A stretch of 64,000 nt of DNA from the NCBI GenBank assembly GCA_043803805.1, contig JAZDJP010000031.1, positions 1,222 through 65,221 on the forward strand. Direction: 5' to 3'. Below are positions 1 through 64,000 of this stretch, in pieces; the first letter of the stretch is position 1, and every line of letters begins with the position of its first letter. The notes below the pieces were generated by a model. That model did no database searches. It saw nothing but the letters and a program-made list of their open reading frames with translations, and was not told where the DNA came from. This DNA comes from Planctomycetota bacterium. Its GTDB lineage: Bacteria > Planctomycetota > JAZDJP01. Made by a program: the position numbers and the translations under genes.

Positions 1-51
1 CATATTTATTTCGGCCTTGTTTTTCGCCATCAACCGGGGTAGGATTTTGCC

Positions 52-180
52 ATGGCCCGCATCGCCCGTGTCGTCGCCGCCGGATACCCCCATCATGTCA
101 CCCAGCGCGGCAACCGCCGGCAGCCGGTGTTTTTCCGGAATGAGGGCCGCCAATGGCCCCGGAGAGAAGGACACGCATGA
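52..180 (+). pseudogene. IS200/IS605-type Y1 (RAYT-like) transposase, N-terminal remnant only
   Basis: ATG at 52 reads MARIARVVAAGYPHHVTQRGNRRQPVFFRNEG, then a stop at 178-180 (43 codons). From memory, the PHHV.QRGN.RQ..F motif is the N-terminal signature of IS200-like/REP-associated tyrosine transposases. The rest of the gene is missing. Confidence 0.4.
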
Positions 181-2309
181 ACGACAGTATTGACTCATCA
201 CAGGTTCGGCCGGCGGAAATGGCCGTGGCCCGTGCTTGGGCCGACCTGCTCACCGCCGCGCCGGCCCAAGCGGCCAGCGCCCCGGCTCGGGGCGAGGCGG
301 AACGCCATTCCACCGACGTGCCGTTCAGTTTCACCCGCGGCGCCTGCTCAAGCCGCGATTGGCTGAATCTGGAAAACGCCGGCCGCGAGAGCGGTGACTG
401 GGAGGGCGGCAAGCGGCTTCATCGCTTGAGTTGGCGCGACCCGGAGACCGCCCTTTCCTGCACCATGGAGCTCACGGAGTTCAGCGATTTCCCGGCCTTG
501 GAATGGGTCATCCGCCTCCGCCATGAGGGCCGCACCGAGACGGCGCCCATCGCCAATTTCAAGGCGCTGGACATCTTCTGGAAAGGTCTGAAGGCGGGCG
601 AAATTCCCGAGTTGCGGCGTTCCCTCGGCAGTGACGGGCGCCATGACGACTTCCAGTATGTGCGCGACGATCTGCGGCAGTCCATGTGGGATGCGCCGCG
701 AAGGGTGCGCATGGATTCCGCCACCAACACCGCCTTCCGCAAAGCCCGGAACGGCTCTCCCTCGTTCCTGACGGCCGACGGCCGCACCTCCGCCACCTGG
801 CTGCCGTTCTTCAATCTGCGCACCGGCGGCGACGGCATCCTCTGCGCCCTGGGTTGGAGCGGTCAGTGGTTTGCCGAGTTCGCCCATGACGGCGCCGGCA
901 AGACCGACATCTCCGCCGGCATGGAGCATCTTGAACTGAATCTTCGGCCGGGGGAGGAAATTCGCTCCCCGCGCATACTGCTTCTCTATTGGCAGGGCAT
1001 GCATCTCCATTCACAAAACGTACTGCGGCAGTTCGTGCTGAAATACCACAGCCCGCGCGTCAACGGTCGGCCCGTGGAGATGCCGATCTGCAACGGTTCC
1101 TGGGGCGGCACGCCGACGCCGGGGCACTTGGACGCCATCCGCCGGATCGCCCAGCATGGTTTGCCCTACGACTATTACTGGGTCGACGCCGGCTGGTACG
1201 GAACCTCAAGCAAGCCGTGTCCGAGCGTCTTTGATGGCGATTGGGGAATCACCGGCGACTGGCGCGTCAACCGGAATTATCATCCCAATGGGTTGAAACC
1301 CATCAGTGACGCCGCGCGCCGGGCCGGTATGAAATTCCTGTTGTGGCTTGAGCCCGAACGCGCCAAACACGGCACGCCCGTCACCCTCGATCATCCGGAA
1401 TGGTTCCTCCGGCGCACTCAAGAGGAGCCCAAGATGAACGACGACCTGCTGTTGAACCTCGGTAATCCCGAGGCCCGGCAATGGGTGGTGGAAACCGTCT
1501 CGTCGCTGATCACGGAAAACGGCATCGACTGCTATCGGGAAGATTTTAACATCGATCCCGGTCCGTTCTGGGCCAATGCCGACGAGGCCGGGCGCAAAGG
1601 GCTGGTGGAAATGCGTTTTGTTGAAGGGCTTTACGCCTTCTGGGACGAACTGCGTCGCCGCCATCCCGGACTGCTTATTGATAATTGCGCCAGCGGCGGC
1701 CGGCGGCTTGATCTGGAGACCATTGGTCGCAGTGTCGCGCTGTGGCGGACGGACTACAACTGTTTCCCGTTCATGAATCCCGATGCCTCGCAACTCCACG
1801 GCGCGGGGCTGAATCTCTGGCTGCCCTTGAATGCCACCAGCCCGACGGCCAAACCGGGCGACACCTATCAAGCCCGCTCCGCCTATTCGGCCGGCTTCAT
1901 CCTGAGTGTTGAGGAGTTTGGTGTCAGCAACTGCCGGGCGCCCGATTTTCCCTGGGATTGGTTCCGCAAGCGGATCGGCGAGGCGAAACGGCTGCGACCT
2001 TATTTCCTCGGCGATTTCTATCCCCTGACGCCCTGCGTCATGGATCCGGAGTCCTGGATGGCCTGCCAGTTGCTCGTTCCCGGAACGCAGGAAGGCGCGG
2101 TGCTGGCGTTCCGCCGGGCCGAGAGTCCCATGACCACCGCAAGCTTCCAGCTTCACGGTTTGGAGGCGACGAGCACGTACGAGCTCGAGAGCGCCGACAG
2201 CGGACAAACTCGGCAGACGACCGGCAGTGAATTGATGACGACGGGGCTGGTGATCTCGATTGCCACCCCGCGTGCCAGCCAACTGCTGTTCTACAAACTC
2301 CTTTCATGA
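153..2309 (+). CDS. Glycoside hydrolase, GH36-like alpha-galactosidase
   Basis: 718-aa ORF. YDYYWVDAGWYG, CYREDFNIDP and LIDNCASGGRRLDLE resemble the catalytic-barrel motifs of clan GH-D/GH36 enzymes. The true start is probably an internal Met (177 or 219), because 153-180 overlaps the transposase remnant. Confidence 0.65.
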   Translation: MAPERRTRMNDSIDSSQVRPAEMAVARAWADLLTAAPAQAASAPARGEAERHSTDVPFSFTRGACSSRDWLNLENAGRESGDWEGGKRLHRLSWRDPETALSCTMELTEFSDFPALEWVIRLRHEGRTETAPIANFKALDIFWKGLKAGEIPELRRSLGSDGRHDDFQYVRDDLRQSMWDAPRRVRMDSATNTAFRKARNGSPSFLTADGRTSATWLPFFNLRTGGDGILCALGWSGQWFAEFAHDGAGKTDISAGMEHLELNLRPGEEIRSPRILLLYWQGMHLHSQNVLRQFVLKYHSPRVNGRPVEMPICNGSWGGTPTPGHLDAIRRIAQHGLPYDYYWVDAGWYGTSSKPCPSVFDGDWGITGDWRVNRNYHPNGLKPISDAARRAGMKFLLWLEPERAKHGTPVTLDHPEWFLRRTQEEPKMNDDLLLNLGNPEARQWVVETVSSLITENGIDCYREDFNIDPGPFWANADEAGRKGLVEMRFVEGLYAFWDELRRRHPGLLIDNCASGGRRLDLETIGRSVALWRTDYNCFPFMNPDASQLHGAGLNLWLPLNATSPTAKPGDTYQARSAYSAGFILSVEEFGVSNCRAPDFPWDWFRKRIGEAKRLRPYFLGDFYPLTPCVMDPESWMACQLLVPGTQEGAVLAFRRAESPMTTASFQLHGLEATSTYELESADSGQTRQTTGSELMTTGLVISIATPRASQLLFYKLLS

Positions 2310-2316
2310 ATTGCTG

Positions 2317-2345
2317 TTGACAAACCGCCGCTTCCCAGACAAAAT
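2317..2345 (+). promoter_or_regulatory. Candidate sigma70-type promoter (TTGACA-N17-CAAAAT)
   Basis: TTGACA at 2317-2322, a 17-nt spacer and CAAAAT at 2340-2345, about 22 nt upstream of the 2368 start. Confidence 0.35.
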
Positions 2346-2367
2346 GATTTAGTCACAAGACGAGAGG

Positions 2368-4575
2368 ATGCTCTCTATGAAACCGTCTGCCTTTTTCAGC
2401 GCGCTGTTGGTTGCCGCGTTTCTCGCCTTTTGTTTTTACGGACGATCCGCCGCGGTGGAGGTGCCGCCTGGTTTCCACTACCCGCCCGAGGAGATTTACG
2501 ACACGTCGTCGTCCCCCGACGAGGCGCTGGTCAACGTCAATGTGGCCGTGAACCGCTGGCCGGATTGTTCCACCGTGAAGTCCGCCATCGAGGACATTTT
2601 CCGCATCGAGGGCGTGAAGGACGCCAAACGCGATGAAGACAGGGCTTTCGCGCTCTGGAAGTGGATGCGGATTCTGCTGAGCGCCACCGGCGGCCCCTAC
2701 ACGTGGGAAGGTCTTGCCGGGAAGGAGCGGATCGTTCACGACCCGCACAAGATTTTCACTGTTTACGGCCGTCACATGTGCGACGGTTTGAGCTGGGTGA
2801 TGGCTCCGATGTGGCGCGCCGCCGGCTACATCGCTTTCGACGAATGCACGCCGGGTCACACCATCGCCTCCCTGCGGTACCGGGATGACGACGGCCTGAT
2901 GCGGTTTCACGATTTCGATCTGCAGAGCCGTTTTTTTCACTGGGACGACACAAACAAACGCGTCGGCACGTGGACGATGCCGCTCATCGTCCGCCGGGTG
3001 CATCGGCATCTCCTGGCGCCCCAGCGGCTTCATTCTTTACGCACGTCGCTCCGCGTGGGGGAAATCGTCGAACGCCGGTGGGATAACACCGGGCACGTGA
3101 TTCCCGGCCGGGACGAGAAAGCGTTCGATGCCGAGGTGGTGAAGAGTCCGTACTACCTTTACCAGCCGGGCCGGATGGACGGCGTTTACGCGACCTCCGG
3201 CGAGGAGTTTCAGACGTTCGAGGCCGACGCCGCTCCGGCCGGGTTTGCTTCCGCGCTCTACGAAGGATCGGCGAACACGGCCTGCTCGGCGCCGGCGGAA
3301 GGCAAGGCCGCCTTGCATCCGGCCAAGGCCGGCGAGACGGCGGTGTTTGTTTATCGCCTGAGATCGCCTTACCCGGTGGTCGACGCCGTTTGCGAAGCGG
3401 CGCTTCTGAAGGGCGATGCCGCCGACCTGTGCCGGTTGTCCGTTTCCACGGACGGCGCCGATTGGAAGCCGATCGTGACGAAGGAAAAAACCGGCGAGGA
3501 AAAAGTGGCGATCGCCATCGGCCGAGAGGCGCGCATGGCGAAACAGCCCGACGTCTACACGGCCTACGATTTTTTCGTCAAGGCTGAGTTCAAGGCGGCC
3601 CGCGGTGTTTCCTCGGTGGGGATGAAAGGATTGAAGCTGACGATCCACCGCCAGCTCAATAAGCGCGCCCTGCCGCATCTCCGCCCCGGCGAAAACTGGG
3701 TCCGGGTCACCGCCGACCGCCTGGCCGAGGGGCTGGCTCTGGAGTTGGAAATCCGCTACACCGTGAACGGCGAAGCGCAAAGCGAGAAATGTCTTGTCCG
3801 GCGTTTTCCGCATTACTTCAAGATCGTCACGCCCGATGTTCCCGAACAGGCGCTCAAGAATTACGATCAGAAGTTCAATGACGGGGCGCTCCGGATGTCG
3901 GCCGTCCGGATGCGCCTGGTCGGCGCCGCGGGAGCCGCCGTGAGCGCGTCCCTTCCCGAGGTGGAAGGGCTTGCGGCTTTTGCGAAGAGCGCGCCGCATC
4001 CCGCCGATCTCAAGAGTCGCGGCAACGTCAAGACACCGGAGACCGACATTCGCCAGACCAATGGGTTCTTCCCGCAAAGCAAGGTGGTCCTGGACGACGA
4101 CGCGGCCATGAACGAGCGCATCCCAAAACTGAAGTCCAAAAATGAAGTGGAGACCTGGAGGGTTTCGGAGGAACTTGGCAACTATCCCAAATCGGTTGAT
4201 GCGCTCTGTGCCGCGTTGCCAAAAGCGAACATCGACATGACGCTTTTTATTTGCAAGGCACTCGCCCAGATCGCCGACAAAAAAGCGGTCGGGCCGCTTC
4301 TGGAAAAGTGGAAAAACGTTCCCTCCGGCGCGCCGGGCACCCGGTATATTCCGGACGCGCTCGCGGCGATCGGCGACCGGAGCGCGGTTCCGGCGCTCAT
4401 CGCTCCGCTGAAGAGGGTGCGGTTTGATTTCCGCTTCCACATCGCTTATGCCCTCGGGGTGCTCGGCGGGCCGGAGGCCGAAAAGGCGCTCGAAGACCTG
4501 GCCGCGAACGATCCCTTCCCGGCGGTGAAGGAGTATGCCGGGGAAGAGTTAAAAGCGCTTCGAGCCCGGCGCTGA
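2368..4575 (+). CDS. Secreted protein with a possible transglutaminase-like core and C-terminal HEAT/PBS-lyase-type repeats
   Basis: N-terminal hydrophobic signal (SAFFSALLVAAFLAFCF). CDGLSW...GHTIASLRY...FHDFD could be a Cys-His-Asp core. The C-terminus (IPDALAAIGDRSAVPALIAPL, IAYALGVLGGPEAEKALEDLAANDP) looks like HEAT repeats. Confidence 0.5.
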   Translation: MLSMKPSAFFSALLVAAFLAFCFYGRSAAVEVPPGFHYPPEEIYDTSSSPDEALVNVNVAVNRWPDCSTVKSAIEDIFRIEGVKDAKRDEDRAFALWKWMRILLSATGGPYTWEGLAGKERIVHDPHKIFTVYGRHMCDGLSWVMAPMWRAAGYIAFDECTPGHTIASLRYRDDDGLMRFHDFDLQSRFFHWDDTNKRVGTWTMPLIVRRVHRHLLAPQRLHSLRTSLRVGEIVERRWDNTGHVIPGRDEKAFDAEVVKSPYYLYQPGRMDGVYATSGEEFQTFEADAAPAGFASALYEGSANTACSAPAEGKAALHPAKAGETAVFVYRLRSPYPVVDAVCEAALLKGDAADLCRLSVSTDGADWKPIVTKEKTGEEKVAIAIGREARMAKQPDVYTAYDFFVKAEFKAARGVSSVGMKGLKLTIHRQLNKRALPHLRPGENWVRVTADRLAEGLALELEIRYTVNGEAQSEKCLVRRFPHYFKIVTPDVPEQALKNYDQKFNDGALRMSAVRMRLVGAAGAAVSASLPEVEGLAAFAKSAPHPADLKSRGNVKTPETDIRQTNGFFPQSKVVLDDDAAMNERIPKLKSKNEVETWRVSEELGNYPKSVDALCAALPKANIDMTLFICKALAQIADKKAVGPLLEKWKNVPSGAPGTRYIPDALAAIGDRSAVPALIAPLKRVRFDFRFHIAYALGVLGGPEAEKALEDLAANDPFPAVKEYAGEELKALRARR

Positions 4576-4651
4576 AGGTGTCCACTCGCTCGTTCTCCAT
4601 CCCCTGTTTCCCCATTGCATAACAAACTCCCGGCGGATACCATGAAAACCC

Positions 4652-5536
4652 ATGGATCTCCGGGTCTACATCGACGGGAAACTGGTTCCTCGGGAAAAGG
4701 CCGTCGTCTCCGTTTTTGATCACGGTCTCCTGTACGGGGACGGAGTCTTTGAGGGGATCCGGGCTTACGGCGGGAGGATTTTCCGCCTCGGCGAACACGT
4801 CCGGCGCCTCTACGATTCGGCCAGGTGCATCCTTCTCAAGATCCCTCTTGCGCCGGCCGCCATGGAGAAGGCCATCCGGGACACCCTTGTCGCCAATCGT
4901 CTCAAGGACGGCTACATCCGGGTGGTGGTGACGCGCGGGGTGGGCACGCTCGGGCTCGATCCCGACCGGTGCCCGCGTCCCTCGGTCATCATCATCGTGG
5001 GCCACATCGCCATCTACCCGGCGGAGGTGTACGAGAAAGGGCTCGACATCGTCACGGTGCCGACCCTGCGGAATCATGCCGCGGCCCTGAGCCCCCGCGT
5101 GAAATCCCTCAACTACCTCAATAACATTATGGCCAAGATCGAGGGGAAAAACGCGGGGACGGTGGAGGCCCTGATGCTGAATCCCAGCGGCTTCGTGGGG
5201 GAGTGCACGGGGGACAACATCTTCATCGCGAAAGACGGCGTGGTGCGCACCCCGCCGCCTTGGGAGGGGATATTGAAGGGAATCACCCGGGGGGCGGTGA
5301 TGGAACTTGTCCGGAAGCGTCGCATCCCGCTCGTGGAGGAGCCTCTCACCCGCTACGACCTGTTCGTTGCGGACGAGTGTTTTCTCACGGGCACCGCGGC
5401 GGAGGTTGTCCCCGTTGTCCGGATCGACGGGCGCGTCATCGGGGAGGGGCGTCCCGGACCGGTGACGAAGCGGCTTCTCGCGGATTTCCGGCGGCTCGTG
5501 CGCGGGCCGGCGGCCGGTGGAAAACCATTGCGTTAA
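4652..5536 (+). CDS. ilvE: Class IV (branched-chain/D-amino-acid) aminotransferase
   Basis: 294 aa. VFDHGLLYGDGVFEGIRAY, the YIRVVVTRG region and NYLNNI are typical of the IlvE/Dat fold-type IV family. Confidence 0.8.
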   Translation: MDLRVYIDGKLVPREKAVVSVFDHGLLYGDGVFEGIRAYGGRIFRLGEHVRRLYDSARCILLKIPLAPAAMEKAIRDTLVANRLKDGYIRVVVTRGVGTLGLDPDRCPRPSVIIIVGHIAIYPAEVYEKGLDIVTVPTLRNHAAALSPRVKSLNYLNNIMAKIEGKNAGTVEALMLNPSGFVGECTGDNIFIAKDGVVRTPPPWEGILKGITRGAVMELVRKRRIPLVEEPLTRYDLFVADECFLTGTAAEVVPVVRIDGRVIGEGRPGPVTKRLLADFRRLVRGPAAGGKPLR

Positions 5537-5546
5537 CGGGGGAGTC

Positions 5547-7058
5547 ATGCCGTACCTGCGTGTCAAGACGGGTCTCTTGAAGGGGAAGGTCTTCGAGATC
5601 AAGGACGATCCCATCTCGATCGGGCGCGACGAGACCGAGACCGTCCACATCGTGGATCACGCCGCCTCCCGGAAACACGCCGAGGTCTTCAAGATCGGCG
5701 AGATGTGCTTCGTCCGCGATCTCGGGAGCCGGAACGGCACGTTTGTCAACGACGGGAAGGTGGATGAGGAGCTTCTCCGCACGGGCGACAAGGTCCGCGT
5801 CGGGAACACCATCTTCGTGTTCGACGATGTCCCCCCGGGCAAGGAGGACGAGTCGCTCCTGAGCGAGGACGACTTCACCGACGAAGGCGTCGGGACCACC
5901 TACGAGGTCTCCCTTTCCAAGGAGACGACCGGCATGACCCGGATGTCTTCCGGGTCTTCCGGGGAGTCATCCCCGGCGCGCCTGGCCACGCTCTACCAGG
6001 CGGCCAAGGTCATGAGCTCCGAGCAGGGGTCCCAGGAGCTTCTCGAAAAACTCCTGGACCTCGTCGTGAGCGCGACGAACGCCGACAGCGCCTACATCTT
6101 CATCCGGAAGGACGCCACCGGCCAGTACCTTCCCGTCGCGATGCGCGCCGCCGAACGCACCAAGATCAGCCGGAGCATCATCCAGAAGGTGATCGAGCAA
6201 TCGCGTTCCATCCTCACGACCGACGCCCTGGCGGACCACCGCTTCAAGGCGAAGGACAGCGTCATCTTGAATCGCATCCACTCGGTCATCTGCGCGCCGC
6301 TTGTGTCGCACGCGGAGATCCGGGGCGTGCTCTACGTCACGACCACCAAGATGGGCCGGCCGTTCACCGAGGACGACCTCGAGTTCGTGACCATCCTCGG
6401 GATGCAGGCGGGGATATCCCTCGAGAACGTGAAGAGCTTCGAGCGGCAGAAGGACCTTCTCATGAATACCGTCCGGACGCTCGTGGCGGTGGCGGAACTT
6501 CGCAACCCGGCCACCCAAGGTCATTCCGAGCGCGTGTCCACCTACAGCGTGGCCATCGCCGAGGAGTTGAAACTTCCCCGGAAGGACGTCGAGCGGATTC
6601 AGCTGGCGGCGCTCCTCCATGACGTGGGGAAGGTGGCGGTGCCCGACGGCGGGCTTTCCAGCCTCGGGCGGCTCCAGAAGGAGGCCCCGGACAAGTTGAC
6701 GGAGCACGTTCTCGCGGGGGAGAAAATCCTCCGGAACATCGGCGGGATGGAGGACCTCATCCCGGGCGTCAAACACCATCACGAGAAGGTGGACGGCTCG
6801 GGCATCCCCGACCGCCTGAAGGGGGACGCCATTCCGGTCGCGGCCCGCATCATCGCGGTCGCCAACGAATTTGACCACACGGTCGCCTCCGGCGGCGGCG
6901 ACACCGGAGGGTTGCCCATCAAGGAAGCCCTCATCGAGATGGGGAAGAAGGCCGGCAAGGAATACGATGACGCGGCAATCAAGGCCCTGCTTATCGCCCA
7001 CCGGAACGGCACGTTGTTCTCGCCCAAGACCATCTCCAGGGAGGAGGTCAAGGCGTAG
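5547..7058 (+). CDS. FHA - GAF - HD-GYP signalling protein
   Basis: FHA: ISIGRDETETVHIVDHAASRKHAEV...GSRNGTFVNDGKV. A central GAF-like region follows. HD-GYP-type: HSERVSTYS...LLHDVGKVAV...HHEKVDGSGIPDRLKG. I chose the start at MPYLRV (5547) rather than 5517, which overlaps ilvE. Confidence 0.85.
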   Translation: MPYLRVKTGLLKGKVFEIKDDPISIGRDETETVHIVDHAASRKHAEVFKIGEMCFVRDLGSRNGTFVNDGKVDEELLRTGDKVRVGNTIFVFDDVPPGKEDESLLSEDDFTDEGVGTTYEVSLSKETTGMTRMSSGSSGESSPARLATLYQAAKVMSSEQGSQELLEKLLDLVVSATNADSAYIFIRKDATGQYLPVAMRAAERTKISRSIIQKVIEQSRSILTTDALADHRFKAKDSVILNRIHSVICAPLVSHAEIRGVLYVTTTKMGRPFTEDDLEFVTILGMQAGISLENVKSFERQKDLLMNTVRTLVAVAELRNPATQGHSERVSTYSVAIAEELKLPRKDVERIQLAALLHDVGKVAVPDGGLSSLGRLQKEAPDKLTEHVLAGEKILRNIGGMEDLIPGVKHHHEKVDGSGIPDRLKGDAIPVAARIIAVANEFDHTVASGGGDTGGLPIKEALIEMGKKAGKEYDDAAIKALLIAHRNGTLFSPKTISREEVKA

Positions 7059-7108
7059 ATCCGGCCGGCCCTCCCGAGTTTTCACGAATTTCCAGATGGA
7101 GGTTCTCC

Positions 7109-8287
7109 ATGGCGATTTCCGGCGAAGTCCGCATCGGTGTCATCGGACTGGGGCGCCGGGGCTTCCAGCTCCGGTTTGTGCATGATGTCGAAAAGGGGGT
7201 CCGCGTGGTGGCGGGGGCCGACCCGCTGCCGGAGGCCCGGGAAAAATTCCTGGGCTGGATGAAGACCTGGAACAAGGCGGCCGCGGACGTCGCGTCCGAT
7301 TACCGGGAACTCCTCGCCCGGGCGGATATCAACGCGATTTTCATCACCTCCTGCGACTACCTCCACGAGGAGCACGCCATCGCGGCGCTCCGGGCCGGCA
7401 AGGCGGTCTACCTCGACAAGCCCATGGCGATCACTCTGGCCGGGTGCGATCGGATCCTCGAGGCCGCGGCGGCATCGGGCGCGCTGCTCTTTGTCGGCCA
7501 CAATATGCGTTACGCCCCGGTGATTCTCCAGATGAAAAAACTCATTGATTCCGGCGCCATCGGCGAGCCGAAGGCGGCCTGGTGCCGGCATTTCGTCGGC
7601 TATGGCGGCGACGCCTACTTCAAGGACTGGCATTCCGAGCGCGCCAAGACCACGGGGCTACTTCTTCAGAAGGGGGTGCACGATATTGACGTCCTCCACT
7701 GGCTGGCCGGGGGCGCCTCCCGCCGGGTGGTGGGAATGGGTGGGCTCACCCTGTATGACAAAATCACCGACCGCCGGTCCCCCGAGACCCGGCCGGATTG
7801 CTCCTGGAATGACGCGCACTGGCCGCCGTTGTCCCAGACGGGGCTGAGTCCCGTCATTGACGTCGAGGACGTGAGCCAGGTGCTCATGCAACTTGAAACC
7901 GGAGGATTCGCCTCCTACCAACAGTGCCACTACGCGCCCGACCAGTGGCGGAACTACACCGTCATCGGCACGGAGGGGCGCGTTGAGAACCTGGGGGATT
8001 CCCCCGGCGAGGCCGAGGTGTGTCTCTGGGACCGGCGGGTGGGTTATCTGCCCCGGGGGCAGAAGCAGTTTCCCATCCCCCAAAGCGAGGGCGGTCACGG
8101 CGGGGCGGATCCCTCCATCGTCGCGGAATTTATCCGCTGCCTCCGGGGGGGGGCAAAACCCCGGACGAGTCCCGTTGCGGCGCGGGACGCGGTGGGCGCG
8201 GCCTACCAGGCGACAATGTCCCTTCGGGAGGGTTGTGTTCCCAAGGACGTGCCGCCGGTGCCTCCGGAACTCGCGGCGAAATTTTAA
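7109..8287 (+). CDS. Gfo/Idh/MocA family oxidoreductase
   Basis: Rossmann N-terminus IRIGVIGLGRRG and a VYLDKPMA motif; 392 aa. Confidence 0.8.
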   Translation: MAISGEVRIGVIGLGRRGFQLRFVHDVEKGVRVVAGADPLPEAREKFLGWMKTWNKAAADVASDYRELLARADINAIFITSCDYLHEEHAIAALRAGKAVYLDKPMAITLAGCDRILEAAAASGALLFVGHNMRYAPVILQMKKLIDSGAIGEPKAAWCRHFVGYGGDAYFKDWHSERAKTTGLLLQKGVHDIDVLHWLAGGASRRVVGMGGLTLYDKITDRRSPETRPDCSWNDAHWPPLSQTGLSPVIDVEDVSQVLMQLETGGFASYQQCHYAPDQWRNYTVIGTEGRVENLGDSPGEAEVCLWDRRVGYLPRGQKQFPIPQSEGGHGGADPSIVAEFIRCLRGGAKPRTSPVAARDAVGAAYQATMSLREGCVPKDVPPVPPELAAKF

Positions 8288-8298
8288 GAATGAATCGG

Positions 8299-8368
8299 CC
8301 CGCTCATGGTTCGTGGTTCGACAGTTATATTAATTGTTAAGGTGTGCTCACCATGAACGGGATTTCAT
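8299..8368. repeat. ~70-bp hairpin repeat (GCTCATGGTTCGTGGTTCGACA - AT-rich loop - GCTCACCATGAACGG), copy 1
   Basis: Near-identical to 16829-16897: the 22-nt and 15-nt arms are identical, and the arms are partly complementary to each other. Confidence 0.75.
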
Positions 8369-8391
8369 CGCGTGGGGGTTTCCCTCGGCCC

Positions 8392-9249
8392 ATGCTTCGC
8401 ATCGGCGATTATGAAGTAATTTCGATCGACGACGGGTTATTCCGCCTCGATGGCGGCGCCATGTTCGGGGTCGTGCCGAAAACGCTTTGGGAGAAAGTCG
8501 CGCCGGCCGACGGGAAAAACCGCATCCCGCTCGGGGTCCGGCCACTCCTGATTCGCGGCCGGGGGGAGACGGTTCTCGTGGACGCGGGCCTCGGCGACAA
8601 GGAGGACGCGAAATTCGATGGGTTTTTCTCCGTGGAACGCCCCCGGAAACTCATGACGGCGCTCGCGGCGGCGGGGGTGCGTCCGGCGGACGTCACCCGG
8701 GTGATTTTCACCCATCTCCATTTTGATCATGACGGCGGGGCGACCCGGCGGGAGGGGATGAAGGCCGTCCTTGTGTTTCCGAACGCCCGTCATCTCGTCC
8801 AGCGCATCGAATGGGAGGAGGCCACCCATCCGAACCGCCGCACCCGGGGGAGTTACCTTCCCGAGAACATCGGCCCGCTCGGGGAAAGCGGAAATCTTGA
8901 TTTGTTGGATGGGGACACGGAGATCCTGCCGGGGCTTCGCGTCCATGTCACCGGCGGGCACTGCCGGGGCCATCAGATGGTCTTTATCGAGGGTGGCGGC
9001 CGCACGGCCGCGTACTGGGGGGATCTTGTCCCCACGGCGGCGCACCTCCGCGTTCCCTACGTCATGGGCTACGACCTGTTTCCGATCGAGGTGATGGAGG
9101 GGAAGGAGGCGCTTCTCCCGCGCGCGGCGCGGGAGGGTTGGATCAACTTCTGGGCCCACGATCCCGCGATCGCGGCGTCGCTGTTGCGGGAGGAAAATGG
9201 AGAAGTGGTTCTTGGCGATGAAGTCAGTGCCGTGGCTCGTGGTTCGTGA
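8392..9249 (+). CDS. MBL-fold metallo-hydrolase
   Basis: HLHFDHDGG (HxHxDH) motif. The start is moved to MLRIGDYEV (8392), because 8344-8391 lies inside the repeat element. Confidence 0.8.
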   Translation: MLRIGDYEVISIDDGLFRLDGGAMFGVVPKTLWEKVAPADGKNRIPLGVRPLLIRGRGETVLVDAGLGDKEDAKFDGFFSVERPRKLMTALAAAGVRPADVTRVIFTHLHFDHDGGATRREGMKAVLVFPNARHLVQRIEWEEATHPNRRTRGSYLPENIGPLGESGNLDLLDGDTEILPGLRVHVTGGHCRGHQMVFIEGGGRTAAYWGDLVPTAAHLRVPYVMGYDLFPIEVMEGKEALLPRAAREGWINFWAHDPAIAASLLREENGEVVLGDEVSAVARGS

Positions 9250-9294
9250 CTCGTGGCTCGCAGAAAATCGGAAACGATAAACTGGAAGTCATGT

Positions 9295-9567
9295 ATGGGA
9301 ATTGGCAATCAGGGATCGCAAAATCATCAGGAAGGAAATCGCCCCTCACGGCACTACAACTCGCCTGTGTTTAGAACTGCGGCGATATTGGTGGCAATTG
9401 CCTTCCTTTGGTATGTGTATCACACTTTCAAGGTGGGTAAGGGGATCTGTGAAACGTGGTTCCAATTTTGTTTGGCGCTTGTGTTCTTGGCCTATGGCAT
9501 TGGTGGAAATAAAATTGCTGATCGGATTGGGGCTATATTGTTCCGGTGGCAATGGCCAAAACGATGA
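9295..9567 (+). CDS. Small two-TM membrane protein (orphan, AT-richer)
   Basis: The ATG at 9295 gives 90 aa with two hydrophobic helices (AAILVAIAFLWYVY, FQFCLALVFLAYGIGG). It is visibly lower in G+C than its neighbours. I recognise no homology. Confidence 0.35.
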   Translation: MGIGNQGSQNHQEGNRPSRHYNSPVFRTAAILVAIAFLWYVYHTFKVGKGICETWFQFCLALVFLAYGIGGNKIADRIGAILFRWQWPKR

Positions 9568-9575
9568 CAGAGGTT

Positions 9576-9706
9576 GATTTTCGCGTTTTCGTGGTGTGGA
9601 GTTGTCCGTACCCTTTCTGTAGTATCCTGTGCGACTTGCCTTCCGTGTTTCCGTGGTGCTTCTGTTTCGTGTTTTCGCGGTGATTTCGCGTTTTCGTGGT
9701 GTGGTG
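9576..9706. repeat. TTCCGTG/TTTCGTG short-period repeat block with flanking 23-24-bp direct repeat
   Basis: GATTTTCGCGTTTTCGTGGTGTGG (9576-9599) recurs at 9682-9704. Between them lies CTTCCGTGTTTCCGTGGTG. Same family as 45541-45593 and 47184-47387. Confidence 0.7.
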
Positions 9707-10597
9707 TTACATGAACTCTTCGAGCAACTTCCGCCCTGTCTCCTCCGAGAGCCCCACTGGCTGATCCACCAGCGGCCCGGCCGCAAGCGCCGGCTCGGCG
9801 TCCTCATACGTGGGACGTTCCGTCCGGTAGAATACCCCGAGGGGAATTTTCTCGTTCCATTCGAACGCCTTCGCGAGGGCCTGCTGGAAATCCGCGGGGT
9901 TGTGATCGGATGATAATTTATAGACGCGCTCCCGGAACCAGGCGTAGGTGTTGATGCGATTGAATGTCACGCAGGGGCTGAAGATGTCCACGAGGGCGAA
10001 TCCCTTGTGGGCCAGGGCCTGGGCGATGATGTCCGCCAGGTGGGCCGGATCGCCGGAGAATCCCCGCGCCACAAACGTCGCCCCCGCCACGAGCGCCAGC
10101 GCCATCGGGTTCAAGGGCGATTCCGGGTTGCCGTGGGGGGTGGATTTCGTCGGGTGGCCGGCCGCCGTGGTGGGGGAGGCCTGTCCGGTGGTCAGACTGT
10201 ACATCTGGTTATTCATCACGAGGTAGGGCAGGTTGATATTCCGCCGGATGGCGTGAATCAAATGGCCCAGGCCGATGCCGTAGCCGTCCCCGTCTCCGCC
10301 CGTTACCACCACCTGGAGCCCGTGATTGGCCAGTTTTGCCCCCTCGGCCACGGGCAGTGCCCGGCCGTGGAGGGAATGAAACCCATAGGCCCGGATGAAT
10401 CCGGGCAGGTTGGAGGAGCACCCGATCCCGGACACCACGAGAAGTCGGTGGGGGGGAATACCGAGTGTCCCCGCGGCCTTTTTCAGGGCCGCCAGAACCG
10501 CGAAGTCCCCGCACCCGGGGCACCAGTCGGGTTCGACCGGGCCTTTGAAACGTTCCGGGGGAAGGGGGGACTTGGGATTGATGACGGGTTCCGTCAT
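9707..10597 (-). CDS. 2-oxoacid:ferredoxin oxidoreductase, beta (TPP-binding) subunit
   Basis: MTEPVINPK start overlaps the alpha-subunit stop (ATGA). CPGCGD and GGDGDGYGIG motifs are present. The track ORF's 5' extension to 10939 runs antisense-free into the alpha gene and is rejected. Confidence 0.85.
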   Translation of the reverse strand: MTEPVINPKSPLPPERFKGPVEPDWCPGCGDFAVLAALKKAAGTLGIPPHRLLVVSGIGCSSNLPGFIRAYGFHSLHGRALPVAEGAKLANHGLQVVVTGGDGDGYGIGLGHLIHAIRRNINLPYLVMNNQMYSLTTGQASPTTAAGHPTKSTPHGNPESPLNPMALALVAGATFVARGFSGDPAHLADIIAQALAHKGFALVDIFSPCVTFNRINTYAWFRERVYKLSSDHNPADFQQALAKAFEWNEKIPLGVFYRTERPTYEDAEPALAAGPLVDQPVGLSEETGRKLLEEFM

Positions 10598-12399
10598 GGC
10601 CGCTTCCCCCCGTCCTGCGGCGTGAGGGCCGCGTATTCCGTTTTCCCCGCGAGGATTTCGGAAACCCCCGCGACAATGTGATGCGGCTCGAAGGGTTCCC
10701 CGTCGTATTTGGATATCCGCCCGGTGGCGCGGAATCCCGGCTCGGCCGCCAGGTGCCGCGCGAACTGGCCCGTGAAATTGTTCTCGACGGTGATCGCCTT
10801 CCGACAGCCGTTGAGAATCGCCGTCGCCTCCGTTGCGTGGAAGGGGACGATGTAGCGGAAATGCAGGCGGTTGACGGTAATGCCTCGCTTCAGCAGTTCC
10901 GGGATAACTTCCGTGATCACGCCCCTCGTCGAACCCCAACTCACGAGGGTGGCATCGGCGTCGGCCGGGCCTTCGAGCGCCGGCGGGGGGAGTTCCCGGA
11001 GGGCGAATGTCATTTTCCGCATGCGCTTTTCCATCATTTTCTTGCGCAGGGCGGGGTTGGTATAGAAATCGCTGATGAGGATGCCCCGTTCGTCGTGTTC
11101 GTCGGAGGCCGCGACGAATTCCGTGCCCTCCCGGCCCGGGAAGACGCGGGTTGAGACGCCGTTTTCCGTGATTTGGTAACGCCGGAACGCGGCCGCCTCG
11201 CCGGCGTAAATCAGACCGCGGTCAATCCGGACGGGGAATCGGAACCGGTCCGGCTCGGCGGTTTCCCCGTGTTCGGACAGAAGGAGATCGGACAGGATGA
11301 ATACCGGGCATTGCCATCGTTCCGCGAGGTGAAAGGCCTCCACCGTCGCGTCGAAGCAGTCCGGGAGGTCCGCCGGGGCGATGACGATGCGGGGGTAATC
11401 GCCCTGGGAGGCGCCGAGCACCTGATTCAGATCGCCCTGTTCCGTTTTGGTGGGCAGTCCCGTCGAGGGGCCGCCGCGCTGGACCTCCGCGATTACAATT
11501 GGAGTTTCCGTCATGGCCGCCATCCCGACGGCCTCCGTCATGAGGGCGAACCCGCCGCCGGAACTGCCGGTCATGGCCCGCACCCCGGCGTGGCCGGCGC
11601 CGATGGCCATGGCGATCGCGGCGATCTCGTCTTCGGATTGTTTGACGAGGATGCCGAGGTCGCGGCCGTGATCCGCCATCCAGTGGAGGATGCCCGTGGC
11701 CGGGGTCATGGGATAGGCCGCGTAGAATTTGCACCCGGCCGCCGCGGCCCCGAGAGCGATGGCGTCGTTGCCGGTGAGGTAGGGGCGTTTTTTGAATTCG
11801 TAATCCCAGCAGACATCGAGGGGCGGAAGGGTCTTCCGCGCGAACGCGAATCCCGCCCGGGCGGCCTTTATGTTGAGCGCCACCACGTCCGGCCCCTTGT
11901 GGCCGTAGGTGTCGGCGAGGAGTTCCTCCAGAGTCCCGATGTGGAGATTCACCAGGTGCACCACCGCTCCCGTGGCGATCGTGTTTTGCAGGATGGGCAG
12001 TTTCGCCAGTTCCGCCGCGAAGTTGTTCTCTTTGGCAAGGGCCGCGATCGACAGGGCGAGTGGTTTCACGCCCGGCGGAAATCCTCCTGCGGGGGGCTGG
12101 AGTTTGTCGGCGTTGAAAATCGCCACTCCGCCGCCGGCGATCTCGCCGGCATGGCGGCGAAGGGTGTCCTGATTCAGGGCGACCAGGACATCCAGGCGCT
12201 CCCCGTGGGTGAGGACCTTTTCGTAGCCGAGCCGGACGCGGAACCAGATGTGGCCGCCGCGGATGGCCGACTGATAACTGTTGTACGCATAGGCGTGAAG
12301 CCCCAGGCGCGCCGCGGTGCGCGCGAGGGCGTCCCCGGCCGTCCCTTGTCCGTCGCCGGCCGCGCCGCCGATGCCCACCACGAGTTCCGTCAGATCCAT
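10594..12399 (-). CDS. 2-oxoacid:ferredoxin oxidoreductase, alpha subunit
   Basis: 601 aa. Typical KorA/PorA-like N-terminus (GGAAGDGQGTAGD...) and translational coupling with the beta subunit. Confidence 0.85.
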   Translation of the reverse strand: MDLTELVVGIGGAAGDGQGTAGDALARTAARLGLHAYAYNSYQSAIRGGHIWFRVRLGYEKVLTHGERLDVLVALNQDTLRRHAGEIAGGGVAIFNADKLQPPAGGFPPGVKPLALSIAALAKENNFAAELAKLPILQNTIATGAVVHLVNLHIGTLEELLADTYGHKGPDVVALNIKAARAGFAFARKTLPPLDVCWDYEFKKRPYLTGNDAIALGAAAAGCKFYAAYPMTPATGILHWMADHGRDLGILVKQSEDEIAAIAMAIGAGHAGVRAMTGSSGGGFALMTEAVGMAAMTETPIVIAEVQRGGPSTGLPTKTEQGDLNQVLGASQGDYPRIVIAPADLPDCFDATVEAFHLAERWQCPVFILSDLLLSEHGETAEPDRFRFPVRIDRGLIYAGEAAAFRRYQITENGVSTRVFPGREGTEFVAASDEHDERGILISDFYTNPALRKKMMEKRMRKMTFALRELPPPALEGPADADATLVSWGSTRGVITEVIPELLKRGITVNRLHFRYIVPFHATEATAILNGCRKAITVENNFTGQFARHLAAEPGFRATGRISKYDGEPFEPHHIVAGVSEILAGKTEYAALTPQDGGKRP

Positions 12400-12523
12400 G
12401 GGGCGCCGTCCGTGAAAATTCGTTTCATTTCATACGTTGCAACAATCCCGGAACGCCGTCTATTCCCGAAATTATAGCGGGGATTTCCCCCTTGGACTAT
12501 AGCAATTCGCGACTGACTGAATT

Positions 12524-12578
12524 CTCATCCTTCGACCCTGTGGCGTGGACGCACGGGGCAGGCAGGTTCAGGATGAGC
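12524..12578. repeat. REP-like palindrome (CTCATCCTTCGAC ... CAGGATGAGC family)
   Basis: The arms match the elements at 16788-16850 and 53196-53272. Confidence 0.5.
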
Positions 12579-12600
12579 GATCTTCAACTTGCCGGATGTT

Positions 12601-13758
12601 TTAAGGGTTGCGTTTCCGGAGCCGCTCGACCGCCGCGACGACGAGGTTTGCCGCTTGCGTCACCTCCGCCTCCGTGTTGAATCTGCCGATGCCGAACCGG
12701 ATCGCCGCGTGGAGGAGATCCTCCGGGACGCCGATGGCGCGCAAAATGTGACTGGGTTCCGGCACGGCCGAGGCGCAGGCGGAGCCGGTGGAGACGGCGA
12801 TGTCGTCCTTGAGGGCGAGGATGAGAGCTTCGCTTTCGACACCGCGGAAACTCACGTTCAGGTTCCCGGCCAGTCGCTTTTCCGGGGGGCCGTTCAGGCG
12901 CACCCCGTCGAGTTGCTCGGTGAGGCGGCGGCACACAATATCCCGCAACGCCCGGATCCGCGTCCGGTCCGTGTCCATTTCCCCAAAAGCGATTTCCGAG
13001 GCCGTTCCAAGCCCGACGATGCCGGGGACATTGGGGGTGCCGGGCCGGATCTCCCGTTCGTGTCCGCCGCCAAAAAAAACGGGTGTCAGGCGCACGGGGG
13101 GGCTGTGACGCCGGACGTAGAGGGCGCCGATCCCTTTCGGCCCGTAAATCTTGTGGCCGGAGAGGGACAGCAGGTCAATTCCCATGGTTTCGACGTCGAG
13201 GGGTTCCTTCCCCGCGGCCTGGCTGGCGTCACAGTGAAAAAACACTCCGCGTTCCCGGGTGATCGCGCCGATATCGGTCAGAGGCTCGAGGGCGCCGATT
13301 TCGTGGTTGGCCGCCATGACCGTGACGAGGAGGGTTTTCCCGGTGATGGCCTTCCGGACGTCCCCCGGATCGACGAGACCCGTTCCGTCCACACGCAGCC
13401 AGGTGACGCGGAACCCCCGTTTTTCGAGGTGCCGCACGGGTTCGAGAACGGAGGGATGTTCGATGGGGGACGCGATGACGTGATCCCGGTGTTGAGCGCC
13501 GGCCGCGAGTCCGAGGATGGCGATGTTGTTGGCCTCGGTGGCGCCGCTTGTGAAAATCATGTCGCGCGGTCCGGCTCCCACCAGCCGTGCCACCTGCCCG
13601 CGCGCCGTCTCGACGGCGGCCTCGGCCTCCCAGCCGTAGGCGTGAGTGCGGCTGGCGGCATTTCCGAATTTTTCGGTGAAGAAGGGGGTCATCGCCTCGA
13701 ACACGCGCGGGTCAAGCGGGGTCGTCGCGTGGTGGTCGAGGTAAACCGGGCGGGGCAT
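12601..13758 (-). CDS. iscS: Cysteine desulfurase (IscS/NifS family)
   Basis: YLDHHATTPLDPRV, SGHKIYGPKG (PLP lysine) and STGSACAS active-site loop; 385 aa. Confidence 0.9.
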   Translation of the reverse strand: MPRPVYLDHHATTPLDPRVFEAMTPFFTEKFGNAASRTHAYGWEAEAAVETARGQVARLVGAGPRDMIFTSGATEANNIAILGLAAGAQHRDHVIASPIEHPSVLEPVRHLEKRGFRVTWLRVDGTGLVDPGDVRKAITGKTLLVTVMAANHEIGALEPLTDIGAITRERGVFFHCDASQAAGKEPLDVETMGIDLLSLSGHKIYGPKGIGALYVRRHSPPVRLTPVFFGGGHEREIRPGTPNVPGIVGLGTASEIAFGEMDTDRTRIRALRDIVCRRLTEQLDGVRLNGPPEKRLAGNLNVSFRGVESEALILALKDDIAVSTGSACASAVPEPSHILRAIGVPEDLLHAAIRFGIGRFNTEAEVTQAANLVVAAVERLRKRNP

Positions 13759-13881
13759 GAAGATTCTCGAAAACGGGGAAGCGGATTGTATAATAGCCGC
13801 TGCTCGGTGTCAACGCGGACCCTCCCCCGCGGGGCAGTCCGGGTGAACGCGGGAGGGGGAATTGTCGTAGATGATCGCATC

Positions 13882-15531
13882 ATGCCCATCCGGAACCTGA
13901 ACACGATTCTTCTGACGGAGCATGTGGACACGCTGGCGCGCCTGCGTCTGGCGCTCCGGGAGCCGGCCGCCGCGGGGGTGTTGTTCGAACTGGCCCGGGA
14001 TCTCCCCGGCGCGATTTCCATGTTGAAGGAGCGGGGGGCGGATTTACTTTTTCTCGACCTTTCCTGCCAGAGGTTCGCCTGGGCGGATGGCATCCGGGAG
14101 ATCCGGACGGCGTTTCCCCGCGTCCCGGTTGTCGCGCTGGCGAAGACCTGCGACGAACGCCTTGTGGCGGAGGTCGTCCAGGCCGGCGCCCTGGACGTGA
14201 TCACCCCGGATCACCTGAACGGCGCCATGGTGGCCCTTGTCGTCCATCACGCCGTGGAGCGTTTCCGCATCCTGGACGAACTGGAGGAGACGCGCTCGCG
14301 CCTGGAGAAACTGGCCCTGGTGGATCCCATCACGGGGCTTTTGAACCGCCAGGGGCTCGAACAGGCGTTTCTCGTCGAGACACGGCGCGCCCACCGGGAG
14401 GTCTCGGAACTTCTCGTGGTGCGGATTGACCTGGATGATTTCACCCGCATCAACGACACCCTCGGCCATGCCGCGGGCGACATCGTCCTCATGGAGGTTG
14501 CCCGGAAACTGAGATCCGTCCTCCGTGTCACCGACCATGTGGGGCGGTTGGAGAAGGACAATTTCCTCGTGTTCCTGCCCAAGACCCGCTGGGCGGAGGG
14601 CATCCAGGTTGCGGAGAAGATGCGCCTGTCGCTGTCGGTGGCGCCCATCGAACTGACCAGCGGGAACGTCCACCTCACCGCGAGCCTGGGCGTCATGGCG
14701 GTGACCCGCGAAATTCCGTCTCTCGACCCGGTCCTCACCCAGACGGGACTGGCCGTCGAGATGAGCAAGAAGGCCGGCAAAAACCAGGTCGCCTATGCCG
14801 GCATGGTGCAGGATGGCGTGAACCGGGACGAGCCCCTCTACGAAATCCTCGACGCCCTCCGCCGCGGCCAGGGGTTCCGGGCGAAGTCGCAGGGGCTCTA
14901 TGCCCTCGCGGACGAAACAAAAATCGGGTATGAAATGCTCTGCCGGGGGCCGGTGGGGACGTTCGAGATGCCGGATGATTTTTTCCGGCTCTCCTCGGAG
15001 AAGAACATCCTGACCCTGGTGGATCACATGTGTCTGAAGACGTGCATCGCGGCGGGGGCGCGTCTCGAACCGGGGATGCGCATCCACGTGAATCTTTTTC
15101 CCTCGACGATGCTGGCCATCCCGACGCCCTACCTCCTGTCGCTTTTCCCGGGGGACCGGCCGAAGTCGGATTTCTGCATCGAGATCAGCGAGCAGCAGAT
15201 CATCGGGGACCCGTCCTACCTCTTGAAACCCATCACGGCCCTCCGCAAGGCCGGCATCGAGATCGCCATTGACGACGTCGGGTTCGGAAGGTCGTGCCTC
15301 GAGAGTCTCATCATCCTCGAGCCGGAGATCGTCAAGATTGACCGGAAGTGGATCAACGGCATCTTCCGGGATGAGAAGCAGGCGCGGTCCCTGAAGCGCT
15401 TCCTCAAGGTGGCGGAGGGATTGGATTCACGGGTGGTCGCCGAGGGGGTGGAGACGCGGGAAGATCTGGAGACCCTTCAATCCCTGGGCGTGGAATTTGG
15501 GCAGGGATATCTGTGGGGAAAACCCGCGTAG
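13882..15531 (+). CDS. Response-regulator receiver - degenerate GGDEF - EAL protein
   Basis: REC-like N-terminus (DLLFLDLS...). The GGDEF position reads RLEKDNFLVFLP, which is degenerate. EAL-domain motifs are present: YEMLCR, HVNLF, EISE, IDDVGFG, KIDRKWI, EGVETRED, QGYLWGKP. The 431 codons upstream in the track ORF are antisense to iscS. Confidence 0.85.
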   Translation: MPIRNLNTILLTEHVDTLARLRLALREPAAAGVLFELARDLPGAISMLKERGADLLFLDLSCQRFAWADGIREIRTAFPRVPVVALAKTCDERLVAEVVQAGALDVITPDHLNGAMVALVVHHAVERFRILDELEETRSRLEKLALVDPITGLLNRQGLEQAFLVETRRAHREVSELLVVRIDLDDFTRINDTLGHAAGDIVLMEVARKLRSVLRVTDHVGRLEKDNFLVFLPKTRWAEGIQVAEKMRLSLSVAPIELTSGNVHLTASLGVMAVTREIPSLDPVLTQTGLAVEMSKKAGKNQVAYAGMVQDGVNRDEPLYEILDALRRGQGFRAKSQGLYALADETKIGYEMLCRGPVGTFEMPDDFFRLSSEKNILTLVDHMCLKTCIAAGARLEPGMRIHVNLFPSTMLAIPTPYLLSLFPGDRPKSDFCIEISEQQIIGDPSYLLKPITALRKAGIEIAIDDVGFGRSCLESLIILEPEIVKIDRKWINGIFRDEKQARSLKRFLKVAEGLDSRVVAEGVETREDLETLQSLGVEFGQGYLWGKPA

Positions 15532-15562
15532 GAAGTCGGCGAGTCTGCGAGTCGCCGAGTCT
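15531..15562. repeat. GGAAGTC-(NNNGAGTC)n 8-bp-period array
   Basis: GGAAGTCGGCGAGTCTGCGAGTCGCCGAGTCT lies directly after the stop of the GGDEF-EAL gene. Confidence 0.7.
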
Positions 15563-15633
15563 ATGGTGGTTGTCATCCGTCAGGACATATTCTCCGAGGG
15601 TAAGGAGCTGTGAAACAATAAATGTTCCACCGA

Positions 15634-15733
15634 GGGATGGTGAGGCGCCCCTCCGGCAAGGCGCGAGGAGGGCGCGTACCAGAGGGTACGCAACCGACGA
15701 GCAACGCCGCCGGAGGGGATGCATCGCCATCCC
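15634..15733 (+). promoter_or_regulatory. Candidate structured 5' leader (nested helices) upstream of the carbamoyltransferase-like gene
   Basis: Three nested pairings: GGGATGG (15634-40) with CCATCCC (15727-33), CCCCTCCGGC (15648-57) with GCCGGAGGGG (15709-18), and the hairpin GCGTACC-AGAG-GGTACGC (15674-91). It ends about 45 nt before the ATG at 15777. Confidence 0.3.
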
Positions 15734-15776
15734 GAATGGAACAGTTATTGTTGAACAGCGACTAAGGGGGTAAATC

Positions 15777-16766
15777 ATGACCAGAACCGCGAAGACCGCA
15801 GCCCGCAAGCCGCCCGTGATCGGCGACCGCATCCGTGGCAAGGGTGTGCCGCACATCGGCGTGCTTTCCGCTGAAGACCTCGGGGAGGTCATGACGCTCG
15901 GCGAGTGGTTCCGCGACAACCGCCACGACCCGACCTATGCGACGCTTCTTCAGGGGCGGGTGCAGGGGCTTCTGTTCGTGTATCCCTCGACGCGGACGCG
16001 CCTCGGATTCGAAGCGGCCATGGCCCAGCTTGGCGGCGCCAACGTCTACATGCCCGTGGAGCAGACCCAGATGGGCCGCGGCGAGAGCATCGCGGACACG
16101 GCGCGCGCCATGGACCAGTACCTGGACGTGTTTTCCGGCCGCCTCTGGAAGCAGGAGGACATGGATGGCTTCGCCGCGAACATGACCCGGCCGGTGCTGA
16201 ACGCCTGCACCCCGCGCGACCACGCCACTCATGTCATCGGCGAGCTCATGACCATGCGCTGGTGCAAGGGGCGGCTCAAGGGGCTCAACCTGGTCTACAC
16301 GGGGATGGCCCGGGGGATTCTCCATTCCTTCATCCGGTGTTGCCCGAAACTGGGGATTAACCTGGTCCTGGCGATTCCCGAATCATACGTCCCGACGGTG
16401 GACCGGAAGATCTTGGACGAGGGCGGGGCCCTTGCCCAAAAGGCCGGCACGCGCCTGGAGATCGTCACCGATCTCAGGAAGGCGGTCAAGGATGCCGACT
16501 TCATCCAGGCGAGCACGCTGATCCGTTCGATGCTCGCCGGAGAGCAGTCGCCGGAGGAAAAGGCCGTCGAGATTTCCAAATGGACGGTGACCGACGAGGT
16601 GCTCTCCTGCGCCCGGAAGGATGTGATCTACACCCACTCCGGTCCGGCGCACCGTGGCGTCTGCGTCACCGACGCGGTGATGGACGGTCCGAAGTCGGTC
16701 ATTCCCCAGGAGGCATTGAACGCGATCTACGCCAAGAAGGCGCTTCTGGCGATGATCGTGAGATAG
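15777..16766 (+). CDS. Aspartate/ornithine carbamoyltransferase-family protein, atypical second-substrate motifs
   Basis: YPSTRTRLGFE (the STRTR carbamoyl-phosphate motif) is present. The HCLP/HPLP position reads THSGPAHRG, so the substrate is unclear. Confidence 0.7.
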   Translation: MTRTAKTAARKPPVIGDRIRGKGVPHIGVLSAEDLGEVMTLGEWFRDNRHDPTYATLLQGRVQGLLFVYPSTRTRLGFEAAMAQLGGANVYMPVEQTQMGRGESIADTARAMDQYLDVFSGRLWKQEDMDGFAANMTRPVLNACTPRDHATHVIGELMTMRWCKGRLKGLNLVYTGMARGILHSFIRCCPKLGINLVLAIPESYVPTVDRKILDEGGALAQKAGTRLEIVTDLRKAVKDADFIQASTLIRSMLAGEQSPEEKAVEISKWTVTDEVLSCARKDVIYTHSGPAHRGVCVTDAVMDGPKSVIPQEALNAIYAKKALLAMIVR

Positions 16767-16787
16767 GGCAGTTCACGAATTGATAAA

Positions 16788-16913
16788 CCCGCTCATCCTG
16801 AGCCTGTCGAAGGATGAACCAGGGCGCTGCTCATGGTTCGTGGTTCGACATTTTTTGATTTTTTAAGGAACGCTCACCATGAACGGATATTCATAAGGGC
16901 TCACCATGAGCGG
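16788..16913. repeat. Cluster of REP-like palindromes plus copy 2 of the ~70-bp hairpin repeat
   Basis: CCGCTCATCCTGAGCCTGTCGAAGGATGAACCAGGGCGCTGCTCATGGTTCG (16788-16850) is the reverse complement of 53196-53272. GCTCACCATGAACGG and GCTCACCATGAGCGG follow it. Confidence 0.75.
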
Positions 16914-17031
16914 CAATGAGGATTCAGTTAATCGTGAATTGCTCCAGCGGCGGCGCGTGATCGGGAGGCCACACCGTCCGGCCATCCCGTCCGTCAACCG
17001 GGCGAATTCCACGCGTTCAATCAGGCATGAA

Positions 17032-18234
17032 TTACCGGGGGATGTTCTTTTGTAAAAGGGTCTGTTTCGTTTCTTCGGGCAGGGAGGACCCGACGATCCA
17101 GGCGCGGGCGGCCGCCGGGTCAGTGCGAAGCCATCGTTCGGCGATCGTCGTCCGGGCCGCGATTCGTGTTGATTCTTCGGAGATTTTGTTGGCCCATTCG
17201 AATTGGGCGGGGATTTCGGTGAGGAGGGGGGGCAATACCCAGTCGCCTTCGATCAACCTGAGAATGGCCGCGTCACGCGCGGGGCAGGCCGGTTTGGCGG
17301 CGAGCCAAACGCTCGCTTCCTCGGGGTTGACAATCCACCAGATCATCATGGTTTCCCCGAGACTGTTGAAGTTGGAATCCATTTTCTCCAGGCGGATCAG
17401 ATTGAGCAACTCCACGGCCTGACGGTTGTTTTTCTGGAAGAAAAGTTTCCCGGCGATTTCGAGGACGGAATCGTCGGCAAGATTATCGGGGGAGATTTCC
17501 TTAAGGAGTTGGGCTCCCTTCAGGGAATCCGTTGCCGCCCATTTCTCGGCAAGAGTGGCCAGGACGCTGTCGCGCGAGTCTCCTGGCGGAAGGGACCGGG
17601 CCCAGGCGGTGCTGGCGGAAAGATCCGACCGGATCCAGGATTCGGCGACCGTTTTCAGGGCGATGACGCGGGCGGGGCCCTCGAATAGCCCCTCGGCCCA
17701 GGCGCGTGCCCCGGTCGGGTCACTGCCGGTCCAATAATACACGACGTTTTGAACACGCACTTCCGATTCCCCGGAGTCCGTAAGCGACATAGCCCAGTTC
17801 GCCGCGCCCGCCGGATCTTTTGCGCACCAAGCTTTCAATAAGTTATTCAGCGCGTCGCTCCGGGCCTGGCCCGGGGGCATGGCCAGTATTTTCCGGGCGG
17901 CCTCCGCCGGGTTTTGCGCGATTTCGGCGAGGAAGGGATTTGGGGGCTCCGGCCGTTTCCCCGGCATCCGGATTTCCGGGATTCCGGCGGTGTCAGCGCG
18001 GGGCGGGGCGCTTTTCTGTAGCAGTTTTTTGAATTCCGCGGTGAATGCAGCTTCCGTCTGGTCGCGGCCCCGATCTTTCCGGGCCCGCCGGGCCTGGTCC
18101 TTCCACTTTTCCACCTCGGCCTGGGTGGTGGCGAGTTCGCGTTCCAGACATTCCCCCTGCCTCCGGGCGTCCTGGGACTGCCAGGCGAGGAAAATCACGG
18201 CCAGAAGTGCGAGGATGGCGGGAACTTCCTTCAT
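17032..18234 (-). CDS. Membrane-anchored alpha-helical repeat protein (hypothetical)
   Basis: Starts at the ATG giving MKEVPAILALLAVIFLAW (TM helix), then a charged coiled-coil and repeated A..W...L helical units. I recognise no family. Confidence 0.55.
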   Translation of the reverse strand: MKEVPAILALLAVIFLAWQSQDARRQGECLERELATTQAEVEKWKDQARRARKDRGRDQTEAAFTAEFKKLLQKSAPPRADTAGIPEIRMPGKRPEPPNPFLAEIAQNPAEAARKILAMPPGQARSDALNNLLKAWCAKDPAGAANWAMSLTDSGESEVRVQNVVYYWTGSDPTGARAWAEGLFEGPARVIALKTVAESWIRSDLSASTAWARSLPPGDSRDSVLATLAEKWAATDSLKGAQLLKEISPDNLADDSVLEIAGKLFFQKNNRQAVELLNLIRLEKMDSNFNSLGETMMIWWIVNPEEASVWLAAKPACPARDAAILRLIEGDWVLPPLLTEIPAQFEWANKISEESTRIAARTTIAERWLRTDPAAARAWIVGSSLPEETKQTLLQKNIPR

Positions 18235-18250
18235 TCGCTCCAATCCCTTC

Positions 18251-18290
18251 TGACTCCAAGACTCCGAGACTCTGAGACTCCCAGACTTCC
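18251..18290. repeat. GACTC-N3 8-bp-period array (reads GGAAGTC-(NNNGAGTC)n on the minus strand)
   Basis: TGACTCCAAGACTCCGAGACTCTGAGACTCCCAGACTTCC lies just downstream of the minus-strand SOD gene. Confidence 0.7.
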
Positions 18291-18304
18291 CTATCTTTTG
18301 CTTT

Positions 18305-18901
18305 TCACGCTCCTGCGCCGGCAGTCTTCTTGAAGTTTTCTGCCACCTTCGTCCAGTTCACGAGGTTCCACCACGCCGCCACATAATCCGGACGGCGGTT
18401 GCGGTAGTCAATATAATAGGCATGCTCCCAGACGTCGCATGTGAGAAGCGGCGTCTTCCCCTGCGTCAGCGGGTTGGCCGCGTTCGAGGTGGAGAGGATT
18501 TCGAGGGAATTGTCGGCGTTTTTCACCAGCCACGCCCACCCGGATCCGAACGTCCCGACGGCGGCTTGGGCGAATTGCTTTTTAAAATCATCCACCGAGC
18601 CGAATTTCGCCGAAAGGGCTTTCGCGAGATCGGCCGGGAGGGCGCCGGGGTTCGGGGTGAGCCCTTCCCAATAAAACGTATGGTTCCAGATCTGGGCCGC
18701 GTTGTTGAATATGCCGCCGCCGGCCTTCCGGATGATGTCCACGAGGGCGGCCTTTTCGAACTCGGTTCCCTTGACAAGGTTGTTCAGGTTGTTGACATAG
18801 GCCTGGTGGTGCTTGCCGTAGTGGAATTCGATCGTCTCCTGCGAGATGTGGGGTTGAAGCGCATCGGGCGCGTAGGGCAGCATCGGAAGTTCGAAGGGCA
18901 T
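18305..18901 (-). CDS. Fe/Mn superoxide dismutase
   Basis: [36 protein letters not shown] and [11 protein letters not shown]. The track's 5' extension to 19210 reads through repeat DNA and is rejected. Confidence 0.9.
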
Positions 18902-19010
18902 GGCGTTCTCCCCGGAAAGAAGTTGGCGGTTTATTTCCTGTAGCATAGACCACCCCGGGATGAAGTCAAGACGCGGGGATGATTCATGCAATAATCGCGA
19001 ATGGGATGAA

Positions 19011-21018
<2,008 letters not shown>

Positions 21019-21020
21019 AG

Positions 21021-21058
21021 GGAAGTCAGCGAGTCGGCGAGTCTGAGAGTCTGAAGAC
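21021..21058. repeat. GGAAGTC-(NNNGAGTC)n array, inverted relative to 19109-19162
   Basis: GGAAGTCAGCGAGTCGGCGAGTCTGAGAGTCTGAAGAC lies immediately after the thiC stop. Confidence 0.7.
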
Positions 21059-21078
21059 GGGGCGTCGGAGGACGAACA

Positions 21079-21435
21079 ATGAACCATGTTGTGAGCCCGA
21101 AACGTGTTTGGCTTGTGAACCTTTTGTGGCCTTGGGTAATACTGGCCGCCGGATGCGCTTCAGTTCCCGGACGGGGTGAAACTACACATGCGACGTGTGT
21201 TCGGGATATTGTTCTTACACGGGAACATCCGGAGGACAAGTCTTGTGGAGCCAGACTTATTTCCATTGAAGAGGATGGTGCCACGACAATCCAGGTGATA
21301 AAGTCGGGCGAACTGATCCGGGCGAAGTCGGGCGGCTTTTTTATTTCGGATGCGTTCGGAAAAGAAGGATTGGAGTTGGTATCGGCGTCGCGAAAGGACG
21401 GAATTGCCCGATTTCGCCAGCGATGGGCCAAGTGA
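21079..21435 (+). CDS. Small putative lipoprotein
   Basis: Signal peptide with a lipobox-like ILAAGC; 118 aa; no recognised domain. Confidence 0.5.
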   Translation: MNHVVSPKRVWLVNLLWPWVILAAGCASVPGRGETTHATCVRDIVLTREHPEDKSCGARLISIEEDGATTIQVIKSGELIRAKSGGFFISDAFGKEGLELVSASRKDGIARFRQRWAK

Positions 21436-21458
21436 CGAGATTGGGAGGGGGGATCGGT

Positions 21459-21552
21459 AACTCCCAGACTCCTGAACTCTCGAACTCCCGAACTCTCCAA
21501 CTCCTGAACTCTCAGACTCTCGAGCTCCTGAACTCGTGAACTCTTGAACTTC
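21459..21552. repeat. GA(A)CTC-type 8-bp-period array (~11 units)
   Basis: ACTCCCAGACTCCTGAACTCTCGAACTCCCGAACTCTCCAACTCCTGAACTCTCAGACTCTCGAGCTCCTGAACTCGTGAACTCTTGAACTTCC lies between convergent genes. Confidence 0.75.
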
Positions 21553-21554
21553 CG

Positions 21555-22340
21555 TTAAAAAAAACAATTCGCGACCGCCTTCGCCGTCCGCCTCACCGTG
21601 AAGGCGTCCACACGCTCCCAGCCGCAGTCCGCGCGGACGCTCGACTGGGCGGATTCGATGCGTTTGTAACGGATCTCGTGGACGACCGGCCCCGGGATGC
21701 GATAGGGTTTCAGGGTCTTCGCCTTCGCCGCGGCGGCCTTCGCCCCGGCGCGGATCGTTTTCAGAATCCGCAGGGGATGTTCGCTCAGGGCCGCGTTGAA
21801 GCCGAGTCCGATCTTGGTTTGGACCGTTTCGATTCCCGGGAAAAACCGCCGGGCCTCGGCGACGCCCTTGTCGTCGCTCGAAACGAACACGACGGGAACG
21901 CCGATGTCCCCGGCGATGGCCCCTTCGATGGCCATCTCGCCGACCTCGATGCCGTTGAGTTTTTGATACTGGTAGGCGACGGAACTCATGGTGTGGCAGA
22001 GCACGCCGTCCGGCGTGCCCTCCATGGCGTGGTGGCCGATGAGGGCGATCCCCGCGAACGTGCCGTCGAGGCCCGGCAGGCGGCGTTCGAACCCCACGCC
22101 CAGGACGATTTTGCATCGTTCGTCGAGAAGGTCGTAGTCCAGGTTGAGGCTCCTGCCGTGGCAGTCCCAGACGATGACCTCCGTCGCTCCGGCGTCGAAG
22201 AATCCCTGGGCGGCGGCATTCGCCTCCCGGGTGGCCTGGAGGCTGGCATAGGCGTTCTGCCGGCCCTCCCCCAGCATCTTCCCCGGCTCGCTCACGACGC
22301 AGGCGACGCCCTCGCAGTCCACGCAGACGATGAATTTCAT
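21555..22340 (-). CDS. Peptidase M55 (DppA-like D-aminopeptidase)
   Basis: The MKFIVCVDCEGVACVV N-terminus and the 261-aa length are typical of M55. Confidence 0.7.
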   Translation of the reverse strand: MKFIVCVDCEGVACVVSEPGKMLGEGRQNAYASLQATREANAAAQGFFDAGATEVIVWDCHGRSLNLDYDLLDERCKIVLGVGFERRLPGLDGTFAGIALIGHHAMEGTPDGVLCHTMSSVAYQYQKLNGIEVGEMAIEGAIAGDIGVPVVFVSSDDKGVAEARRFFPGIETVQTKIGLGFNAALSEHPLRILKTIRAGAKAAAAKAKTLKPYRIPGPVVHEIRYKRIESAQSSVRADCGWERVDAFTVRRTAKAVANCFF

Positions 22341-22462
22341 GGGATCCTCCTTTTCAACGGGCGATTATTCGCGGTTTCGCGAGGCCGTTTTTACCACATC
22401 GGCCGGCAACGGCAAGGGCAAACCATTCTTGACATGGCATCGTCCCCGGGGACAATGAATTC

Positions 22463-23020
22463 ATGGCCCGGTTACTTCCGATCGCGAAAATGGGGGAGCC
22501 GATTCTCCGTCAGGTGGCCGAGCCCTTCCGCCCGGAGGAGATCGGCACGCCGGCCTTCAAGGCCCTTGTCGAGGGCATGGTGGCCGCCATGCGGAAGGCC
22601 CCGGGGGTGGGTCTCGCCGCGCCGCAGGTGTTCGTGTCGAAACGCCTGGTGGTCATCGAGCACGTCCCGTCGGACGAAGACGCCCGCGACGCCATCCTTC
22701 TGGCGGTTTTCGTGAATCCGAAAATCGTCTGGTCCTCTCCGGAAACGGTCACGACGTTTGAGGGATGTCTTTCCGTGGACAATCTGCGGGGGCCGGTGGA
22801 GCGTTCGAAGGCCGTCCGCGTGTCCTACCTGGATCGCGAGGGGAACCCGGGCGAAATCGAGGCGAAGGGACTCAAGGCCGTCGTCATCCAGCACGAATTC
22901 GATCACCTGGACGGGGTGCTGTTCGTGGATCGTGTGAAGGACACGAAATTGCTCTGCCACGAGGAGCAGTACGAAAAATACCACGCCGGGGGGAAGGGCG
23001 TGGGAGGCGGGGGGGAATAG
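22463..23020 (+). CDS. def: Peptide deformylase
   Basis: GVGLAAPQV, EGCLS and QHEFDHLDG motifs. Confidence 0.9.
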   Translation: MARLLPIAKMGEPILRQVAEPFRPEEIGTPAFKALVEGMVAAMRKAPGVGLAAPQVFVSKRLVVIEHVPSDEDARDAILLAVFVNPKIVWSSPETVTTFEGCLSVDNLRGPVERSKAVRVSYLDREGNPGEIEAKGLKAVVIQHEFDHLDGVLFVDRVKDTKLLCHEEQYEKYHAGGKGVGGGGE

Positions 23021-23023
23021 GCC

Positions 23024-23977
23024 ATGGCGGAGAATGTTGTTATTCTGGGGTCCGGGCCGGCGGGACTCACCGCGGCGCTGTATCTGGCGCGGGCGGGGCT
23101 GGCGCCGCTCGTCGTTGAGGGCCGCCAGTCGGGCGGTCAACTCACCACCACCACCGAGGTCGAGAATTTCCCCGGATTTCCCAAGGGGGTGAATGGGACC
23201 GACCTCGTCATGGCCATGCGGGAGCAGGCGGAACGTTTCGGGGCGCGCGTCACGGCGGGGGAGGCGGTGACGGCGGATCTGGCGGGAACGCCGTTTCGAC
23301 TCGCGATCCGGGATCTGTCGGACAACGAATCGAATGTGGAATGCCGCGCCCTCATCATCGCCACGGGCGCCCGGGCGAAGTATCTCGGGATTCCCTCGGA
23401 GCAGGCCCTTCTCAACAAGGGGGTGTCCGGTTGCGCCACGTGCGACGGGGCGCTTCCCGTATTCCGCAACAAACCGATCGTGGTCGTGGGCGGGGGGGAT
23501 TCCGCGCTCGAGGAGGCGCTTTTTCTCACGCGGTTCGCGTCGAAAGTCACCCTCGTCCACCGGCGGGACGCCCTGCGGGCCTCGAAAATCATGCAGGATC
23601 GCGCCAGGGCCAATCCCAGGATGGCCTTCGCCTGGGATTCCATCGTGGAGGAGATTCTCGATGTCGCGGCGGGAAAGGTGACCGGGATGCGGTTGAAAAA
23701 CGTCAGGACCGGCGTCTCGTCCGTTCTGGAATGCGCGGGGGTTTTTCTCGGCATCGGCCACGAGCCCAACACGGCGGTGTTCCGGGGACAACTCGAACTC
23801 GACGAGAAGGGGTACATCGTCACGAGCGGCCGCGCGAGCCGGGCGAGCGTGGAAGGCGTCTTCGCCTGCGGGGACGTCCAGGATCACGTCTATCGCCAGG
23901 CCGTCACCGCCGCCGGCACCGGGTGCATGGCGGCGCTCGACGCCGAGCGGTTCCTCGCGGAAGGGGAGCCGGTTTAA
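23024..23977 (+). CDS. trxB: Thioredoxin-disulfide reductase
   Basis: GSGPAG FAD motif, the CATCDG redox centre and the GGGDSA NADPH motif. Confidence 0.9.
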
Positions 23978-24010
23978 AAATTTAGGTGCAATTGCCCTGG
24001 TGCGAATATG

Positions 24011-24038
24011 TTGACACCGATGTTCGCTCGGCTAAAAT
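24011..24038 (+). promoter_or_regulatory. Candidate sigma70-type promoter (TTGACA-N16-TAAAAT)
   Basis: TTGACA at 24011-16 and TAAAAT at 24033-38, 25 nt upstream of the 24063 start, which is preceded by GGGAGAAGG. Confidence 0.4.
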
Positions 24039-24062
24039 TTTCCCTCACTCGGGAGAAGGCGC

Positions 24063-24887
24063 ATGGTTCTGCACAAATATGGGGGGTATCCCAGGCAGAA
24101 GGGCTGGGATGTTTTTTGCGCGTGCAGCCGGCAGATGGCGCGCCTCCAGGTGTATCACCTCCTGAATTGCCTTCGGGCCGGAGAACGCCCCGCGGAATGC
24201 GTTCCGGCGCCGCCGCCGGGGCGGACGCTTGTCGAATTCGCGGCCGCCGCATGGACGCCGTTTCACGCCGTTTACTTCCGCGATCCGTCGTTTCCCGGAC
24301 ATCACAGGGAGCCGGCCTGGCTGGCGTTTGCCGAAGGAATAGAGTCGCGCATACGCCGGCATCCGGACATGCCTCTGGCATCGTTGACGGATTTCATCTA
24401 TGACGAGTGTGTGGCGGCCAGGGTGGAGGAGGATTTGAAAAAAAACCTGGCAACCTGGGATGAACCCTGCCCGTTCGGGGCGTTTCGTTATGATGCCCAC
24501 GACGATTACGTCGCGTTGCACTTTCACAACGTGTATATGCCGGAGTCTCCGTTCGAGAAACCCGAGCGGTTGTTCCAATCGCTTCGGGATATCGCGGAGG
24601 ATATCCGCCGCCGCGGGCTGGCCGTCCGCCGCATAGGCGTGGATTCGTGGATTGATTATCTGGAGCCGTTCCAGGCGCTTTTCCCCGCGTCGTTTGCGAA
24701 GTCGCTTGCGCCGACAAGCCCCGACAACAAGGCGGGAAACGGCTGGTGGGGGCAGTTCATACTTCGCACAGGGGCGTTTCATGAAAAACGCGCCGAACGG
24801 TTGAGGCAGACACGGCGCTTCGATTATGTTCGGGCCCATGGCGAATGCGGTTTCGATGAATTTTGCGCGCACATCGCGCGGAAATGA
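24063..24887 (+). CDS. Hypothetical protein
   Basis: 274-aa ORF with an SD-like GGGAGAAGG upstream. No family recognised by eye. Confidence 0.45.
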   Translation: MVLHKYGGYPRQKGWDVFCACSRQMARLQVYHLLNCLRAGERPAECVPAPPPGRTLVEFAAAAWTPFHAVYFRDPSFPGHHREPAWLAFAEGIESRIRRHPDMPLASLTDFIYDECVAARVEEDLKKNLATWDEPCPFGAFRYDAHDDYVALHFHNVYMPESPFEKPERLFQSLRDIAEDIRRRGLAVRRIGVDSWIDYLEPFQALFPASFAKSLAPTSPDNKAGNGWWGQFILRTGAFHEKRAERLRQTRRFDYVRAHGECGFDEFCAHIARK

Positions 24888-24894
24888 GGTGGTC

Positions 24895-25719
24895 ATGGCA
24901 AAACCTTCCCGCATCATCAATGTTCATACCCATTTGCATCACGATCAGGACCTGGATGCCCGCCTTCGGTTGTGGCGGGAATGGAACGTCCAGAAGGTCT
25001 GTATTCAGACGCTCGCCTCGAAACCGGGCGAGCGGTTTTGCAACGACGAGGTGGCGGCGCTCATCCAGAAATATCCGGACATCATCGTCGGATTCGGCAA
25101 GGTGGATTTGGGCTTCACGCCGGACGGTCCGGAGGCAATCGACCGATTGAAGGATCAGGGCTTCACGGGTTTGAAATTCATCTGGCCGTCTTACCCCTAT
25201 GACGACGAGCGCTACTATCCGTTGTACGAGCGCGCGCAGGTGCTGTCGATGCCGATTTTGTTCCACACCGGATTTTCGTCGATTCAGCCGGCGGACGGCG
25301 CCAACCGGATTTCCGTCGAGAAGATGCGCGCGGCGCGTCTGGACACCATCGGAAGGGCGTTCCCGAAGTTACGGATGATCATGGCGCATTTGGGAAATCC
25401 GGAATTCCACGTCGGGTTGGACATCATCACGGAGTTCCCGAATATCTGGGCCGAGTTTTCCGGCGCCGGCGGCTCGAAGTGGCGGGAGACGACGCTCCGA
25501 AAGGTTTTCGCGCCGCTTCCGGGAGCGAATATGGCCGACCCGGAGGAGAATCAGGCGTTGCGCTGGTTCGGAAAACTGTGCTTTGCGACGGACAACCCCG
25601 ACCCGCCGAAGTGGGTCAACCTGTGCCTGCGATTGATGGACGAGTTGCAGATCCCGGACGATATTCGTGAACGCTTCTGGTGGCGGAACGCGGCGGGCGT
25701 CCTGCAGATCAGATTGTAA
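24895..25719 (+). CDS. Amidohydrolase-2/TIM-barrel metal-dependent hydrolase
   Basis: MAKPSRIINVHTHLHHD metal-binding N-terminus. The ATG at 24895 is preceded by GAGGTGG. Confidence 0.7.
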   Translation: MAKPSRIINVHTHLHHDQDLDARLRLWREWNVQKVCIQTLASKPGERFCNDEVAALIQKYPDIIVGFGKVDLGFTPDGPEAIDRLKDQGFTGLKFIWPSYPYDDERYYPLYERAQVLSMPILFHTGFSSIQPADGANRISVEKMRAARLDTIGRAFPKLRMIMAHLGNPEFHVGLDIITEFPNIWAEFSGAGGSKWRETTLRKVFAPLPGANMADPEENQALRWFGKLCFATDNPDPPKWVNLCLRLMDELQIPDDIRERFWWRNAAGVLQIRL

Positions 25720-25822
25720 AATGGGAAATGGAATAAAGTGATGTCCCCGGAAATCCCCCGGGAATTCCCCATGGGGATGACCTGATCGCCCTGTGCCGGA
25801 AACCGTGAGAAAAGGAGGTCGT

Positions 25823-27427
25823 GTGAGCGAGGCGATTTCTGAATACGATCTGCTCATTCAGCACGGCAGGGTTATCGACGGCACCGGCGCGCCCGGTGTG
25901 GCGGCCGACGTGGGCGTCCGCGGCGGGCGCATTGCGGCCGTCGGGCCGCGCCTGGAGGGCCGTGCGGGGCGCGTGATCGATGCCGGCGGGCGGGTCGTCG
26001 CGCCGGGATTTATCGATATGCACTCGCATTCGGACTTCAGCGTGACGAGCGCTCCCGAGGCGGCGAATAAAGTGCGCCAGGGCGTCACAACCGAGGTGGT
26101 GGGGAATTGCGGATTTTCTCCGGCGCCCGTGCGTTCCCGGACTCTGGAATTGCTGAAAGAATACTCGGGCTTCATGGGATCGCGTCTGTCCTGGGATTGG
26201 CAGAGCCTGGGGGAGTTTTACGAGCGCGTCCGCGAGCGCGGTTGCGCCATGAACCTCGTGCCGCTGGTGGGTCACGGCACCGTGCGCACTGCCGTCATGG
26301 GTTTCGACAACCGTCCTCCCGCCGCCGCCGAACTGCTGGAGATGCAGCGTCTGGTGGGCGAGGCCATGGAGGATGGCGCGTTCGGTATCTCGACGGGGCT
26401 TATTTACGCGCCGGGATTCTACGGAGAGACGGCGGAGCTGGCGGCGCTTGCCGGGGTTGTGCGTGACGGGGGCGGGATGTATGCCACCCACCTCCGCGGA
26501 GAAGGTTCCGCGCTGGAGACCGCGATGGCGGAGGCCCTTCGCATCGGTGAAGAAGCCCGCGTCCCCGTGCAGATTTCCCATATTAAAGCGTCGGGGCGGG
26601 AGAACTGGGGGAAGATGACGCGCGCCCTTCAGATGATCGACGAGGCCCGCGCGCGCGGCTTGGATGTGACGGCGGATATATATCCCTACATCGCGTCCAG
26701 CACGACCATGACCAGTCTCTTCCCCGCCTGGACTCTGGAGGGCGGAATAGAGCGTTTTGTCACGCGCCTTACCGATCCGGCGACGCGCCGGCGCATCGTG
26801 GATGAGGTGCAGGGCGGGCGGGAAAGATGGTCGCAGAGCAACGGCTCCCTGCGCTGGGACGAGATTGTGGTGTCGTCATGCCAAGAGCAGAAGGCGTTTG
26901 AGGGGAAGACGGTGGCCGAGATGGCGGCGGCGACGGGCCGGGACCCGGCTTGCGCCATGATGGATCTCCTGGTGGCGGAAAAGGGAAAGGTCGAGGTCAT
27001 CCTGTTCAAGATGTCGGAGGAGAATGTCGCGCTGGGCATCGCCCACCCGCAGGTGATGATCGGCTCCGATTCCCTCGCGCGCGCGGCGGGGCGCGGTGGC
27101 AAACCGCATCCGCGCGGTTACGGCACATTTCCGCGCGTGCTGGGGAAATACGCGCGCCGGGAGCGCCGGATCACGCTGGAAGACGGCGTGCGCAAGATGA
27201 CCTCGATGGCGGCGGCAAAACTCGGGCTCGCCGACCGGGGCGTGCTGGCCGCGGGCAAGGCGGCGGACATCACGATCTTCGACGCCGCCACGGTGGGCGA
27301 CCGGGCCACCTTCGCGGATCCGGAACAGTTTCCGGAAGGGATCGATTACGTCATGGTGAATGGCCGGATCGTGGTCGAGCACGGCGTGCAACACCCTGTG
27401 TTGCCGGGGCGGGTGTTGAAGAAATGA
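25823..27427 (+). CDS. N-acyl-D-amino-acid deacylase (D-aminoacylase) family
   Basis: YDLLIQHGRVIDGTG, GFIDMHSHSD and the HLRGEG region. The GTG at 25823 is preceded by AAGGAGG at good spacing, so I prefer it to 25793. Confidence 0.8.
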   Translation: MSEAISEYDLLIQHGRVIDGTGAPGVAADVGVRGGRIAAVGPRLEGRAGRVIDAGGRVVAPGFIDMHSHSDFSVTSAPEAANKVRQGVTTEVVGNCGFSPAPVRSRTLELLKEYSGFMGSRLSWDWQSLGEFYERVRERGCAMNLVPLVGHGTVRTAVMGFDNRPPAAAELLEMQRLVGEAMEDGAFGISTGLIYAPGFYGETAELAALAGVVRDGGGMYATHLRGEGSALETAMAEALRIGEEARVPVQISHIKASGRENWGKMTRALQMIDEARARGLDVTADIYPYIASSTTMTSLFPAWTLEGGIERFVTRLTDPATRRRIVDEVQGGRERWSQSNGSLRWDEIVVSSCQEQKAFEGKTVAEMAAATGRDPACAMMDLLVAEKGKVEVILFKMSEENVALGIAHPQVMIGSDSLARAAGRGGKPHPRGYGTFPRVLGKYARRERRITLEDGVRKMTSMAAAKLGLADRGVLAAGKAADITIFDAATVGDRATFADPEQFPEGIDYVMVNGRIVVEHGVQHPVLPGRVLKK

Positions 27428-27470
27428 TCAACCCCGCAGAATTTCGAAGTCAACGGTTCCTTTCGTCCCC

Positions 27471-27965
27471 ATGTCCATAAATAGCGCACGCCACTTCGAC
27501 AAGGTCATTTTGGATTCCTACGAGGAGACCCCGTGCTCGCCGACCTTCGAGGAGTTTTCCGGGAATGTCCAGGGCATTCGCATCAACGCTCCGGACCGGG
27601 TCAAGGTTCGCTTCGGGGCCGGTGAGATCAGTCCGAACAGTAGGATCCCGTTCTGCGTGGCGATGCAGTTTCAGAGCTGTTTCTTCGCCAAACTGGGCGA
27701 TGTGTACAGCCACATCACCGTCGTCATGGTCGACCGGCGCAACGGACAGTCCTACTCGGCCAGCCTCACTCCGCCGGATCCGACGTCCGAGGATGTGCGC
27801 AACCCGAACATATCTCCGGAGATTTTGGCCGCTTCGACGGAACAGATGTTCATCAATGTCAACCTCGTGAACTACCTGCCGCTTCCGGCTGTGAAGACTG
27901 TTTACGACCTCTATGCGACTCTCGCAGGCGAGAAATCGAACTCCCTGGTGATCGAGATCCGATGA
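27471..27965 (+). CDS. Hypothetical protein (orphan)
   Basis: 164-aa ORF, AT-richer than the flanking DNA; no recognised motifs. Confidence 0.45.
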   Translation: MSINSARHFDKVILDSYEETPCSPTFEEFSGNVQGIRINAPDRVKVRFGAGEISPNSRIPFCVAMQFQSCFFAKLGDVYSHITVVMVDRRNGQSYSASLTPPDPTSEDVRNPNISPEILAASTEQMFINVNLVNYLPLPAVKTVYDLYATLAGEKSNSLVIEIR

Positions 27966-28031
27966 CACGGCGCGATGCAAAGTGTTCTTTTCGGAATGGA
28001 GAAAGCGCCGGGCCGCGTTTTGACGCGTGGC

Positions 28032-28220
28032 CAGCCGGGGCGGCCGAGGAGAAAAGAGCGAGTGGATCCATGGAAAACGGCGAGTGTCCCCGGAATATCT
28101 TCGGAATATCTTGACAGCCGGGGCGGCCGAGGAGAAAAGAGCGAGTGGATCCATGGAAAACGGCGAGTGTCCCCGGAATATCCGGAATATCGAGACCGGA
28201 ATATCGAGACCGGAATATCG
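28032..28220. repeat. Two 68-bp direct repeats (83-bp period) followed by CGGAATATC iterons
   Basis: CAGCCGGGGCGGCCGAGGAGAAAAGAGCGAGTGGATCCATGGAAAACGGCGAGTGTCCCCGGAATATC occurs at 28032-28099 and 28115-28182. There are 6 perfect copies of CGGAATATC (28091-28219) plus a degenerate TCGGAATGG near 28001. A TTGACA lies at 28111-28116. Confidence 0.8.
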
Positions 28221-28262
28221 AAATCCCCTTGACCCCGACGCCGCATCCGCGCATGATGAATC

Positions 28263-28731
28263 CATGCCCGCCGGCGCCCTGAATGAACTCATCCCCGTTC
28301 TCCAGATGGCCGTTGGCCCGGTGATTTTGATTTCCGCGGTCGGACTGCTGCTGCTCACGCTCTCCAACCGCTTCGGGCGGGTGATCGACCGGTCGCGCAT
28401 CCTGTGCCGGGAGATCCGGCAGGCATCGGGGGCGGAACGGGATCGCGCCGCCGCCCAGGTGAAAATTCTCCTGCGACGGGCGGTGTTCATCCGCCGATCC
28501 ATCATCCTGGCCGCGGTGAGTGCGCTCCTGTCGGCGCTGCTCGTCATCACCATCTTTCTTCTGGCGCTCTTGGATGGTGACATTGCCGGGCTCATCGCGC
28601 TCCTCTTCACGGGCGCTCTCGCCGCGCTCGTCGGATCGCTCGTGGAACTTCTCCGGGACATCAACCTCTCCCTGGAGGCGTTGAAACTCGAACTGGGGAC
28701 GGACGCCGCCCCGGCCCCGTCGGCGGGATAG
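28263..28731 (+). CDS. DUF2721-like membrane protein
   Basis: The ATG at 28263 gives MPAGALNELIPVLQMAVGPVILISAVGLLLLTLSNRFGRVIDRSR plus two further TM segments. The family assignment is from memory. Confidence 0.5.
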
Positions 28732-29046
28732 ACCGCCGCGTCGAGGAACCGGATGCGGCCTCTCCGGCCCCGCCATGCGCGCCACGCCACAACGGTTGTC
28801 GAAAGAGCGGCACACCAGTCAATGAACTGCGGCGGGGGAGGTGTGCTTTCGCGATCGGGAGGCGAGCCAGGCAAGGATTATGGCGTGACAGCGTGTCTGT
28901 CGGCAGGTGGACGTGTGGCGATGCCTGATACAGGTTGTCGGACGTATGAATAAGAGGGAATCGGCCAAGCGCTCGCTATCCTCAAGCGTGGATCATGACG
29001 CATTGTCTTCTCTTGCGGTCGAGAAACGATCCAGGCCCGATGGCGT

Positions 29047-29286
29047 TTACCAGAAGTGCCGATTTGCGAACGCGTGACCGGATCCGTGTTTCAAATACCG
29101 CTCGAGATTTCGCGCTTTCTCGTCACTATCGAACCATACGGATGCGACCATTTTCCACGGGACGTATGGGGCGGTAAAAGGTGATTTCCCGGCGTTGTGT
29201 TCCCGCAACCGTTTTTCGATATCGGTGGTCAATCCGATGTAACGTCGGCTGGGGTGGGAGAGACTTTTCAGAAAGTAGACGAACAT
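29047..29286 (-). CDS. GIY-YIG nuclease-family small protein (UPF0213-like)
   Basis: MFVYFLKSLSHPSRRYIGLTTDIEKRLREHNAG matches the GIY-(x)-YIG ... R..EH motif. Start at 29286. Confidence 0.75.
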   Translation of the reverse strand: MFVYFLKSLSHPSRRYIGLTTDIEKRLREHNAGKSPFTAPYVPWKMVASVWFDSDEKARNLERYLKHGSGHAFANRHFW

Positions 29287-29413
29287 GGTGGATGGTTGAA
29301 GTTGTGCCCTGCTTCGCCATTTCCTGAATACGCAGACGGCTACGCAGGGCATTCTGCGTAGCCCTGCTCCGCCGTCCCTGAAGGCGCAGACGGTTCCGCA
29401 GGGCGAAGCAGAA

Positions 29414-29470
29414 TGGAGGCGGGGGGAATCGAACCCTCTACGACCGTTTCGCGTGAGTTGAACACGGCAG
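29414..29470 (-). pseudogene. Orphan tRNA-Ala/tmRNA-type 3' fragment (T-arm + acceptor 3' strand, no 5' half)
   Basis: The minus strand reads ...GAGGGTTCGATTCCCCCCGCCTCCA: T-loop TTCGATT, an acceptor 3' strand CGCCUCC with U70, and discriminator A73. No matching GGAGGCG 5' strand occurs within 400 nt. Confidence 0.45.
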
Positions 29471-29815
29471 GGCCAATCACGAATTCAAACGGTCCCGCAA
29501 CGTCACAACTTGGACAACCTCAAAAAGATAACGATTGCTTCCCTGTCGAGGGAAGGGCGGTTGTTGACGCCAAGGTGAATACGGACGAACTCCCGAAAAA
29601 CACAACAGACGCACAACGGGAACACAACAGGCGCACAATGGAATCGCCCACGATTCCCGCATTGCCGGCGGACCTCGCGGCCCTTGTTGCGATGTGGGAC
29701 AAGTTGCCCGCCACGGCCCGCCAGACGTTGCTGACGCTGGCCCAGCAACTGGCCGGGAAGTGATTGGAGGGAATATGCGTTTCGACTCATCAAGAGGGTT
29801 CCTGGGGGATTCTGG

Positions 29816-29877
29816 CATAGACCGCCAGTTTCCGCCATAGGCCGCCAGTTGGATATGTAGGGAATTGGCGGTCTATG
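29816..29877. repeat. Element-specific palindromic motif set CATAG(A/G)CCGCCA(A/G)TT / AATTGGCGGTCTATG (site A)
   Basis: Direct copies at 29816-30 and 29836-50, with an inverted copy at 29863-77. The same motif pair occurs at 36806-36848. Confidence 0.7.
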
Positions 29878-29930
29878 GAGTCCCAAAGGGTGCGGAATAA
29901 GCGGAAAAAGCGAATTAAGGGAGGTGGGCC

Positions 29931-30395
29931 ATGGATGAATCAAATATGAGTAATGAAAATGATATGAAAGAACAAGAACGGGTTTCTGATGCCAACCCGG
30001 CAAAACCAGCGGGGCGCGAGGGGAATCTTGTCCCGTGGAAAAAGGGCCAGTCAGGAAACCCCGCCGGGAGGCCAAAGGGCGTTCGGTACCTTTCCGAAAT
30101 CTATCGGGAACTTCTCCAAGAGGTTTGCCCATCCGACAAGCGAAAGCGGGTGTGGGGGGAAGTGATAGCCGAGCGGATGTTCAAGGAGGCCATCCACGGG
30201 AAACGGTGTATTCAGGCGGCGGCGGAAATTGCGGATCGTATAGACGGAAAACCGAGGCAGGCGATTGAGATTACGCCGCCTCCTGTGGAGAAGAAGCCGG
30301 AATACGACTGGTCAAGCATTCCGCTTGCCGATCGCATCGCCGTTTTGAGAATCCTAGAGAAATCCCAGCCGGTGGGGTATTTGCAAAATCGCTGA
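29931..30395 (+). CDS. DUF5681-like phage/plasmid protein
   Basis: The PWKKGQSGNPAGRPKG motif is the DUF5681 signature (from memory). GGAGGTGG SD; 154 aa. Confidence 0.6.
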   Translation: MDESNMSNENDMKEQERVSDANPAKPAGREGNLVPWKKGQSGNPAGRPKGVRYLSEIYRELLQEVCPSDKRKRVWGEVIAERMFKEAIHGKRCIQAAAEIADRIDGKPRQAIEITPPPVEKKPEYDWSSIPLADRIAVLRILEKSQPVGYLQNR

Positions 30396-30449
30396 TGTTT
30401 CTCTGCTTATCAACGAAGGGAACAGGAGCATTCGTCTCGGGAATGCCCT

Positions 30450-30477
30450 TTGACGCCCCCCACGCCCGGGGTAGAAT
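30450..30477 (+). promoter_or_regulatory. Candidate strong promoter TTGACG-N16-TAGAAT
   Basis: TTGACG at 30450-55 and TAGAAT at 30472-77. A GGGTAGAATG box recurs at 33517-33526 in front of the next cargo transcription unit. Confidence 0.45.
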
Positions 30478-30483
30478 GACCGA

Positions 30484-30712
30484 CGGTTTGAGGGACAGTT
30501 TCACAGGAGGTCTTATTGACCCACGCGTCACGTTGACGTAATCAACTCGAACACCAACGCAGGTCGTTGCCACTATCAAATCGCCAGTTTGAAAAGGGAG
30601 GCAGAGGCTTGTCTGTTGGTGCCCGAAAGGGCACCAGCATGATGAAGCCGCCCTCCCGAAGGCTCTGGCGAGCCTGATAGTGGGTGGTGGAGTCGGCTGG
30701 TGCTCTTTTTTG
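30484..30712 (+). ncRNA. Candidate ~220-nt structured RNA or leader of the cargo operon
   Basis: Lies between the promoter and a T-run (30706-11). Contains the hairpin GGTGCCC-GAAA-GGGCACC (30618-35), the hairpin GGCTC-TGGC-GAGCC (30661-74), and a closing helix GCACCAGC (30631-38)/GCTGGTGC (30696-703) followed by TCTTTTTT. Confidence 0.3.
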
Positions 30713-30761
30713 TTGTGGTGGTTGGTCAAATTGCCCTCAGGGGCTGGAAGGAGGTTGGTCA

Positions 30762-31010
30762 ATGTCCAAAATCGTTCAGGAGACAAAATGCACCTGCCGT
30801 GCCTGTGGGAACATTTGGTATTACGGTAAGGCCGAGGCGTTGGAGCAAGCAGGAAAACAAATGCAGCAACTTGGAAAGTCCATGGCGTGTTGCACCGGTT
30901 GCGCACCGGCCGCATTCCTGCCGAACCAGCAAGTAAAAGACCTTAACAAATGTCCAAAATGTAATTCAGGGGCAGTGGACAAACAGATTGTGAGGCACAC
31001 GGTTGAATAA
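30762..31010 (+). CDS. Small multi-Cys zinc-ribbon protein
   Basis: The ATG at 30762 follows GGAAGGAGG. 82 aa with CTCRAC ... CCTGC ... CPKC cysteine clusters. Confidence 0.55.
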   Translation: MSKIVQETKCTCRACGNIWYYGKAEALEQAGKQMQQLGKSMACCTGCAPAAFLPNQQVKDLNKCPKCNSGAVDKQIVRHTVE

Positions 31011-31230
31011 GGTCACCATTCCTTTCATCTGGGCCGTTCGTGTTTACCAAATTGTGGGGTCCCCGATTTCTCGAAAAATTGGCATAAACTGCCGTTTTTA
31101 TCCAACCTGTTCCGAGTATATGATTTTATCACTTAAAAAATACGGCGTGCTGACGGGTTTGAAAAAGGGGATCGCTCGCTGGTTTCGGTGTAGGCCGGAT
31201 AATCACCAAAGTTGCATTGATTACCCTTGA
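31003..31230 (+). CDS. YidD-like (PF01809, membrane protein insertion efficiency factor family) protein on a mobile element
   Basis: The CRFYPTCSEY core motif and the 75-aa length are typical of YidD. A TTG start overlaps the preceding ORF by 8 nt. Confidence 0.7.
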   Translation: MNKVTIPFIWAVRVYQIVGSPISRKIGINCRFYPTCSEYMILSLKKYGVLTGLKKGIARWFRCRPDNHQSCIDYP

Positions 31231-31323
31231 GCCATAGCAAATAGTGCAACGGAAGACGGCATAACGAAAGGAAGGAAGGTTACAAAGCAACCGCCCCCCA
31301 GGGCAAAACAGGAGGAACAAGCG

Positions 31324-32184
31324 ATGATGTCGAAACGCGTATCGGATAGGCTCGTGCGAGGAATCACGAGGTTTCAGCAGGTTCTTCTAGTTGCCAAAGA
31401 CCGCGACATAAACGAGGCCGACACGGTCTCCATCATCAAGGATATGCTGGCGGATATTTTCGGCTACGATAAATATCTCAATGTAACGAGCGAGTTTGCC
31501 ATCCGCGGAACCTTCTGCGACCTTGCCGTCAAGGTCGAAAACAAAGTGGAGTTCATGATCGAAGTCAAAGCGATCGGGCTTGAGTTGAAGGAAGGCCATC
31601 TACGCCAAGCGATTGAATATGGCGCAAACAACGGCGTTCCATGGGTTATCCTGACGAATGGCATGGCCTGGCAAGTGTACAAGATTCGATTTGAACAACC
31701 GATCAACTACAATCCCGTATGCGAGTTCAACTTCGCCGAACTCGACGCGAAGAATGAAGAGCATCAGGAAAAGCTTTTCATTATCTGCAAGGAAGGATTG
31801 GCCAATGACGCCCGCGAGGAGTTTCACAAGAAGATTATGACCGTCAACCGGTTTATGCTCGGTGCCATCATTCTCAGCGATGATGTTGTGGGCGTCATCC
31901 GCCGTGAACTCCGGAAACTGTCAGGCGGCGTTTTGGTGACACACGAAGAAATCGCGATGGTTCTCGAAAGCGAAGTCTTGAAACGTGATGTATTGGAAGG
32001 GGATGAGGCAACGAAAGCTCAGGCGCGAGTGCGCAAGTTGTACGGGAAAACGTCGCGGCGTCCACGAGAGACGGAGAGCGAGAAGGCCTCTGAGCAACCG
32101 CAGGATCAACTCAAGGAGGAAGCATCTTGCCCTGATAAACTTCTGAATCAAGACGCGCAGAAATCGGAACCGGAACAGAAATAA
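31324..32184 (+). CDS. PD-(D/E)xK protein resembling the type I restriction HsdR N-terminal domain (HSDR_N_2-like) with an acidic/lysine-rich tail
   Basis: FCDLAVKVENKVEFMIEVKAIG (D...ExK) and WVILTNGMAWQVY match my recollection of PF13588. The C-terminal ~80 aa are low-complexity and charged. Confidence 0.55.
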   Translation: MMSKRVSDRLVRGITRFQQVLLVAKDRDINEADTVSIIKDMLADIFGYDKYLNVTSEFAIRGTFCDLAVKVENKVEFMIEVKAIGLELKEGHLRQAIEYGANNGVPWVILTNGMAWQVYKIRFEQPINYNPVCEFNFAELDAKNEEHQEKLFIICKEGLANDAREEFHKKIMTVNRFMLGAIILSDDVVGVIRRELRKLSGGVLVTHEEIAMVLESEVLKRDVLEGDEATKAQARVRKLYGKTSRRPRETESEKASEQPQDQLKEEASCPDKLLNQDAQKSEPEQK

Positions 32185-32209
32185 AGACGCTTGCCCTGGG
32201 CAACTTTAA

Positions 32210-32482
32210 ATTGCCGGAAAGGGCGAGGGAGCCGATGCGCAATCTTTTATCGTCAGCTCGAATCTCAAGCGGCGTCACCTGACGCGAGAACAACGGGACG
32301 ATGTAATCCGGGGACTTCGTGAACAGGGAATGACGTTGCAGAAAATTGCGGGAGCGGTGGGGGTGAGTCTTAAGACGGCACATCGTGCAACAGATGCTTT
32401 GTCAAATGACAAAGGTGAAGTCCTGGGCGCGGACGGCAAAGTCCGCCCCGCGCACTACGCCTCACTACTGCGTGGGCAGTAA
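32210..32482 (+). pseudogene. ParB-like/HTH gene fragment lacking start and N-terminal domain
   Basis: The frame opens right after a TAA at 32207 with no start codon. It reads DAQSFIVSSNLKRRHLTREQRDDVIRGLREQGMTLQKIAGAVGVSLKTAHR. The NLxRRHLT + HTH arrangement is typical of phage/plasmid ParB-like proteins. Confidence 0.45.
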
Positions 32483-33369
32483 TCTCGTCTCACAAGTTCC
32501 TGCCCGATTTGTTTCCACGCTTCTTCTGGCGAAATGGGTAGTTCGAGTCCTTTAAATTCTCTCGTGGCAACCTCCAAAAACACAGTCTCAACCCGCTCCA
32601 TCTCTATCGCCTGTTCCTCCATGATAAAGGCAATCCCGTTTATAACCCCCGGGGCAAACGTTCCATCCGCAGGATCAAATCTTTTTTGTTTGCTCATTTC
32701 GCTGGAGAGTCCGCCCAAATTGTTCGGACCGTTAACGTCCAAATAACATGTCCATAAAAAGTATCCGAGGGCAGCATTCCACTTTTTTTCTTGCTGGAGT
32801 ATCTTTGCCTGTCCGAGCCTGACATTTCTGTAAAGTCCCCAGTTACCGTTTTTCACATGCTCCAACGACTCCATGTTCAACGAAGCCCACTTTGCGTCAT
32901 TTTCCTGCGGACTTGGATTTCCAGCAGCCGCCCATAGTTCGTCTATCTTTTTCTTCTGGTCTTCTGTGACAAGCACCTTTTTCTTGTCTGATGGCCGCGT
33001 GCGGACATAGATGTATTGTCCACATGACTTGCACTTACTTTTCCTCACGGGCCTTTTTTCGAGATTGGTTTTACAGTATGGACATGCTGACTCAACTGTG
33101 CCGATATGAGCATTCACCAAAGACATGAATTTTGCCCGCGCCTTCGCCTCTTTCACTTGGGTACGCCGATATGCCATCGCCACGAAAATCGGGAATAGGA
33201 ATGCAACGGTTGCCAGTGACATGCCTGTTAACGCCCCCCACCTGCGGGGTGTTTGAATTGCCACAAAAATGGCGAGGGTGAAGGAGGAAAACAACACAAG
33301 CACTATCGCAAGCAAACATCCACACCCTGAAGTTTCAGCGGACGGGTTCCGAGATAAGCCCTTGGGCAT
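32455..33369 (-). CDS. Two-TM, zinc-ribbon (CPYC...CKSC) protein with an unknown C-terminal domain
   Basis: Starts MPKGLSRN. TM helices CLLAIVLVLFSSFTLAIFVAI and MSLATVAFLFPIFVAMAY. This is the most AT-rich gene of the element. Confidence 0.55.
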   Translation of the reverse strand: MPKGLSRNPSAETSGCGCLLAIVLVLFSSFTLAIFVAIQTPRRWGALTGMSLATVAFLFPIFVAMAYRRTQVKEAKARAKFMSLVNAHIGTVESACPYCKTNLEKRPVRKSKCKSCGQYIYVRTRPSDKKKVLVTEDQKKKIDELWAAAGNPSPQENDAKWASLNMESLEHVKNGNWGLYRNVRLGQAKILQQEKKWNAALGYFLWTCYLDVNGPNNLGGLSSEMSKQKRFDPADGTFAPGVINGIAFIMEEQAIEMERVETVFLEVATREFKGLELPISPEEAWKQIGQELVRRDYCPRSSEA

Positions 33370-33495
33370 TAATATCACCCGGGGAGAGTCAGAAATGGCA
33401 TTATACTGTTCCTCTTTAAGTCAGGAAGGGAAATGGAACGGGGGGGCGACGCGAATGGCACGCTCCGAGGTTGTCTTCGCCGGGTGTGTATCTCG

Positions 33496-33525
33496 TTGGC
33501 GAGAATGGGAATGAGCGGGTAGAAT
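33496..33525 (+). promoter_or_regulatory. Candidate promoter TTGGCG-N18-TAGAAT
   Basis: TAGAAT at 33520-25 sits inside a GGGTAGAATG box similar to the one at 30469-78. Confidence 0.35.
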
Positions 33526-33616
33526 GTCCTTTGATATAGTGTTTTGCCGGGGCTAGGGTTCGCGGCCCGATAAAGCGGTGAGTCCAACCGCCTGCCCCTT
33601 TTTATTGCACGGACGC

Positions 33617-34459
33617 ATGAAAGGACAGCATGCCATGAATTCACGCAAAAAAGCGACTCCCGGGGGCGCATCATCCAAAACCCACGGGTTCGAAGTTGCC
33701 GATCTGATTGAAGCCTTTCTTCGCGAATGCTCGTCATATATTCCGTGGGCGAAACTTAATCAATCCCCCTCGTTTGATTCGATGACTCATAAGAAGAAAA
33801 TGGACGCCAAAGAGGGCATTCGGCAGAAGGGCGGGAAATTGGCGGAGGCCCTTGAGCGTATTGGCGAAGACAACAGCGACGTGCTCAAAGTCATTCATTG
33901 CGTGGACGGTGGAGGCGGCGGCGTTGAAGGTTTGGGGAGGATATGGCCTGCTCCGAAGATTACATTACAGGGGATTATGATAAGGTTGAGGTGTGGCACG
34001 GCTGACATTCCGGGCATGACTCGGCAGGATGCACGAGACAAGTTGCTGGGCATGGTTGAGAGCAATGAACCGTATACGTCGGTTGACAATCTGGCGAAAC
34101 GGGTGGGTTGCAGTAAAACCACGGTTCACGAGGCGATCCAGAGTTTCCCGAAGTTGAAAGAATGGCAGGCCAAGTCAGCGAAAAAGTCGCCCGGGACGCG
34201 GAGTCTCAATGCCGTTGACTTGGACAACAGACTAGGGGATGAAGATGACCCGGCCGACATCGCTGCCGGGAATGAACAACTGGACACCGTGTTCGCCAAA
34301 CTCCTGCAAGAGGCTACACCGGAAGAACGCGCCGACTGGAACTCGAAGACACCAGAACAACAACACGATCTTGCCCGATTACACTTGGAGCAGGAAAAAG
34401 AGATTCGCATTGAAGACAAGGCCAAAAAGGGCAATATTCTACTTGGCCGGAAGCCCTGA
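33617..34459 (+). CDS. Hypothetical HTH-containing protein
   Basis: The HTH-like segment NLAKRVGCSKTTVHEAIQSF is followed by an acidic/coiled C-terminus. The start is uncertain (33578 GTG, 33617 or 33635 ATG). Confidence 0.45.
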   Translation: MKGQHAMNSRKKATPGGASSKTHGFEVADLIEAFLRECSSYIPWAKLNQSPSFDSMTHKKKMDAKEGIRQKGGKLAEALERIGEDNSDVLKVIHCVDGGGGGVEGLGRIWPAPKITLQGIMIRLRCGTADIPGMTRQDARDKLLGMVESNEPYTSVDNLAKRVGCSKTTVHEAIQSFPKLKEWQAKSAKKSPGTRSLNAVDLDNRLGDEDDPADIAAGNEQLDTVFAKLLQEATPEERADWNSKTPEQQHDLARLHLEQEKEIRIEDKAKKGNILLGRKP

Positions 34460-34593
34460 CGGTATGCCGTTCGCGAACGTTCGCGAATGAAAATTCCGCA
34501 AAAAATCTCGCAATTCCAACCTTTTTGGTCTGTTCGCGCGAATAACTTCCTTCCTTCGTAGGGTGCGATGTCCCCAAAGGAAAGGAATTCGTG

Positions 34594-34809
34594 ATGGCTT
34601 CACAATGCCCCCCCAAGTTGAGAACCCCCGGCGTTATCGCCCGTGAGTTGGGCGAACCGCTACACCGCGTCGTGTACGTCTTGCGGACCCGGCCTTACAT
34701 CATGCCGTCGGCCCGAGCAGGCCGGTTTCGATTGTATGACTTGGATGCCGTGGCCATGATCCGGTACACGCTCAACAGCATGGATGCACGGAATGGAGGC
34801 CGCTCATGA
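34594..34809 (+). CDS. Small MerR/excisionase-type HTH protein
   Basis: GVIARELGEPLHRVVYVLRTR...GRFRLYDLDAVAMI. Its stop overlaps the next start (ATGA). Confidence 0.55.
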   Translation: MASQCPPKLRTPGVIARELGEPLHRVVYVLRTRPYIMPSARAGRFRLYDLDAVAMIRYTLNSMDARNGGRS

Positions 34810-36782
34810 TCACCGCCCGCGAAATGGCCTCCAGTTACATCAAAAAAGGCTGGGAGGTTGTGCGTATCCCCCCGCGCGAAAAGAGGCCGACTGAAGAAGG
34901 TTGGCCAACCCGAAAATTCACACCCGATGATTTCGCGGACGGCGACAACATCGGAGTCAAGACAGGTGACCCGTCCGGGGGGCTGGTGGACGTGGACCTT
35001 GACCATCCCCTGGCCGTCGAACTCGCCCATGAGTTTTTGCCGCCGACGGGGGCAACCTTCGGCCACGGCGATGGGCGCGACGTTTCTCCGGCCCATTGGT
35101 TGTATACATGCAAATCGCCCGGGCGAACCCACACATGGAAGGCCGCCAACGGCGCGATGCTTTTGGAGTTGCGGGCGACTGGCGTCCAGACAGTGTTTCC
35201 GGGATCAATCCATCCGTGCGGCGATTCCGTGGAATGGGTTGGCCGGGGCGACCCTGCCCCTGTGAAACGGGAGGATTTGGAAAGGGCCTGTGAGAATTTG
35301 ATCGCCGCCGTGCGGCAACGGTTGGGGGGAACGGCCATCCCTGCCCCGTCTGCCGCGCCGGCACCGGTTTTCCCGATTATTTCGAGCGACAGAAACTCTC
35401 TTTTGCGCCGGGCAGAAGCGTATGCATCGGCTGCAAAATCGGCAGTTGGGCCATCGAATGGGATTCACGGGGGGAGGACTGTCCAAGCGTTTAGTCTTGC
35501 CGGACACTTGGCCGCATTTTGTGACGGTGCGATGAGATTGACCGAAACGGAAATTCTGGAATTGTTGCGGACGCGGTGGAATCCCAGGAACACGCCGCCT
35601 CTGTCCGACGGCAAACTTGCCGCGACCGTTCATTCGGCGATGGTGAACGGTACGCCGCGAGCGGATCATCCGGGGAGAGAAAACGTCGCCCCGCCGACGG
35701 GGAAGGTTGCCCCCGCTACCAACCCGAAAATCTCATCAGATGGCCCCGTTCTTATCCGTCTTGCGGATGTCGCGGCAAAACCGGTCTCATGGGTTTGGGC
35801 GAATCGTATCCCGGCGAGGAAATTGTCGCTACTGGGCGGTGATCCCGATAATGGCAAAAGCCTTCTCACATTGGACATCTCGGCCCGCATATCGCGGGGG
35901 ATGGATTGGCCCGATAATTCCGGCTGCGCCGAGGTCGGTAGTGTGATCTTGCTTTCGGCCGAAGACGACGCGGCGGACACAATCCGGCCGCGTCTGGAAG
36001 CGGCTGGTGCGGACCTCGCGAAAATTCACATATTGGAGGCTGTTCGAGAACGCGACAAACCCCGACCGTTTTCTCTGGATCGGGATGTTGAACAACTGGA
36101 ACCCGCGATCAAAACGTTGCCCGATTGCCGGTTGGTTGTTGTAGACCCTGTTTCCGCCTATATGGGGGCCGGGACGGATTCCCACAAGAACACGGATGTC
36201 CGGCGGGTACTGGCTCCGCTTGCGGCCCTCGCGCAATCGTCCGGGGTGGCGGTCTTGGCAGTGTCTCACATGAGTAAAGGGCAGGGCGGGAAGGCCCTGT
36301 ACCGTTCGATGGGTTCGCTTGGGTTTATTGCGGCCGCCCGGGCGGCTTGGCTCGTGGCTCGTGACAAACACGACCCGGCCCTGCGGCTTTTCGTTCCGAT
36401 TAAGAACAATCTGGCCCCTGGGGGAGTCGCCGGCCTTTCGTATCGAATCGAATCCAGCGACCTCGAAATCCCGGCCCCCCGGATTGTCTGGGGCGGTCCG
36501 GTCGCGGTGACGGCCGACGAAATCTTGGCCGCCGAACTTGCGCCCTCGCGGGGGCACGTCCGGGAAGAGGTGGAAGAGTGGCTCGAAAATTACCTTTCAG
36601 ACGGCCCCCGGCCAGCGGGTGAAGTCTATCAGGCGGCGGAGGGTGCCGGGTTTCACAAGCGGACGGTGGAACGGGGGAAACAGGCCCTCGGGGTCCGGGC
36701 GATCCGGCAAGGCTTTGGCGATGGTGGCACTTGGGTTTGGGCGTTGAATCATCAGACGGCCTCCCAAGAGGTCGAGACATGA
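34806..36782 (+). CDS. Bifunctional primase-polymerase (Prim-Pol) N-domain fused to an AAA_25/RepA-like ATPase
   Basis: N-terminus YIKKGWEVVRIPPREKRPTEEGW...GLVDVDLD (PF09250-like). C-terminal half GGDPDNGKSLLTLD (Walker A), LVVVDPVSAYMG (Walker B-like). 658 aa. Confidence 0.8.
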   Translation: MITAREMASSYIKKGWEVVRIPPREKRPTEEGWPTRKFTPDDFADGDNIGVKTGDPSGGLVDVDLDHPLAVELAHEFLPPTGATFGHGDGRDVSPAHWLYTCKSPGRTHTWKAANGAMLLELRATGVQTVFPGSIHPCGDSVEWVGRGDPAPVKREDLERACENLIAAVRQRLGGTAIPAPSAAPAPVFPIISSDRNSLLRRAEAYASAAKSAVGPSNGIHGGRTVQAFSLAGHLAAFCDGAMRLTETEILELLRTRWNPRNTPPLSDGKLAATVHSAMVNGTPRADHPGRENVAPPTGKVAPATNPKISSDGPVLIRLADVAAKPVSWVWANRIPARKLSLLGGDPDNGKSLLTLDISARISRGMDWPDNSGCAEVGSVILLSAEDDAADTIRPRLEAAGADLAKIHILEAVRERDKPRPFSLDRDVEQLEPAIKTLPDCRLVVVDPVSAYMGAGTDSHKNTDVRRVLAPLAALAQSSGVAVLAVSHMSKGQGGKALYRSMGSLGFIAAARAAWLVARDKHDPALRLFVPIKNNLAPGGVAGLSYRIESSDLEIPAPRIVWGGPVAVTADEILAAELAPSRGHVREEVEEWLENYLSDGPRPAGEVYQAAEGAGFHKRTVERGKQALGVRAIRQGFGDGGTWVWALNHQTASQEVET

Positions 36783-36805
36783 GCACCAAAGGCCGCCAAA
36801 TCATC

Positions 36806-36848
36806 CATAGACCGCCAATTCCCATATACCGCCAAGTGGCGGCCTATG
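36806..36848. repeat. Palindromic motif pair CATAGACCGCCAATT / AAGTGGCGGCCTATG (site B)
   Basis: Same motif as site A (29816-29877). It lies between the replicase stop and the xis-like gene. Confidence 0.7.
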
Positions 36849-36897
36849 GGGAAAACTCTCGAAATCGTATGATTTTGGGCATTTTGAGGAAGAAAGG

Positions 36898-37161
36898 ATG
36901 GGGACTATGACGACTGACGCGACAGCAACGGCAGGGACAATGCCCCCCCGGATGCTTTACTGGAAGCGCGACCTTATGGAACGGTTGGGGGTGTCCCGTC
37001 GAACCTTGGAACGCATGATTTCAACCGGGGAAATCCCCCGCCCGGAAATCCGCCTTCGAGGCCGGGGGGCGTGGCGAACGGATACAATCACCGATTGGAT
37101 CGCGGACGGGTGCCCCAGGGTGACGGCGGCGGGGACGGTGAAAATAATTCCCTTGGCTTGA
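36898..37161 (+). CDS. AlpA/excisionase-family HTH protein
   Basis: LMERLGVSRRTLERMISTGEIPRP...WRTDTITDWI is typical HTH_17. Confidence 0.65.
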   Translation: MGTMTTDATATAGTMPPRMLYWKRDLMERLGVSRRTLERMISTGEIPRPEIRLRGRGAWRTDTITDWIADGCPRVTAAGTVKIIPLA

Positions 37162-37188
37162 TTACGACACTTGCGTATAATAAGGGGT

Positions 37189-37410
37189 ATGAATTCAACG
37201 GAGTTTAGAAAACGGATTAGAGCGATGCGAGCGGAACATGGACTTACTCAAGGGAAGTTTGCCGAGGCGGTAGGGGTGAACCGTCGGACAATCGAAAATT
37301 GGGAACTTCCCCGGGCGGTGCCCGGACATCCGGAGTTGATTCTTGAGGCGTTGGCGGCACGTTTGAAGAACTTCAAATCCCGGCCGGCCGGGGGGAGGGC
37401 CGAATCATGA
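37189..37410 (+). CDS. XRE-family HTH regulator
   Basis: LTQGKFAEAVGVNRRTIENWE. TATAAT at 37176-81 ends only 7 nt before the ATG, so the transcript may be leaderless. The stop overlaps the integrase start (ATGA). Confidence 0.65.
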   Translation: MNSTEFRKRIRAMRAEHGLTQGKFAEAVGVNRRTIENWELPRAVPGHPELILEALAARLKNFKSRPAGGRAES

Positions 37411-38699
37411 AACACGCCAATGTCGGGTTCTGGTTGTTCCAAACGAAGGACAGGAAAGGGAAATATCATCCCCGATGGCGCATCCGCTTCCTGGGTGCGG
37501 ATGGGAAGATGGCCTATGCGACGGGCTTTTCCGACAAGGGCGAAACGGAACGCCTGGCAAAACAACTGGCGATGGAAGCGGACGAGGTCCGCCGGGGCAT
37601 CCGCAAGGCCCCAGAGGTTTCGGATCGGGAATCCCTGCGGCCCATTCAAGAGCATGTTGCGGCCTATATTCAATGGGGCATGACACAAGGGGGGCGCGGC
37701 GGGCGGTCCTGGGCCGCGAAACATGAACACGAGGTCCGGACAATCCTTCAGTGGTGGGTGTCTTATCTCCACCTCGAAACCTTGCGGGATATTACGCTGA
37801 CACGGGCCGAAAAGGCCCTTCAAGAAAAGGCGAAAAATGACGGAGTTGGGGGAAAGCGGTTGAATCATTACGCGATTATGATTCGGGCCTTGGTCCGTTG
37901 GTGCAAGCGGCGGGGGTTTATCGAACGCGACCCGTTGGAAGGGCTTTCCAAGTTTGATAACACGGTGAAGGCCCCGCGAAGGCCGTTGAAGTTGGATGAA
38001 TTGGGAACGCTTCTGGCGAATGCCCCTCCGGGTCGAGCGATCCTGTACCGGATGGCGGTTGAAACGGGATTCCGCCTTTCCGAACTCGCGTCGTTGCGCG
38101 TGGGGGACGTGGATATTGAAAAGGGGCATGTCTTCCTGCGGGGGGATTTTGCGAAGAACCGCCGGGACACGTATCAACCCCTCTCCTCGGATGTGATCGC
38201 CCTTCTCCCCCACGTCACAACAGGGAGAAAGTTGGAAGATCAACTTCTTCCGGCGGCCTCCCCCACCCATGCTTCCCGTTTTCTGGAGTTGGATTTGGAA
38301 AAGGCGGGGATCACGAAGCGGAATTTTTTCGGGAAGATTGATTTTCATTCCCTGCGGGTGACGCATGTGAACATGGGGATTGAGTTGGGGTTTGACGTCA
38401 AGACCGCCCAAACCCTCGCCCGCCACCAATCCCCCGAAATGACGATGAATGTCTACGCCAAGGCCAACCCGGAACGGTTGCGGGCGGCCTCGGAAAAGAT
38501 CGGGAAAGCGGTGTCGGAAGCGGTGAAAAAACCGGAGAACAGTCGAACCGGAGTCAAACAGGGCGAATGGCGTCTTGCGGCGGGGGCGGAAAATCTGACG
38601 CAACCGGTTGCGCTGCCGGTGGCTTCCGGCAACGCTTATAAGAACGCGGGCGACGGGGCTCGAACCCGCAACCTTCGGATCGACAGTCCGATGCTCTAG
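37407..38699 (+). CDS. Tyrosine recombinase/phage integrase
   Basis: GFRLSELASLRVGDVD (Arg I), HSLRVTH, LARHQSPEMTMNVYAK (His/Arg II ... Tyr). The last ~18 codons are encoded antisense to tRNA-Asp. Confidence 0.9.
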   Translation: MKHANVGFWLFQTKDRKGKYHPRWRIRFLGADGKMAYATGFSDKGETERLAKQLAMEADEVRRGIRKAPEVSDRESLRPIQEHVAAYIQWGMTQGGRGGRSWAAKHEHEVRTILQWWVSYLHLETLRDITLTRAEKALQEKAKNDGVGGKRLNHYAIMIRALVRWCKRRGFIERDPLEGLSKFDNTVKAPRRPLKLDELGTLLANAPPGRAILYRMAVETGFRLSELASLRVGDVDIEKGHVFLRGDFAKNRRDTYQPLSSDVIALLPHVTTGRKLEDQLLPAASPTHASRFLELDLEKAGITKRNFFGKIDFHSLRVTHVNMGIELGFDVKTAQTLARHQSPEMTMNVYAKANPERLRAASEKIGKAVSEAVKKPENSRTGVKQGEWRLAAGAENLTQPVALPVASGNAYKNAGDGARTRNLRIDSPML

Positions 38700-38718
38700 C
38701 CAATTGAGCTACGCCCGC
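38645..38718 (-). tRNA. tRNA-Asp (anticodon GUC), CCA not encoded
   Basis: Folded by hand: GCGGGCG-TA-GCTC-AATTGGCTA-GAGC-A-TCGGA-CTGTCGA-TCCGA-AGGTT-GCGGG-TTCGAGC-CCCGT-CGCCCGC-G. Confidence 0.85.
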
Positions 38719-38800
38719 ATGAACGCCGCATCCCCGCGTCGGGGGAAACCGCCGGGCGGCGTCGAGGCGCCCGGGATGCGGCATCATAGCGGAATTCCGA

Positions 38801-40177
38801 TTAATGTCCAGCGCCCGCTTTCCGGGGGCCGTCCGCCGGATTGGCCTCCCGCCCCTCCCGAAATTCCCTCACCCCCGGATCCACAATGACGTCCCACACC
38901 CTTAGCGGCCGGCGGAGACGGATGTTGTCCAGACTGCGGCAACGGCTCAAGGCCACATAGACCTGGCCGTGGGCGAAGGCGCCGTGGCCGAGATCAATCA
39001 ACACATGATCCAGCGTCTTCCCCTGCGCCTTGTGGATGGTCACCGCCCAGGCGGGCATCAGCGGGAATTGGTGATAGGTTCCCCGGACCTCCGTTTTTAA
39101 CCGTTTGGCCTCCGGGTCCCAGGCGTGGGAACAGGCCTCCCACGTCACCCGCTCCACCGAAAGGGTGCGTTTGCGAGCGCCGGAAATCACCCGGACCCGG
39201 ACGCGATCGCCCGCGGCGTCCCTGACCGTCCCGAGGCTTCCGTTCACCCAGCGCCCCGCGGGATCATTGCGGGTGAACATGACCTGCGCGCCGGGCCGGA
39301 GTTCCAGGCGCCTCGGGGAGGGGAGCCGCGGGCCGTCGAGCGGAAATCCCGGGGATAACGCCCCCTCGAAAACGATCTCCGGGCCGGGAAGCCGGGCCAT
39401 GCAGGTCTGGTTGATGCGGTCCGCCGCGGCGTTGGTCGCCGTGAGGGTAACGTGCGAGTCCGGGAGCGGGTCGTCGCGGACGCAGGCGCGGTTGATTTCC
39501 GCCAGGGCCTCGTCGCAATCCGTCCCCGCCCGGATGCGATGCAACAACCGGATGAAGTGCGCCTCCTCCTGCCGGAACACCCGGGTGAGTTCGCAGGTGA
39601 CGAGCGTGCCGGCGGGAAGGCTCCGCGCCATGTGAAAATACGGCCCGGGGTACCCCCGCTCCCGAAGCAGGGATTCCTCATCCCGGGTGACGACGGGCGG
39701 CAGTTGATGCAAATCCCCCACGAACACCATCCGCACCCCCCCGAAGGGCCGGTCGGGCCGGGGGCCGTTCACGCGCAGAAATTTCTCCATCGCGTCCAGG
39801 AGGTCCGCCCGCACCATGGACACCTCGTCCACCACGAGAACCTCCAGGTTTTGGTAACGGCTCCGGTCGCGGACGTGCCGGATGTTGCCGGGGTCGGGCG
39901 GATGCGGCGGGAACCGGAAAAAGGCGTGAATGGTCTCCCCCCCGACGTTCAGGGCGGCCACCCCCGTCGGGGCGACGATGGCGAGATTTTTCTCCAGGGT
40001 CTCCCGAAGGTAATGGACCAGCGTGGATTTCCCGGTGCCGGCCGGGCCGGTGATGAACACCGGCGGCCCGTCCGTTTCGATGTGCCGAAGGGCGTTCAAA
40101 AACTCGGGATGAAGCTCGATCGGCCCGTCGGCGGTGGCGACGCGGGAGTGCAGGGCGGCGGACACGGCATCGGACAT
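38801..40177 (-). CDS. PIF1/RecD-like (AAA_30) DNA helicase
   Basis: Starts MSDAVSAALH. Walker A GPAGTGKST; LVVDEVSMV; C-terminal TIHKAQGKTLDHV. The track's extension to 40726 is rejected. Confidence 0.75.
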   Translation of the reverse strand: MSDAVSAALHSRVATADGPIELHPEFLNALRHIETDGPPVFITGPAGTGKSTLVHYLRETLEKNLAIVAPTGVAALNVGGETIHAFFRFPPHPPDPGNIRHVRDRSRYQNLEVLVVDEVSMVRADLLDAMEKFLRVNGPRPDRPFGGVRMVFVGDLHQLPPVVTRDEESLLRERGYPGPYFHMARSLPAGTLVTCELTRVFRQEEAHFIRLLHRIRAGTDCDEALAEINRACVRDDPLPDSHVTLTATNAAADRINQTCMARLPGPEIVFEGALSPGFPLDGPRLPSPRRLELRPGAQVMFTRNDPAGRWVNGSLGTVRDAAGDRVRVRVISGARKRTLSVERVTWEACSHAWDPEAKRLKTEVRGTYHQFPLMPAWAVTIHKAQGKTLDHVLIDLGHGAFAHGQVYVALSRCRSLDNIRLRRPLRVWDVIVDPGVREFREGREANPADGPRKAGAGH

Positions 40178-40322
40178 CGGCTCAACCCTCCCCCACGCGT
40201 TCGGCAGCTTCTTATTATATCCGCCGCGCCCCTCAATCACCCGGATTGTTTCCGGCCTTGAATTCTCCCTCCGGCCGGCTAGACTGACCCCGGGAAATTC
40301 CTCCCGGTTCCGGAGACGCGCC

Positions 40323-41375
40323 ATGCCCCCCCGCAATTTGAGTCCCCAAGTCATGTTCGAACGGCTGGCCGGCGAACACCGGCCGCGGTTCGCGTTCCGG
40401 GGGCGCACCCCGGGGGATTTTTCCGCCTGGAAACGGAAGGCCCTCCCCGCGGTGCTCGCGACACTGGGGGATCGCCCGGGGCGGGTGCCGGCCCGGCCGG
40501 AACTCATCGCCGAATGGGAACACGACGGCCTGGTGAAACAGCGGTGGCTCCTGGACGTCGGCCGGCACATCGCGGCGGCGTTTCTCATCAATACCCCGAA
40601 GGGATTGAAGAAGGGGGAAACGCGACCGGCGTTGTTGTGTTGGCACGGCCACGGGGCGTTCGGCAAGGAGCCGGTGATGGGCAACGTTTCCTCCGCGGCC
40701 CTCCGCGACAGCATCGCACAATGCAATTACGACTACGGCCACCAGATGGCGAAGGCCGGGTTCGTCACGTTCGCCATTGACTGGATGGGGATGGGCGAGC
40801 GCAACGACACCGGGAAGCCCCACCACCGCCGTCAGGGCGGCGACCGCGACTGGTGCAACCTGCTCTACCTGCACGCGACCATGCTGGGGACGACGCCGCT
40901 GGCCATGAATCTCGCGCAGGGGATGGCCGCGACCGATTTCGCCGGCACGTTCCCCCATGTGGATGCCAAACGCCTCGGGGTGATGGGCCTCTCGGGCGGC
41001 GGGACGATGACGCTCTGGTCGGCGCTGGCCGACCGGCGTTTCCGCGCCGCGGAAATCATTTGCTACAGCGACCTCTGGGCGGCGTTCGGCATCCGCGACG
41101 CCAATTACTGCGGGATGCAGGTGGCCCCGGGACTCTATAAATTAACGGATTTGCCCGATCTCCAGGGGCTTCTCGCGCCGAAACCGCTGCTCGTGGACAT
41201 CGGCGCCCATGACTCGTGTTTCCGGGTGGACACCGCCATGGCGTGCTACCGGCGGGTGGAGAAGATCTACCGCGCCGCCGGGGCCGCCGAACACCTGGAA
41301 CTGGATTTCTTCCCCGGCGAGCACGGGTGGGGCGGGCACAAATCCATCGCGTTTTTCCGGAAGCATCTGGCGTGA
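40323..41375 (+). CDS. Alpha/beta hydrolase (acetyl-xylan-esterase/dienelactone-hydrolase-like)
   Basis: GLSGGG nucleophile elbow. Start at MPPRNLSPQ (40323). Confidence 0.65.
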   Translation: MPPRNLSPQVMFERLAGEHRPRFAFRGRTPGDFSAWKRKALPAVLATLGDRPGRVPARPELIAEWEHDGLVKQRWLLDVGRHIAAAFLINTPKGLKKGETRPALLCWHGHGAFGKEPVMGNVSSAALRDSIAQCNYDYGHQMAKAGFVTFAIDWMGMGERNDTGKPHHRRQGGDRDWCNLLYLHATMLGTTPLAMNLAQGMAATDFAGTFPHVDAKRLGVMGLSGGGTMTLWSALADRRFRAAEIICYSDLWAAFGIRDANYCGMQVAPGLYKLTDLPDLQGLLAPKPLLVDIGAHDSCFRVDTAMACYRRVEKIYRAAGAAEHLELDFFPGEHGWGGHKSIAFFRKHLA

Positions 41376-41446
41376 GATGCGGGTCGCTGTCGCGGGAGAT
41401 TCGCATCGCGGAAACGCGAAACCGGCCCGTCCGGCATCCCGCGGCG

Positions 41447-42463
41447 CTACGCGAAGTGCCGGGGCCCCTTCATGCGGGCGGGCGGGGCGTCGGCGGCGAC
41501 GCACACCCGGTTGCGGCCGGTGTTTTTCGCCTTGTAGAGGGCCTCGTCGGCCCGCCGGAGTATGACCCGGAGCGAGTCGTTCTGAAGCGACCACTTGCAC
41601 ACCCCCGCCGAGGCGGTCACCCGGAACGTCCGCCCGTCGGCGGCATGGATCTCCCGCGCCTCCAGTTCCTTGCGGACCCTCTCGGCGAAGATCGCCGCCG
41701 CGCGCGTCCCCACCGCGGGCATGAGCACCAGAAATTCCTCGCCGCCGTAGCGCGCCGCGATATCCACCTCGCGGCAATTCGCCTTGAGGAGTTCCGCGAA
41801 GACGCGGAGCACCCCGTCGCCCGTCTCGTGACCGTGGACGTCGTTCACCCGCTTGAAATGATCCAGATCGAACAGGACCAGCGCCAAAAGCCCGCCGTAC
41901 CGGCGGGTGCGCCCGAGTTCGATCTGGGAAAAGTTGTTGAAGGCCCGGCGGTTGAAAAGCCCCGTGAGGTCGTCCCGGCGCGCCGCCTCCGCCAGACGCA
42001 CGTGACGATCGGCCAGTTCCGCCAGGGTCCGCCGCGAGGCCTCCAGAACGTCGGTCTGGGTGATGATCCCGGAAAGTTTCCCGTCGTCATCCACCACCAC
42101 GAGGCGCCGGATGTGCCGCTGACGCATCCGTTCGAGCGCGAGAAGGGCCTGCTCCCCGGGCGCGGCGGTAATCAAAGGACGGGCCATGACCTGGCCGACG
42201 GGAACGCCCAGAGTCTGGCGTTTGGCGAAGCGGCGAACCACGTCGCGCTCGGAAACGATGCCCACCGGGACATTATCGGCGCCGACGACCACGACGCTGC
42301 CGATGCGCCGATCGGCCATGAGCCGGCACGCCTCCACAAGCGGGGTCTTCGGCGCGACCGCGACGACCGTCCGGCTCATGTAGGTGCCGACCGTGGCGAG
42401 GCGCCCGGGCCGGGGGGGCGCGGAGGTCTCGGCGGACCGGGGGACCGGGGGCTTTTCGTTCAT
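41447..42463 (-). CDS. CBS-pair - GGDEF diguanylate cyclase
   Basis: Tandem CBS-like N-terminus, then DHFKRVND and RYGGEEFLVLMP (an intact GGEEF). Confidence 0.85.
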   Translation of the reverse strand: MNEKPPVPRSAETSAPPRPGRLATVGTYMSRTVVAVAPKTPLVEACRLMADRRIGSVVVVGADNVPVGIVSERDVVRRFAKRQTLGVPVGQVMARPLITAAPGEQALLALERMRQRHIRRLVVVDDDGKLSGIITQTDVLEASRRTLAELADRHVRLAEAARRDDLTGLFNRRAFNNFSQIELGRTRRYGGLLALVLFDLDHFKRVNDVHGHETGDGVLRVFAELLKANCREVDIAARYGGEEFLVLMPAVGTRAAAIFAERVRKELEAREIHAADGRTFRVTASAGVCKWSLQNDSLRVILRRADEALYKAKNTGRNRVCVAADAPPARMKGPRHFA

Positions 42464-42589
42464 AGAAATCCGAGTGTATCGCGGAAGGACGTCGGAATCG
42501 TGAAAATTCCGTAAAAAATTTTGCGTTTCCCGGGATCTCCGCCGTTCCGACAGGGGGTTTCGCCCGGCGGAAGATGTGGAACACGGTCA

Positions 42590-42616
42590 TTGACAACGCG
42601 GGAGTCCGGATATAAT
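42590..42616 (+). promoter_or_regulatory. Candidate tRNA-Gly promoter TTGACA-N15-TATAAT
   Basis: TTGACA at 42590-95 and TATAAT at 42611-16; the tRNA starts at 42632. The spacer is short. Confidence 0.45.
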
Positions 42617-42631
42617 TGACCTGTTCTTGGC

Positions 42632-42704
42632 GCGGACGTAGCTCAGCTGGCAGAGCGGAAGCTTCCCAAGCTTCAGGTCGCGGGTTCGAACCCCGTCGTC
42701 CGCT
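42632..42704 (+). tRNA. tRNA-Gly (anticodon CCC)
   Basis: Folded by hand: GCGGACG-TA-GCTC-AGCTGGCA-GAGC-G-GAAGC-TTCCCAA-GCTTC-AGGTC-GCGGG-TTCGAAC-CCCGT-CGTCCGC-T. Confidence 0.9.
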
Positions 42705-42775
42705 TTCTCGCCGCCGATAAACTTCGCCATACGGCGTCGCTACGGACTCGGCGTGTCACACGGTAGACACGCCGT
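42687..42775 (+). repeat. 89-bp direct repeat, copy 1 (last 17 nt of tRNA-Gly + 72 nt flank ending in a hairpin)
   Basis: Identical by eye to 43024-43112. Ends with GGCGTGTC-ACACGGTA-GACACGCC. Confidence 0.85.
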
Positions 42776-43023
42776 CGTCCTATGCTCCTTGTCTGGCTCG
42801 TTTCTCAACGGCGAGAATTCTGCCGGCAATCGGTTCGAAGGGCGGCGAACGCGCCGAAGGCGAAGAGCGAGCCGGGGGCGAACCGGAGGCCAGGGATGGC
42901 CGGAGGTAGGCGATTCCAATCGCCCCGAGCGAAGCGAGGGCGCGAAGCCGGAGGCGGAGCGCAGCGGAAGCAAATCGCCCAGGGCCGAGCGGAGCCCGGC
43001 AGGAGGCCGGGCGAGCGCTTGGC

Positions 43024-43112
43024 CGAACCCCGTCGTCCGCTTTCTCGCCGCCGATAAACTTCGCCATACGGCGTCGCTACGGACTCGGCGTGTCACACGG
43101 TAGACACGCCGT
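43024..43112 (+). repeat. 89-bp direct repeat, copy 2
   Basis: See copy 1. The copies are separated by 248 bp of purine-rich, low-complexity DNA. Confidence 0.85.
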
Positions 43113-43374
43113 TGGCTGGTTTGCATCCGTCCCGGTTCGCGGCCGTCGGAAACGTCCCTGCGTTATTCCCTGGGTGGCGACTCGGGTGGCGGTTCGCCGG
43201 GGCGCGCCTCAACGACATCCTGTCGTCTCGGCGCTCGACGCGTTCGCGCCTCCCGGCATCCTGCCTCCGGCGCGCCCGCGACGCCCGGCTCACCACCCCC
43301 CTCGCCGCCATTCCCGCAGATGCGCCGCGAGAGATATAATAAAATAATTGGGAAGCGGGACCCCACCCCCGGGG

Positions 43375-43410
43375 ACCCCTCCCCGTCATCACAGTAAAGA
43401 ACGGGGAGGG
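43375..43410. other. Perfect 11-bp stem hairpin CCCCTCCCCGT-N14-ACGGGGAGGGG
   Basis: Seen directly; it lies about 70 nt upstream of the SIR2-like start. Confidence 0.6.
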
Positions 43411-43482
43411 GTAAAATCATGATGGATGTGTTGCCACCGTCTGGAGAAGGTGATAACATCCCGTAAGGAACAGTCGCAGACG

Positions 43483-44505
43483 ATGACATCCCCACTCTTC
43501 ATCCTGGGCGCCGGATTCGGATACGACGTGAAGGCCGTCGTGGGTCCAGTCAAGAACAGGTTCCACGGGACAACGATCGCTGACTTAGGCTACCCGCTCG
43601 CGTCGGAACTCTGGAGCATCTGCTTTCCTGGAGAACAACCGCGGGAAGACGGCTCGATTGAAGCCCGATTTCATGAGGCCATGCTGGCGCACGATCCTCG
43701 ACCAATGGAGGCGCTCAGCGATCGGCTCATGACATCCGACTCCTACCTGCCCGATAAACTCCAACGTACCCCAAACTGCTACATCAACTTCCTTAAGAAA
43801 TTCCCGGAATCATCGTTTCTCACGTTCAACTATGACTCGCTCGTGGAGATCCTGCTCTTTGGTCTGAAACGCTGGTTTCCGGCCGATGGATTCGGCGTTC
43901 CCGTGAACGTAGTAGAGTACGCGCGGCCAACGGGTGCGCCAGCGCCCGTGTCCAAGCAACTTGTTGTTCACCTCCACGGAACGATGTATGTGTCCACGGA
44001 GAAAGTCCGTGTTGTGAAATGCCCGGGAGAAGATATCGCAATGATTGTGCCACGCCCTCAAGCGCTATTTCACTTTGATCCCTACAGTATCCCACATTGC
44101 TTCCCGTCTATTGCGCGAGATTCCTTACATCCTGGAACGTCTCCCTGGCCCCATGATCGTTTCATTGCCCCAATTCCCGACAAGGCAAAGGGCCTCACGC
44201 AGGAATTCATCAAGTTGGCGTATAAGCGCGCGGAAGATCTCATTGCGGAAACCAAACTTGTCATCGCCGTCGGATACAGTTTCAACCAACACGACCAATC
44301 TTCGTACAATCCTCTCGTCCGCGCGCTGAGCCACGCCACCGGGCCAAAGAAAGTGGTGGTGGTTTCTCCTGACGCTCACGACATCTGCCGGCGACTTGGA
44401 AACGAAAACGTTCGGATCGTATGGGCGCCAGTGGCGAAAACCTTCCGCGAATGGGCGGACGACGGTTTTCACATCGGACTTGAGAGAGAAGAATCAAATG
44501 CCTAA
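43483..44505 (+). CDS. SIR2-like (SIR2_2/PF13289-type) protein
   Basis: LFILGAGFG, SFLTFNYDSLVE, VVHLHGTMY and VIAVGYSFNQHD match the GAGxS / TxNYDxLxE / HLHG / GxS..D pattern I recall for the defence-associated SIR2_2 family. It is AT-richer than its flanks. Confidence 0.6.
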   Translation: MTSPLFILGAGFGYDVKAVVGPVKNRFHGTTIADLGYPLASELWSICFPGEQPREDGSIEARFHEAMLAHDPRPMEALSDRLMTSDSYLPDKLQRTPNCYINFLKKFPESSFLTFNYDSLVEILLFGLKRWFPADGFGVPVNVVEYARPTGAPAPVSKQLVVHLHGTMYVSTEKVRVVKCPGEDIAMIVPRPQALFHFDPYSIPHCFPSIARDSLHPGTSPWPHDRFIAPIPDKAKGLTQEFIKLAYKRAEDLIAETKLVIAVGYSFNQHDQSSYNPLVRALSHATGPKKVVVVSPDAHDICRRLGNENVRIVWAPVAKTFREWADDGFHIGLEREESNA

Positions 44506-44644
44506 CAAACATGCACCCGACCGCCACAAGGGGCGCGACGGCGGGAGATGCCCCAGTTGTTATGCTTCCAACATGAGTCACCTTATTCATCGGATACAAT
44601 AGGAACCTGAATCCGCCATCGGCATTTGAGGGAGGAGCGCGCGT

Positions 44645-45373
44645 ATGATGAATCGAAAACTTTTTCTGCCGATGTTGGGAATCCTTCTGCCGGTCGCCCT
44701 GGCCGTCGGGGCGGCTGAATTCGTGGGATCGCGCCAGAGGAACACCGTTCACGACCCTTCCTGCGAGTGGGCGCAGAAAATCATCCCGCGAAACCGGGTG
44801 ACGTTCCCGTCCGTCGAGGAGGCCGTCACGGCCGGGTATCGTCCCTGCGGCACATGCCTTCCCAACGCGGCGACACCCCCTTCCGGGGACACCCCGGCCC
44901 CGACGCCGGACGGCGGCGAATCGGCGCCTTCCGCCACGGAGGAAGCGGTGGCCAATCTCTCCGGGGCGACGATTTCCAGTTGGGGACGCGCCGTGACGGT
45001 GACCGACGGGGACACCCTGGTGATGGACGACGGAAAACGGAAATGGAAGGTGCGCCTTCACGGCATCAACACGCCGGAAAAGGGGGAACCGGGCGCCGCC
45101 GAGGCCAAACAGGCGCTGGCGGACCTCGTCCTGGAGAAGCCGATTTTTCTGCTGTTCGAGGAACGGAAAAAGGACGGTTACAACCGCCTCCTCGCCTACG
45201 TGTACGTGATCGGCGGAAACACGGACCTCGTCTCGGTCGCCGCCCGCCTTCTCGCCGCCGGACGGGCCAAGGTGTACCTCAAATACCCCTGCATGTTCCA
45301 ATCCCAGTTTCTCCTCCTCGAAGAGGAGGCCCGGAGGGCCGGGATTGGAATCTGGGCGGGGGACGGGAAATAA
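44645..45373 (+). CDS. Secreted thermonuclease (SNase) with an N-terminal Ada-like Cys4 Zn motif
   Basis: Signal peptide MMNRKLFLPMLGILLPVALAVGA. HDPSCEWA...YRPCGTC. SNase core VTDGDTL...VRLHGINTPEKGEPG...YNRLLAYVY. Confidence 0.8.
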   Translation: MMNRKLFLPMLGILLPVALAVGAAEFVGSRQRNTVHDPSCEWAQKIIPRNRVTFPSVEEAVTAGYRPCGTCLPNAATPPSGDTPAPTPDGGESAPSATEEAVANLSGATISSWGRAVTVTDGDTLVMDDGKRKWKVRLHGINTPEKGEPGAAEAKQALADLVLEKPIFLLFEERKKDGYNRLLAYVYVIGGNTDLVSVAARLLAAGRAKVYLKYPCMFQSQFLLLEEEARRAGIGIWAGDGK

Positions 45374-45443
45374 AATGATGAATGCGGAATGCGGAATATC
45401 CGTAGGGCACAGCACGCTGTGCCTCTGCCCCATTCATCATTTT
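45373..45443. terminator. Compound hairpin after the SNase gene
   Basis: AAATGATGAATG (45373-84) pairs with CATTCATCATTT (45432-43). It encloses GGCACAG-CACG-CTGTGCC and is followed by a T-rich tract. Confidence 0.5.
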
Positions 45444-45540
45444 TCTTTGGGCGAGCAAAGAAAAAGAGGGAAGGAAACCCTTTGTCAAAAAATCGGGGTG
45501 TGGTAAGATTCTTTCCGGACAAACCGACAAAAGTGGTATC

Positions 45541-45593
45541 TCTTTTTCGTGTTTTCGTGCTCTTATTTCGCTTTTTCGTGGTGGCTGTTTCCG
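45541..45593. repeat. TTTCGTG short-period repeat block upstream of metG
   Basis: TCTTTTTCGTGTTTTCGTGCTCTTATTTCGCTTTTTCGTGGTGGCTGTTTCCG. Confidence 0.65.
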
Positions 45594-45658
45594 CAGGATT
45601 TTCGCCCGGAAAGTTCATTTTCCCGCTATAATGAATCCTGCGTCCAGTCGCGAATTTT

Positions 45659-47242
45659 ATGACAAAGCCGTACTACATCACCACCGCCCTGCCGTACCTC
45701 AACGGCCCGCCCCACATCGGGCACGCTTATGAATTCATCGGCGCCGACTGCATGGCGCGGTTCAAACGCCTGACGGGCGAGGATGTGTTTTTTCTCACGG
45801 GAAGCGACGAGCACGGGGCGAAACTCGAGCGCGCCGCGAAGAAATTCGGGAAGACTCCGAAGGAACACGCCGACGAAATGTGCGCGCTGTTCAAGGAGCT
45901 CCTCGCGGCCCTTTCCATCTCCCATGACGGGTTCGTCCGCACCACCGACGCCCATCACGAGGCGGCCTCCCAGGAAATCTACCGGGCCGCGGCCCGCGCC
46001 GGCGACATCTTCAAGGGGAAATACTCCGGCTGGTACTGCACCCCCTGCGAGGGATTCTTCGACAAGGCGGAGCTGAAGGATGGCGGGTGCCCGATGGGAC
46101 ATCCCGGCGTGGAATTCGTCACGGAGGACGTCTATTTCTTCAAGATGTCCCGCCACGCGGAGGCCCTGGGCCGGCACATCGAATCGCACCCGGAATTCAT
46201 CCTCCCGGCCCACCGCGCCAACGAGATCCTCAACAATTTCATCAAGAAGGGCCTCGAGGACGTCTGCGTCAGCCGAGCCACCGTCCGCTGGGGCATCCCG
46301 GTGCCGGACGACCCGGCCCAGGTGATCTATGTGTGGTTCGACGCCCTGACGAATTATATTTCCGCCATCGGCTGGCCCGACGACATCCCCCGATTCAACG
46401 AACTCTGGCCCGCGGACCTGCACGTCGTCGGGAAGGACATCCTCCGGTTTCACACCACCATCTGGCCGGCCATGCTCCTCTCGGCGGGCCTTCCTCTGCC
46501 GAAATCGGTCTACGCCCACGGATGGGTCATCACCCCCTCCGGCGAAAAGATGTCGAAGTCGCAGGGGATGGTGGTGGATCCGATGGAACTCTGCCGGAAG
46601 TACGGCGCGGATACCTTGCGGTATTTCCTCATGAGGGAGGTCCCCTGGGGCGAGGACGGCGTCTATTCCGAGGAGCGCCTCGTCTCCCGGTACCAGACGG
46701 ATCTCGCCAATGAACTGGGGAACCTCCTCCACCGAACGCTTTCCATGACGGAGCGCTACTTCGACGGAAAAATTCCCGCGCCCGCCGCCGGGCCGAATCC
46801 CCTCCGGGAGGAGGTCGCGCCGCTCCTGGACCGCTACCTCCGCGACATGGAGGCCATGCGGTTTCACAAGGCCCTCGAAGACGTGTGGAATTTTTTCCGC
46901 CGGGCGAACCGCTACGTGGAGGAAACCAAACCCTGGGGCATCGCGAAGGACGCCGGACGCCGGGACGAACTCGGCGGCGTGCTCTACAACCTCGCGGAGG
47001 CCCTGCGGATGGGAAGCGTCTTCCTCACCCCCTTCGTGCCGGCCACCGCGGCGGGCATCCGGGGGCAACTGGGCCTGGCGCCGGGCGCCGCCGCTCCGCC
47101 CCTCCGGGAGGCGGCCGCCTGGGGACGTCTGCCGGCGGGAACGACGGTAAACAAAGGACAGCCGTTATTCCCCAAACTCGATACCACGGAAACACCGAAC
47201 ACCACGGAAACACGGAAAAAAAACGGAAACACGGAAGCATGA
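45659..47242 (+). CDS. metG: Methionine--tRNA ligase
   Basis: PHIGHAYE (HIGH) and KMSKS motifs; 527 aa. The C-terminal 19 aa (TTETPNTTETRKKNGNTEA) are encoded by a repeat array. Confidence 0.9.
   Translation: MTKPYYITTALPYLNGPPHIGHAYEFIGADCMARFKRLTGEDVFFLTGSDEHGAKLERAAKKFGKTPKEHADEMCALFKELLAALSISHDGFVRTTDAHHEAASQEIYRAAARAGDIFKGKYSGWYCTPCEGFFDKAELKDGGCPMGHPGVEFVTEDVYFFKMSRHAEALGRHIESHPEFILPAHRANEILNNFIKKGLEDVCVSRATVRWGIPVPDDPAQVIYVWFDALTNYISAIGWPDDIPRFNELWPADLHVVGKDILRFHTTIWPAMLLSAGLPLPKSVYAHGWVITPSGEKMSKSQGMVVDPMELCRKYGADTLRYFLMREVPWGEDGVYSEERLVSRYQTDLANELGNLLHRTLSMTERYFDGKIPAPAAGPNPLREEVAPLLDRYLRDMEAMRFHKALEDVWNFFRRANRYVEETKPWGIAKDAGRRDELGGVLYNLAEALRMGSVFLTPFVPATAAGIRGQLGLAPGAAAPPLREAAAWGRLPAGTTVNKGQPLFPKLDTTETPNTTETRKKNGNTEA
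47184..47238. repeat. CACGGAAA array (complement orientation of the TTCCGTG family) forming the 3' end of metG
   Basis: CCACGGAAACACCGAACACCACGGAAACACGGAAAAAAAACGGAAACACGGAAGC. Confidence 0.75.
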
Positions 47243-47292
47243 TTTCAATAACACAACTCCATTCAATTCCAGAAACCCACCGGCACCCTTCC

Positions 47293-47387
47293 CGTTTCCG
47301 TGGATCCGTTCCGTGTCTCCGTGGTCCTGTTCCGTGTTTCCGTGTCCCGGTTCCGTGTCTCCGTGGTCCTGTTCCGTGTTCCCGTGG
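47293..47387. repeat. TTCCGTG array containing a perfect 31-nt direct repeat
   Basis: GTTCCGTGTCTCCGTGGTCCTGTTCCGTGTT occurs at 47308-47338 and 47350-47380. The array is inverted relative to 47184-47238. Confidence 0.8.
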
Positions 47388-47396
47388 TAACGCCCT

Positions 47397-47849
47397 ATGA
47401 GAGCCAAACCGGATTTCGACGACGCCATCCTGAAAATCGTGCGGAAGGATCCCCGCTTCCGCCCCGCGGCGTATTTCTTCATGTTCGAAGCCCTCGATTA
47501 TGTCGCGGCCAAAATGGAAACGCCGCGGCACGTCACCGGGCAGGAACTCCTCGCCGGCATCCGGAACCTCGCCCGCATCCGCTTCGGCTTCCTCGCCAAG
47601 ACCGTCTTTGACCGATGGGGCATCCATCGGACGGCCGACTTCGGGGCGATCGTCTTCCACCTCGTGGATGCCGGCCTCATGGGCAGAACCGACAGCGACA
47701 CCGCGGCCGATTTCGAGGACGGCTACGATTTCACCGAGGCCTTCGAGCAGGGGTACGACTTCGGAATCCGCCATGCCCCCCGGGCGAAGAAGCAGGCGCG
47801 GGCGGAAACGCACGGGGCCGGCGAACCGCCCCCCGGCTCAATCCAATAA
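47397..47849 (+). CDS. Minf_1886/TIGR04138-like conserved protein (PVC-restricted family, from memory)
   Basis: ILKIVRKDPRFRPAAYFFMFEALDY...RHVTGQELL...FGAIVFHLVDAGLMGRTDSD...GYDF. Confidence 0.5.
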   Translation: MRAKPDFDDAILKIVRKDPRFRPAAYFFMFEALDYVAAKMETPRHVTGQELLAGIRNLARIRFGFLAKTVFDRWGIHRTADFGAIVFHLVDAGLMGRTDSDTAADFEDGYDFTEAFEQGYDFGIRHAPRAKKQARAETHGAGEPPPGSIQ

Positions 47850-47885
47850 AAAAAGAGAGAACCGGTTTCACCGTTCCTCTCTTTC
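47848..47885 (+). terminator. Rho-independent-type hairpin flanked by A- and T-runs
   Basis: AAAAAAAGAGAGAACC-GGTTTCA-CCGTTCCTCTCTTT; an imperfect stem. Confidence 0.45.
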
Positions 47886-47909
47886 CCGCGAACTGCAATG
47901 CGTTGAGAT

Positions 47910-47937
47910 AAAAAAATCGCTTCCTAGCGGATTTTTT
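47910..47937 (-). terminator. Hairpin with flanking A/T runs overlapping the HU stop codon
   Basis: AAAAAAATCGC-TTCCTA-GCGGATTTTTT. Confidence 0.45.
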
Positions 47938-48196
47938 CCTCCATGATCTTCCCCGGCTTGAACGTGACCACCCTCCGGCTGGGGACGAAGACCTCCTCGC
48001 CCGTCCGCGGGTTACGGGCCTTGCGGGCGGCGCGCTCCTTGACTTCGAACACCCCGAAGTTGCGAAGCTCGATCCGCCGCTCGGCGACCAGGGTCTCGAT
48101 GATGGCGTCGAATGTCCTCTGGACGATCAGCTTGGTCATCGTCTGCGTGAGGGACATCTCGTCCGCGATCTTGTTGGCGATGTCTTTCTTGGTCAC
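47924..48196 (-). CDS. HU/IHF-family DNA-binding protein
   Basis: The 90-aa sequence [11 protein letters not shown]...[25 protein letters not shown] is typical of the family. Confidence 0.85.
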
Positions 48197-48291
48197 CGGC
48201 GTCTCCTTTGCAACGGCATTTCGATTTATCTCAAGCCCCGCCCAGCACGTTACGATATATAATCGGGAGGCGAAGGCGCGTCAACATAAAA

Positions 48292-49188
48292 ATGCCTGCA
48301 TTCCATCATAAAAAAAGTCCGGCCTCCCTCAACGGGTTGACCGTCAAGCCGTTGAAACCGCGTTTCACCGCCTCCCCCACCCGGCGCGGCTCCTGGAGGC
48401 AGGTGGCGCTCTTGGCGTCGCTTCTGGCGGCCGGGGCGTGCACCCGCCAGCCCAAGGAAACCTGGGACTACACGAAGGAACGGACCGTCCGCTTCAAGAT
48501 GATTCCCGCCCCGGAATGGATGCGCCAGCGGGAGGCCGACGCCCGGGCGGGCTTTCTCACATCCCCCTTCCGGCTCGAACGGGACATGATCCTCTCCCTC
48601 ACCCTCATGCAGGATGCCGCCTACGCCAAGGAATCGAAGTACCGCGTCGGGCCCGACGGGATGGTGGACTTCCCCCTCATCGGGCGCCTCACGGTGGAAG
48701 GCCTGACGCCGGCGGAACTGAAGGGGCTCCTGACGGAAAAACTGAGCCGTTTCTACCGCAACCCCGAGATGGTCCTGAACCTGGAACCGGCCACGCTGGA
48801 CCGGCCCGACACCTCCACCTCGGTGGCCGTGTTCGGGGAGTCGAAAGGTTCCGGGTTGTACACCTACACCGGCCGGAAGACCGTGATCGACGCCATCGCC
48901 TCCTCGGGCGGATTCTCCGCCGACTCCAACTGGCGGTCCGTCGGAGTCATCCGCCGCTGGAAAGGGGAGGACGTCATCATCGTGGTGGACGCCGAGGCCC
49001 TTTTCAAACGCGGCGACCTCCGCCAGAACATTTCGCTGGAGAACGGGGACATCCTTTACATCCCGCGCGAGCCCGACACGATGGGCGAGCGATTCCTCCA
49101 CGACTGGGACCTCTTCATCCATTATATGAGCGGGATCCAGCAGACGGACGGCGCCTATCAGCAATTTGACGGCCGCTTCCGCCGCTGA
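48292..49188 (+). CDS. Polysaccharide export protein (Wza-like, Poly_export + SLBB)
   Basis: Lipoprotein-like signal LLASLLAAGAC. YRVGPDGMVDFPLIGRLTVEGLTPAELKGLL is a Poly_export motif. Confidence 0.75.
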   Translation: MPAFHHKKSPASLNGLTVKPLKPRFTASPTRRGSWRQVALLASLLAAGACTRQPKETWDYTKERTVRFKMIPAPEWMRQREADARAGFLTSPFRLERDMILSLTLMQDAAYAKESKYRVGPDGMVDFPLIGRLTVEGLTPAELKGLLTEKLSRFYRNPEMVLNLEPATLDRPDTSTSVAVFGESKGSGLYTYTGRKTVIDAIASSGGFSADSNWRSVGVIRRWKGEDVIIVVDAEALFKRGDLRQNISLENGDILYIPREPDTMGERFLHDWDLFIHYMSGIQQTDGAYQQFDGRFRR

Positions 49189-49263
49189 TCACGGGCCGCG
49201 AAACCAGGGCTTCCCGTGAAAACGCGAACGGCCCCCGCGCCCGGGCGGACGCAGCGGTGAGCA

Positions 49264-51333
49264 ATGGATCTTCGTGATTACATCAAGGTCCTCCGACGGC
49301 ACAAGTGGACCGTCGCGGGGGTGATGCTCCTCACCCTCCTCTTTCACACGTTTGTCCTGAACGTCGCCCAGACCGTCCGGTACGAGTCCTCCGCGCGCGT
49401 CCTCATCCGCCAGATCCCCACCCAGGACATTCTCGTTTTCCAGATGTCGGAACAGCAGCCCACAGGGGTGTCCTACAGCACTCGGATCGCCCTCATCACA
49501 AGCAACCCCGTCCTCGAGGATGCCCGGAAGGCCCTCCTCCCGAAATACCCCGATGTCGTCGTCGCCGACCTCCGCCAGGACCTCATCGTCCAGGAGGAGA
49601 AGGGGACCCAGTTCGTGCGGATCATCGCCACGACGACCGACCCCCGGCGCTCCCAGGATTTCGCCAACGCCGTGGCCGAGGCATTCGTCCGATACGACAC
49701 CCAGAGCGCCCGGAAGGCCCTCGAGAACGCCATCCGTTTCACCGAAGATCAGATTCGCGTCACCAACGAGCGCTTCCGGGAGGTCGAGCAGAAGATCGCC
49801 AAATTTTCCCTCGGCGAGAAGGTCTACAGCGTGGACGAGCAGATCCGCACCCGCATCCAGCGGCTCACGGACCTCGAGCAGGCGAAAATCCAGGCCGAGA
49901 TCGAACTGGCCCAGACGGACCGGATGATTCTTGAGAAGCGGGGGATCCTTTCCGCGCCGGAGCGCCACCCGGACGCCCCGCTCCCCCAGACGCCCGCCAT
50001 CACGTCGCTCAAGGCGCGCGCCGCGGACCTGGAAGTGGCCCTGGCGACGGGGCAGAACGTCTACACCCCCGAGCACCCGCGGATGAAGGAACTCACGGAC
50101 GAACTCGCCGGCATCCGCCGCCAGCTCGCGGGAAACATCCGGCGCCTCGGGGTCCAGGAGGAGATCGGCCAGTTCGCGATCCAGCGGGACATCGCGCGAA
50201 CGAAGATCGCCACCCTCACCGAGACCATCCGCCGGGAGGATGACCGTCTGGCGCACTTCTCCGGAAAAAAGATCGACTATCTGCGTCACGAACGGCTCGC
50301 GAACATGCTGGAGAAAACCATCGTCAATCTCCAGACCTCGCTCGAAGAACTCCAGCTGAAACGCTCCCTCACCGCCGATAACGTCGAGGTTCACGAGATC
50401 GCCCGCGAGAGCGCGCCCCTCCGCAAGATCGGCATGGAGACCCTGCCGTTCATCATCATCCTCGCGGTCATCGTGGGCGTCTCCTCGGCCTATCTCATCG
50501 AGTACCTGAACGACACCATTCGCAGCCCCCACGACGTAAAGCAGTTTCTGAACCTGCCGCTTCTGGGCTCCATCCCGCGGGAACGCGGCGACATCCTCCT
50601 CCACCGGGTCGCGACCAAATCGCCGCTCGCGGAACTCTACCACGCCCTGGCGACATTTCTGGAGGCCTACGCCCTGGAGCATGCCGTCAAGGCCTTTGTC
50701 ATCGCGAGCACCAAGAGCCAGGAGGGGAAAAGCACCGTCTCCACGAATCTGGCCATCGCGCTCGCCCAGGGCGGGGAGCACGTCATCCTCGTGGACGCCG
50801 ACCTGCGGCGCTCGCAGATCCACAAATTCTTCGCCCTCGACAACGCGGCGGGCCTGGCGACCGTGCTGTCGGGCGAATGGGAGGCGGAGACGCTTCTCCG
50901 GAAGATGCGCGGTCCCGGCGCGCCCCCCGATCCCCGGCCCGTCCCCCTCCAGGCCACCTCCGTGCCGGGGCTTCAGGTGCTCACCACCGGGCCGCTCCCG
51001 CCCAACCCGGTGAATCTCCTCAAGTCCGCGCGCATGAAAACCCTCCTCGAACAATTGAAAAGCCAGGCCGACATCGTCCTCATCGACACTCCCCCCATGA
51101 CGGCCGTCATTGACGGCGGCATCCTGGCGTCGCTGGCCGACGCCGCCGTCCTCGTCGTCGGCGAAGGAGAAACCTCCCGCCACGAAGCCGCCCAGACCAA
51201 GCACGCCCTCGCCCAAGTGAACGCCCGCATCACGGGCGTCATCCTCAACAAGGTTCACCTCTTCGGCCAGGACTACTATTATTACTACAACTATGGCAAG
51301 GGGCCGCGGGAGGAGAGCGCCCTGCGGCGCTGA
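49264..51333 (+). CDS. Wzc/GumC-like chain-length determinant fused to a BY-kinase (ParA/MinD-fold) domain
   Basis: N-terminal Wzz region with a TM, a long coiled-coil, a second TM, then Walker A STKSQEGKSTVSTNLA, VILVDADLRR and LIDTPP. There is a Tyr-rich C-terminal segment (DYYYYYNY) followed by a short tail. Confidence 0.8.
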   Translation: MDLRDYIKVLRRHKWTVAGVMLLTLLFHTFVLNVAQTVRYESSARVLIRQIPTQDILVFQMSEQQPTGVSYSTRIALITSNPVLEDARKALLPKYPDVVVADLRQDLIVQEEKGTQFVRIIATTTDPRRSQDFANAVAEAFVRYDTQSARKALENAIRFTEDQIRVTNERFREVEQKIAKFSLGEKVYSVDEQIRTRIQRLTDLEQAKIQAEIELAQTDRMILEKRGILSAPERHPDAPLPQTPAITSLKARAADLEVALATGQNVYTPEHPRMKELTDELAGIRRQLAGNIRRLGVQEEIGQFAIQRDIARTKIATLTETIRREDDRLAHFSGKKIDYLRHERLANMLEKTIVNLQTSLEELQLKRSLTADNVEVHEIARESAPLRKIGMETLPFIIILAVIVGVSSAYLIEYLNDTIRSPHDVKQFLNLPLLGSIPRERGDILLHRVATKSPLAELYHALATFLEAYALEHAVKAFVIASTKSQEGKSTVSTNLAIALAQGGEHVILVDADLRRSQIHKFFALDNAAGLATVLSGEWEAETLLRKMRGPGAPPDPRPVPLQATSVPGLQVLTTGPLPPNPVNLLKSARMKTLLEQLKSQADIVLIDTPPMTAVIDGGILASLADAAVLVVGEGETSRHEAAQTKHALAQVNARITGVILNKVHLFGQDYYYYYNYGKGPREESALRR

Positions 51334-51421
51334 ACTCCGTTATGAATCATCCTGAGCGGGATTTCATCGAGACGTTATTTCCTGTAGTCCCCGCGCCACC
51401 GCCCGTCTATAATACCCGTCC

Positions 51422-53047
51422 ATGAAATTGGAGTTCCCCACGTTCCGAGCCTGGCGGGACCGGGCTCTCGGCCGCCGCGAGGCCGGCGATGACGACCGCA
51501 TCCACCGCATCCCGGTGGACCGGATCCACCAGAACCCCTACCAGCCCCGCAAGGTGTTCGTGGACGAGGAACTGGAGGAGTTGCAGGGATCCATCCGCGA
51601 ATACGGCGTCATCGTCCCCATCATCGTCCGCGCGATTGAGTCCGGCTACGAACTGGTCTGCGGGGAACGGCGTCTCCGGGCGAGCCGGCTCCTGGGGCTC
51701 CCGACCATCCCCGCCATCATCCGGAAACTCTCGACCCCGGAGATCCTCGAGGTGGCCTTCCTCGAGAACCTCCAGAGGGTGGACTTCAACCCCGTCGAGG
51801 AGGCCGAGACCTACGAGCGCCTCCGCCAGGAATTCTCGCGCCTCACCCGGGAGGAACTCGGACACAAGATCGGGAAATCCCCCGATCGCATCACCGAGAG
51901 GCTCTGGATCCTCGAACTCGCGCCCGTCCTCCGGCAGGCCCTCCTCACCCGGATGATCACGGAGGACCACGCCCGGCTCCTCAAGGCCATCCGCGACGAG
52001 GAACGGCTTCTCCCTCTTATCGAACGGGTGTTCCGCGGGAAGGCGTCGTCCGGGGAACTGCAGAGGCTCCTCGCGGCGGAGAGCGCCCCCGCCCCGGGCG
52101 CACCGTCCGTCCCCCTGCCTTCCGGGGAGGCTCCACCCCCCCCGCCGCGGGTTCCCGACTTCGACGCGCCGCTCCTGGCGGACGTCCGGCGGCTCCTGGG
52201 ATCTTTCACGGGGAACGGCGCTCCGGACATGGCCCTGGCGGACGCCCTCGTCCGAAGCCTTCTCGGGGGACTCGACGAGGATCCCGCGCTTGTCCTGGAT
52301 CTTTCCCTCGCGTCCCGCGACATCGGCGCCCCCCCGGATTTCGCAACGGGGCACCTCCCGCGCCATGTCCTGAACGTCGCGAAACTCGCCCTGCACCTGG
52401 GCCGCCATCACGGTCTCGACGCAAACGCGCTGACCGCCCTCGGGCGGGCCGCGATCCTCCACGACCTCGGCATGAGGAACCTCCCGGCGAGCCTCGTCGG
52501 CAAGCCGGGGCGCCTGGACGCCGCCGAGGCGGGAATCCTCCACCGCCATCCCGCGGAAGGGGCGGCGCTTCTGGCGCGACTCAAACTCCTCGATCCGGAA
52601 CTCACTCGCGCGGTGTCCGAGGAGCACGAGCGCGCCGACGGCAGCGGCTACCCGATGGGGCTCAAGGGCCCCGACATCCACGTATTCGCGAAAATCATCG
52701 GCATCGCCGACACCTACGAGGCCCTCGTCTCGCCGCGGCCCCACCGCGGGGCCATGCTCCCGCGGAAGGCCATGGAACTCCTCGTTTTCGCCGCCCACCA
52801 CGGGCGGTTCGAGAAACCGTTCATCCGGAGTTTCCTCCGCGGGATGTCCCTCTTTCCCCTCGGGAGCTTCGTGCGTCTGTCCACCGGCGAGACCGGACGG
52901 GTCGTCGCGGCCAACCCCGACGACATCACCCGTCCGGTGGTTCGGATCCTGCGCGATGCCGGCGGGACGGCGCCGGCGGCCCCGGTCGTACGAGACCTGC
53001 TCCGCGAAACGGCCGTGAGCGTCACCGCGGCCATGCGGAGCGCGTGA
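51422..53047 (+). CDS. ParB/Srx N-terminal domain + HTH fused to an HD-GYP domain
   Basis: IPVDRIHQNPYQPRK, VCGERRLRASRL, FLENLQRVDFNPVEEA, TREELGHKIGKSPDRITERL. Then LHDLGM ... HRHPAEG ... EEHERADGSGYPMGLKG ... IADTYEAL. Confidence 0.8.
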   Translation: MKLEFPTFRAWRDRALGRREAGDDDRIHRIPVDRIHQNPYQPRKVFVDEELEELQGSIREYGVIVPIIVRAIESGYELVCGERRLRASRLLGLPTIPAIIRKLSTPEILEVAFLENLQRVDFNPVEEAETYERLRQEFSRLTREELGHKIGKSPDRITERLWILELAPVLRQALLTRMITEDHARLLKAIRDEERLLPLIERVFRGKASSGELQRLLAAESAPAPGAPSVPLPSGEAPPPPPRVPDFDAPLLADVRRLLGSFTGNGAPDMALADALVRSLLGGLDEDPALVLDLSLASRDIGAPPDFATGHLPRHVLNVAKLALHLGRHHGLDANALTALGRAAILHDLGMRNLPASLVGKPGRLDAAEAGILHRHPAEGAALLARLKLLDPELTRAVSEEHERADGSGYPMGLKGPDIHVFAKIIGIADTYEALVSPRPHRGAMLPRKAMELLVFAAHHGRFEKPFIRSFLRGMSLFPLGSFVRLSTGETGRVVAANPDDITRPVVRILRDAGGTAPAAPVVRDLLRETAVSVTAAMRSA

Positions 53048-53130
53048 GAAGAAAGTGGATGGAGGACGGTGGATAGTTGATAGTGAATCGTTCATAGAAG
53101 AAAGATCAAGGATTCAAGGACTTATCAATG

Positions 53131-53272
53131 CCCCTCATGGTGAGCCCATCCACAATTCCGCTCATGGTGAGTCCTTCGACTCACTCCGCTCGCTCAGGAC
53201 AGGCCCTGTCGAACCATGAGCAGCGCCCTGGCTCATCCTTCGACTGGCTCAGGATGAGCGGATTGATCCCGA
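53131..53272. repeat. Cluster of REP-like palindromes (CTCATGGTGAG, GTCGAACCATGAGC, GCTCATCCTTCGAC...CAGGATGAGC)
   Basis: Reverse-complement copy of 16788-16850 plus two CCGCTCATGGTGAG units. Translates as the ...MVSPS...LSNHE-type peptide strings seen in many genomes. Confidence 0.75.
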
Positions 53273-53345
53273 TTTTACGACCAAGAGTCTATTCGCCATC
53301 CGATCCTCGCACTATCCACTATCCACTATTCACTTCTCACCCCCG

Positions 53346-54710
53346 ATGAGATTTTTCCGAACATGGTTTGAACCCTTCTCCCGCCGGGAGAAAATCCCCG
53401 CCGGCGGGATCGAGGAAATCCGGGAGATCCCCCTCGGGGAGATTTCCCCCAACCCCTATCAGCCCCGGAAATTTTTCGACCCGGACGAACTGACCGCCCT
53501 GGCGGACTCCATCCGGACCCACGGGGTGATCGTCCCCATCATCGTCCGGAAGGTGGACAGCGGCTACGAGACCATCGCGGGCGAGCGGCGCATCCGCGCC
53601 TGCCGCCGTCTCGGGCGAAAAACCATCCCGGCCATCGTCCTCCGGCTCAACATGCCCGGCACGCTCGAGGCCTCCTTCATCGAAAACATCCCGAGGGGCC
53701 GTCCTGTCGCGGGCGGCGACGGGTGGGACATCGAATCCCTCCGGCGGGAATTCTCCGCCCCCCCGGGCGCGCGGACCGGCGCGCCACCGCCGTCGGCTCC
53801 GCCGGATCCCCTGTCGGAGGAACTGGCCACCGCCGTAAAACACCTGTATTCCGTGCGCCCCGGATCCCCCGTGGATCGGACGGAGGCCCGTCGGACGGCG
53901 GAAAAACTCCTCGCGGAAACCCGCCTCAATCGAATGCCCCTCAATGAGTTGCGCCAAAACACAACGCCCGGAGATTTTCTCCCCCGCCATGCTCTCGGCA
54001 GAGCGGCCATCGCGCTCCGCATCGGAATGGCCCACGGACTCCCGGAAACGGATCTTCGGAATCTCGGCGAGGCCGCGCTCCTCCACGACATCGGGATGAC
54101 GGCGGCGCCGGAAAGAATCATCCACAAGCCGGGCCCCCTGTCCGAGGAGGAATGGGATATCGTCCGCGCCCACTCCGAGCAGGGTGTCGCGATGCTCACC
54201 ATGGAAGCGACGCATATGTCGCCCCCGCGGGAGGACGCCGACGCGATCCTCCGCCGGGTCGTCGCCGAGACCCACGAACGCAGCGACGGCAGCGGCTATC
54301 CCGGAGGCCTCGCCGGAGACGCCATCCACCCCTTTGCGAAAATCACCGCCCTGGCGGATGCGTACGCGGCCCTCACCGCGGCGCGTCCCTGGCGCGCGGC
54401 CTGGCCCCCCGCCACGGCGATCGGGTACATTCTCTACGCGGCCCTCCGCGGGCATTTCGACAAGACCTCCGCCGGACGGCTCGCCCAGGCGTTGTCGCTT
54501 TACCCGATCGGCAGCGCCGTCCGGATTTCCACCCGCGAAACGGCCACGGTCGTCGCGGCCAACCCCGGCGACATCGCCCGGCCCGTGGTGCGCGTGGAAC
54601 GGGATCCAAAGGGGAATCCCGTCGAGCCCCCGCGTCTCCGGGATCTCGCCATCGAAAAAGATGTCTCTATTGCGCGCGGAATCGGCGTCGACGCGGAGAG
54701 CCCCGCATGA
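53346..54710 (+). CDS. ParB/Srx N-terminal domain (no recognisable HTH) fused to an HD-GYP domain
   Basis: IPLGEISPNPYQPRK, IAGERRIRACRR, a Pro-rich linker, then LLHDIGM ... RAHSEQG ... ETHERSDGSGYPGGLAG ... LADAYAAL. Confidence 0.75.
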   Translation: MRFFRTWFEPFSRREKIPAGGIEEIREIPLGEISPNPYQPRKFFDPDELTALADSIRTHGVIVPIIVRKVDSGYETIAGERRIRACRRLGRKTIPAIVLRLNMPGTLEASFIENIPRGRPVAGGDGWDIESLRREFSAPPGARTGAPPPSAPPDPLSEELATAVKHLYSVRPGSPVDRTEARRTAEKLLAETRLNRMPLNELRQNTTPGDFLPRHALGRAAIALRIGMAHGLPETDLRNLGEAALLHDIGMTAAPERIIHKPGPLSEEEWDIVRAHSEQGVAMLTMEATHMSPPREDADAILRRVVAETHERSDGSGYPGGLAGDAIHPFAKITALADAYAALTAARPWRAAWPPATAIGYILYAALRGHFDKTSAGRLAQALSLYPIGSAVRISTRETATVVAANPGDIARPVVRVERDPKGNPVEPPRLRDLAIEKDVSIARGIGVDAESPA

Positions 54711-54874
54711 AGATCCTCAAATGGAGGGTTCTCGCCGTCCTGATCATCCTCGCGGCCATCGCCACGGGCATCTACGTGCTGTTGATTTCCGAGAAAATCA
54801 ACCGTTACTGGCTGGACCACTCCGTCGTCCGCATCCCCCGCGGGCTCCCGCCTGACCGGAATGACCGGCCGTGA
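54707..54874 (+). CDS. 55-aa single-TM protein translationally coupled (ATGA) to the second ParB::HD-GYP gene
   Basis: MKILKWRVLAVLIILAAIATGIYVLLI... Confidence 0.4.
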   Translation: MKILKWRVLAVLIILAAIATGIYVLLISEKINRYWLDHSVVRIPRGLPPDRNDRP

Positions 54875-54980
54875 GACCGCGGGACATCCCCGGGGCAATC
54901 ATCGGACGCGGGACCGCGCCCCCATCCATGAAGGGCGATGGAAAAATCGCGAACCCGCGCTCCAGCCGTCTGGCTTTTCG

Positions 54981-55018
54981 CCACGAATAGGGTATCATTC
55001 CACGAATAGGGTATCATT
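54981..55018 (+). repeat. Perfect 19-bp tandem duplication CCACGAATAGGGTATCATT x2 abutting the start codon
   Basis: Copies at 54981-54999 and 55000-55018; the ATG is at 55020. Confidence 0.85.
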
Positions 55019-55019
55019 A

Positions 55020-57044
55020 ATGAACAGCCCCATGAACACCCCCTTCCGAATTCGATTTTCGGTGTTTATCGCGACTGTCCTCGCGGCAGGTTCCGCGCTG
55101 GCCCTCTGGTCCGACAGCGCCTCCGTCGGCGACCCGGTCGTCGTGTGGAACGACGTCCAGAATAATCCCGCCGCCGTGAGCGACGGCGCCGGGGGCGTCA
55201 TCGTCGCCTGGCAGGACGCGCGAAGCGGCGCCGACAACGACATCTACGCCCAGCGGGTGACCGCAACGGGCCCGCAATGGACCGCGGGAGGCATTCCCGT
55301 CGTGACGCTCGCCCAGGACCAGGCGAACCCGGCGGCGGTGTCCGACGGGGCGGGCGGCGTCATCATCGGCTGGCAGGACTTCCGGAGCGGCGCCGACAAC
55401 GACATCCATGCCCAGCGGCTGGATTCCGACGGAAACGCCCTCTGGACCGCCAACGGCGTCCTGGTGACGGGGGCGATCTCCCATCAGGAACTGCCGAAGA
55501 TGATCGCCGACGGCGCGGGCGGGGCCATCCTCGCCTGGCGGGATTCCCGGGGCGGCGTCACCTCGGACATCTATGCCCAGCGCCTCGACGCGGACGGCAA
55601 TCCCCTGTGGACCGCCGACGGCGTCGCCGTGTGCGCCGCCGCCGGCGATCAGGACAAGCCCGTCCTCGTGTCCGACGGCGCGGGCGGGGCCGTTGTGGCA
55701 TGGACGGATCTGCGCGGAGCCGACCGCGACATTTACGCCCAGCGCCTCGACGCGGACGGCAATCCCCTGTGGGCCGCCGACGGCGTCGCCGTGTGCGCCG
55801 CCGCCGGCGATCAGGATCTCCCCGCGATGGTCCCCGACGGCGCGGGCCGGGCGATCGTCGCCTGGCAGGATTACCGGAACGGCGGCGACAACGATGTGTA
55901 CGCCCAGCGCATGAACCCCGTAGGCGCCGCCGACTGGGCGGCGAACGGCATTGCGCTGAGCGCCGCCGCCGGCGATCAACAATCCCCCATCCTCGTCTCC
56001 GACGGCGCCGGAGGGGCGATCGCGGCCTGGCAGGATTATCGGAGCGGCGCCAACAACGACATCTACGCCCAGCGGGTGAACACCTCCGGAGACGTTCTGT
56101 GGACGGCCGGCGGCGTCGCCGTGTCGGCGGCCGCGGGGGAGCAGCGAAATCCCGCCGGAATTTCCGACGGGGCCGGCGGCGCGATCATCGCCTGGCGGGA
56201 CGCGCGGAGCGGCGCCGACGACATTTACGCCCGGAAAATCGGCGCCGACGGCGCCGCCGCCTGGACCGCCGACGGAAACGCCGTCGGTTCCGCCGCAGGA
56301 AATCAACAAGCCCCCGCTCTCGTCCCGGACGGCGCCGAAGGCGCGATCGCGGTCTGGGAGGACCTCCGGAGCGGCACGGAGGACATCTACGCCGCGCGAA
56401 TCCACGCAAGCGGGCTCCTCGGAAGTCCGCCGCCGGCCCCGTCGGGACTTTCCGCCGCGGCCGACTCCGACACCCGGGTGAATCTTTCCTGGACCGACAA
56501 TTCCACCGACGAAACCGGATTTCGGATCGAACGGAGTTCCGACAACATTACGTTCACCGCCGACGGCACGACCGCGGCCGGCGACACGACCTACACAAGC
56601 CCAAACCTTTCCCCCTCCACCGCAACGTATTTCCGCGTGGCGGCTTATAATGGAAAGGGCGATTCGTCCCCCACCGCCGTCGCCAACGCCCTCACGCGTC
56701 CCTCCGCGCCGACGGGACTCACGGCCACCGCCGCCTCCGATTCCGCCGTCAACCTCGCTTGGACAAACGGCTCCGCCCACGACGGCCTTCACGTGGAACG
56801 AAGCACCGGCGGGGATTATTCGGAAATCGCCGCGCCGGACGCCGATATCACCACCTTCGCGGATACCGGTCTTTCTCCCTCCACCACCTACACCTACCGC
56901 CTCCGCGCACACAACGCCAGCGGGTTTTCCGCTTATTCGACAGTCTCTGACGCAACGACGGACAATATCCCGACCGTCGGAACAGGAACAGGAACAGGAA
57001 GTGGAGGCGGTTGCTTTATCTCCTTGCTGAAAAAACAAAAATAG
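55020..57044 (+). CDS. Secreted protein with 9 x ~55-aa repeats, two FN3-like domains and a Gly-rich GGGCFISLL C-terminal tail
   Basis: Signal peptide FSVFIATVLAAGSALA. The repeat consensus is SDGAGG.I.AW.D.R.G...DIYAQR....G...W...G. FN3-like segments LSWTDNSTDETGFRIERS and LAWTNGSAHDGLHVERS. Ends GTGTGTGSGGGCFISLLKKQK. Confidence 0.7.
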   Translation: MNSPMNTPFRIRFSVFIATVLAAGSALALWSDSASVGDPVVVWNDVQNNPAAVSDGAGGVIVAWQDARSGADNDIYAQRVTATGPQWTAGGIPVVTLAQDQANPAAVSDGAGGVIIGWQDFRSGADNDIHAQRLDSDGNALWTANGVLVTGAISHQELPKMIADGAGGAILAWRDSRGGVTSDIYAQRLDADGNPLWTADGVAVCAAAGDQDKPVLVSDGAGGAVVAWTDLRGADRDIYAQRLDADGNPLWAADGVAVCAAAGDQDLPAMVPDGAGRAIVAWQDYRNGGDNDVYAQRMNPVGAADWAANGIALSAAAGDQQSPILVSDGAGGAIAAWQDYRSGANNDIYAQRVNTSGDVLWTAGGVAVSAAAGEQRNPAGISDGAGGAIIAWRDARSGADDIYARKIGADGAAAWTADGNAVGSAAGNQQAPALVPDGAEGAIAVWEDLRSGTEDIYAARIHASGLLGSPPPAPSGLSAAADSDTRVNLSWTDNSTDETGFRIERSSDNITFTADGTTAAGDTTYTSPNLSPSTATYFRVAAYNGKGDSSPTAVANALTRPSAPTGLTATAASDSAVNLAWTNGSAHDGLHVERSTGGDYSEIAAPDADITTFADTGLSPSTTYTYRLRAHNASGFSAYSTVSDATTDNIPTVGTGTGTGSGGGCFISLLKKQK

Positions 57045-57110
57045 TCGAATGGAACCGAGTTTAGTATAATACTCTTATGGGCGGGATGACCTTTCCGCCA
57101 AGGAGAAACC

Positions 57111-57380
57111 GTGCCGACCATATCCATGTTCTTCGGCATCATTGTGTCCATGTACTTCATGGACGGGAAACGTCACAAACGACCGCACATACATGTCCGG
57201 TATCAAAACGATGAAACCGTGATCGCGATCCCCGAGGGCGACGTGTTGGAGGGGACACTCCCCCCCGGCAAGATGAGACTGGTTCTCGCGTGGATCGAAA
57301 TCCACAAGGATGATTTGCTGGCGGACTGGCAACTTGCGTTGAGCGGCCAAACACCGTTCAAAATAGAACCCTTGCGGTGA
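57111..57380 (+). CDS. DUF4160 family protein
   Basis: The N-terminus MPTISMFFGIIVSMYFMDGKRHKRPHIHVRY is characteristic. GTG start after AAGGAGA. Confidence 0.8.
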   Translation: MPTISMFFGIIVSMYFMDGKRHKRPHIHVRYQNDETVIAIPEGDVLEGTLPPGKMRLVLAWIEIHKDDLLADWQLALSGQTPFKIEPLR

Positions 57381-57383
57381 AAC

Positions 57384-57629
57384 GTGAATCCACGCGTCAA
57401 GTCGGTCGTACCCAAAGAGGATTACACGTTGGAAATCACCTTCTCCAACGGAGAGGGCGGCGTCTTCGCGTGTGCCCCTTTTCTAAATTTTGGCGTTTTC
57501 CAAGAACTCCGGGATATCCGATACTTCACACAGGCGTGTGCATCGGGCGGAACCGTCGTCTGGCCTCATGGGCAGGACATTTGTCCCGATACCCTCTATG
57601 AAGATTCCAGAAAACTCGCATCGAAATAA
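57384..57629 (+). CDS. DUF2442 family protein
   Basis: PRVKSVVPKEDYTLEITFSNGE... is typical of the family. It sits 3 nt after the DUF4160 stop, the usual two-gene cassette. Confidence 0.8.
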   Translation: MNPRVKSVVPKEDYTLEITFSNGEGGVFACAPFLNFGVFQELRDIRYFTQACASGGTVVWPHGQDICPDTLYEDSRKLASK

Positions 57630-57636
57630 TTCTTGT

Positions 57637-57777
57637 CGAATCGGCAACAACGCCGGCGGTTATTCCGCCTATTCAACCACGATCACCGCAACAACCACGA
57701 CCGCCGCAACAACGGAAACGGTCGAAGGGAACGGGGGCGGAGGAGGCTGCTTTATCTCCTTGCTACCGAAGGAATGA
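57637..57777 (+). pseudogene. 3' fragment of a paralogue of the 55020 gene (only the FN3 end + GGGCFISLL tail)
   Basis: Reads ...NNAGGYSAYSTTITATTTTAATTETVEGNGGGGGCFISLLPKE*, compared with ...HNASGFSAYSTVSDATTDNIPTVGTGTGTGSGGGCFISLLKKQK*. The 20-nt GGCTGCTTTATCTCCTTGCT is conserved. Confidence 0.55.
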
Positions 57778-58027
57778 GATGGCCCACAGGGAATAATCGC
57801 GTTCACAAGAACCCGTTTTCCCCCTCCAGGGAAGATGAAATTATTATTTAACCATTACCCATTGCAACAAAACTGGTTACATCTTTGAAATGTTCGCAAT
57901 AAATTTGCCGTGGACCGGAAAATATCTTATAATTCCAATAGATTACTAGAATTGCATGAATCGGAAAATCGGCGAACCGGGTATTGGCTGATTTTCCGAA
58001 GGTTTTCCACGCGCGGACGCCGAAACC

Positions 58028-61000
58028 ATGAGTCACAGCGGCACCCCCCACGATGACTTCCTGACCACCTCGGATGTGGCGGGAATGATCGGCGTCACCC
58101 AGGCGACGGTGCTGGAAGCCATCCACCGGCACGATTTAAAAGCCCACCGCACCCCCGGCGGCCATCACCGCGTGTCCAAATCGGAAACCGCCCGGTTTTT
58201 AAAGACGCTCGGCATGGCGCCGGACATCCGCCCCCGGATGCCGGGTGTCGTCAAAATCATCGTACTGGCGTGCTCCCTCCTCTTTCCCGCCGCCGCGCCG
58301 CAGGCCGCCTCGACATCGCTCCGCCCCAATGTGGACACCACCACGGCGAATTGGACCGAAGCCGTCGGCGGCGGCGGGTTCTATGAGGACATCAACGACG
58401 ATCCCGATGCCGCCAACGACGCCGATTACATTCAGGGCCAGAACAAAACGGACTTGAGTTCCATGTTCGAACTCACGAATACCCCCGCCGATTTCGCCGA
58501 CGCCACGTCCGTAGACATCAATTTCCGCCACATGGAAAACTCCACCGGCAACGACACGATCAACATGTATTACCAGATTTTCGAGTCCGATGGCGTCACG
58601 GCCATCACCGCCGAAAGCGCCGTCCGCCTGGCGCCGGCAGGGGCGTGGGAAACGGTCAGCCGCAACGTGGCGATCACGGGAACCAATATCAAAACCACGT
58701 GGAACGGGGCCAAAATCCGCATCCGCCAAGATTACACCTCGAATCCGCCCGCCGATGGAACCTCCCAGGTCCGCGTCTCCGCCATCGAGGCAAACATCAC
58801 CTACACCCCCACGTTCATCTGGACGGGGGGCGGCGACGGAAGCAACTGGAACGACACCAACAACTGGAGCGCCCCGGAGGCGGGCGAGTACCCCGGCCAG
58901 GACGATACAACTGACATCGCCTACATAGAGGGCAACTACTCCGTCACCGCCAACGCGAGCGTCACCGTCGGCGCCATCAAGCTTGACGCCGGATCCACCA
59001 TCACGATGAACACCGGGATCACCCTGACGGTTTCCGACGACATCATCGTCCTGAACAACGGCGACGGCGAGGCCCTGATCACCGGGGAAGGAACCCTCAA
59101 GTGGACCGTCGTCGCCGCCGGGACCCCCGCCCTCACGTTTCAGGACTCGGACGGATCCGACACCCTGAAAATCTCCAACCTCACCATGGACGATTCGGCC
59201 ACCGCCGGCGCCACGATCACGCTGGCCGGCACCACCAGCGTCACCATCACGGGCAACCTGACGCTGAACATCGCCGACAACGCCACGGCCCTCTCCATTC
59301 CCAACACCTTCAACTTCAAGGTCCAGGGATCCTTCGTGTGGACGAACGGCAACATCCTGTTCGGCACCAGCAACGCCAACGCCGCGACGCTGGAACTGCC
59401 CTCCATGACCATCCCCGCGACGGCCTCTCTCGTCGTCCAGGGGAACACCGCCCCCGTGTACATCCGCGGCGATCTCACCATCAACGGCACCCTCGATCTC
59501 CAGGGCGATACCATGCCCTTCGACGTCGGCGGCCACTGGATCCACAACAACGGCGCCACGCTCTCCAACATCACGTCGGCCGTCATCATTCTCTCGGGAG
59601 GCGGCCAGGAAATCCGGGGAACGGACGCGGTCGGAACGCCGTTCGGCAACCTCCAGATCACCGGCAACATCACCCTGAACAGCACCGCGATGGCCATCAC
59701 CTGCGCCAACTACTTCCAGATCAACGCGGGCGGGACGTTCAACTTCGGAAGCGGCTCCGTCACCATCACTGGAGCAGATCCGAACGGCATCTTCACCAAC
59801 AAGGGCACCGTGAACCTCAACACAGGCACCCTCACCGTTTCGAATAACTGGATCGACGACGGCACATTCAACGCCGGGACCGGAACGGTGATCGTCAACA
59901 CGGGCGACGGAGTGGAGATCGGCGGCACCTCCGACATCCACACCTTCTGGAACTTCACCGTCAACAAGAACATCGGGGCCTTCTGCGACGTCCAGTCCGG
60001 GGACAGTCTCGTGGTGAACGGGCTCCTCTACGTCCAACGGGGCATTCTCCGTTGCAACAACTCCAACGACAGCATGACGCTGAACGGAACCCCGACCAGT
60101 TTCCGGATGGCCGACGACGCGAACGCCGAATTCCGGGCCCGCACCGGCGGCAGCAACCCCACGCTGGCCTGCGCCGGCGACTTCACCCTGGACGGGGCCG
60201 GCAACGGCAAGTTTCGAATGCTGTACGGCACCATCACATTCAACGGCGCCACCGACTCCACCATCACCACCCCCAACCCGGCCAATGACACCCGTGATTT
60301 CGCCAACGTGGTCGTCGCCAAGACCGGCACGGGGCGGGTGATCCTGAACTCCGCGATCCGGGTCGACGGCTCGATCGGCGGCGATCTCACCATCAACAAC
60401 GGACTCCTGGTCTTTGGAGCGAATACCGTCAACCTGACGGGCAACTTCTCCAACCTCGCCGCCGACGCCGGCGAGGGCTTCGACGCCTCGAACGCCGCCT
60501 CGGCGCTCACCTGGATCGGCCTCACCGGCGCCACCCGGGACCTCAACACGGGCGAGGACCCCCTCAACATTCTGACCGTCACCGGCGCCGATGCCACCGC
60601 CACCCTGCGCCTCACCAGCCCCATCGAGGTCGGCGCGGCGGCGCCCGCCGTCACCGCGTTGAGCGTCACGGCCGGGAATCTCGACCTGAACGGATACGTC
60701 GTGTCCGTCGAGGCGGGGGAAAAATTCGAGTTTAATTCAAACGGCGGCACCCTCACCGCCGCCACCGACGGCAGCGGCTTCACCCGCCGGGGGGCGAGCG
60801 GAACGTTTTCGTTTGAATTCAAACAGGGCATCATCAACATCACCAGCCTCACGTTCTCCAGCGCCGACAACAACGGATTTTACGTCAACGCCAGCGGCGC
60901 CGTCACGTTCACCAACTTCGACAATGTGAGATTCACCAAGGGCACCACCACCCACATGAAGATCGGCCTGAACGGCGGCGCCATCACCTACACCGACGCC

Positions 61001-64000
61001 ACCTGGGTGGGCCATTCCTACGATTACAACACGGATTCCCCGGACATCCCCACCGGCGACGTCGGCAACCCGTACAACGTCACCACGGTCGCCGGGACGG
61101 CCGGCGCGGTCACCCTGAACGCATTCACGGGCGACGGGGCGGGAAACAACGTGGCGGCGACCGCGGAATCGAACGACGACGACAACGGCGGGGTGGGAAG
61201 AACCAACATCATCTGGGACGACACCCAGGTCATCCTGACGGGCACGTTCGACGGCACGACCGACGTCGCGTGGGCGAAAAACGGCGTCTGGCAGGCGACC
61301 TACGTCGTCAACTCCTCCCCCTACTCCTTCAATGTCACGGGAAACATCGCCGCGGGCGATGTCATCACCATCTACTACAACAATAATGCGGCTGGCACGG
61401 ACTCCGCTTACGTGACGAAGGCCACGGGCGCCAGCATGTCGGGTTTGAACCTCGTCGCGAACCAGGTCTGGGTGGGCAATCACGGCGGCGCGGCGCTCAC
61501 GAACGCCGATCTGGACCTCTTCGACAACGACGGAGGGGGCGACGACGCCGACATCCCCTTCGTCGTCGCGGGCGGGAACCTGACACTGGACGCCGGGTTC
61601 CAGATGGTTGTCGCCGCCTCCCAGGTTTACACCCCCGGCGGCAACATCACCTGGTCGGCCGCCAACGACGCCAATGTCGTCACGGCGAACGGCGCCCTGA
61701 ACCTCAACGCCAACACAATCACGACGGGTACCGCGCTCACCGTGAACAGCACCGGTGCGTTCGTCCTCACGACCGGCGCCGCGACGTTCAACCGCGACTC
61801 CGCCGCCTGCGTCGTCACCGTGAACGGCGCCCTTGATTTCGGCGCGAGCGGCGCCCTGAACGCGGGATTCAGTTTCACCGCCAACGCCACCGCCACGTTC
61901 ACCCCCGGCGGGGGGACGCTCACGATGACGGGCACCCGGGACAACGCCATCCTGGGCGGGACGAAAAACACCATTTCCGTCTATAACCTCGTCATCAACA
62001 AGACCGACGCCGCCGACACCGTGACCGTCGAGGACAACGACACCATCGCCGTCGGCGGAACATTCACCCTTACCAACGGTGAATTCCAGATGAACGCCGG
62101 CGAGACGCTGGATATCGAGGGAGACATCTCCATCCCGAACAGCGCCAATTCCTGGTTCAACATCACCGGGGCCGCGGCCAACATCTACGTCGGCGGAAAC
62201 ATCACCTGCGGCGCGGCGGGGAAATTCGACGTGGACGGCGGCGTTCTGACGTTCGATGGATCGAACGACGCCACCGTGGATACGGCGGCACCGGGAGGCG
62301 ACCGCGACTTCTTTGACGTCATCATCGCCAAGACCGGCGGCGCCAAGGTCACCCTGAACTCCAATGTGGACATCAACCGGTCCCTTGCCATCAACTCCGG
62401 ACTTTTCGATTCCGACAACCGGACGCTGAACGTCGCCACCCACTTCACCAACAACGCCACGGGCGCCGACGGATTCGACTTCAGCGACGCCGCGACGATC
62501 ATCGTCTTCGACGGCGCGAGCACCCAGAATATCACCTCGGGGGGCGACCCCTTCAACATCGTCTCGAAGACGGGCGTGGGCGCCATGACCTTGATTGACG
62601 CCATGACCGTGGGAACGGGGATCGGCGTCGGGGACTCCCTCTCCGTCACCGCCGGGATGCTCAACCTGAACGGCCAGACCCTCGCCATCCAGTCGGGCAC
62701 CCGGTTTCTCTTCTCCTCCAACACCGCCACACCAAACGGGGCGCTTCGCTCCACCTCATCATCCTCCACCATCACCCGGAGCGGCGCGGGGACCTGGACC
62801 ATGCTCTTCGAGGAAGGGCAGGTGGACATCAACGGCATCAACATCTCCTATCTCGGGCCCGGGAACGGGTTTGACATCGTCCCCGCGGGCGGCGGCGTCC
62901 GGGTCCTCCAATTCGACGCCGTGACGTGGTCGAACTGCACCTCCAGCCAGTACATCCGGCTTTCGGGAGCGCCCACGTTCACGGACACGTCCTGGAGCAA
63001 CCATGACCTGCCGGCGGGTCCCACGTTCAACGTGACCACCGTCCTCGGCTCGTCCGGCGGCCCCATCACCATGCTCAACTCCTCCGGGGCTCTCGGCGGC
63101 GCCAACGGCGAGGCCAACGACAGCGAGGCCGGCATCCTCATCAACTGGGCGATCCAAATCACCCTGCAGGGCGCCTGTGACGGGAACACCGACGTCTCCT
63201 GGGCGCTGAACGGCGCCTGGCAGGCGACCTACACGACAAACGCCTCTCCTTTCTCTTTTCCGGGCATCACCAACGTCACCGCCGGGGATCTCATCACCAT
63301 CTGGTACGAGGGCGGCGCCGTCAAGGGGGCCATCGTCACCAAGGCGACCGGGACCAACATGACGGACCTGGATCTCACCGTGAACCGGACCGTCATCCGG
63401 AGCGACAGCCCCGGAAGCAGCGTCACCAACCAGAACCTCGACGACGTCCACACCGGGGACGCCGACATCCCCTGGACCAACGGCACCGGCGCGGCCCTGA
63501 CAATGGCCAACAACATCACCCTGGAGGTTCAAACCGGCCACACCTATATCCCCGGAGGCGCCGTTACCCTCCAGGGAACGGGCTCACTCCGGGCGAACGG
63601 TTCCGCGACCCTCGGGGGTGACGTCACCGCGCCGGGCGGCGTGGTGATCGGAGCATCGGGGGAGATTTCCGCCGGCGCCAACACCATCACCGCCAGCGAC
63701 AACTGGACGAACAACCGGGGGACGGCGGGGTTCGTGGAGGGGACATCGCTCGTCAAGCTGAACTCGGCGGCGCAGGTGACGATGAATGAAACCTTCAACA
63801 ACCTCGAGGTGACGGGCGGAACCCCCTCCGTGGCGGCGGGAAAAAGCGTGTACTGCGTCAATTTCACCATGAACGCGGGGACGAGTTTCACCCTGAACGA
63901 CGACGCCTCCTTCACCTCCACCGGGGCCTTCGCCTGGAGCGCCGGGACGATTTCCGTGGGAACCACGGCGGGGAACGACGCCGGGGTGTTCAGTGTCCCC
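58028..64000 (+). CDS. Giant (>1990 aa, 3'-truncated by the window) Thr/Asn/Gly-rich beta-helix-like surface protein with an N-terminal excisionase-type HTH and a signal/anchor
   Basis: Frame 2 is open from the stop at 57989-91 to position 64000, checked by hand at several points. It is absent from the ORF track, presumably because there is no stop in the window. The track lists only short + ORFs in the other two + frames. N-terminus FLTTSDVAGMIGVTQATVLEAIHRHDLKAHRTPGGHHRVSKSETARFL, then MPGVVKIIVLACSLLFPAAAPQAAS, then repetitive T/N/G-rich sequence with ~2-kb super-repeats. Confidence 0.75.
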   Translation, partial: MSHSGTPHDDFLTTSDVAGMIGVTQATVLEAIHRHDLKAHRTPGGHHRVSKSETARFLKTLGMAPDIRPRMPGVVKIIVLACSLLFPAAAPQAASTSLRPNVDTTTANWTEAVGGGGFYEDINDDPDAANDADYIQGQNKTDLSSMFELTNTPADFADATSVDINFRHMENSTGNDTINMYYQIFESDGVTAITAESAVRLAPAGAWETVSRNVAITGTNIKTTWNGAKIRIRQDYTSNPPADGTSQVRVSAIEANITYTPTFIWTGGGDGSNWNDTNNWSAPEAGEYPGQDDTTDIAYIEGNYSVTANASVTVGAIKLDAGSTITMNTGITLTVSDDIIVLNNGDGEALITGEGTLKWTVVAAGTPALTFQDSDGSDTLKISNLTMDDSATAGATITLAGTTSVTITGNLTLNIADNATALSIPNTFNFKVQGSFVWTNGNILFGTSNANAATLELPSMTIPATASLVVQGNTAPVYIRGDLTINGTLDLQGDTMPFDVGGHWIHNNGATLSNITSAVIILSGGGQEIRGTDAVGTPFGNLQITGNITLNSTAMAITCANYFQINAGGTFNFGSGSVTITGADPNGIFTNKGTVNLNTGTLTVSNNWIDDGTFNAGTGTVIVNTGDGVEIGGTSDIHTFWNFTVNKNIGAFCDVQSGDSLVVNGLLYVQRGILRCNNSNDSMTLNGTPTSFRMADDANAEFRARTGGSNPTLACAGDFTLDGAGNGKFRMLYGTITFNGATDSTITTPNPANDTRDFANVVVAKTGTGRVILNSAIRVDGSIGGDLTINNGLLVFGANTVNLTGNFSNLAADAGEGFDASNAASALTWIGLTGATRDLNTGEDPLNILTVTGADATATLRLTSPIEVGAAAPAVTALSVTAGNLDLNGYVVSVEAGEKFEFNSNGGTLTAATDGSGFTRRGASGTFSFEFKQGIINITSLTFSSADNNGFYVNASGAVTFTNFDNVRFTKGTTTHMKIGLNGGAITYTDATWVGHSYDYNTDSPDIPTGDVGNPYNVTTVAGTAGAVTLNAFTGDGAGNNVAATAESNDDDNGGVGRTNIIWDDTQVILTGTFDGTTDVAWAKNGVWQATYVVNSSPYSFNVTGNIAAGDVITIYYNNNAAGTDSAYVTKATGASMSGLNLVANQVWVGNHGGAALTNADLDLFDNDGGGDDADIPFVVAGGNLTLDAGFQMVVAASQVYTPGGNITWSAANDANVVTANGALNLNANTITTGTALTVNSTGAFVLTTGAATFNRDSAACVVTVNGALDFGASGALNAGFSFTANATATFTPGGGTLTMTGTRDNAILGGTKNTISVYNLVINKTDAADTVTVEDNDTIAVGGTFTLTNGEFQMNAGETLDIEGDISIPNSANSWFNITGAAANIYVGGNITCGAAGKFDVDGGVLTFDGSNDATVDTAAPGGDRDFFDVIIAKTGGAKVTLNSNVDINRSLAINSGLFDSDNRTLNVATHFTNNATGADGFDFSDAATIIVFDGASTQNITSGGDPFNIVSKTGVGAMTLIDAMTVGTGIGVGDSLSVTAGMLNLNGQTLAIQSGTRFLFSSNTATPNGALRSTSSSSTITRSGAGTWTMLFEEGQVDINGINISYLGPGNGFDIVPAGGGVRVLQFDAVTWSNCTSSQYIRLSGAPTFTDTSWSNHDLPAGPTFNVTTVLGSSGGPITMLNSSGALGGANGEANDSEAGILINWAIQITLQGACDGNTDVSWALNGAWQATYTTNASPFSFPGITNVTAGDLITIWYEGGAVKGAIVTKATGTNMTDLDLTVNRTVIRSDSPGSSVTNQNLDDVHTGDADIPWTNGTGAALTMANNITLEVQTGHTYIPGGAVTLQGTGSLRANGSATLGGDVTAPGGVVIGASGEISAGANTITASDNWTNNRGTAGFVEGTSLVKLNSAAQVTMNETFNNLEVTGGTPSVAAGKSVYCVNFTMNAGTSFTLNDDASFTSTGAFAWSAGTISVGTTAGNDAGVFSVP

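What the first reader, a model, noticed from the sequence alone, without database searches (positions are those of the whole stretch)
30450..32184. Cargo module of the integrative element: promoter + structured RNA + Zn-ribbon + YidD-like + HsdR-N-like PD-(D/E)xK protein
Seen in sequence:
- A near-consensus promoter (TTGACG-N16-TAGAAT, 30450-77) is followed by about 220 nt with nested helices. These include a GAAA-tetraloop hairpin at 30618-35 and a closing 8-bp helix followed by a T-run at 30706-11.
- Next come an 82-aa multi-Cys Zn-ribbon ORF and a 75-aa YidD-like ORF that overlaps it by 8 nt (CRFYPTCSEY).
- After 93 nt there is a 286-aa protein with a D...ExK core (FCDLAV...MIEVK, ILTNGMAWQVY) and a charged tail.
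- All of this is markedly AT-richer than the host DNA.

Established knowledge: YidD is normally a housekeeping gene in the rnpA-yidD-yidC cluster. HSDR_N-type PD-(D/E)xK domains are nuclease folds. Cargo positions in integrase/primase islands are frequent sites for anti-phage systems.

Inference: this uncharacterised three-gene (+RNA) combination is a candidate novel defence or abortive-infection module. Alternatively the RNA could be a cis-regulatory leader.
Basis: partly seen in the sequence, partly recalled or inferred. Interest (0 to 1): 0.7.

Follow-up and report, generated by a model that had tools for sequence, protein, structure and literature searches.

The report
Island cargo: RNA leader, YidD pair
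A small mobile island carries, in one transcription direction, a strongly folded RNA leader, a conserved pair of tiny cysteine-rich genes (one a copy of the membrane helper YidD) and a separate restriction-like nuclease; the three are not one system, but the gene pair and its link to the orphan LOOT RNA family appear to be undescribed.

Summary
The proposed three-gene (+RNA) defence module is not a unit.

- **Nuclease (286 aa):** it belongs to a very large, highly conserved family of solitary PD-(D/E)xK proteins. None of 80 genome loci with a homolog has a Zn-ribbon or YidD-like neighbour.
- **Gene pair:** the 82-aa Zn-ribbon gene and the 75-aa YidD-like gene form a conserved, translationally coupled pair. 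The pair is intact in 83 of 90 loci from phage-like and integrative elements. What follows it varies: membrane proteins, nucleases, methylases, integrases.
- **LOOT RNA:** in 20 of those loci the pair lies downstream of LOOT RNA (Rfam RF03000). LOOT always sits directly in front of a same-strand gene, so it looks like a cis-acting leader.
- **Window RNA:** it is not LOOT and has no detectable homolog. It folds far better than shuffles (z about -5). It has two nearly isoenergetic folds, one of which is a long terminator hairpin plus U6 about 50 nt before the Zn-ribbon start.

Best reading: a mosaic cargo slot made of an attenuator-like leader, a Zn-ribbon/YidD-like cassette of unknown and probably membrane-related function, and an independent restriction-like nuclease. 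No known defence model matches the pair; the nuclease has one weak partial hit.

The parts
30450..30477 (+). Sigma-70-like promoter TTGACG-N16-TAGAAT. The inferred transcription start is about 30484.
   Evidence: The consensus scan scores it 10 of 12. By itself this is not above chance (6 sites found against 4.5 expected). No transcript data are available.
30484..30712 (+). Orphan structured leader RNA of about 230 nt. It is bistable: either a rod with a central GAAA hairpin, or two hairpins of which the second is a terminator.
   Evidence: Fold z-scores are -4.9 and -5.8. The rod has -100.6 kcal/mol and the terminator form -101.0 kcal/mol, with ensemble shares of 0.38 and 0.62. There is no Rfam hit, no LOOT hit and no homolog in 97 sources.
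30516..30536 (+). Six-codon mini-ORF (TTG ACC CAC GCG TCA CGT TGA) preceded by AGGAGG at 30504-30509. It is a speculative leader peptide ending 11 nt before helix arm 1.
   Evidence: Read directly from the sequence. There is no comparative support.
30547..30626 (+). Hairpin A, formed by arms 1 and 2. Arm 1 (30547-58) pairs with arm 2 (30615-26).
   Evidence: the repeat finder pair I3 and the MFE of 30540-30715.
30618..30635 (+). GAAA-tetraloop hairpin, formed by arms 2 and 3. This is the candidate antiterminator helix.
   Evidence: the repeat finder pair I4 and the folds.
30627..30711 (+). Terminator-like hairpin B, formed by arms 3 and 4. It has a 12-bp basal helix (30627-38 with 30696-707) plus inner helices, followed by U6 at 30706-11.
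   Evidence: the repeat finder pair I2, 13 nt and 92% complementary, and the MFE. The chained 1:2, 2:3, 3:4 arrangement occurs in 0 of 500 shuffles.
30762..31010 (+). 82-aa Zn-ribbon protein (Znr) with motifs CxC-xx-C, CCxGC and CPKC. It is the first gene of the conserved pair. The RBS GGAAGGAGG lies at 30748-56.
   Evidence: Homologs are 50-65% identical. The family has 285 clusters at 50% identity. Invariant Cys are C12, C15, C43, C44, C47, C64 and C67. There is no Pfam, PHROG or PADLOC family.
31003..31230 (+). 75-aa YidD-like protein of a mobile-element subtype with four Cys and the C-terminus RCRPDNHQSCIDYP. Its start overlaps the Znr stop by 8 nt.
   Evidence: Pfam YidD E=3e-18 and TIGR00278 at 61.9 bits. 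It lies directly after Znr in 83 of 90 loci, mostly overlapping by 8 or 11 nt.
31324..32184 (+). 286-aa solitary PD-(D/E)xK protein. It has an HSDR_N_2 domain (about residues 60-125), a conserved helical C-terminal domain and a disordered charged tail. It is an independent cargo gene.
   Evidence: Pfam. 6874 homologs were found, the top 120 at 62-80% identity. D66, E80 and K82 are invariant. The AF2 model has pLDDT 75, with weak Foldseek hits to restriction-nuclease folds. It matches phrog_17239 at E=9e-86.
32191..32203 (+). Weak terminator-like hairpin TTGCCC-TGG-GCAA after the 286-aa gene. It may mark the end of the transcription unit.
   Evidence: Consensus scan only.
29931..30395 (+). Context: the DUF5681 gene directly upstream of the leader.
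   Evidence: Pfam DUF5681 E=1e-12. Homologs occur near the pair in L124 and L126.
34806..38719 (+). Context: the island backbone. It comprises PrimPol+AAA_25 (34806-36782), HTH_17 (36898-37161), an XRE HTH (37171-37410) and a tyrosine integrase (37407-38699) abutting tRNA-Asp (38644-38719, minus strand).
   Evidence: Pfam and ARAGORN/Rfam.

Best explanation
The 1.7-kb stretch is the head of the variable accessory slot of an island of about 9.5 kb that carries an integrase and a PrimPol gene. It is a mosaic of three separable pieces read in one direction.

1. **Leader RNA.** A promoter is followed by an orphan leader of about 230 nt that most likely acts in cis as a transcription attenuator.
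   - Four arms can pair 1:2 plus 3:4. The 3:4 helix is a long hairpin followed by U6, which is an intrinsic terminator 50 nt before the Zn-ribbon start codon.
   - Alternatively arms 2:3 pair (the GAAA hairpin, extended into a rod by 1:4), which removes the terminator.
   - There is no room for another promoter, so the downstream genes can only be expressed by read-through.
2. **Gene pair.** A translationally coupled Zn-ribbon and YidD-like pair forms a conserved cassette of phage-like and integrative elements. It probably works as a small, Cys-rich, metal-binding two-protein complex at the membrane, derived from the YidD insertion-efficiency factor. Its role for the element is untested. My leading guess is that it helps or modulates membrane insertion of the element's own envelope proteins, which are over-represented next to it.
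3. **Nuclease.** A solitary PD-(D/E)xK nuclease of a widespread, highly conserved family moves independently of the pair. Here it is simply the cargo gene occupying the slot, plausibly a restriction-type nuclease.

**Shown:** the anatomy, the family assignments, the conservation of the pair, the independence of the nuclease, and the association with LOOT RNA in related loci. **Inferred:** the transcript ends, the attenuation mechanism, complex formation, and all biochemical functions.
For: **Mosaic, not a unit.**
- None of 80 genome loci with a homolog of the 286-aa protein has Znr or a YidD-like gene beside it. There is no DNA similarity outside the gene.
- The closest homologs (80% and 78% identity) sit in unrelated contexts.

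**The pair is conserved.**
- The YidD-like ORF follows Znr in 83 of 90 loci that have room for it. Five of the seven exceptions are copies of one element.
- Its start overlaps the Znr stop by 8 or 11 nt in most loci, and its C-terminal motif SCID(Y/F)P is nearly invariant.

**Variable cargo on mobile elements.**
- Downstream genes differ from locus to locus: membrane proteins, PD-(D/E)xK nucleases, an OLD-like ATPase, a reverse transcriptase, methylases and integrases.
- Neighbours of the pair contain a predicted TM segment in 33 of 90 cases, against 46 of 259 for other ORFs (p=4e-4, a crude test).

**The RNA.**
- Fold z-scores are -4.9 and -5.8.
- The two folds lie within 0.4 kcal/mol of each other.
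- The alternative arms were found independently by the repeat finder as I2, I3 and I4.
- The chained topology occurs in 0 of 500 shuffles.

**Analogy with LOOT.**
- 20 of the 93 Znr loci carry LOOT RNA upstream on the same strand.
- All 19 distinct LOOT copies have a long-range helix between the P2 loop and the 3' tail, followed by a U-run.
- In all 25 LOOT copies examined, a same-strand ORF starts 16-55 nt after the end of the model, whatever the gene.
- Among non-LOOT loci, only the window and L110 have a strongly structured upstream region.

**The nuclease.** D66, E80 and K82 are invariant. The fold hits are all restriction-nuclease-like but weak.
Against: - The window RNA has no homolog, so there is no covariation or conservation evidence.
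- The promoter match is not above chance, the host's promoter rules are unknown, and there are no transcript data.
- The terminator hairpin is unusually long (81 nt with internal helices), and the simple terminator scan did not flag it.
- About 70% of pair-bearing loci have no strongly structured upstream RNA, so an RNA is not obligatory for the pair.
- Six LOOT copies found from the RNA side in viral contigs are not followed by the pair.
- Nothing tests a membrane role. The TM enrichment rests on naive ORF calls and a hydropathy rule.
- The Znr model is low-confidence (pLDDT 64).
- The genomic neighbours of the 286-aa family are mostly housekeeping genes with few defence genes. Its cross-phylum identity of 60-80% is unusual for a defence gene, so a restriction role is only a guess.
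Confidence: 0.55

Rival explanations
1. One reading: the RNA, the Zn-ribbon protein, the YidD-like protein and the HSDR_N-like nuclease together form one novel anti-phage or abortive-infection system.
For: - All four lie on one strand between one promoter-like site and one weak terminator.
- They sit in the cargo position of an island.
- In related loci the pair is sometimes followed by other PD-(D/E)xK nucleases (L116/L087 type, L165).
- LOOT is followed by an HSDR_N_2 protein in L211.
Against: - The trio recurs only in the near-identical contig L088.
- None of 80 loci with a 286-aa homolog has the pair.
- The nucleases that follow the pair elsewhere are not homologous to this one, and most loci have non-nuclease cargo.
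- There are no PADLOC hits for the pair.
Confidence: 0.07
2. The RNA is a stable trans-acting product, either a small RNA or the RNA partner of a Znr/YidD-like ribonucleoprotein, and not a cis-acting attenuator. On this view the terminator simply defines its 3' end.
For: - Rfam types the positionally analogous LOOT as 'Gene; sRNA'.
- Both RNAs end in a helix plus a U-run.
- Canonical yidD lies beside rnpA, the gene for the RNase P protein (established knowledge).
- LOOT has several GNRA hairpins and conserved single-stranded motifs, typical of a tertiary fold.
Against: - LOOT precedes many unrelated genes at a fixed short distance, which is the pattern of a leader.
- Most pair loci have no structured RNA.
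- Neither protein has a recognisable RNA-binding domain.
Confidence: 0.15
3. The Zn-ribbon/YidD-like pair is a toxin-antitoxin, abortive-infection or superinfection-exclusion module. The YidD-like protein would perturb the membrane or the YidC/Sec pathway, and the Zn-ribbon protein would neutralise or sense. The structured leader would set the ratio of products.
For: - It is a translationally coupled two-gene cassette on mobile elements.
- It sits among superinfection-exclusion-type and restriction-modification-type cargo, including Ltp lipoproteins, methylases and a Type ISP enzyme.
- The YidD family was historically named a 'haemolytic domain' (from memory).
- A promoter, structured RNA, terminator and effector in that order resemble type III toxin-antitoxin loci.
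Against: - There are no PADLOC matches.
- The RNA has no tandem repeats.
- The Znr domain also occurs fused to many unrelated N-terminal domains, which is unlike a dedicated antitoxin.
- No toxicity data exist.
Confidence: 0.2
4. The 230-nt region is not a functional RNA. It is a DNA-level or incidental feature, such as the terminator of the upstream DUF5681 operon, a REP- or MITE-like palindrome, or a protein-binding or replication site.
For: - The sequence is an orphan with no conservation.
- The promoter call is not significant.
- L110 has an unrelated long palindrome at the same position.
Against: - There is no other copy in the 64-kb window, so it is not a dispersed repeat.
- The terminator lies 310 nt after the upstream stop codon.
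- The chained alternative helices are very unlikely by chance.
- The position matches that of LOOT in related elements.
Confidence: 0.15

Closest known systems
[quoted passage not shown] 2011, cited in PMC8082313)
   Same: - The HMM match is above both curated cut-offs.
- The N-terminal amphipathic segment is present.
- The CRFxPTCSxY motif is present.
- The size is about 75 aa.
   Different: - It is encoded on mobile elements.
- It is always coupled to an upstream Zn-ribbon gene.
- Its C-terminus is RC(N/R)xxNxxSCID(Y/F)P, with a fourth conserved Cys, in place of the KCHPxHPGG..P-type end of E. coli YidD (E. coli sequence recalled from memory).
- It is not next to rnpA or yidC.
- Gene callers usually miss it.
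LOOT RNA (Rfam RF03000; Weinberg et al. 2017, PMC5737381)
   Same: - It occupies the same position: after a promoter and directly upstream of the Znr/YidD-like pair or other cargo.
- It contains GNRA-capped hairpins.
- It ends in a long-range helix plus a U-run shortly before the start codon.
   Different: - The window RNA scores nothing against the Rfam model or my LOOT model.
- It lacks the GCCUAAAC and GCAUGGC motifs.
- Its architecture is a bistable rod or two hairpins, not four tandem hairpins.
- It is an analogue at most, not a member.
HSDR_N_2 / PD-(D/E)xK restriction-endonuclease-like proteins (JGI name: 'predicted type IV restriction endonuclease'; PHROG 17239)
   Same: - The D...ExK core is invariant.
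- Strand order and fold hits resemble the nuclease domains of DrdV and HsdR.
- It is a stand-alone gene without a methyltransferase, as in type IV enzymes.
   Different: - It has no helicase/translocase module (unlike HsdR) and no recognisable modified-base reader domain.
- Its helical C-terminal domain is unique and highly conserved.
- Identity is 60-80% across phyla.
- Its neighbours are mostly housekeeping genes, and in 15 of 80 loci a Kv-like K+ channel.
- Its activity is untested.
Terminator/antiterminator leaders (trp-type and erm/cat-type attenuators, riboswitch expression platforms)
   Same: - The four arms have mutually exclusive 1:2, 2:3 and 3:4 pairings.
- The 3:4 helix is followed by a U-run immediately upstream of the regulated ORF.
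- A short upstream ORF with a strong SD ends just before arm 1.
   Different: - No conserved aptamer, no regulatory codons and no homologs are present.
- The terminator stem is much longer than usual.
- The sensor, if there is one, is unknown.
Accessory or 'moron' hotspots of phage satellites and integrative islands (P4-like, PICI-like)
   Same: - The island has an integrase next to a tRNA, AlpA-type and XRE regulators, and a PrimPol-helicase replicase.
- An AT-rich variable slot holds nuclease and membrane-protein cargo.
   Different: - The island boundaries were not resolved, because no tRNA-Asp direct repeat was found.
- No capsid or packaging genes were recognised apart from a DUF5681 protein.
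- Satellite status is untested.

Membership tests
YidD (PF01809 / TIGR00278) | Profile match above the curated cut-off | tested here: met
   Pfam gives 65.8 bits against a cut-off of 27. NCBIfam equivalog gives 61.9 against 40.
YidD (PF01809 / TIGR00278) | Conserved CRFxP(S/T)CSxY core | tested here: met
   CRFYPTCSEY is present in the window, and the motif is kept in nearly all of the 66 distinct pair-linked homologs aligned, with a few conservative substitutions.
YidD (PF01809 / TIGR00278) | Housekeeping context (rnpA-yidD-yidC) | tested here: not met
   It is flanked by the Znr gene and island cargo. The same Znr linkage is seen in 83 of 90 loci.
YidD (PF01809 / TIGR00278) | Membrane association and enhancement of YidC-dependent insertion | not testable with these tools
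   This needs fractionation and complementation of a yidD deletion.
HSDR_N_2 / PD-(D/E)xK nuclease | Profile match above the cut-off | tested here: met
   29.8 bits against 25, E=7e-7, over residues 61-124. The margin is small.
HSDR_N_2 / PD-(D/E)xK nuclease | Catalytic D...(D/E)xK residues conserved | tested here: met
   D66, E80 and K82 are invariant in 18 and in 43 homologs.
HSDR_N_2 / PD-(D/E)xK nuclease | Restriction-endonuclease-like fold | tested here: inconclusive
   The AF2 model has pLDDT 75. The best Foldseek hits are DrdV, a putative restriction endonuclease and HsdR, but E is at least 0.02 and TM-scores are low. A profile search of PDB sequences found nothing.
Type I HsdR subunit | Nuclease domain fused to an SF2 helicase/translocase, with hsdM/hsdS partners | tested here: not met
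   The protein is 286 aa with no helicase domain. No hsdM or hsdS gene lies in the island.
LOOT RNA (RF03000), asked of the window RNA | Covariance-model score at or above the gathering score | tested here: not met
   There was no LOOT hit at gathering threshold or at E up to 10. My LOOT model R1 gave no hit in the window at E up to 10.
LOOT RNA (RF03000), asked of the window RNA | Conserved GCCUAAAC...GCAUGGC junction and four hairpins | tested here: not met
   The motifs are absent from 30484-30712.
Terminator/antiterminator attenuator | Hairpin plus U-run directly upstream of the regulated ORF | tested here: met
   The hairpin spans 30627-30707, U6 lies at 30706-11, and Znr starts at 30762.
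Terminator/antiterminator attenuator | Mutually exclusive alternative helix of comparable stability | tested here: met
   The two folds have -100.6 and -101.0 kcal/mol. The chained helices occur in 0 of 500 shuffles. This is computational evidence only.
Terminator/antiterminator attenuator | Conservation or covariation of both folds in relatives, and regulated read-through | not testable with these tools
   No homolog was found. Term-seq and a reporter assay are needed.
Known anti-phage defence systems (PADLOC 2.0) | Match of any of the three proteins to a defence-system model | tested here: not met
   Znr and the YidD-like protein have 0 families. The 286-aa protein has only a partial hit at E=0.002 to a type II methyltransferase model. 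Homologs of the pair also have none.
Type III toxin-antitoxin | Tandem-repeat RNA antitoxin upstream of the toxin gene | tested here: not met
   No tandem repeat lies in 30380-30800. Halves A and B are only 53% identical.

The most novel reading that the evidence does not exclude
Structured leader RNAs (LOOT in many elements, and an unrelated bistable RNA here) together with the Zn-ribbon/YidD-like pair form a previously unrecognised control module of phage-like mobile elements. In this reading the RNA gates, or physically partners with, a small metal-binding membrane complex. That complex would decide when the element's variable cargo (surface proteins, nucleases) is expressed or inserted into the membrane. 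LOOT would then be a cis-acting leader with a defined protein context and not an orphan sRNA.
Probability: 0.15. Interest if true: 0.75.

Novelty: new variant of a known kind. Interest (0 to 1): 0.5.

Why it matters
- **YidD.** YidD is a nearly universal but poorly understood small protein. A distinct mobile-element subfamily that is always coupled to a Zn-ribbon partner gives a new handle on its function. It also shows that public annotation systematically misses this overlapping ORF.
- **LOOT.** LOOT is an Rfam family with no known function. I am not aware of any reported gene association, though the source paper's supplement could not be read. Here it sits at a fixed short distance upstream of variable cargo genes, often the Znr/YidD-like pair, in phage-like elements. 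That makes a cis-regulatory role directly testable.
- **This window.** The practical message is negative. The apparent three-gene defence candidate is a chance juxtaposition in a cargo slot. The pieces should be tested separately.

Tried and rejected
**1. Trio co-occurrence.**
- tblastn and blastn of all island proteins and DNA against 80 genome loci holding 286-aa homologs found nothing beyond the gene itself.

**2. Homologs of the window RNA. All attempts were negative.**
- Rfam at gathering threshold and at E up to 10.
- nhmmer.
- All-against-all blastn of 74 distinct upstream regions.
- A single-sequence covariance model searched against 97 sources. The best non-self hit, at E=1.8, happened to overlap a LOOT copy and is not significant.

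**3. Is the window RNA a divergent LOOT?**
- Rejected. It scores nothing and lacks the LOOT motifs.

**4. Is it a dispersed repeat or MITE?**
- Rejected. There is no other copy in the window.

**5. Is it a tandem-repeat antitoxin?**
- Rejected.

**6. Island att sites.**
- No repeat of the tRNA-Asp 3' half was found at the left end.
- The tRNA/tmRNA-like fragment at 29411-29496 is not tRNA-Asp.
- The island boundaries remain unresolved.

**7. Solved structures.**
- Sequence searches found none for the 286-aa profile or the YidD-like protein.
- The Foldseek search with the low-confidence Znr model gave only generic Zn-ribbon hits such as the MCM N-terminal domain and HypA.

**8. Cultured phages.**
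- Znr is absent from them.
- The 286-aa family is present in only one, Thermus phage Riverbug.

**9. Is LOOT obligatorily linked to the pair?**
- Rejected. Six LOOT copies found from the RNA side in IMG/VR precede other genes.

**10. The 30-nt repeat 30443-72 / 33221-50 as a second copy of the promoter.**
- Not pursued. The second copy lies inside the 307-aa minus-strand ORF and may be a chance match.


Full report
**1. The observation**

- TTGACG-N16-TAGAAT lies at 30450-77.
- The hairpin GGUGCCC-GAAA-GGGCACC lies at 30618-35.
- A T6 run lies at 30706-11.
- The 82-aa Cys-rich ORF is 30762-31010.
- The 75-aa ORF is 31003-31230 and overlaps the previous ORF by 8 nt.
- A 93-nt spacer follows, then the 286-aa ORF at 31324-32184.

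GC falls to 0.49-0.55 across about 29-35 kb, against 0.61-0.68 outside.

The surrounding block is an integrative island. It contains:
- a DUF5681 gene (29931-30395);
- a 307-aa ORF on the minus strand;
- an HTH protein;
- PrimPol+AAA_25 (34806-36782);
- an HTH_17/AlpA-like gene and an XRE gene;
- a tyrosine integrase (37407-38699) abutting tRNA-Asp (38644-38719, minus strand).

I could not find a tRNA-Asp direct repeat at the left end. The exact boundaries therefore remain open.

**2. The three proteins**

- The 75-aa ORF is a YidD-family protein. Pfam gives E=3e-18, and NCBIfam TIGR00278 scores above its cut-off.
- The 286-aa ORF matches HSDR_N_2 narrowly (29.8 bits against a cut-off of 25). 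D66, E80 and K82 are invariant in 43 homologs.
- An AlphaFold model of the 286-aa protein (pLDDT 75) shows an alpha/beta N-terminal domain, a helical C-terminal domain and a disordered tail.
- Its Foldseek hits are all restriction-nuclease-like (DrdV, a putative restriction endonuclease, HsdR) but weak.
- The 82-aa ORF has no family. It is a Zn-ribbon-like protein with invariant C12, C15, C43, C44, C47, C64 and C67.
- PADLOC recognises neither member of the pair. For the 286-aa protein it gives only a weak partial methyltransferase-model hit.

**3. Is the trio a unit? No.**

- The 286-aa family is very large, with 6874 hits. The best 120 are 62-80% identical over the full length and come from many phyla.
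- A scan of one genome per GTDB species found 372 loci, including Methanothrix.
- None of the best 80 loci has a Znr or YidD-like gene beside the homolog. There is no DNA similarity outside the gene.
- The neighbours of these homologs are mostly housekeeping genes. Fifteen of 80 loci have an adjacent Kv-like K+ channel, and only a few have defence or mobile-element genes.
- The closest relatives (80% and 78% identity) sit in unrelated contexts.
- The trio recurs only on L088, a 1.9-kb contig of essentially the same element.

**4. The Zn-ribbon/YidD-like pair is the real conserved unit**

- Znr homologs were few in the word-indexed search. An exhaustive profile search found 285 clusters at 50% identity. 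Many carry the domain at the C-terminus of longer proteins with PH-like, L7/L12-C-like or transmembrane N-termini.
- Metagenome and IMG/VR scans gave 87 loci. Together with six loci fetched by exact protein look-up, that makes 93.
- An intact YidD-like ORF follows Znr directly in 83 of the 90 loci that have room for it. Five of the seven exceptions are copies of one element.
- Gene callers had usually not called this ORF.
- Its start overlaps the Znr stop by 8 or 11 nt in most loci.
- The subfamily has four conserved Cys and a nearly invariant C-terminus, RC(N/R)xxNxxSCID(Y/F)P. This differs from the E. coli YidD C-terminus as I recall it.
- Apart from the pair, nothing is conserved around it.
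- Neighbours include tyrosine integrases, serine recombinases, terminase-like genes, ParB-methylases, cytosine methylases, a Type ISP enzyme, an OLD-like ATPase, a reverse transcriptase, several unrelated PD-(D/E)xK proteins, Ltp-type lipoproteins and many membrane-anchored proteins.
- Predicted TM proteins are enriched among the immediate neighbours: 33 of 90 against 46 of 259 (p=4e-4). This rests on naive ORF calls and a hydropathy rule, so it is a hint only.
- The pair is therefore a cassette of phage-like and integrative elements, sitting at a variable cargo slot.

**5. The RNA in the window**

- Region 30478-30720 folds with z=-4.9, and the core 30540-30715 with z=-5.8. None of 200 shuffles is as stable.
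- It has no Rfam match.
- There is no other copy in the window and no tandem repeat.
- No homolog appeared among all fetched loci by nhmmer, blastn or a covariance model.
- Conservation and covariation therefore cannot be assessed.

Its internal logic is nevertheless striking. The repeat finder reports three inverted repeats that share arms:
- 30547-58 with 30615-26 (arms 1:2);
- 30614-24 with 30629-39 (arms 2:3, the GAAA hairpin);
- 30626-38 with 30696-708 (arms 3:4), followed by U6.

Further points:
- The fold containing 1:2 plus 3:4 has -101.0 kcal/mol. The rod fold containing 2:3 has -100.6 kcal/mol. Their ensemble shares are 0.62 and 0.38.
- Such a chain of three mutually exclusive helices occurs in 0 of 500 dinucleotide shuffles.
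- The 3:4 hairpin plus U-run ends 50 nt before the Znr start codon, which leaves no room for a separate promoter.
- This is the topology of a terminator/antiterminator leader.
- A six-codon ORF with an AGGAGG SD (30516-36) ends 11 nt before arm 1 and could be a sensor. That is speculation.

**6. LOOT RNA as a positional analogue**

- Aligning upstream regions of other pair loci revealed a conserved element that Rfam identifies as LOOT (RF03000), at 75-95 bits against a gathering score of 46.
- A model built from six copies finds LOOT on the same strand upstream of Znr in 20 of 93 loci. In 11 it is directly adjacent (46-153 nt). In nine, one variable gene lies in between, usually for a membrane-anchored protein.
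- In all 19 distinct copies, the apical part of P2 is complementary to the 3' tail just before a U-run. The sequence pairs change between copies while complementarity is kept.
- Searching from the RNA side, six true LOOT copies in IMG/VR precede other cargo: membrane proteins, an HSDR_N_2 protein, a NucS-like protein and another nuclease-like protein. They lie near terminase or serine-recombinase genes.
- In all 25 copies, a same-strand ORF starts 16-55 nt after the end of the model.
- LOOT thus behaves as a 5' leader heading variable cargo, not as a free sRNA. The pair is its most frequent but not its only downstream partner.
- Among non-LOOT pair loci, only this window and L110 have strongly structured upstream regions.
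- The main text of the paper that described LOOT does not discuss it, and its supplement was not available to me. I am not aware of a reported gene association for LOOT.

**7. Interpretation**

- The block is best read as a mosaic: an attenuator-like leader, then the Znr/YidD-like cassette, then an independently mobile solitary PD-(D/E)xK nuclease as the current cargo.
- For the pair I commit, with low confidence, to a small metal-binding complex at the membrane derived from the YidD insertion-efficiency factor. The role of YidD is summarised in PMC8082313, citing Yu et al. 2011. The complex may serve the element's own envelope proteins.
- Toxin-antitoxin, abortive-infection or exclusion roles are the main rivals.
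- For the nuclease, a restriction-type role is plausible. JGI names the family 'predicted type IV restriction endonuclease'; one cultured phage homolog is annotated 'restriction endonuclease'; and the family forms a PHROG.
- That role is not supported by genomic context, and the extreme conservation of the family is odd for a defence gene.

**8. Verdict**

- The central claim of a single three-gene defence module is not supported.
- The conserved Znr/YidD-like pair, its link to LOOT, and the bistable orphan leader are the points worth following up.

Noticed in passing
L087, L094, L102, L114-L117, L119, L121, L123, L127, L131, L132, L137, L144, L145, L150, L151, L158, L090; also L176, L182, L185, L193, L211, L214: LOOT RNA (RF03000) always lies 16-55 nt upstream of a same-strand ORF, whatever that gene is. 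It has a covarying helix between the P2 apical loop and a 3' tail followed by a U-run, which extends beyond the 121-nt Rfam model. This suggests a cis-acting leader of mobile-element cargo, not an sRNA.
   Followed up: partly
L001-L080 (for example L050:4755-5633, L052:4829-5548, L028:3226-3999): In 15 of 80 genome loci the 286-aa nuclease family sits directly next to a Kv-like K+ channel gene with a TVGYGD filter and an Arg-rich S4 segment. This is a recurrent two-gene arrangement with no PADLOC match.
   Followed up: partly
window 29810-29881 and 36800-36852: The motif CCATAGRCCGCCA occurs as two direct copies plus an inverted copy upstream of the DUF5681 gene. It occurs again as a direct plus an inverted copy upstream of the HTH_17 gene. 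These are likely shared operator sites of an island regulator.
   Followed up: no
window 29411-29496 (-): A tRNA/tmRNA-like 3' fragment (T-arm plus acceptor, GGGUUCGAUUCCCCCCGCCUCCA) matches the tmRNA model at E=3e-4. It is not related to tRNA-Asp and may be a remnant of an attachment site at the left edge of the AT-rich block.
   Followed up: partly
window 29047-29352 (-): A small GIY-YIG nuclease-domain ORF (Pfam E=7e-13) lies at the left border of the low-GC region.
   Followed up: no
window 32455-33378 (-); L139:3901-4206, L142:1759-2064, L174:1762-2574: The 307-aa minus-strand ORF has TM segments and a Zn-ribbon (CPYC...CKSC). It has partial homologs of about 39% identity next to the Znr/YidD-like pair in three other loci.
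   Followed up: no
L083:8001-8300 and 8563-9492; L086:1111-1674: The N-terminally extended Znr protein and the membrane proteins encoded just downstream share an N-terminal motif, LSDxDKxxIxEEEKERL.
   Followed up: no
window 30443-30472 and 33221-33250: A 30-nt repeat (80% identity, shared core ACGCCCCCCAC) covers the promoter-like site. It recurs inside the 5' part of the 307-aa minus-strand ORF and may be a chance match.
   Followed up: no
L083-L087 and most of L089-L175: Public gene calls in the five loci with annotations omit the YidD-like ORF, which overlaps the Znr stop. This small gene may therefore be under-annotated generally.
   Followed up: yes
L110:1040-1200: An unrelated long palindrome (a stem of about 24 bp enclosing about 90 nt; upstream-region fold z=-4.0 in the 74-locus screen, -2.9 for 940-1215 folded alone) lies upstream of the pair in a GC-rich locus. 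It occupies the same position as the window RNA and LOOT.
   Followed up: partly

Follow-up and report, generated by a model that had tools for sequence, protein, structure and literature searches.

A Wza-like outer-membrane polysaccharide export lipoprotein and a Wzc-like BY-kinase are encoded in the 64-kb stretch of DNA that was analysed (the window), and they are followed on the same strand by two genes whose products join a ParB_N domain to an HD-GYP domain (Table 1). As the original prediction had it, both open reading frames are real and gene-like (GC3 of 0.87 for gene 1 and 0.81 for gene 2), both lie after wza and wzc (Poly_export/SLBB and Wzz/TIGR01007 matches), and the stop codon of gene 2 overlaps a short reading frame with one transmembrane segment. 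Its description of the region as an EPS locus holds for the wza-wzc pair and goes too far beyond it, since a glycosyltransferase, polymerase or flippase turned up nowhere in the 64 kb.

The true start of the wza-like gene is probably near 48289; the protein carries the lipobox LLAAGAC and scores 79 bits against TIGR03027, under the cut-off of that model. The Wzc-like protein reaches 172.5 bits against TIGR01007 (cut-off 108), with Wzz at E 1.6e-10 and ParA and CbiA matches as well. Judged from these matches, the gene upstream of gene 1 is a Wzc-type BY-kinase and not a ParA, and no canonical parA was found adjacent to genes 1 and 2. A scan of the plus strand of the 88-bp spacer before gene 1 found no terminator-like site; a weak inverted repeat without a T run spans the wzc stop, and the TATAAT is a possible promoter of gene 1 itself. 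Downstream, the 55-aa reading frame has no Pfam match and no conserved counterpart at the metagenomic locus L003 (see below), while the β-propeller/fn3 gene, whose product begins with the signal-peptide-like MNSPMNTPFRIRFSVFIATVLAAGSALA, likely starts near 55020 and possibly closes the unit. Several other c-di-GMP enzymes are encoded in the window. A PVC affiliation of this DNA is tentative: the best MetRS relative is 52% identical, and a scan of genomes turned up nothing of the window's own genome.

Table 1. Features of the wza-wzc region and of the two ParB_N::HD-GYP fusion genes.
Feature	Coordinates	Strand	Details
Wza-like outer-membrane polysaccharide export lipoprotein	48208..49188	+	Poly_export E 1.4e-13, SLBB_2 E 3e-10
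Wzc-like BY-kinase	49264..51333	+	N-terminal Wzz, ParA/MinD-fold kinase domain, C-terminal YYYYYNY
wzc-gene 1 spacer	51334..51421	+	88 bp; TATAAT at 51408-51413, 8 nt 5' of ATG
Gene 1	51422..53047	+	ParB_N-HTH_ParB::HD-GYP fusion, 541 aa
Gene 1, ParB_N (CTPase fold)	51497..51775	+	aa 26-118; Pfam E 4e-31, 107.2 bits
Gene 1, ParB-type HTH	51782..52075	+	aa 121-218; HTH_ParB E 2e-16
Gene 1, linker and stalk	52076..52351	+	Pro/Ala-rich disordered aa 219-247, then two "stalk" helices aa 248-291
Gene 1, HD-GYP module	52352..52810	+	aa 311-463; mapped on PmGH 4MCW
Gene 1, C-terminal five-stranded β domain	52862..53035	+	aa 481-538
Spacer between paralogues	53048..53345		298 bp; REP/MITE-like hairpin 53205-53247 and CCACTAT repeats
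Gene 2	53346..54710	+	ParB_N::HD-GYP fusion without HTH, 454 aa
Gene 2, ParB_N	53412..53690	+	aa 23-115; Pfam E 2e-27, 95.6 bits; QPRK, GERRIRA, ENIPR
Gene 2, HD-GYP module	54000..54467	+	aa 219-374; HD_5 E 2e-27, 96.6 bits
Gene 2, C-terminal β domain	54516..54683	+	aa 391-446; AF2
55-aa single-TM ORF	54707..54874	+	start overlaps gene 2 stop (ATGA); GC3 0.86
Secreted β-propeller-repeat/fn3 protein	54861..57044	+	fn3 E 4e-19; tail GGGCFISLLKKQK

Domain architecture of the two fusion proteins

The ParB_N matches at both N-termini stand far above the curated Pfam cut-off (PF02195, 26.3 bits), which bears out the domain assignment, and the AF2 models of both proteins, which had been proposed as a check, are confident (mean pLDDT of 89.6 for gene 1 and 85.6 for gene 2). 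Pfam and AF2 together give the order ParB_N, ParB-type HTH, HD-GYP and a small β domain for gene 1. Its ParB_N can be aligned with B. subtilis ParB-CDP (6SDK) and Noc (7NFU) and carries, as claimed, the full canonical signature of QPRK, GERRLRA and ENLQR ahead of the HTH. The linker falls to a pLDDT of about 55 at aa 221-240, and helices 248-260 and 270-286 precede the HD-GYP domain (HD_5 at aa 314-463, E 9e-29, 100.8 bits against a cut-off of 27.2). In the C-terminal β domain, AF2 places strands within 483-538 at a pLDDT >90; its (Y/F)PxG(S/T)xV motif is common among HD-GYP relatives.

Gene 2 repeats the layout, with Pfam matches for both domains. It had been said to have lost both the HTH and the ENLQR box; no HTH match appears in the Pfam search, but its ENIPR keeps E, N and R, the invariant Asn included. 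With 50% identity in ParB_N and 45% in HD-GYP, genes 1 and 2 are, by sequence comparison, paralogues. The ParB C-terminal dimerisation domain (PF23552) gave no match in either protein, the C-terminal half being filled by the HD-GYP and β domains. The family has a ParB/Noc nucleotide-binding N-domain, with or without HTH, and lacks the ParB C-terminal dimerisation domain, whose place is taken by a helical stalk, a non-canonical HD-GYP and a small β domain. The best fold matches agree with this division, namely apo-Noc 7NFU, ParB 6T1F and KorB for the N-terminal half, and DvhD 9RBZ, PA4781 and PmGH for the C-terminal half; the closest solved sequence relatives are V-cGAP3 and PmGH.

In the ParB_N pocket, R43, G81, R84 and N116 are invariant through the family. 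Both window genes have the full GERRxR patch, while most members have GQRR or GxRR instead. According to Kaljevic et al., the nucleotide specificity of ParB folds is not readable from sequence.

Catalytic residues and DNA contacts

Mapped on PmGH (4MCW), the HD-GYP module of gene 1 keeps H315, H347-D348, H376, H402 and D430 together with GYP, and it departs from the motif at two positions: M351 stands where HDxGK has its Lys, and E401 where HHE has its first His. Gene 2 keeps HD as well and has Met and Thr, respectively, at these two positions. LHDLGM (gene 1) or LHDIGM (gene 2) and GSGYP are present and both proteins pass the HD_5 cut-off, but in neither is HHExh(D/N)GxGYP complete, one histidine being absent, nor is the Lys of HDxGK present (EEHERADGSGYP, ETHERSDGSGYP). 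On the metal ligands the outcome is divided: the window genes have lost the first His of the HHE pair and hold on to the other six of seven conserved His/Asp ligands. Glu401 of gene 1 could serve as a substitute ligand, so that genuine phosphodiesterase activity is still conceivable. That the HD-GYP domain is complete and hydrolytic finds no support in the mapping, since both replaced residues have equivalents in PmGH that are essential: H276A and K225A abolish activity (ligand roles in PMC4159591).

The Lys of HDxGK (PmGH K225 equivalent) is Met or Leu in all 18 family members compared, and at the H276 position the window clade (gene 1, gene 2 and P0125) has Glu, Thr or Val. The HD histidine (H221) is gone from 8/18, so catalysis is not under family-wide selection; ligand-motif loss, partial in the window genes, is more extensive in these eight. 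The eighth PmGH ligand, E185, is variable between subfamilies. An unfused HD-GYP of the same window retains HDVGK and HHHE. Because the equivalents of residues essential in PmGH are replaced and the HD histidine is absent from nearly half of the members, the fusion module looks, from its residues, more like a sensor or weak enzyme.

As for DNA binding, in the recognition helix of the gene 1 HTH (GKSPDRITERLWIL) the canonical contacts R, N and R are replaced by P, E and W; the HTH still has its GKS and DHAR elements. The mean charge of this helix is -0.4 in the family (near-neutral or acidic) compared with +1.9 in a set of 40 canonical ParBs, and the HTH is absent from P0125 as well as from gene 2. 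With up to 3 mismatches allowed, a parS search of the 64 kb found none, and the three spacers hold no convincing palindrome.

Family members and their genomic neighbourhoods

The ParB::HD-GYP proteins are a rare, undescribed family. When 1.84 billion representative proteins were searched exhaustively, the architecture turned up in about 17 clusters at 50% identity, all metagenomic; of 80 metagenome loci with a GQRR-type ParB_N, just 3 also carry HD-GYP. The view that the architecture is uncharacterised gains from its not being mentioned in the accessible parts of two surveys, one of HD-GYP architectures and one, from 2025, of ParB-CTPase fusions.

In 5 of the 13 informative neighbourhoods (the window, L003, L008, L009/10 and L102), the gene that directly precedes the fusion, on the same strand, encodes a BY-kinase; these contexts represent at least five unrelated uncultured bacteria. 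Four of the five kinases pass TIGR01007 and have Tyr tails; the L008 kinase is divergent and below the cut-off. L003 is a tight operon of Wzc, a small ParB, Wza and ParB::HD-GYP (intergenic distances 6, -4 and 1 bp), and it resembles the window at only about 30% identity in Wzc and 31% in Wza. In the ParB_N tree, every BY-kinase-linked member falls within one half. The parB-like placement behind a ParA-fold BY-kinase, which had been noticed in the window, thereby receives independent support from five unrelated contexts, in addition to the CpsD-ParB precedent (PMC4574921). A survey of databases had also been proposed; it confirms that the family is real and does not make the kinase link universal. 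The remaining 8/13 contexts are rpmA-linked (the gene stands behind rpmA, in a clade that includes L011, L012/13, L039 and L042), PilZ-linked (PilZ genes adjoin one member) or unlinked, and a kinase partnership is therefore not the general function of the family.

Proposed function and alternatives

We tentatively favour, with a confidence that stays somewhat short of even, the reading that genes 1 and 2 encode c-di-GMP-responsive ParB-type regulators, cytoplasmic accessories of the Wza-Wzc machine encoded directly upstream, whose output is read on the Wzc kinase. The HD-GYP half would dimerise and bind c-di-GMP, probably as a sensor or slow enzyme and not as a robust phosphodiesterase, and the ParB_N half would engage itself in an NTP-dependent manner (probably with CTP), as in ParB and Noc, passing between open and closed dimers. 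Wzc could sense the state of this switch through its ParA/MinD-fold kinase domain, by analogy with ParB acting on ParA and with the pneumococcal ParB that is bound to the BY-kinase CpsD (Kd about 7 uM, co-IP; PMC4574921), so that polysaccharide polymerisation and export would follow the c-di-GMP level. Sequence-specific clamping at a parS-like site would be unlikely. Counted against this reading are the absence of a conserved ParA-activating LG(R/K)GL motif from the N-terminal peptides and, as regards co-transcription with wzc, the spacers of 88 and 298 bp and the TATAAT just 5' of gene 1.

A sensing or weakly hydrolysing switch is preferred over a CTP-gated phosphodiesterase because the HD-GYP residues are replaced, the HTH contacts are lost and no parS was found. 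That the proteins are active c-di-GMP/cGAMP phosphodiesterases, with activity or position gated by CTP on ParB_N and a local zone of low c-di-GMP at Wzc, we regard as rather unlikely: both window genes retain HD and GYP along with five more of the ligand positions, Glu401 could still ligate metal, the HD_5 scores lie far over the cut-off, the nearest solved relatives (V-cGAP3 and PmGH) are active enzymes and the BY-kinase is adjacent, but substitution of either K225 or H276 abolishes PmGH activity, the family replaces the former throughout and the window clade the latter, eight members lack the HD histidine, and the unfused HD-GYP of the same genome keeps these residues. It is distinctly unlikely that there is no specific tie to Wzc and that the proteins serve general c-di-GMP signalling, with ParB_N as an input that senses NTP or dimerises and with the neighbouring wzc as a lineage-specific coincidence. 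HD-GYP domains are routinely fused to diverse inputs, and the eight contexts without a BY-kinase, including the rpmA-linked clade, as well as the spacers and the possible own promoter of gene 1, fit such a reading. BY-kinases number about 1-3 per genome, and on this basis five independent, immediate, same-strand adjacencies are very unlikely by chance (a rough estimate), and in the tight operon of L003 wzc and wza alternate with two ParB-like genes.

Polysaccharide genes are often under transcription factors that depend on c-di-GMP, and gene 1 might be a KorB/VirB-type transcriptional regulator or sliding clamp that binds DNA, responds to c-di-GMP and governs wza-wzc, with gene 2 as a modulator. 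Its HTH_ParB match, fold matches that include ParB-parS and KorB, and the retained GKS and DHAR speak for this, yet we consider it improbable in view of the R to P, N to E and R to W replacements, the near-neutral or acidic helix, the lack of parS and palindromes in the searches above and the HTH missing altogether from gene 2 and P0125. Lower still, and very improbable, stands a Noc-like tether, in which NTP would free an N-terminal amphipathic helix, taking the protein to the membrane or linking the nucleoid with the envelope machine, with export timed to the cell cycle as proposed for CpsD-ParB. Noc, whose membrane helix is CTP-regulated, is the best NCBIfam and fold match, both AF2 models show a helix at the N-terminus, and the N-terminal stretch of gene 2 (MRFFRTWFEPF) has five aromatic residues and a hydrophobic moment of 0.80; however, the Noc model TIGR04285 gives 176.5 bits (gene 1) and 102.5 bits (gene 2), far under its cut-off of 315, pLDDT at the N-terminus is about 44, binding to DNA is doubtful, and only gene 2 and P0121 look amphipathic, most members lacking a signal that 9% of shuffles reach and that is not significant.

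Compared with the ParB (Spo0J)/Noc clamps (6SDK, 6T1F, 7NFU), the window proteins share the ParB_N fold with its three motifs (QPRK, GERRxR, ENLQR), the HTH in gene 1, 38-41% identity over about 190 residues and a position 3' of a ParA/MinD-fold ATPase gene. Unlike them, they have HD-GYP instead of the C-terminal dimerisation domain, gene 1 has a recognition helix without DNA-contact residues, gene 2 has no HTH, and the window contains no canonical ParA or parS. With the HD-GYP phosphodiesterases (PmGH 4MCW, PA4781 4R8Z, V-cGAP3 5Z7C) they share an HD_5 domain with HD, H...H, GYP and the terminal Asp at 26-30% identity, and they differ by the replaced Lys and first His of HHE, by the absence of the third-metal carboxylate and by ParB_N in front, where REC, GAF or PAS would otherwise stand.

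DvhD of Desulfovibrio vulgaris (9RBZ/9RC0), a non-catalytic HD-GYP receptor that dimerises on binding c-di-GMP, likewise has impaired catalytic residues and a helical stalk ahead of the domain, and dimerisation driven in this manner is a possible way for the module to replace the dimerisation domain of ParB. The impairments differ (DvhD has SQ for HD and MN for HH with the Lys kept; in the window proteins HD and one His remain and the Lys is gone), and DvhD, a dCache-PAS protein of the membrane, acts on a protease as its controller and has no ParB fusion. With CpsD-ParB of Streptococcus pneumoniae (Nourikyan et al. 2015) the likeness lies in a ParA-fold BY-kinase of a polysaccharide machine with a ParB-type protein as its partner, a putative one here; the CpsD partner is an ordinary chromosomal ParB encoded elsewhere, whereas dedicated fusions of a ParB-like part with a c-di-GMP module stand here in the putative kinase operon. 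The ParB-CTPase fusions of Kaljevic et al. 2025 (HNH, UPF0020, DUF3850, CBS and methyltransferases), similarly place the fold as an NTP module on a lineage-specific effector, often orphaned from parA; in the text and the supplements covered an HD-GYP partner is not reported, and only the DUF3850 fusion stands consistently beside a parA homologue.

Architecture, predicted fold and rarity of the fusion proteins

The two ParB_N::HD-GYP open reading frames of the original prediction are present on the same strand (gene 1, 541 aa; gene 2, 454 aa; coordinates in the table), and their GC3 values (0.87 and 0.81) are typical of genuine genes in 63% GC sequence. In Pfam, gene 1 contains ParB_N (aa 26-118, E 4e-31), HTH_ParB (aa 121-218, E 2e-16) and HD_5 (aa 314-463, E 9e-29), while gene 2 contains ParB_N (aa 23-115) and HD_5 (aa 219-374) and has indeed lost the HTH. 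NCBIfam is in agreement, with parB_part passing its cut-off as a domain and the Noc model falling short of its own. The genes are paralogues with an identity of approximately 50% in ParB_N and 45% in the HD-GYP domain and C-terminus. The ATGA overlap of gene 2 with a 55-aa single-TM ORF was also found, this ORF being gene-like (GC3 of 0.86).

The AlphaFold2 model of gene 1, built on an 85-sequence alignment, is confident (mean pLDDT 89.6, pTM 0.66). It predicts an α/β ParB_N domain, an HTH domain made of helices and a disordered Pro/Ala linker (approx. aa 221-240); then come a pair of "stalk" helices, the HD-GYP domain, which is also helical, and a five-stranded β domain (aa 481-538). A like fold is predicted for gene 2 (pLDDT 85.6), with a disordered segment at the position of the missing HTH. 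The top Foldseek matches in the PDB were apo-Noc (7NFU), ParB-parS (6T1F) and KorB for the N half, and the DvhD HD-GYP domain with bound c-di-GMP (9RBZ), PA4781 and PmGH for the C half.

Coordinates of features in the window
Feature	Position	Strand	Remark
FHA-GAF-HD-GYP gene	5517..7058		c-di-GMP gene, canonical HDVGK/HHHE
REC-GGDEF-EAL gene	12589..15531		c-di-GMP gene
Low-GC (0.52) island	ca. 29000..38720		probably an integrated mobile element
PrimPol/AAA_25 gene	34806..36782		in island
Tyrosine integrase	37407..38699		in island
tRNA-Asp	38644..38719		abutted by the integrase
Region around tRNA-Gly	38801..45373		may be a defence-type gene cluster
CBS-CBS-GGDEF gene	41447..42463	-	c-di-GMP gene
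Wza-like gene	48208..49188	+	Poly_export + SLBB, lipobox
Wzc-like BY-kinase gene	49264..51333	+	Wzz + P-loop
TATAAT, perfect	51408..51413		8 nt 5' of gene 1 ATG
Gene 1	51422..53047	+	ParB_N, HTH_ParB, HD-GYP, β domain
Gene 1-gene 2 spacer	53048..53345		REP/MITE-like hairpin, arms 53205-53221 and 53231-53247
Gene 2	53346..54710	+	HTH-less paralogue
Secreted β-propeller-repeat/fn3 protein	54861..57044
DUF4160/DUF2442 pair	57111..57629		between fn3 protein gene and short ORF
Short ORF	57490..57777
Open frame, at least 1989 aa	58031..64000	+	extends beyond window end

The TATAAT upstream of gene 1 could be an internal promoter giving a leaderless or near-leaderless transcript. The hairpin between the two genes occurs once within the window, and the same spacer contains short CCACTAT direct repeats.

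A word-indexed search of 5.8 billion clusters with a single protein returned only one other two-domain protein, and the same type of search with the family profile brought up a flood of ordinary ParB and HD-GYP proteins but no fusions. Exhaustive phmmer over 1.84 billion 50%-identity representatives recovered 15 full-length fusions beyond the two window genes, all from metagenomes or MAGs. In a metagenome scan for GQRR-type ParB_N, HD-GYP fusions made up 3 of 80 loci (L022, L039 and L042), while the named genomes scanned with gene 1 gave generic HD-GYP loci and no fusion carrier. The nearest relative of the MetRS of the window is at most 52% identical.

Kaljevic et al. (PNAS 2025) list HNH, UPF0020, DUF3850, DUF4417, methyltransferases, CBS, ASCH and MT-A70 as fusion partners of ParB-CTPases, and an HD or HD-GYP partner appears neither in the text nor in the supplements consulted. 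ParB is not mentioned in the HD-GYP architecture survey of Galperin & Chou, and no account of the architecture was found in the full-text literature pairing ParB with HD-GYP, with Wzc, or with tyrosine kinase and exopolysaccharide, or in that on BY-kinases and c-di-GMP. The suggestion that no ParB::HD-GYP protein has been characterised thus agrees with both surveys and with the literature searched. ParB_N::HD-GYP is a genuine, rare and undescribed domain architecture of uncultured carriers, akin to both ParB-CTPase fusions and HD-GYP signalling proteins, with a recurrent and meaningful neighbourhood, and should clearly interest workers in either field. The tree of the HD-GYP region is star-like, and the fusion may have arisen once or several times.

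Nucleotide pocket and HD-GYP residues

Residues R43, G81, R84 and N116 of ParB_N (gene 1 numbering) are invariant across all 18 aligned fusions. The Glu of the GERR motif persists in the two window genes and P0125 (the HTH-less fusion of locus L003) and gives way to Gln or another residue in all other fusions; the CTPase motifs of the window pair are therefore the most canonical within the family. Gene 1 probably binds CTP.

HD-GYP residues were mapped onto PmGH (4MCW), with ligand roles according to Bellini et al. (PMC4159591). It can be seen that H189, D222, H250 and H277 (PmGH numbering) are invariant in the 18 fusions, and D305 is kept in 17 of them (Asn in P0137). The equivalent of K225, the Lys of HDxGK, is Met or Leu in all 18; that of H221, the HD histidine, is replaced in eight and kept in genes 1 and 2; and at the position of H276, where HHE begins with His, gene 1 has Glu, gene 2 Thr and P0125 Val. 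In PmGH, H276A and K225A each abolish activity (Bellini et al., PMC4159591). The HD-GYP domain of gene 1 had been called complete, which its substitutions at the HDxGK Lys and the first HHE His contradict. Since the unfused FHA-GAF-HD-GYP protein of the window retains HDVGK and HHHE, the substitutions are specific to the fused paralogues, which fall in a broader "HDxGM" HD-GYP subfamily where catalytic residues are often substituted. Robust phosphodiesterase activity is therefore doubtful for gene 1 and more so for gene 2. As DvhD illustrates, an HD-GYP domain devoid of catalytic residues can act as a receptor for c-di-GMP and dimerise once the ligand is bound.

Neighbourhood, rival readings and proposed mechanism

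The Wza-like and Wzc-like genes do lie upstream of gene 1 on the same strand, the kinase scoring 172 bits in TIGR01007 (cut-off 108) and ending in YYYYYNY. The proposed EPS export locus holds only as far as this pair; since no glycosyltransferase, polymerase or flippase gene was found in the window, it is an orphan wza-wzc pair. Five independent settings have a BY-kinase gene directly upstream on the same strand: the window, L003 (GCA_040961615.1; order Wzc, 231-aa ParB_N+HTH protein, Wza, P0125, with gaps of 6, -4 and 1 bp), L008 (GCA_029260815.1; a divergent kinase without Tyr tail, 12-bp gap), L009/L010, and L102 (GCA_016206515.1; TIGR01007 150 bits, Tyr-rich tail). The Wzc proteins of the window and L003 are only about 30% identical, so their shared gene order does not reflect recent common ancestry. 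In the ParB_N tree, all kinase-linked members fall within one half, and gene 1, gene 2 and P0125 cluster. The link holds for 5 of 13 informative contexts (neighbours in L005 and L014 were uninformative). In a subclade (L011, L012/13, L039 and L042) the fusion always lies 3' of rpmA, near groESL, rpmH or yidC, with no BY-kinase, and in L004 the fusion P0122 adjoins two divergently oriented PilZ genes (714..1570); the kinase link is thus true of a subclade and not of the whole family.

The rpmA-linked surroundings are housekeeping genes of origin-proximal type. The standalone 231-aa protein between wzc and wza of L003 (8441..9136; GRRR, ENSHR) resembles an unfused version of gene 1's N half. A convergent radical-SAM/SPASM gene and small ORFs recur 3' of three fusions (L004, L009/L010 and L022).

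The CTP-gated phosphodiesterase of the original prediction is weakened by the catalytic substitutions, although it is still viable because Glu401 may ligate metal. A DNA regulator like KorB or VirB is likewise a weakened reading, as the paralogue gene 2 has no HTH and the recognition helix is degenerate: in the fusion family other residues stand in place of the canonical (K/R)SRxxVxNxLRLL signature, and the mean net charge of the helix is -0.4 against +1.9 in 40 canonical ParBs. Additionally, no parS within three mismatches was found in the window, and no convincing palindromic operator in the three spacers. A generic signalling protein with no tie to Wzc is weakened by the five independent BY-kinase adjacencies and by the L003 operon. 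For a Noc-like membrane or nucleoid tether, the hydrophobic moment of an amphipathic N-terminal helix is suggestive in gene 2 and P0121 only, a signal that is neither significant nor family-wide.

The architecture, conserved nucleotide pocket, non-canonical HD-GYP residues, degenerate HTH and recurrent kinase adjacency are direct observations, while all function of the two proteins is what we infer from them. The HD-GYP half, most likely a sensor or slow enzyme, would mediate dimerisation and take in the c-di-GMP signal; the ParB_N half would undergo NTP-dependent closure; and the target of the output might be the ParA/MinD-fold kinase domain of Wzc, as ParB acts on ParA and as pneumococcal ParB pairs with CpsD (Kd of approx. 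7 uM, co-IP, phosphorylation-modulated; PMC4574921). A functional tie of the fusion proteins to Wza-Wzc is somewhat favoured, while direct contact with the Wzc kinase domain is a tentative proposal. To hypothesize further, a ParA-independent "ParB-type" switch could be a dedicated Wzc partner in which a c-di-GMP-sensing HD-GYP domain replaces the ParB dimerisation domain, with CTP and c-di-GMP jointly gating polysaccharide export, which we consider rather unlikely as a whole. If true, partition-system logic (ATPase plus activator) would have been borrowed from DNA segregation for use in an envelope machine, the CTP-switch fold would be connected with cyclic-di-GMP signalling for the first time, and the isolated pneumococcal BY-kinase-ParB binding would become a recurrent, genomically encoded partnership. 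The two defined proteins are a testbed for whether a ParB fold acts on a non-ParA P-loop ATPase, whether HD-GYP serves as a ligand-controlled dimerisation domain, and by what post-translational route c-di-GMP reaches Wzc-type export machines.

Other features of the window

An anti-phage defence role of the fusions was considered and is unsupported, PADLOC having matched only part of a methyltransferase model, a stretch that is ParB_N-like. The region around tRNA-Gly contains a PIF1/RecD-like helicase (PADLOC PDC-S68 and typeIV_RecD matches), a SIR2_2-like protein and an Ada-Zn/SNase protein (PADLOC SNc+LTD match). The large open frame at the window end (GC3 0.88) has an N-terminal HTH_17 as its sole Pfam match. 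A C-terminal tail, GGGCFISLL(K/P)K, is common to the secreted fn3 protein and the short ORF downstream of it and may be an unrecognised sorting signal.
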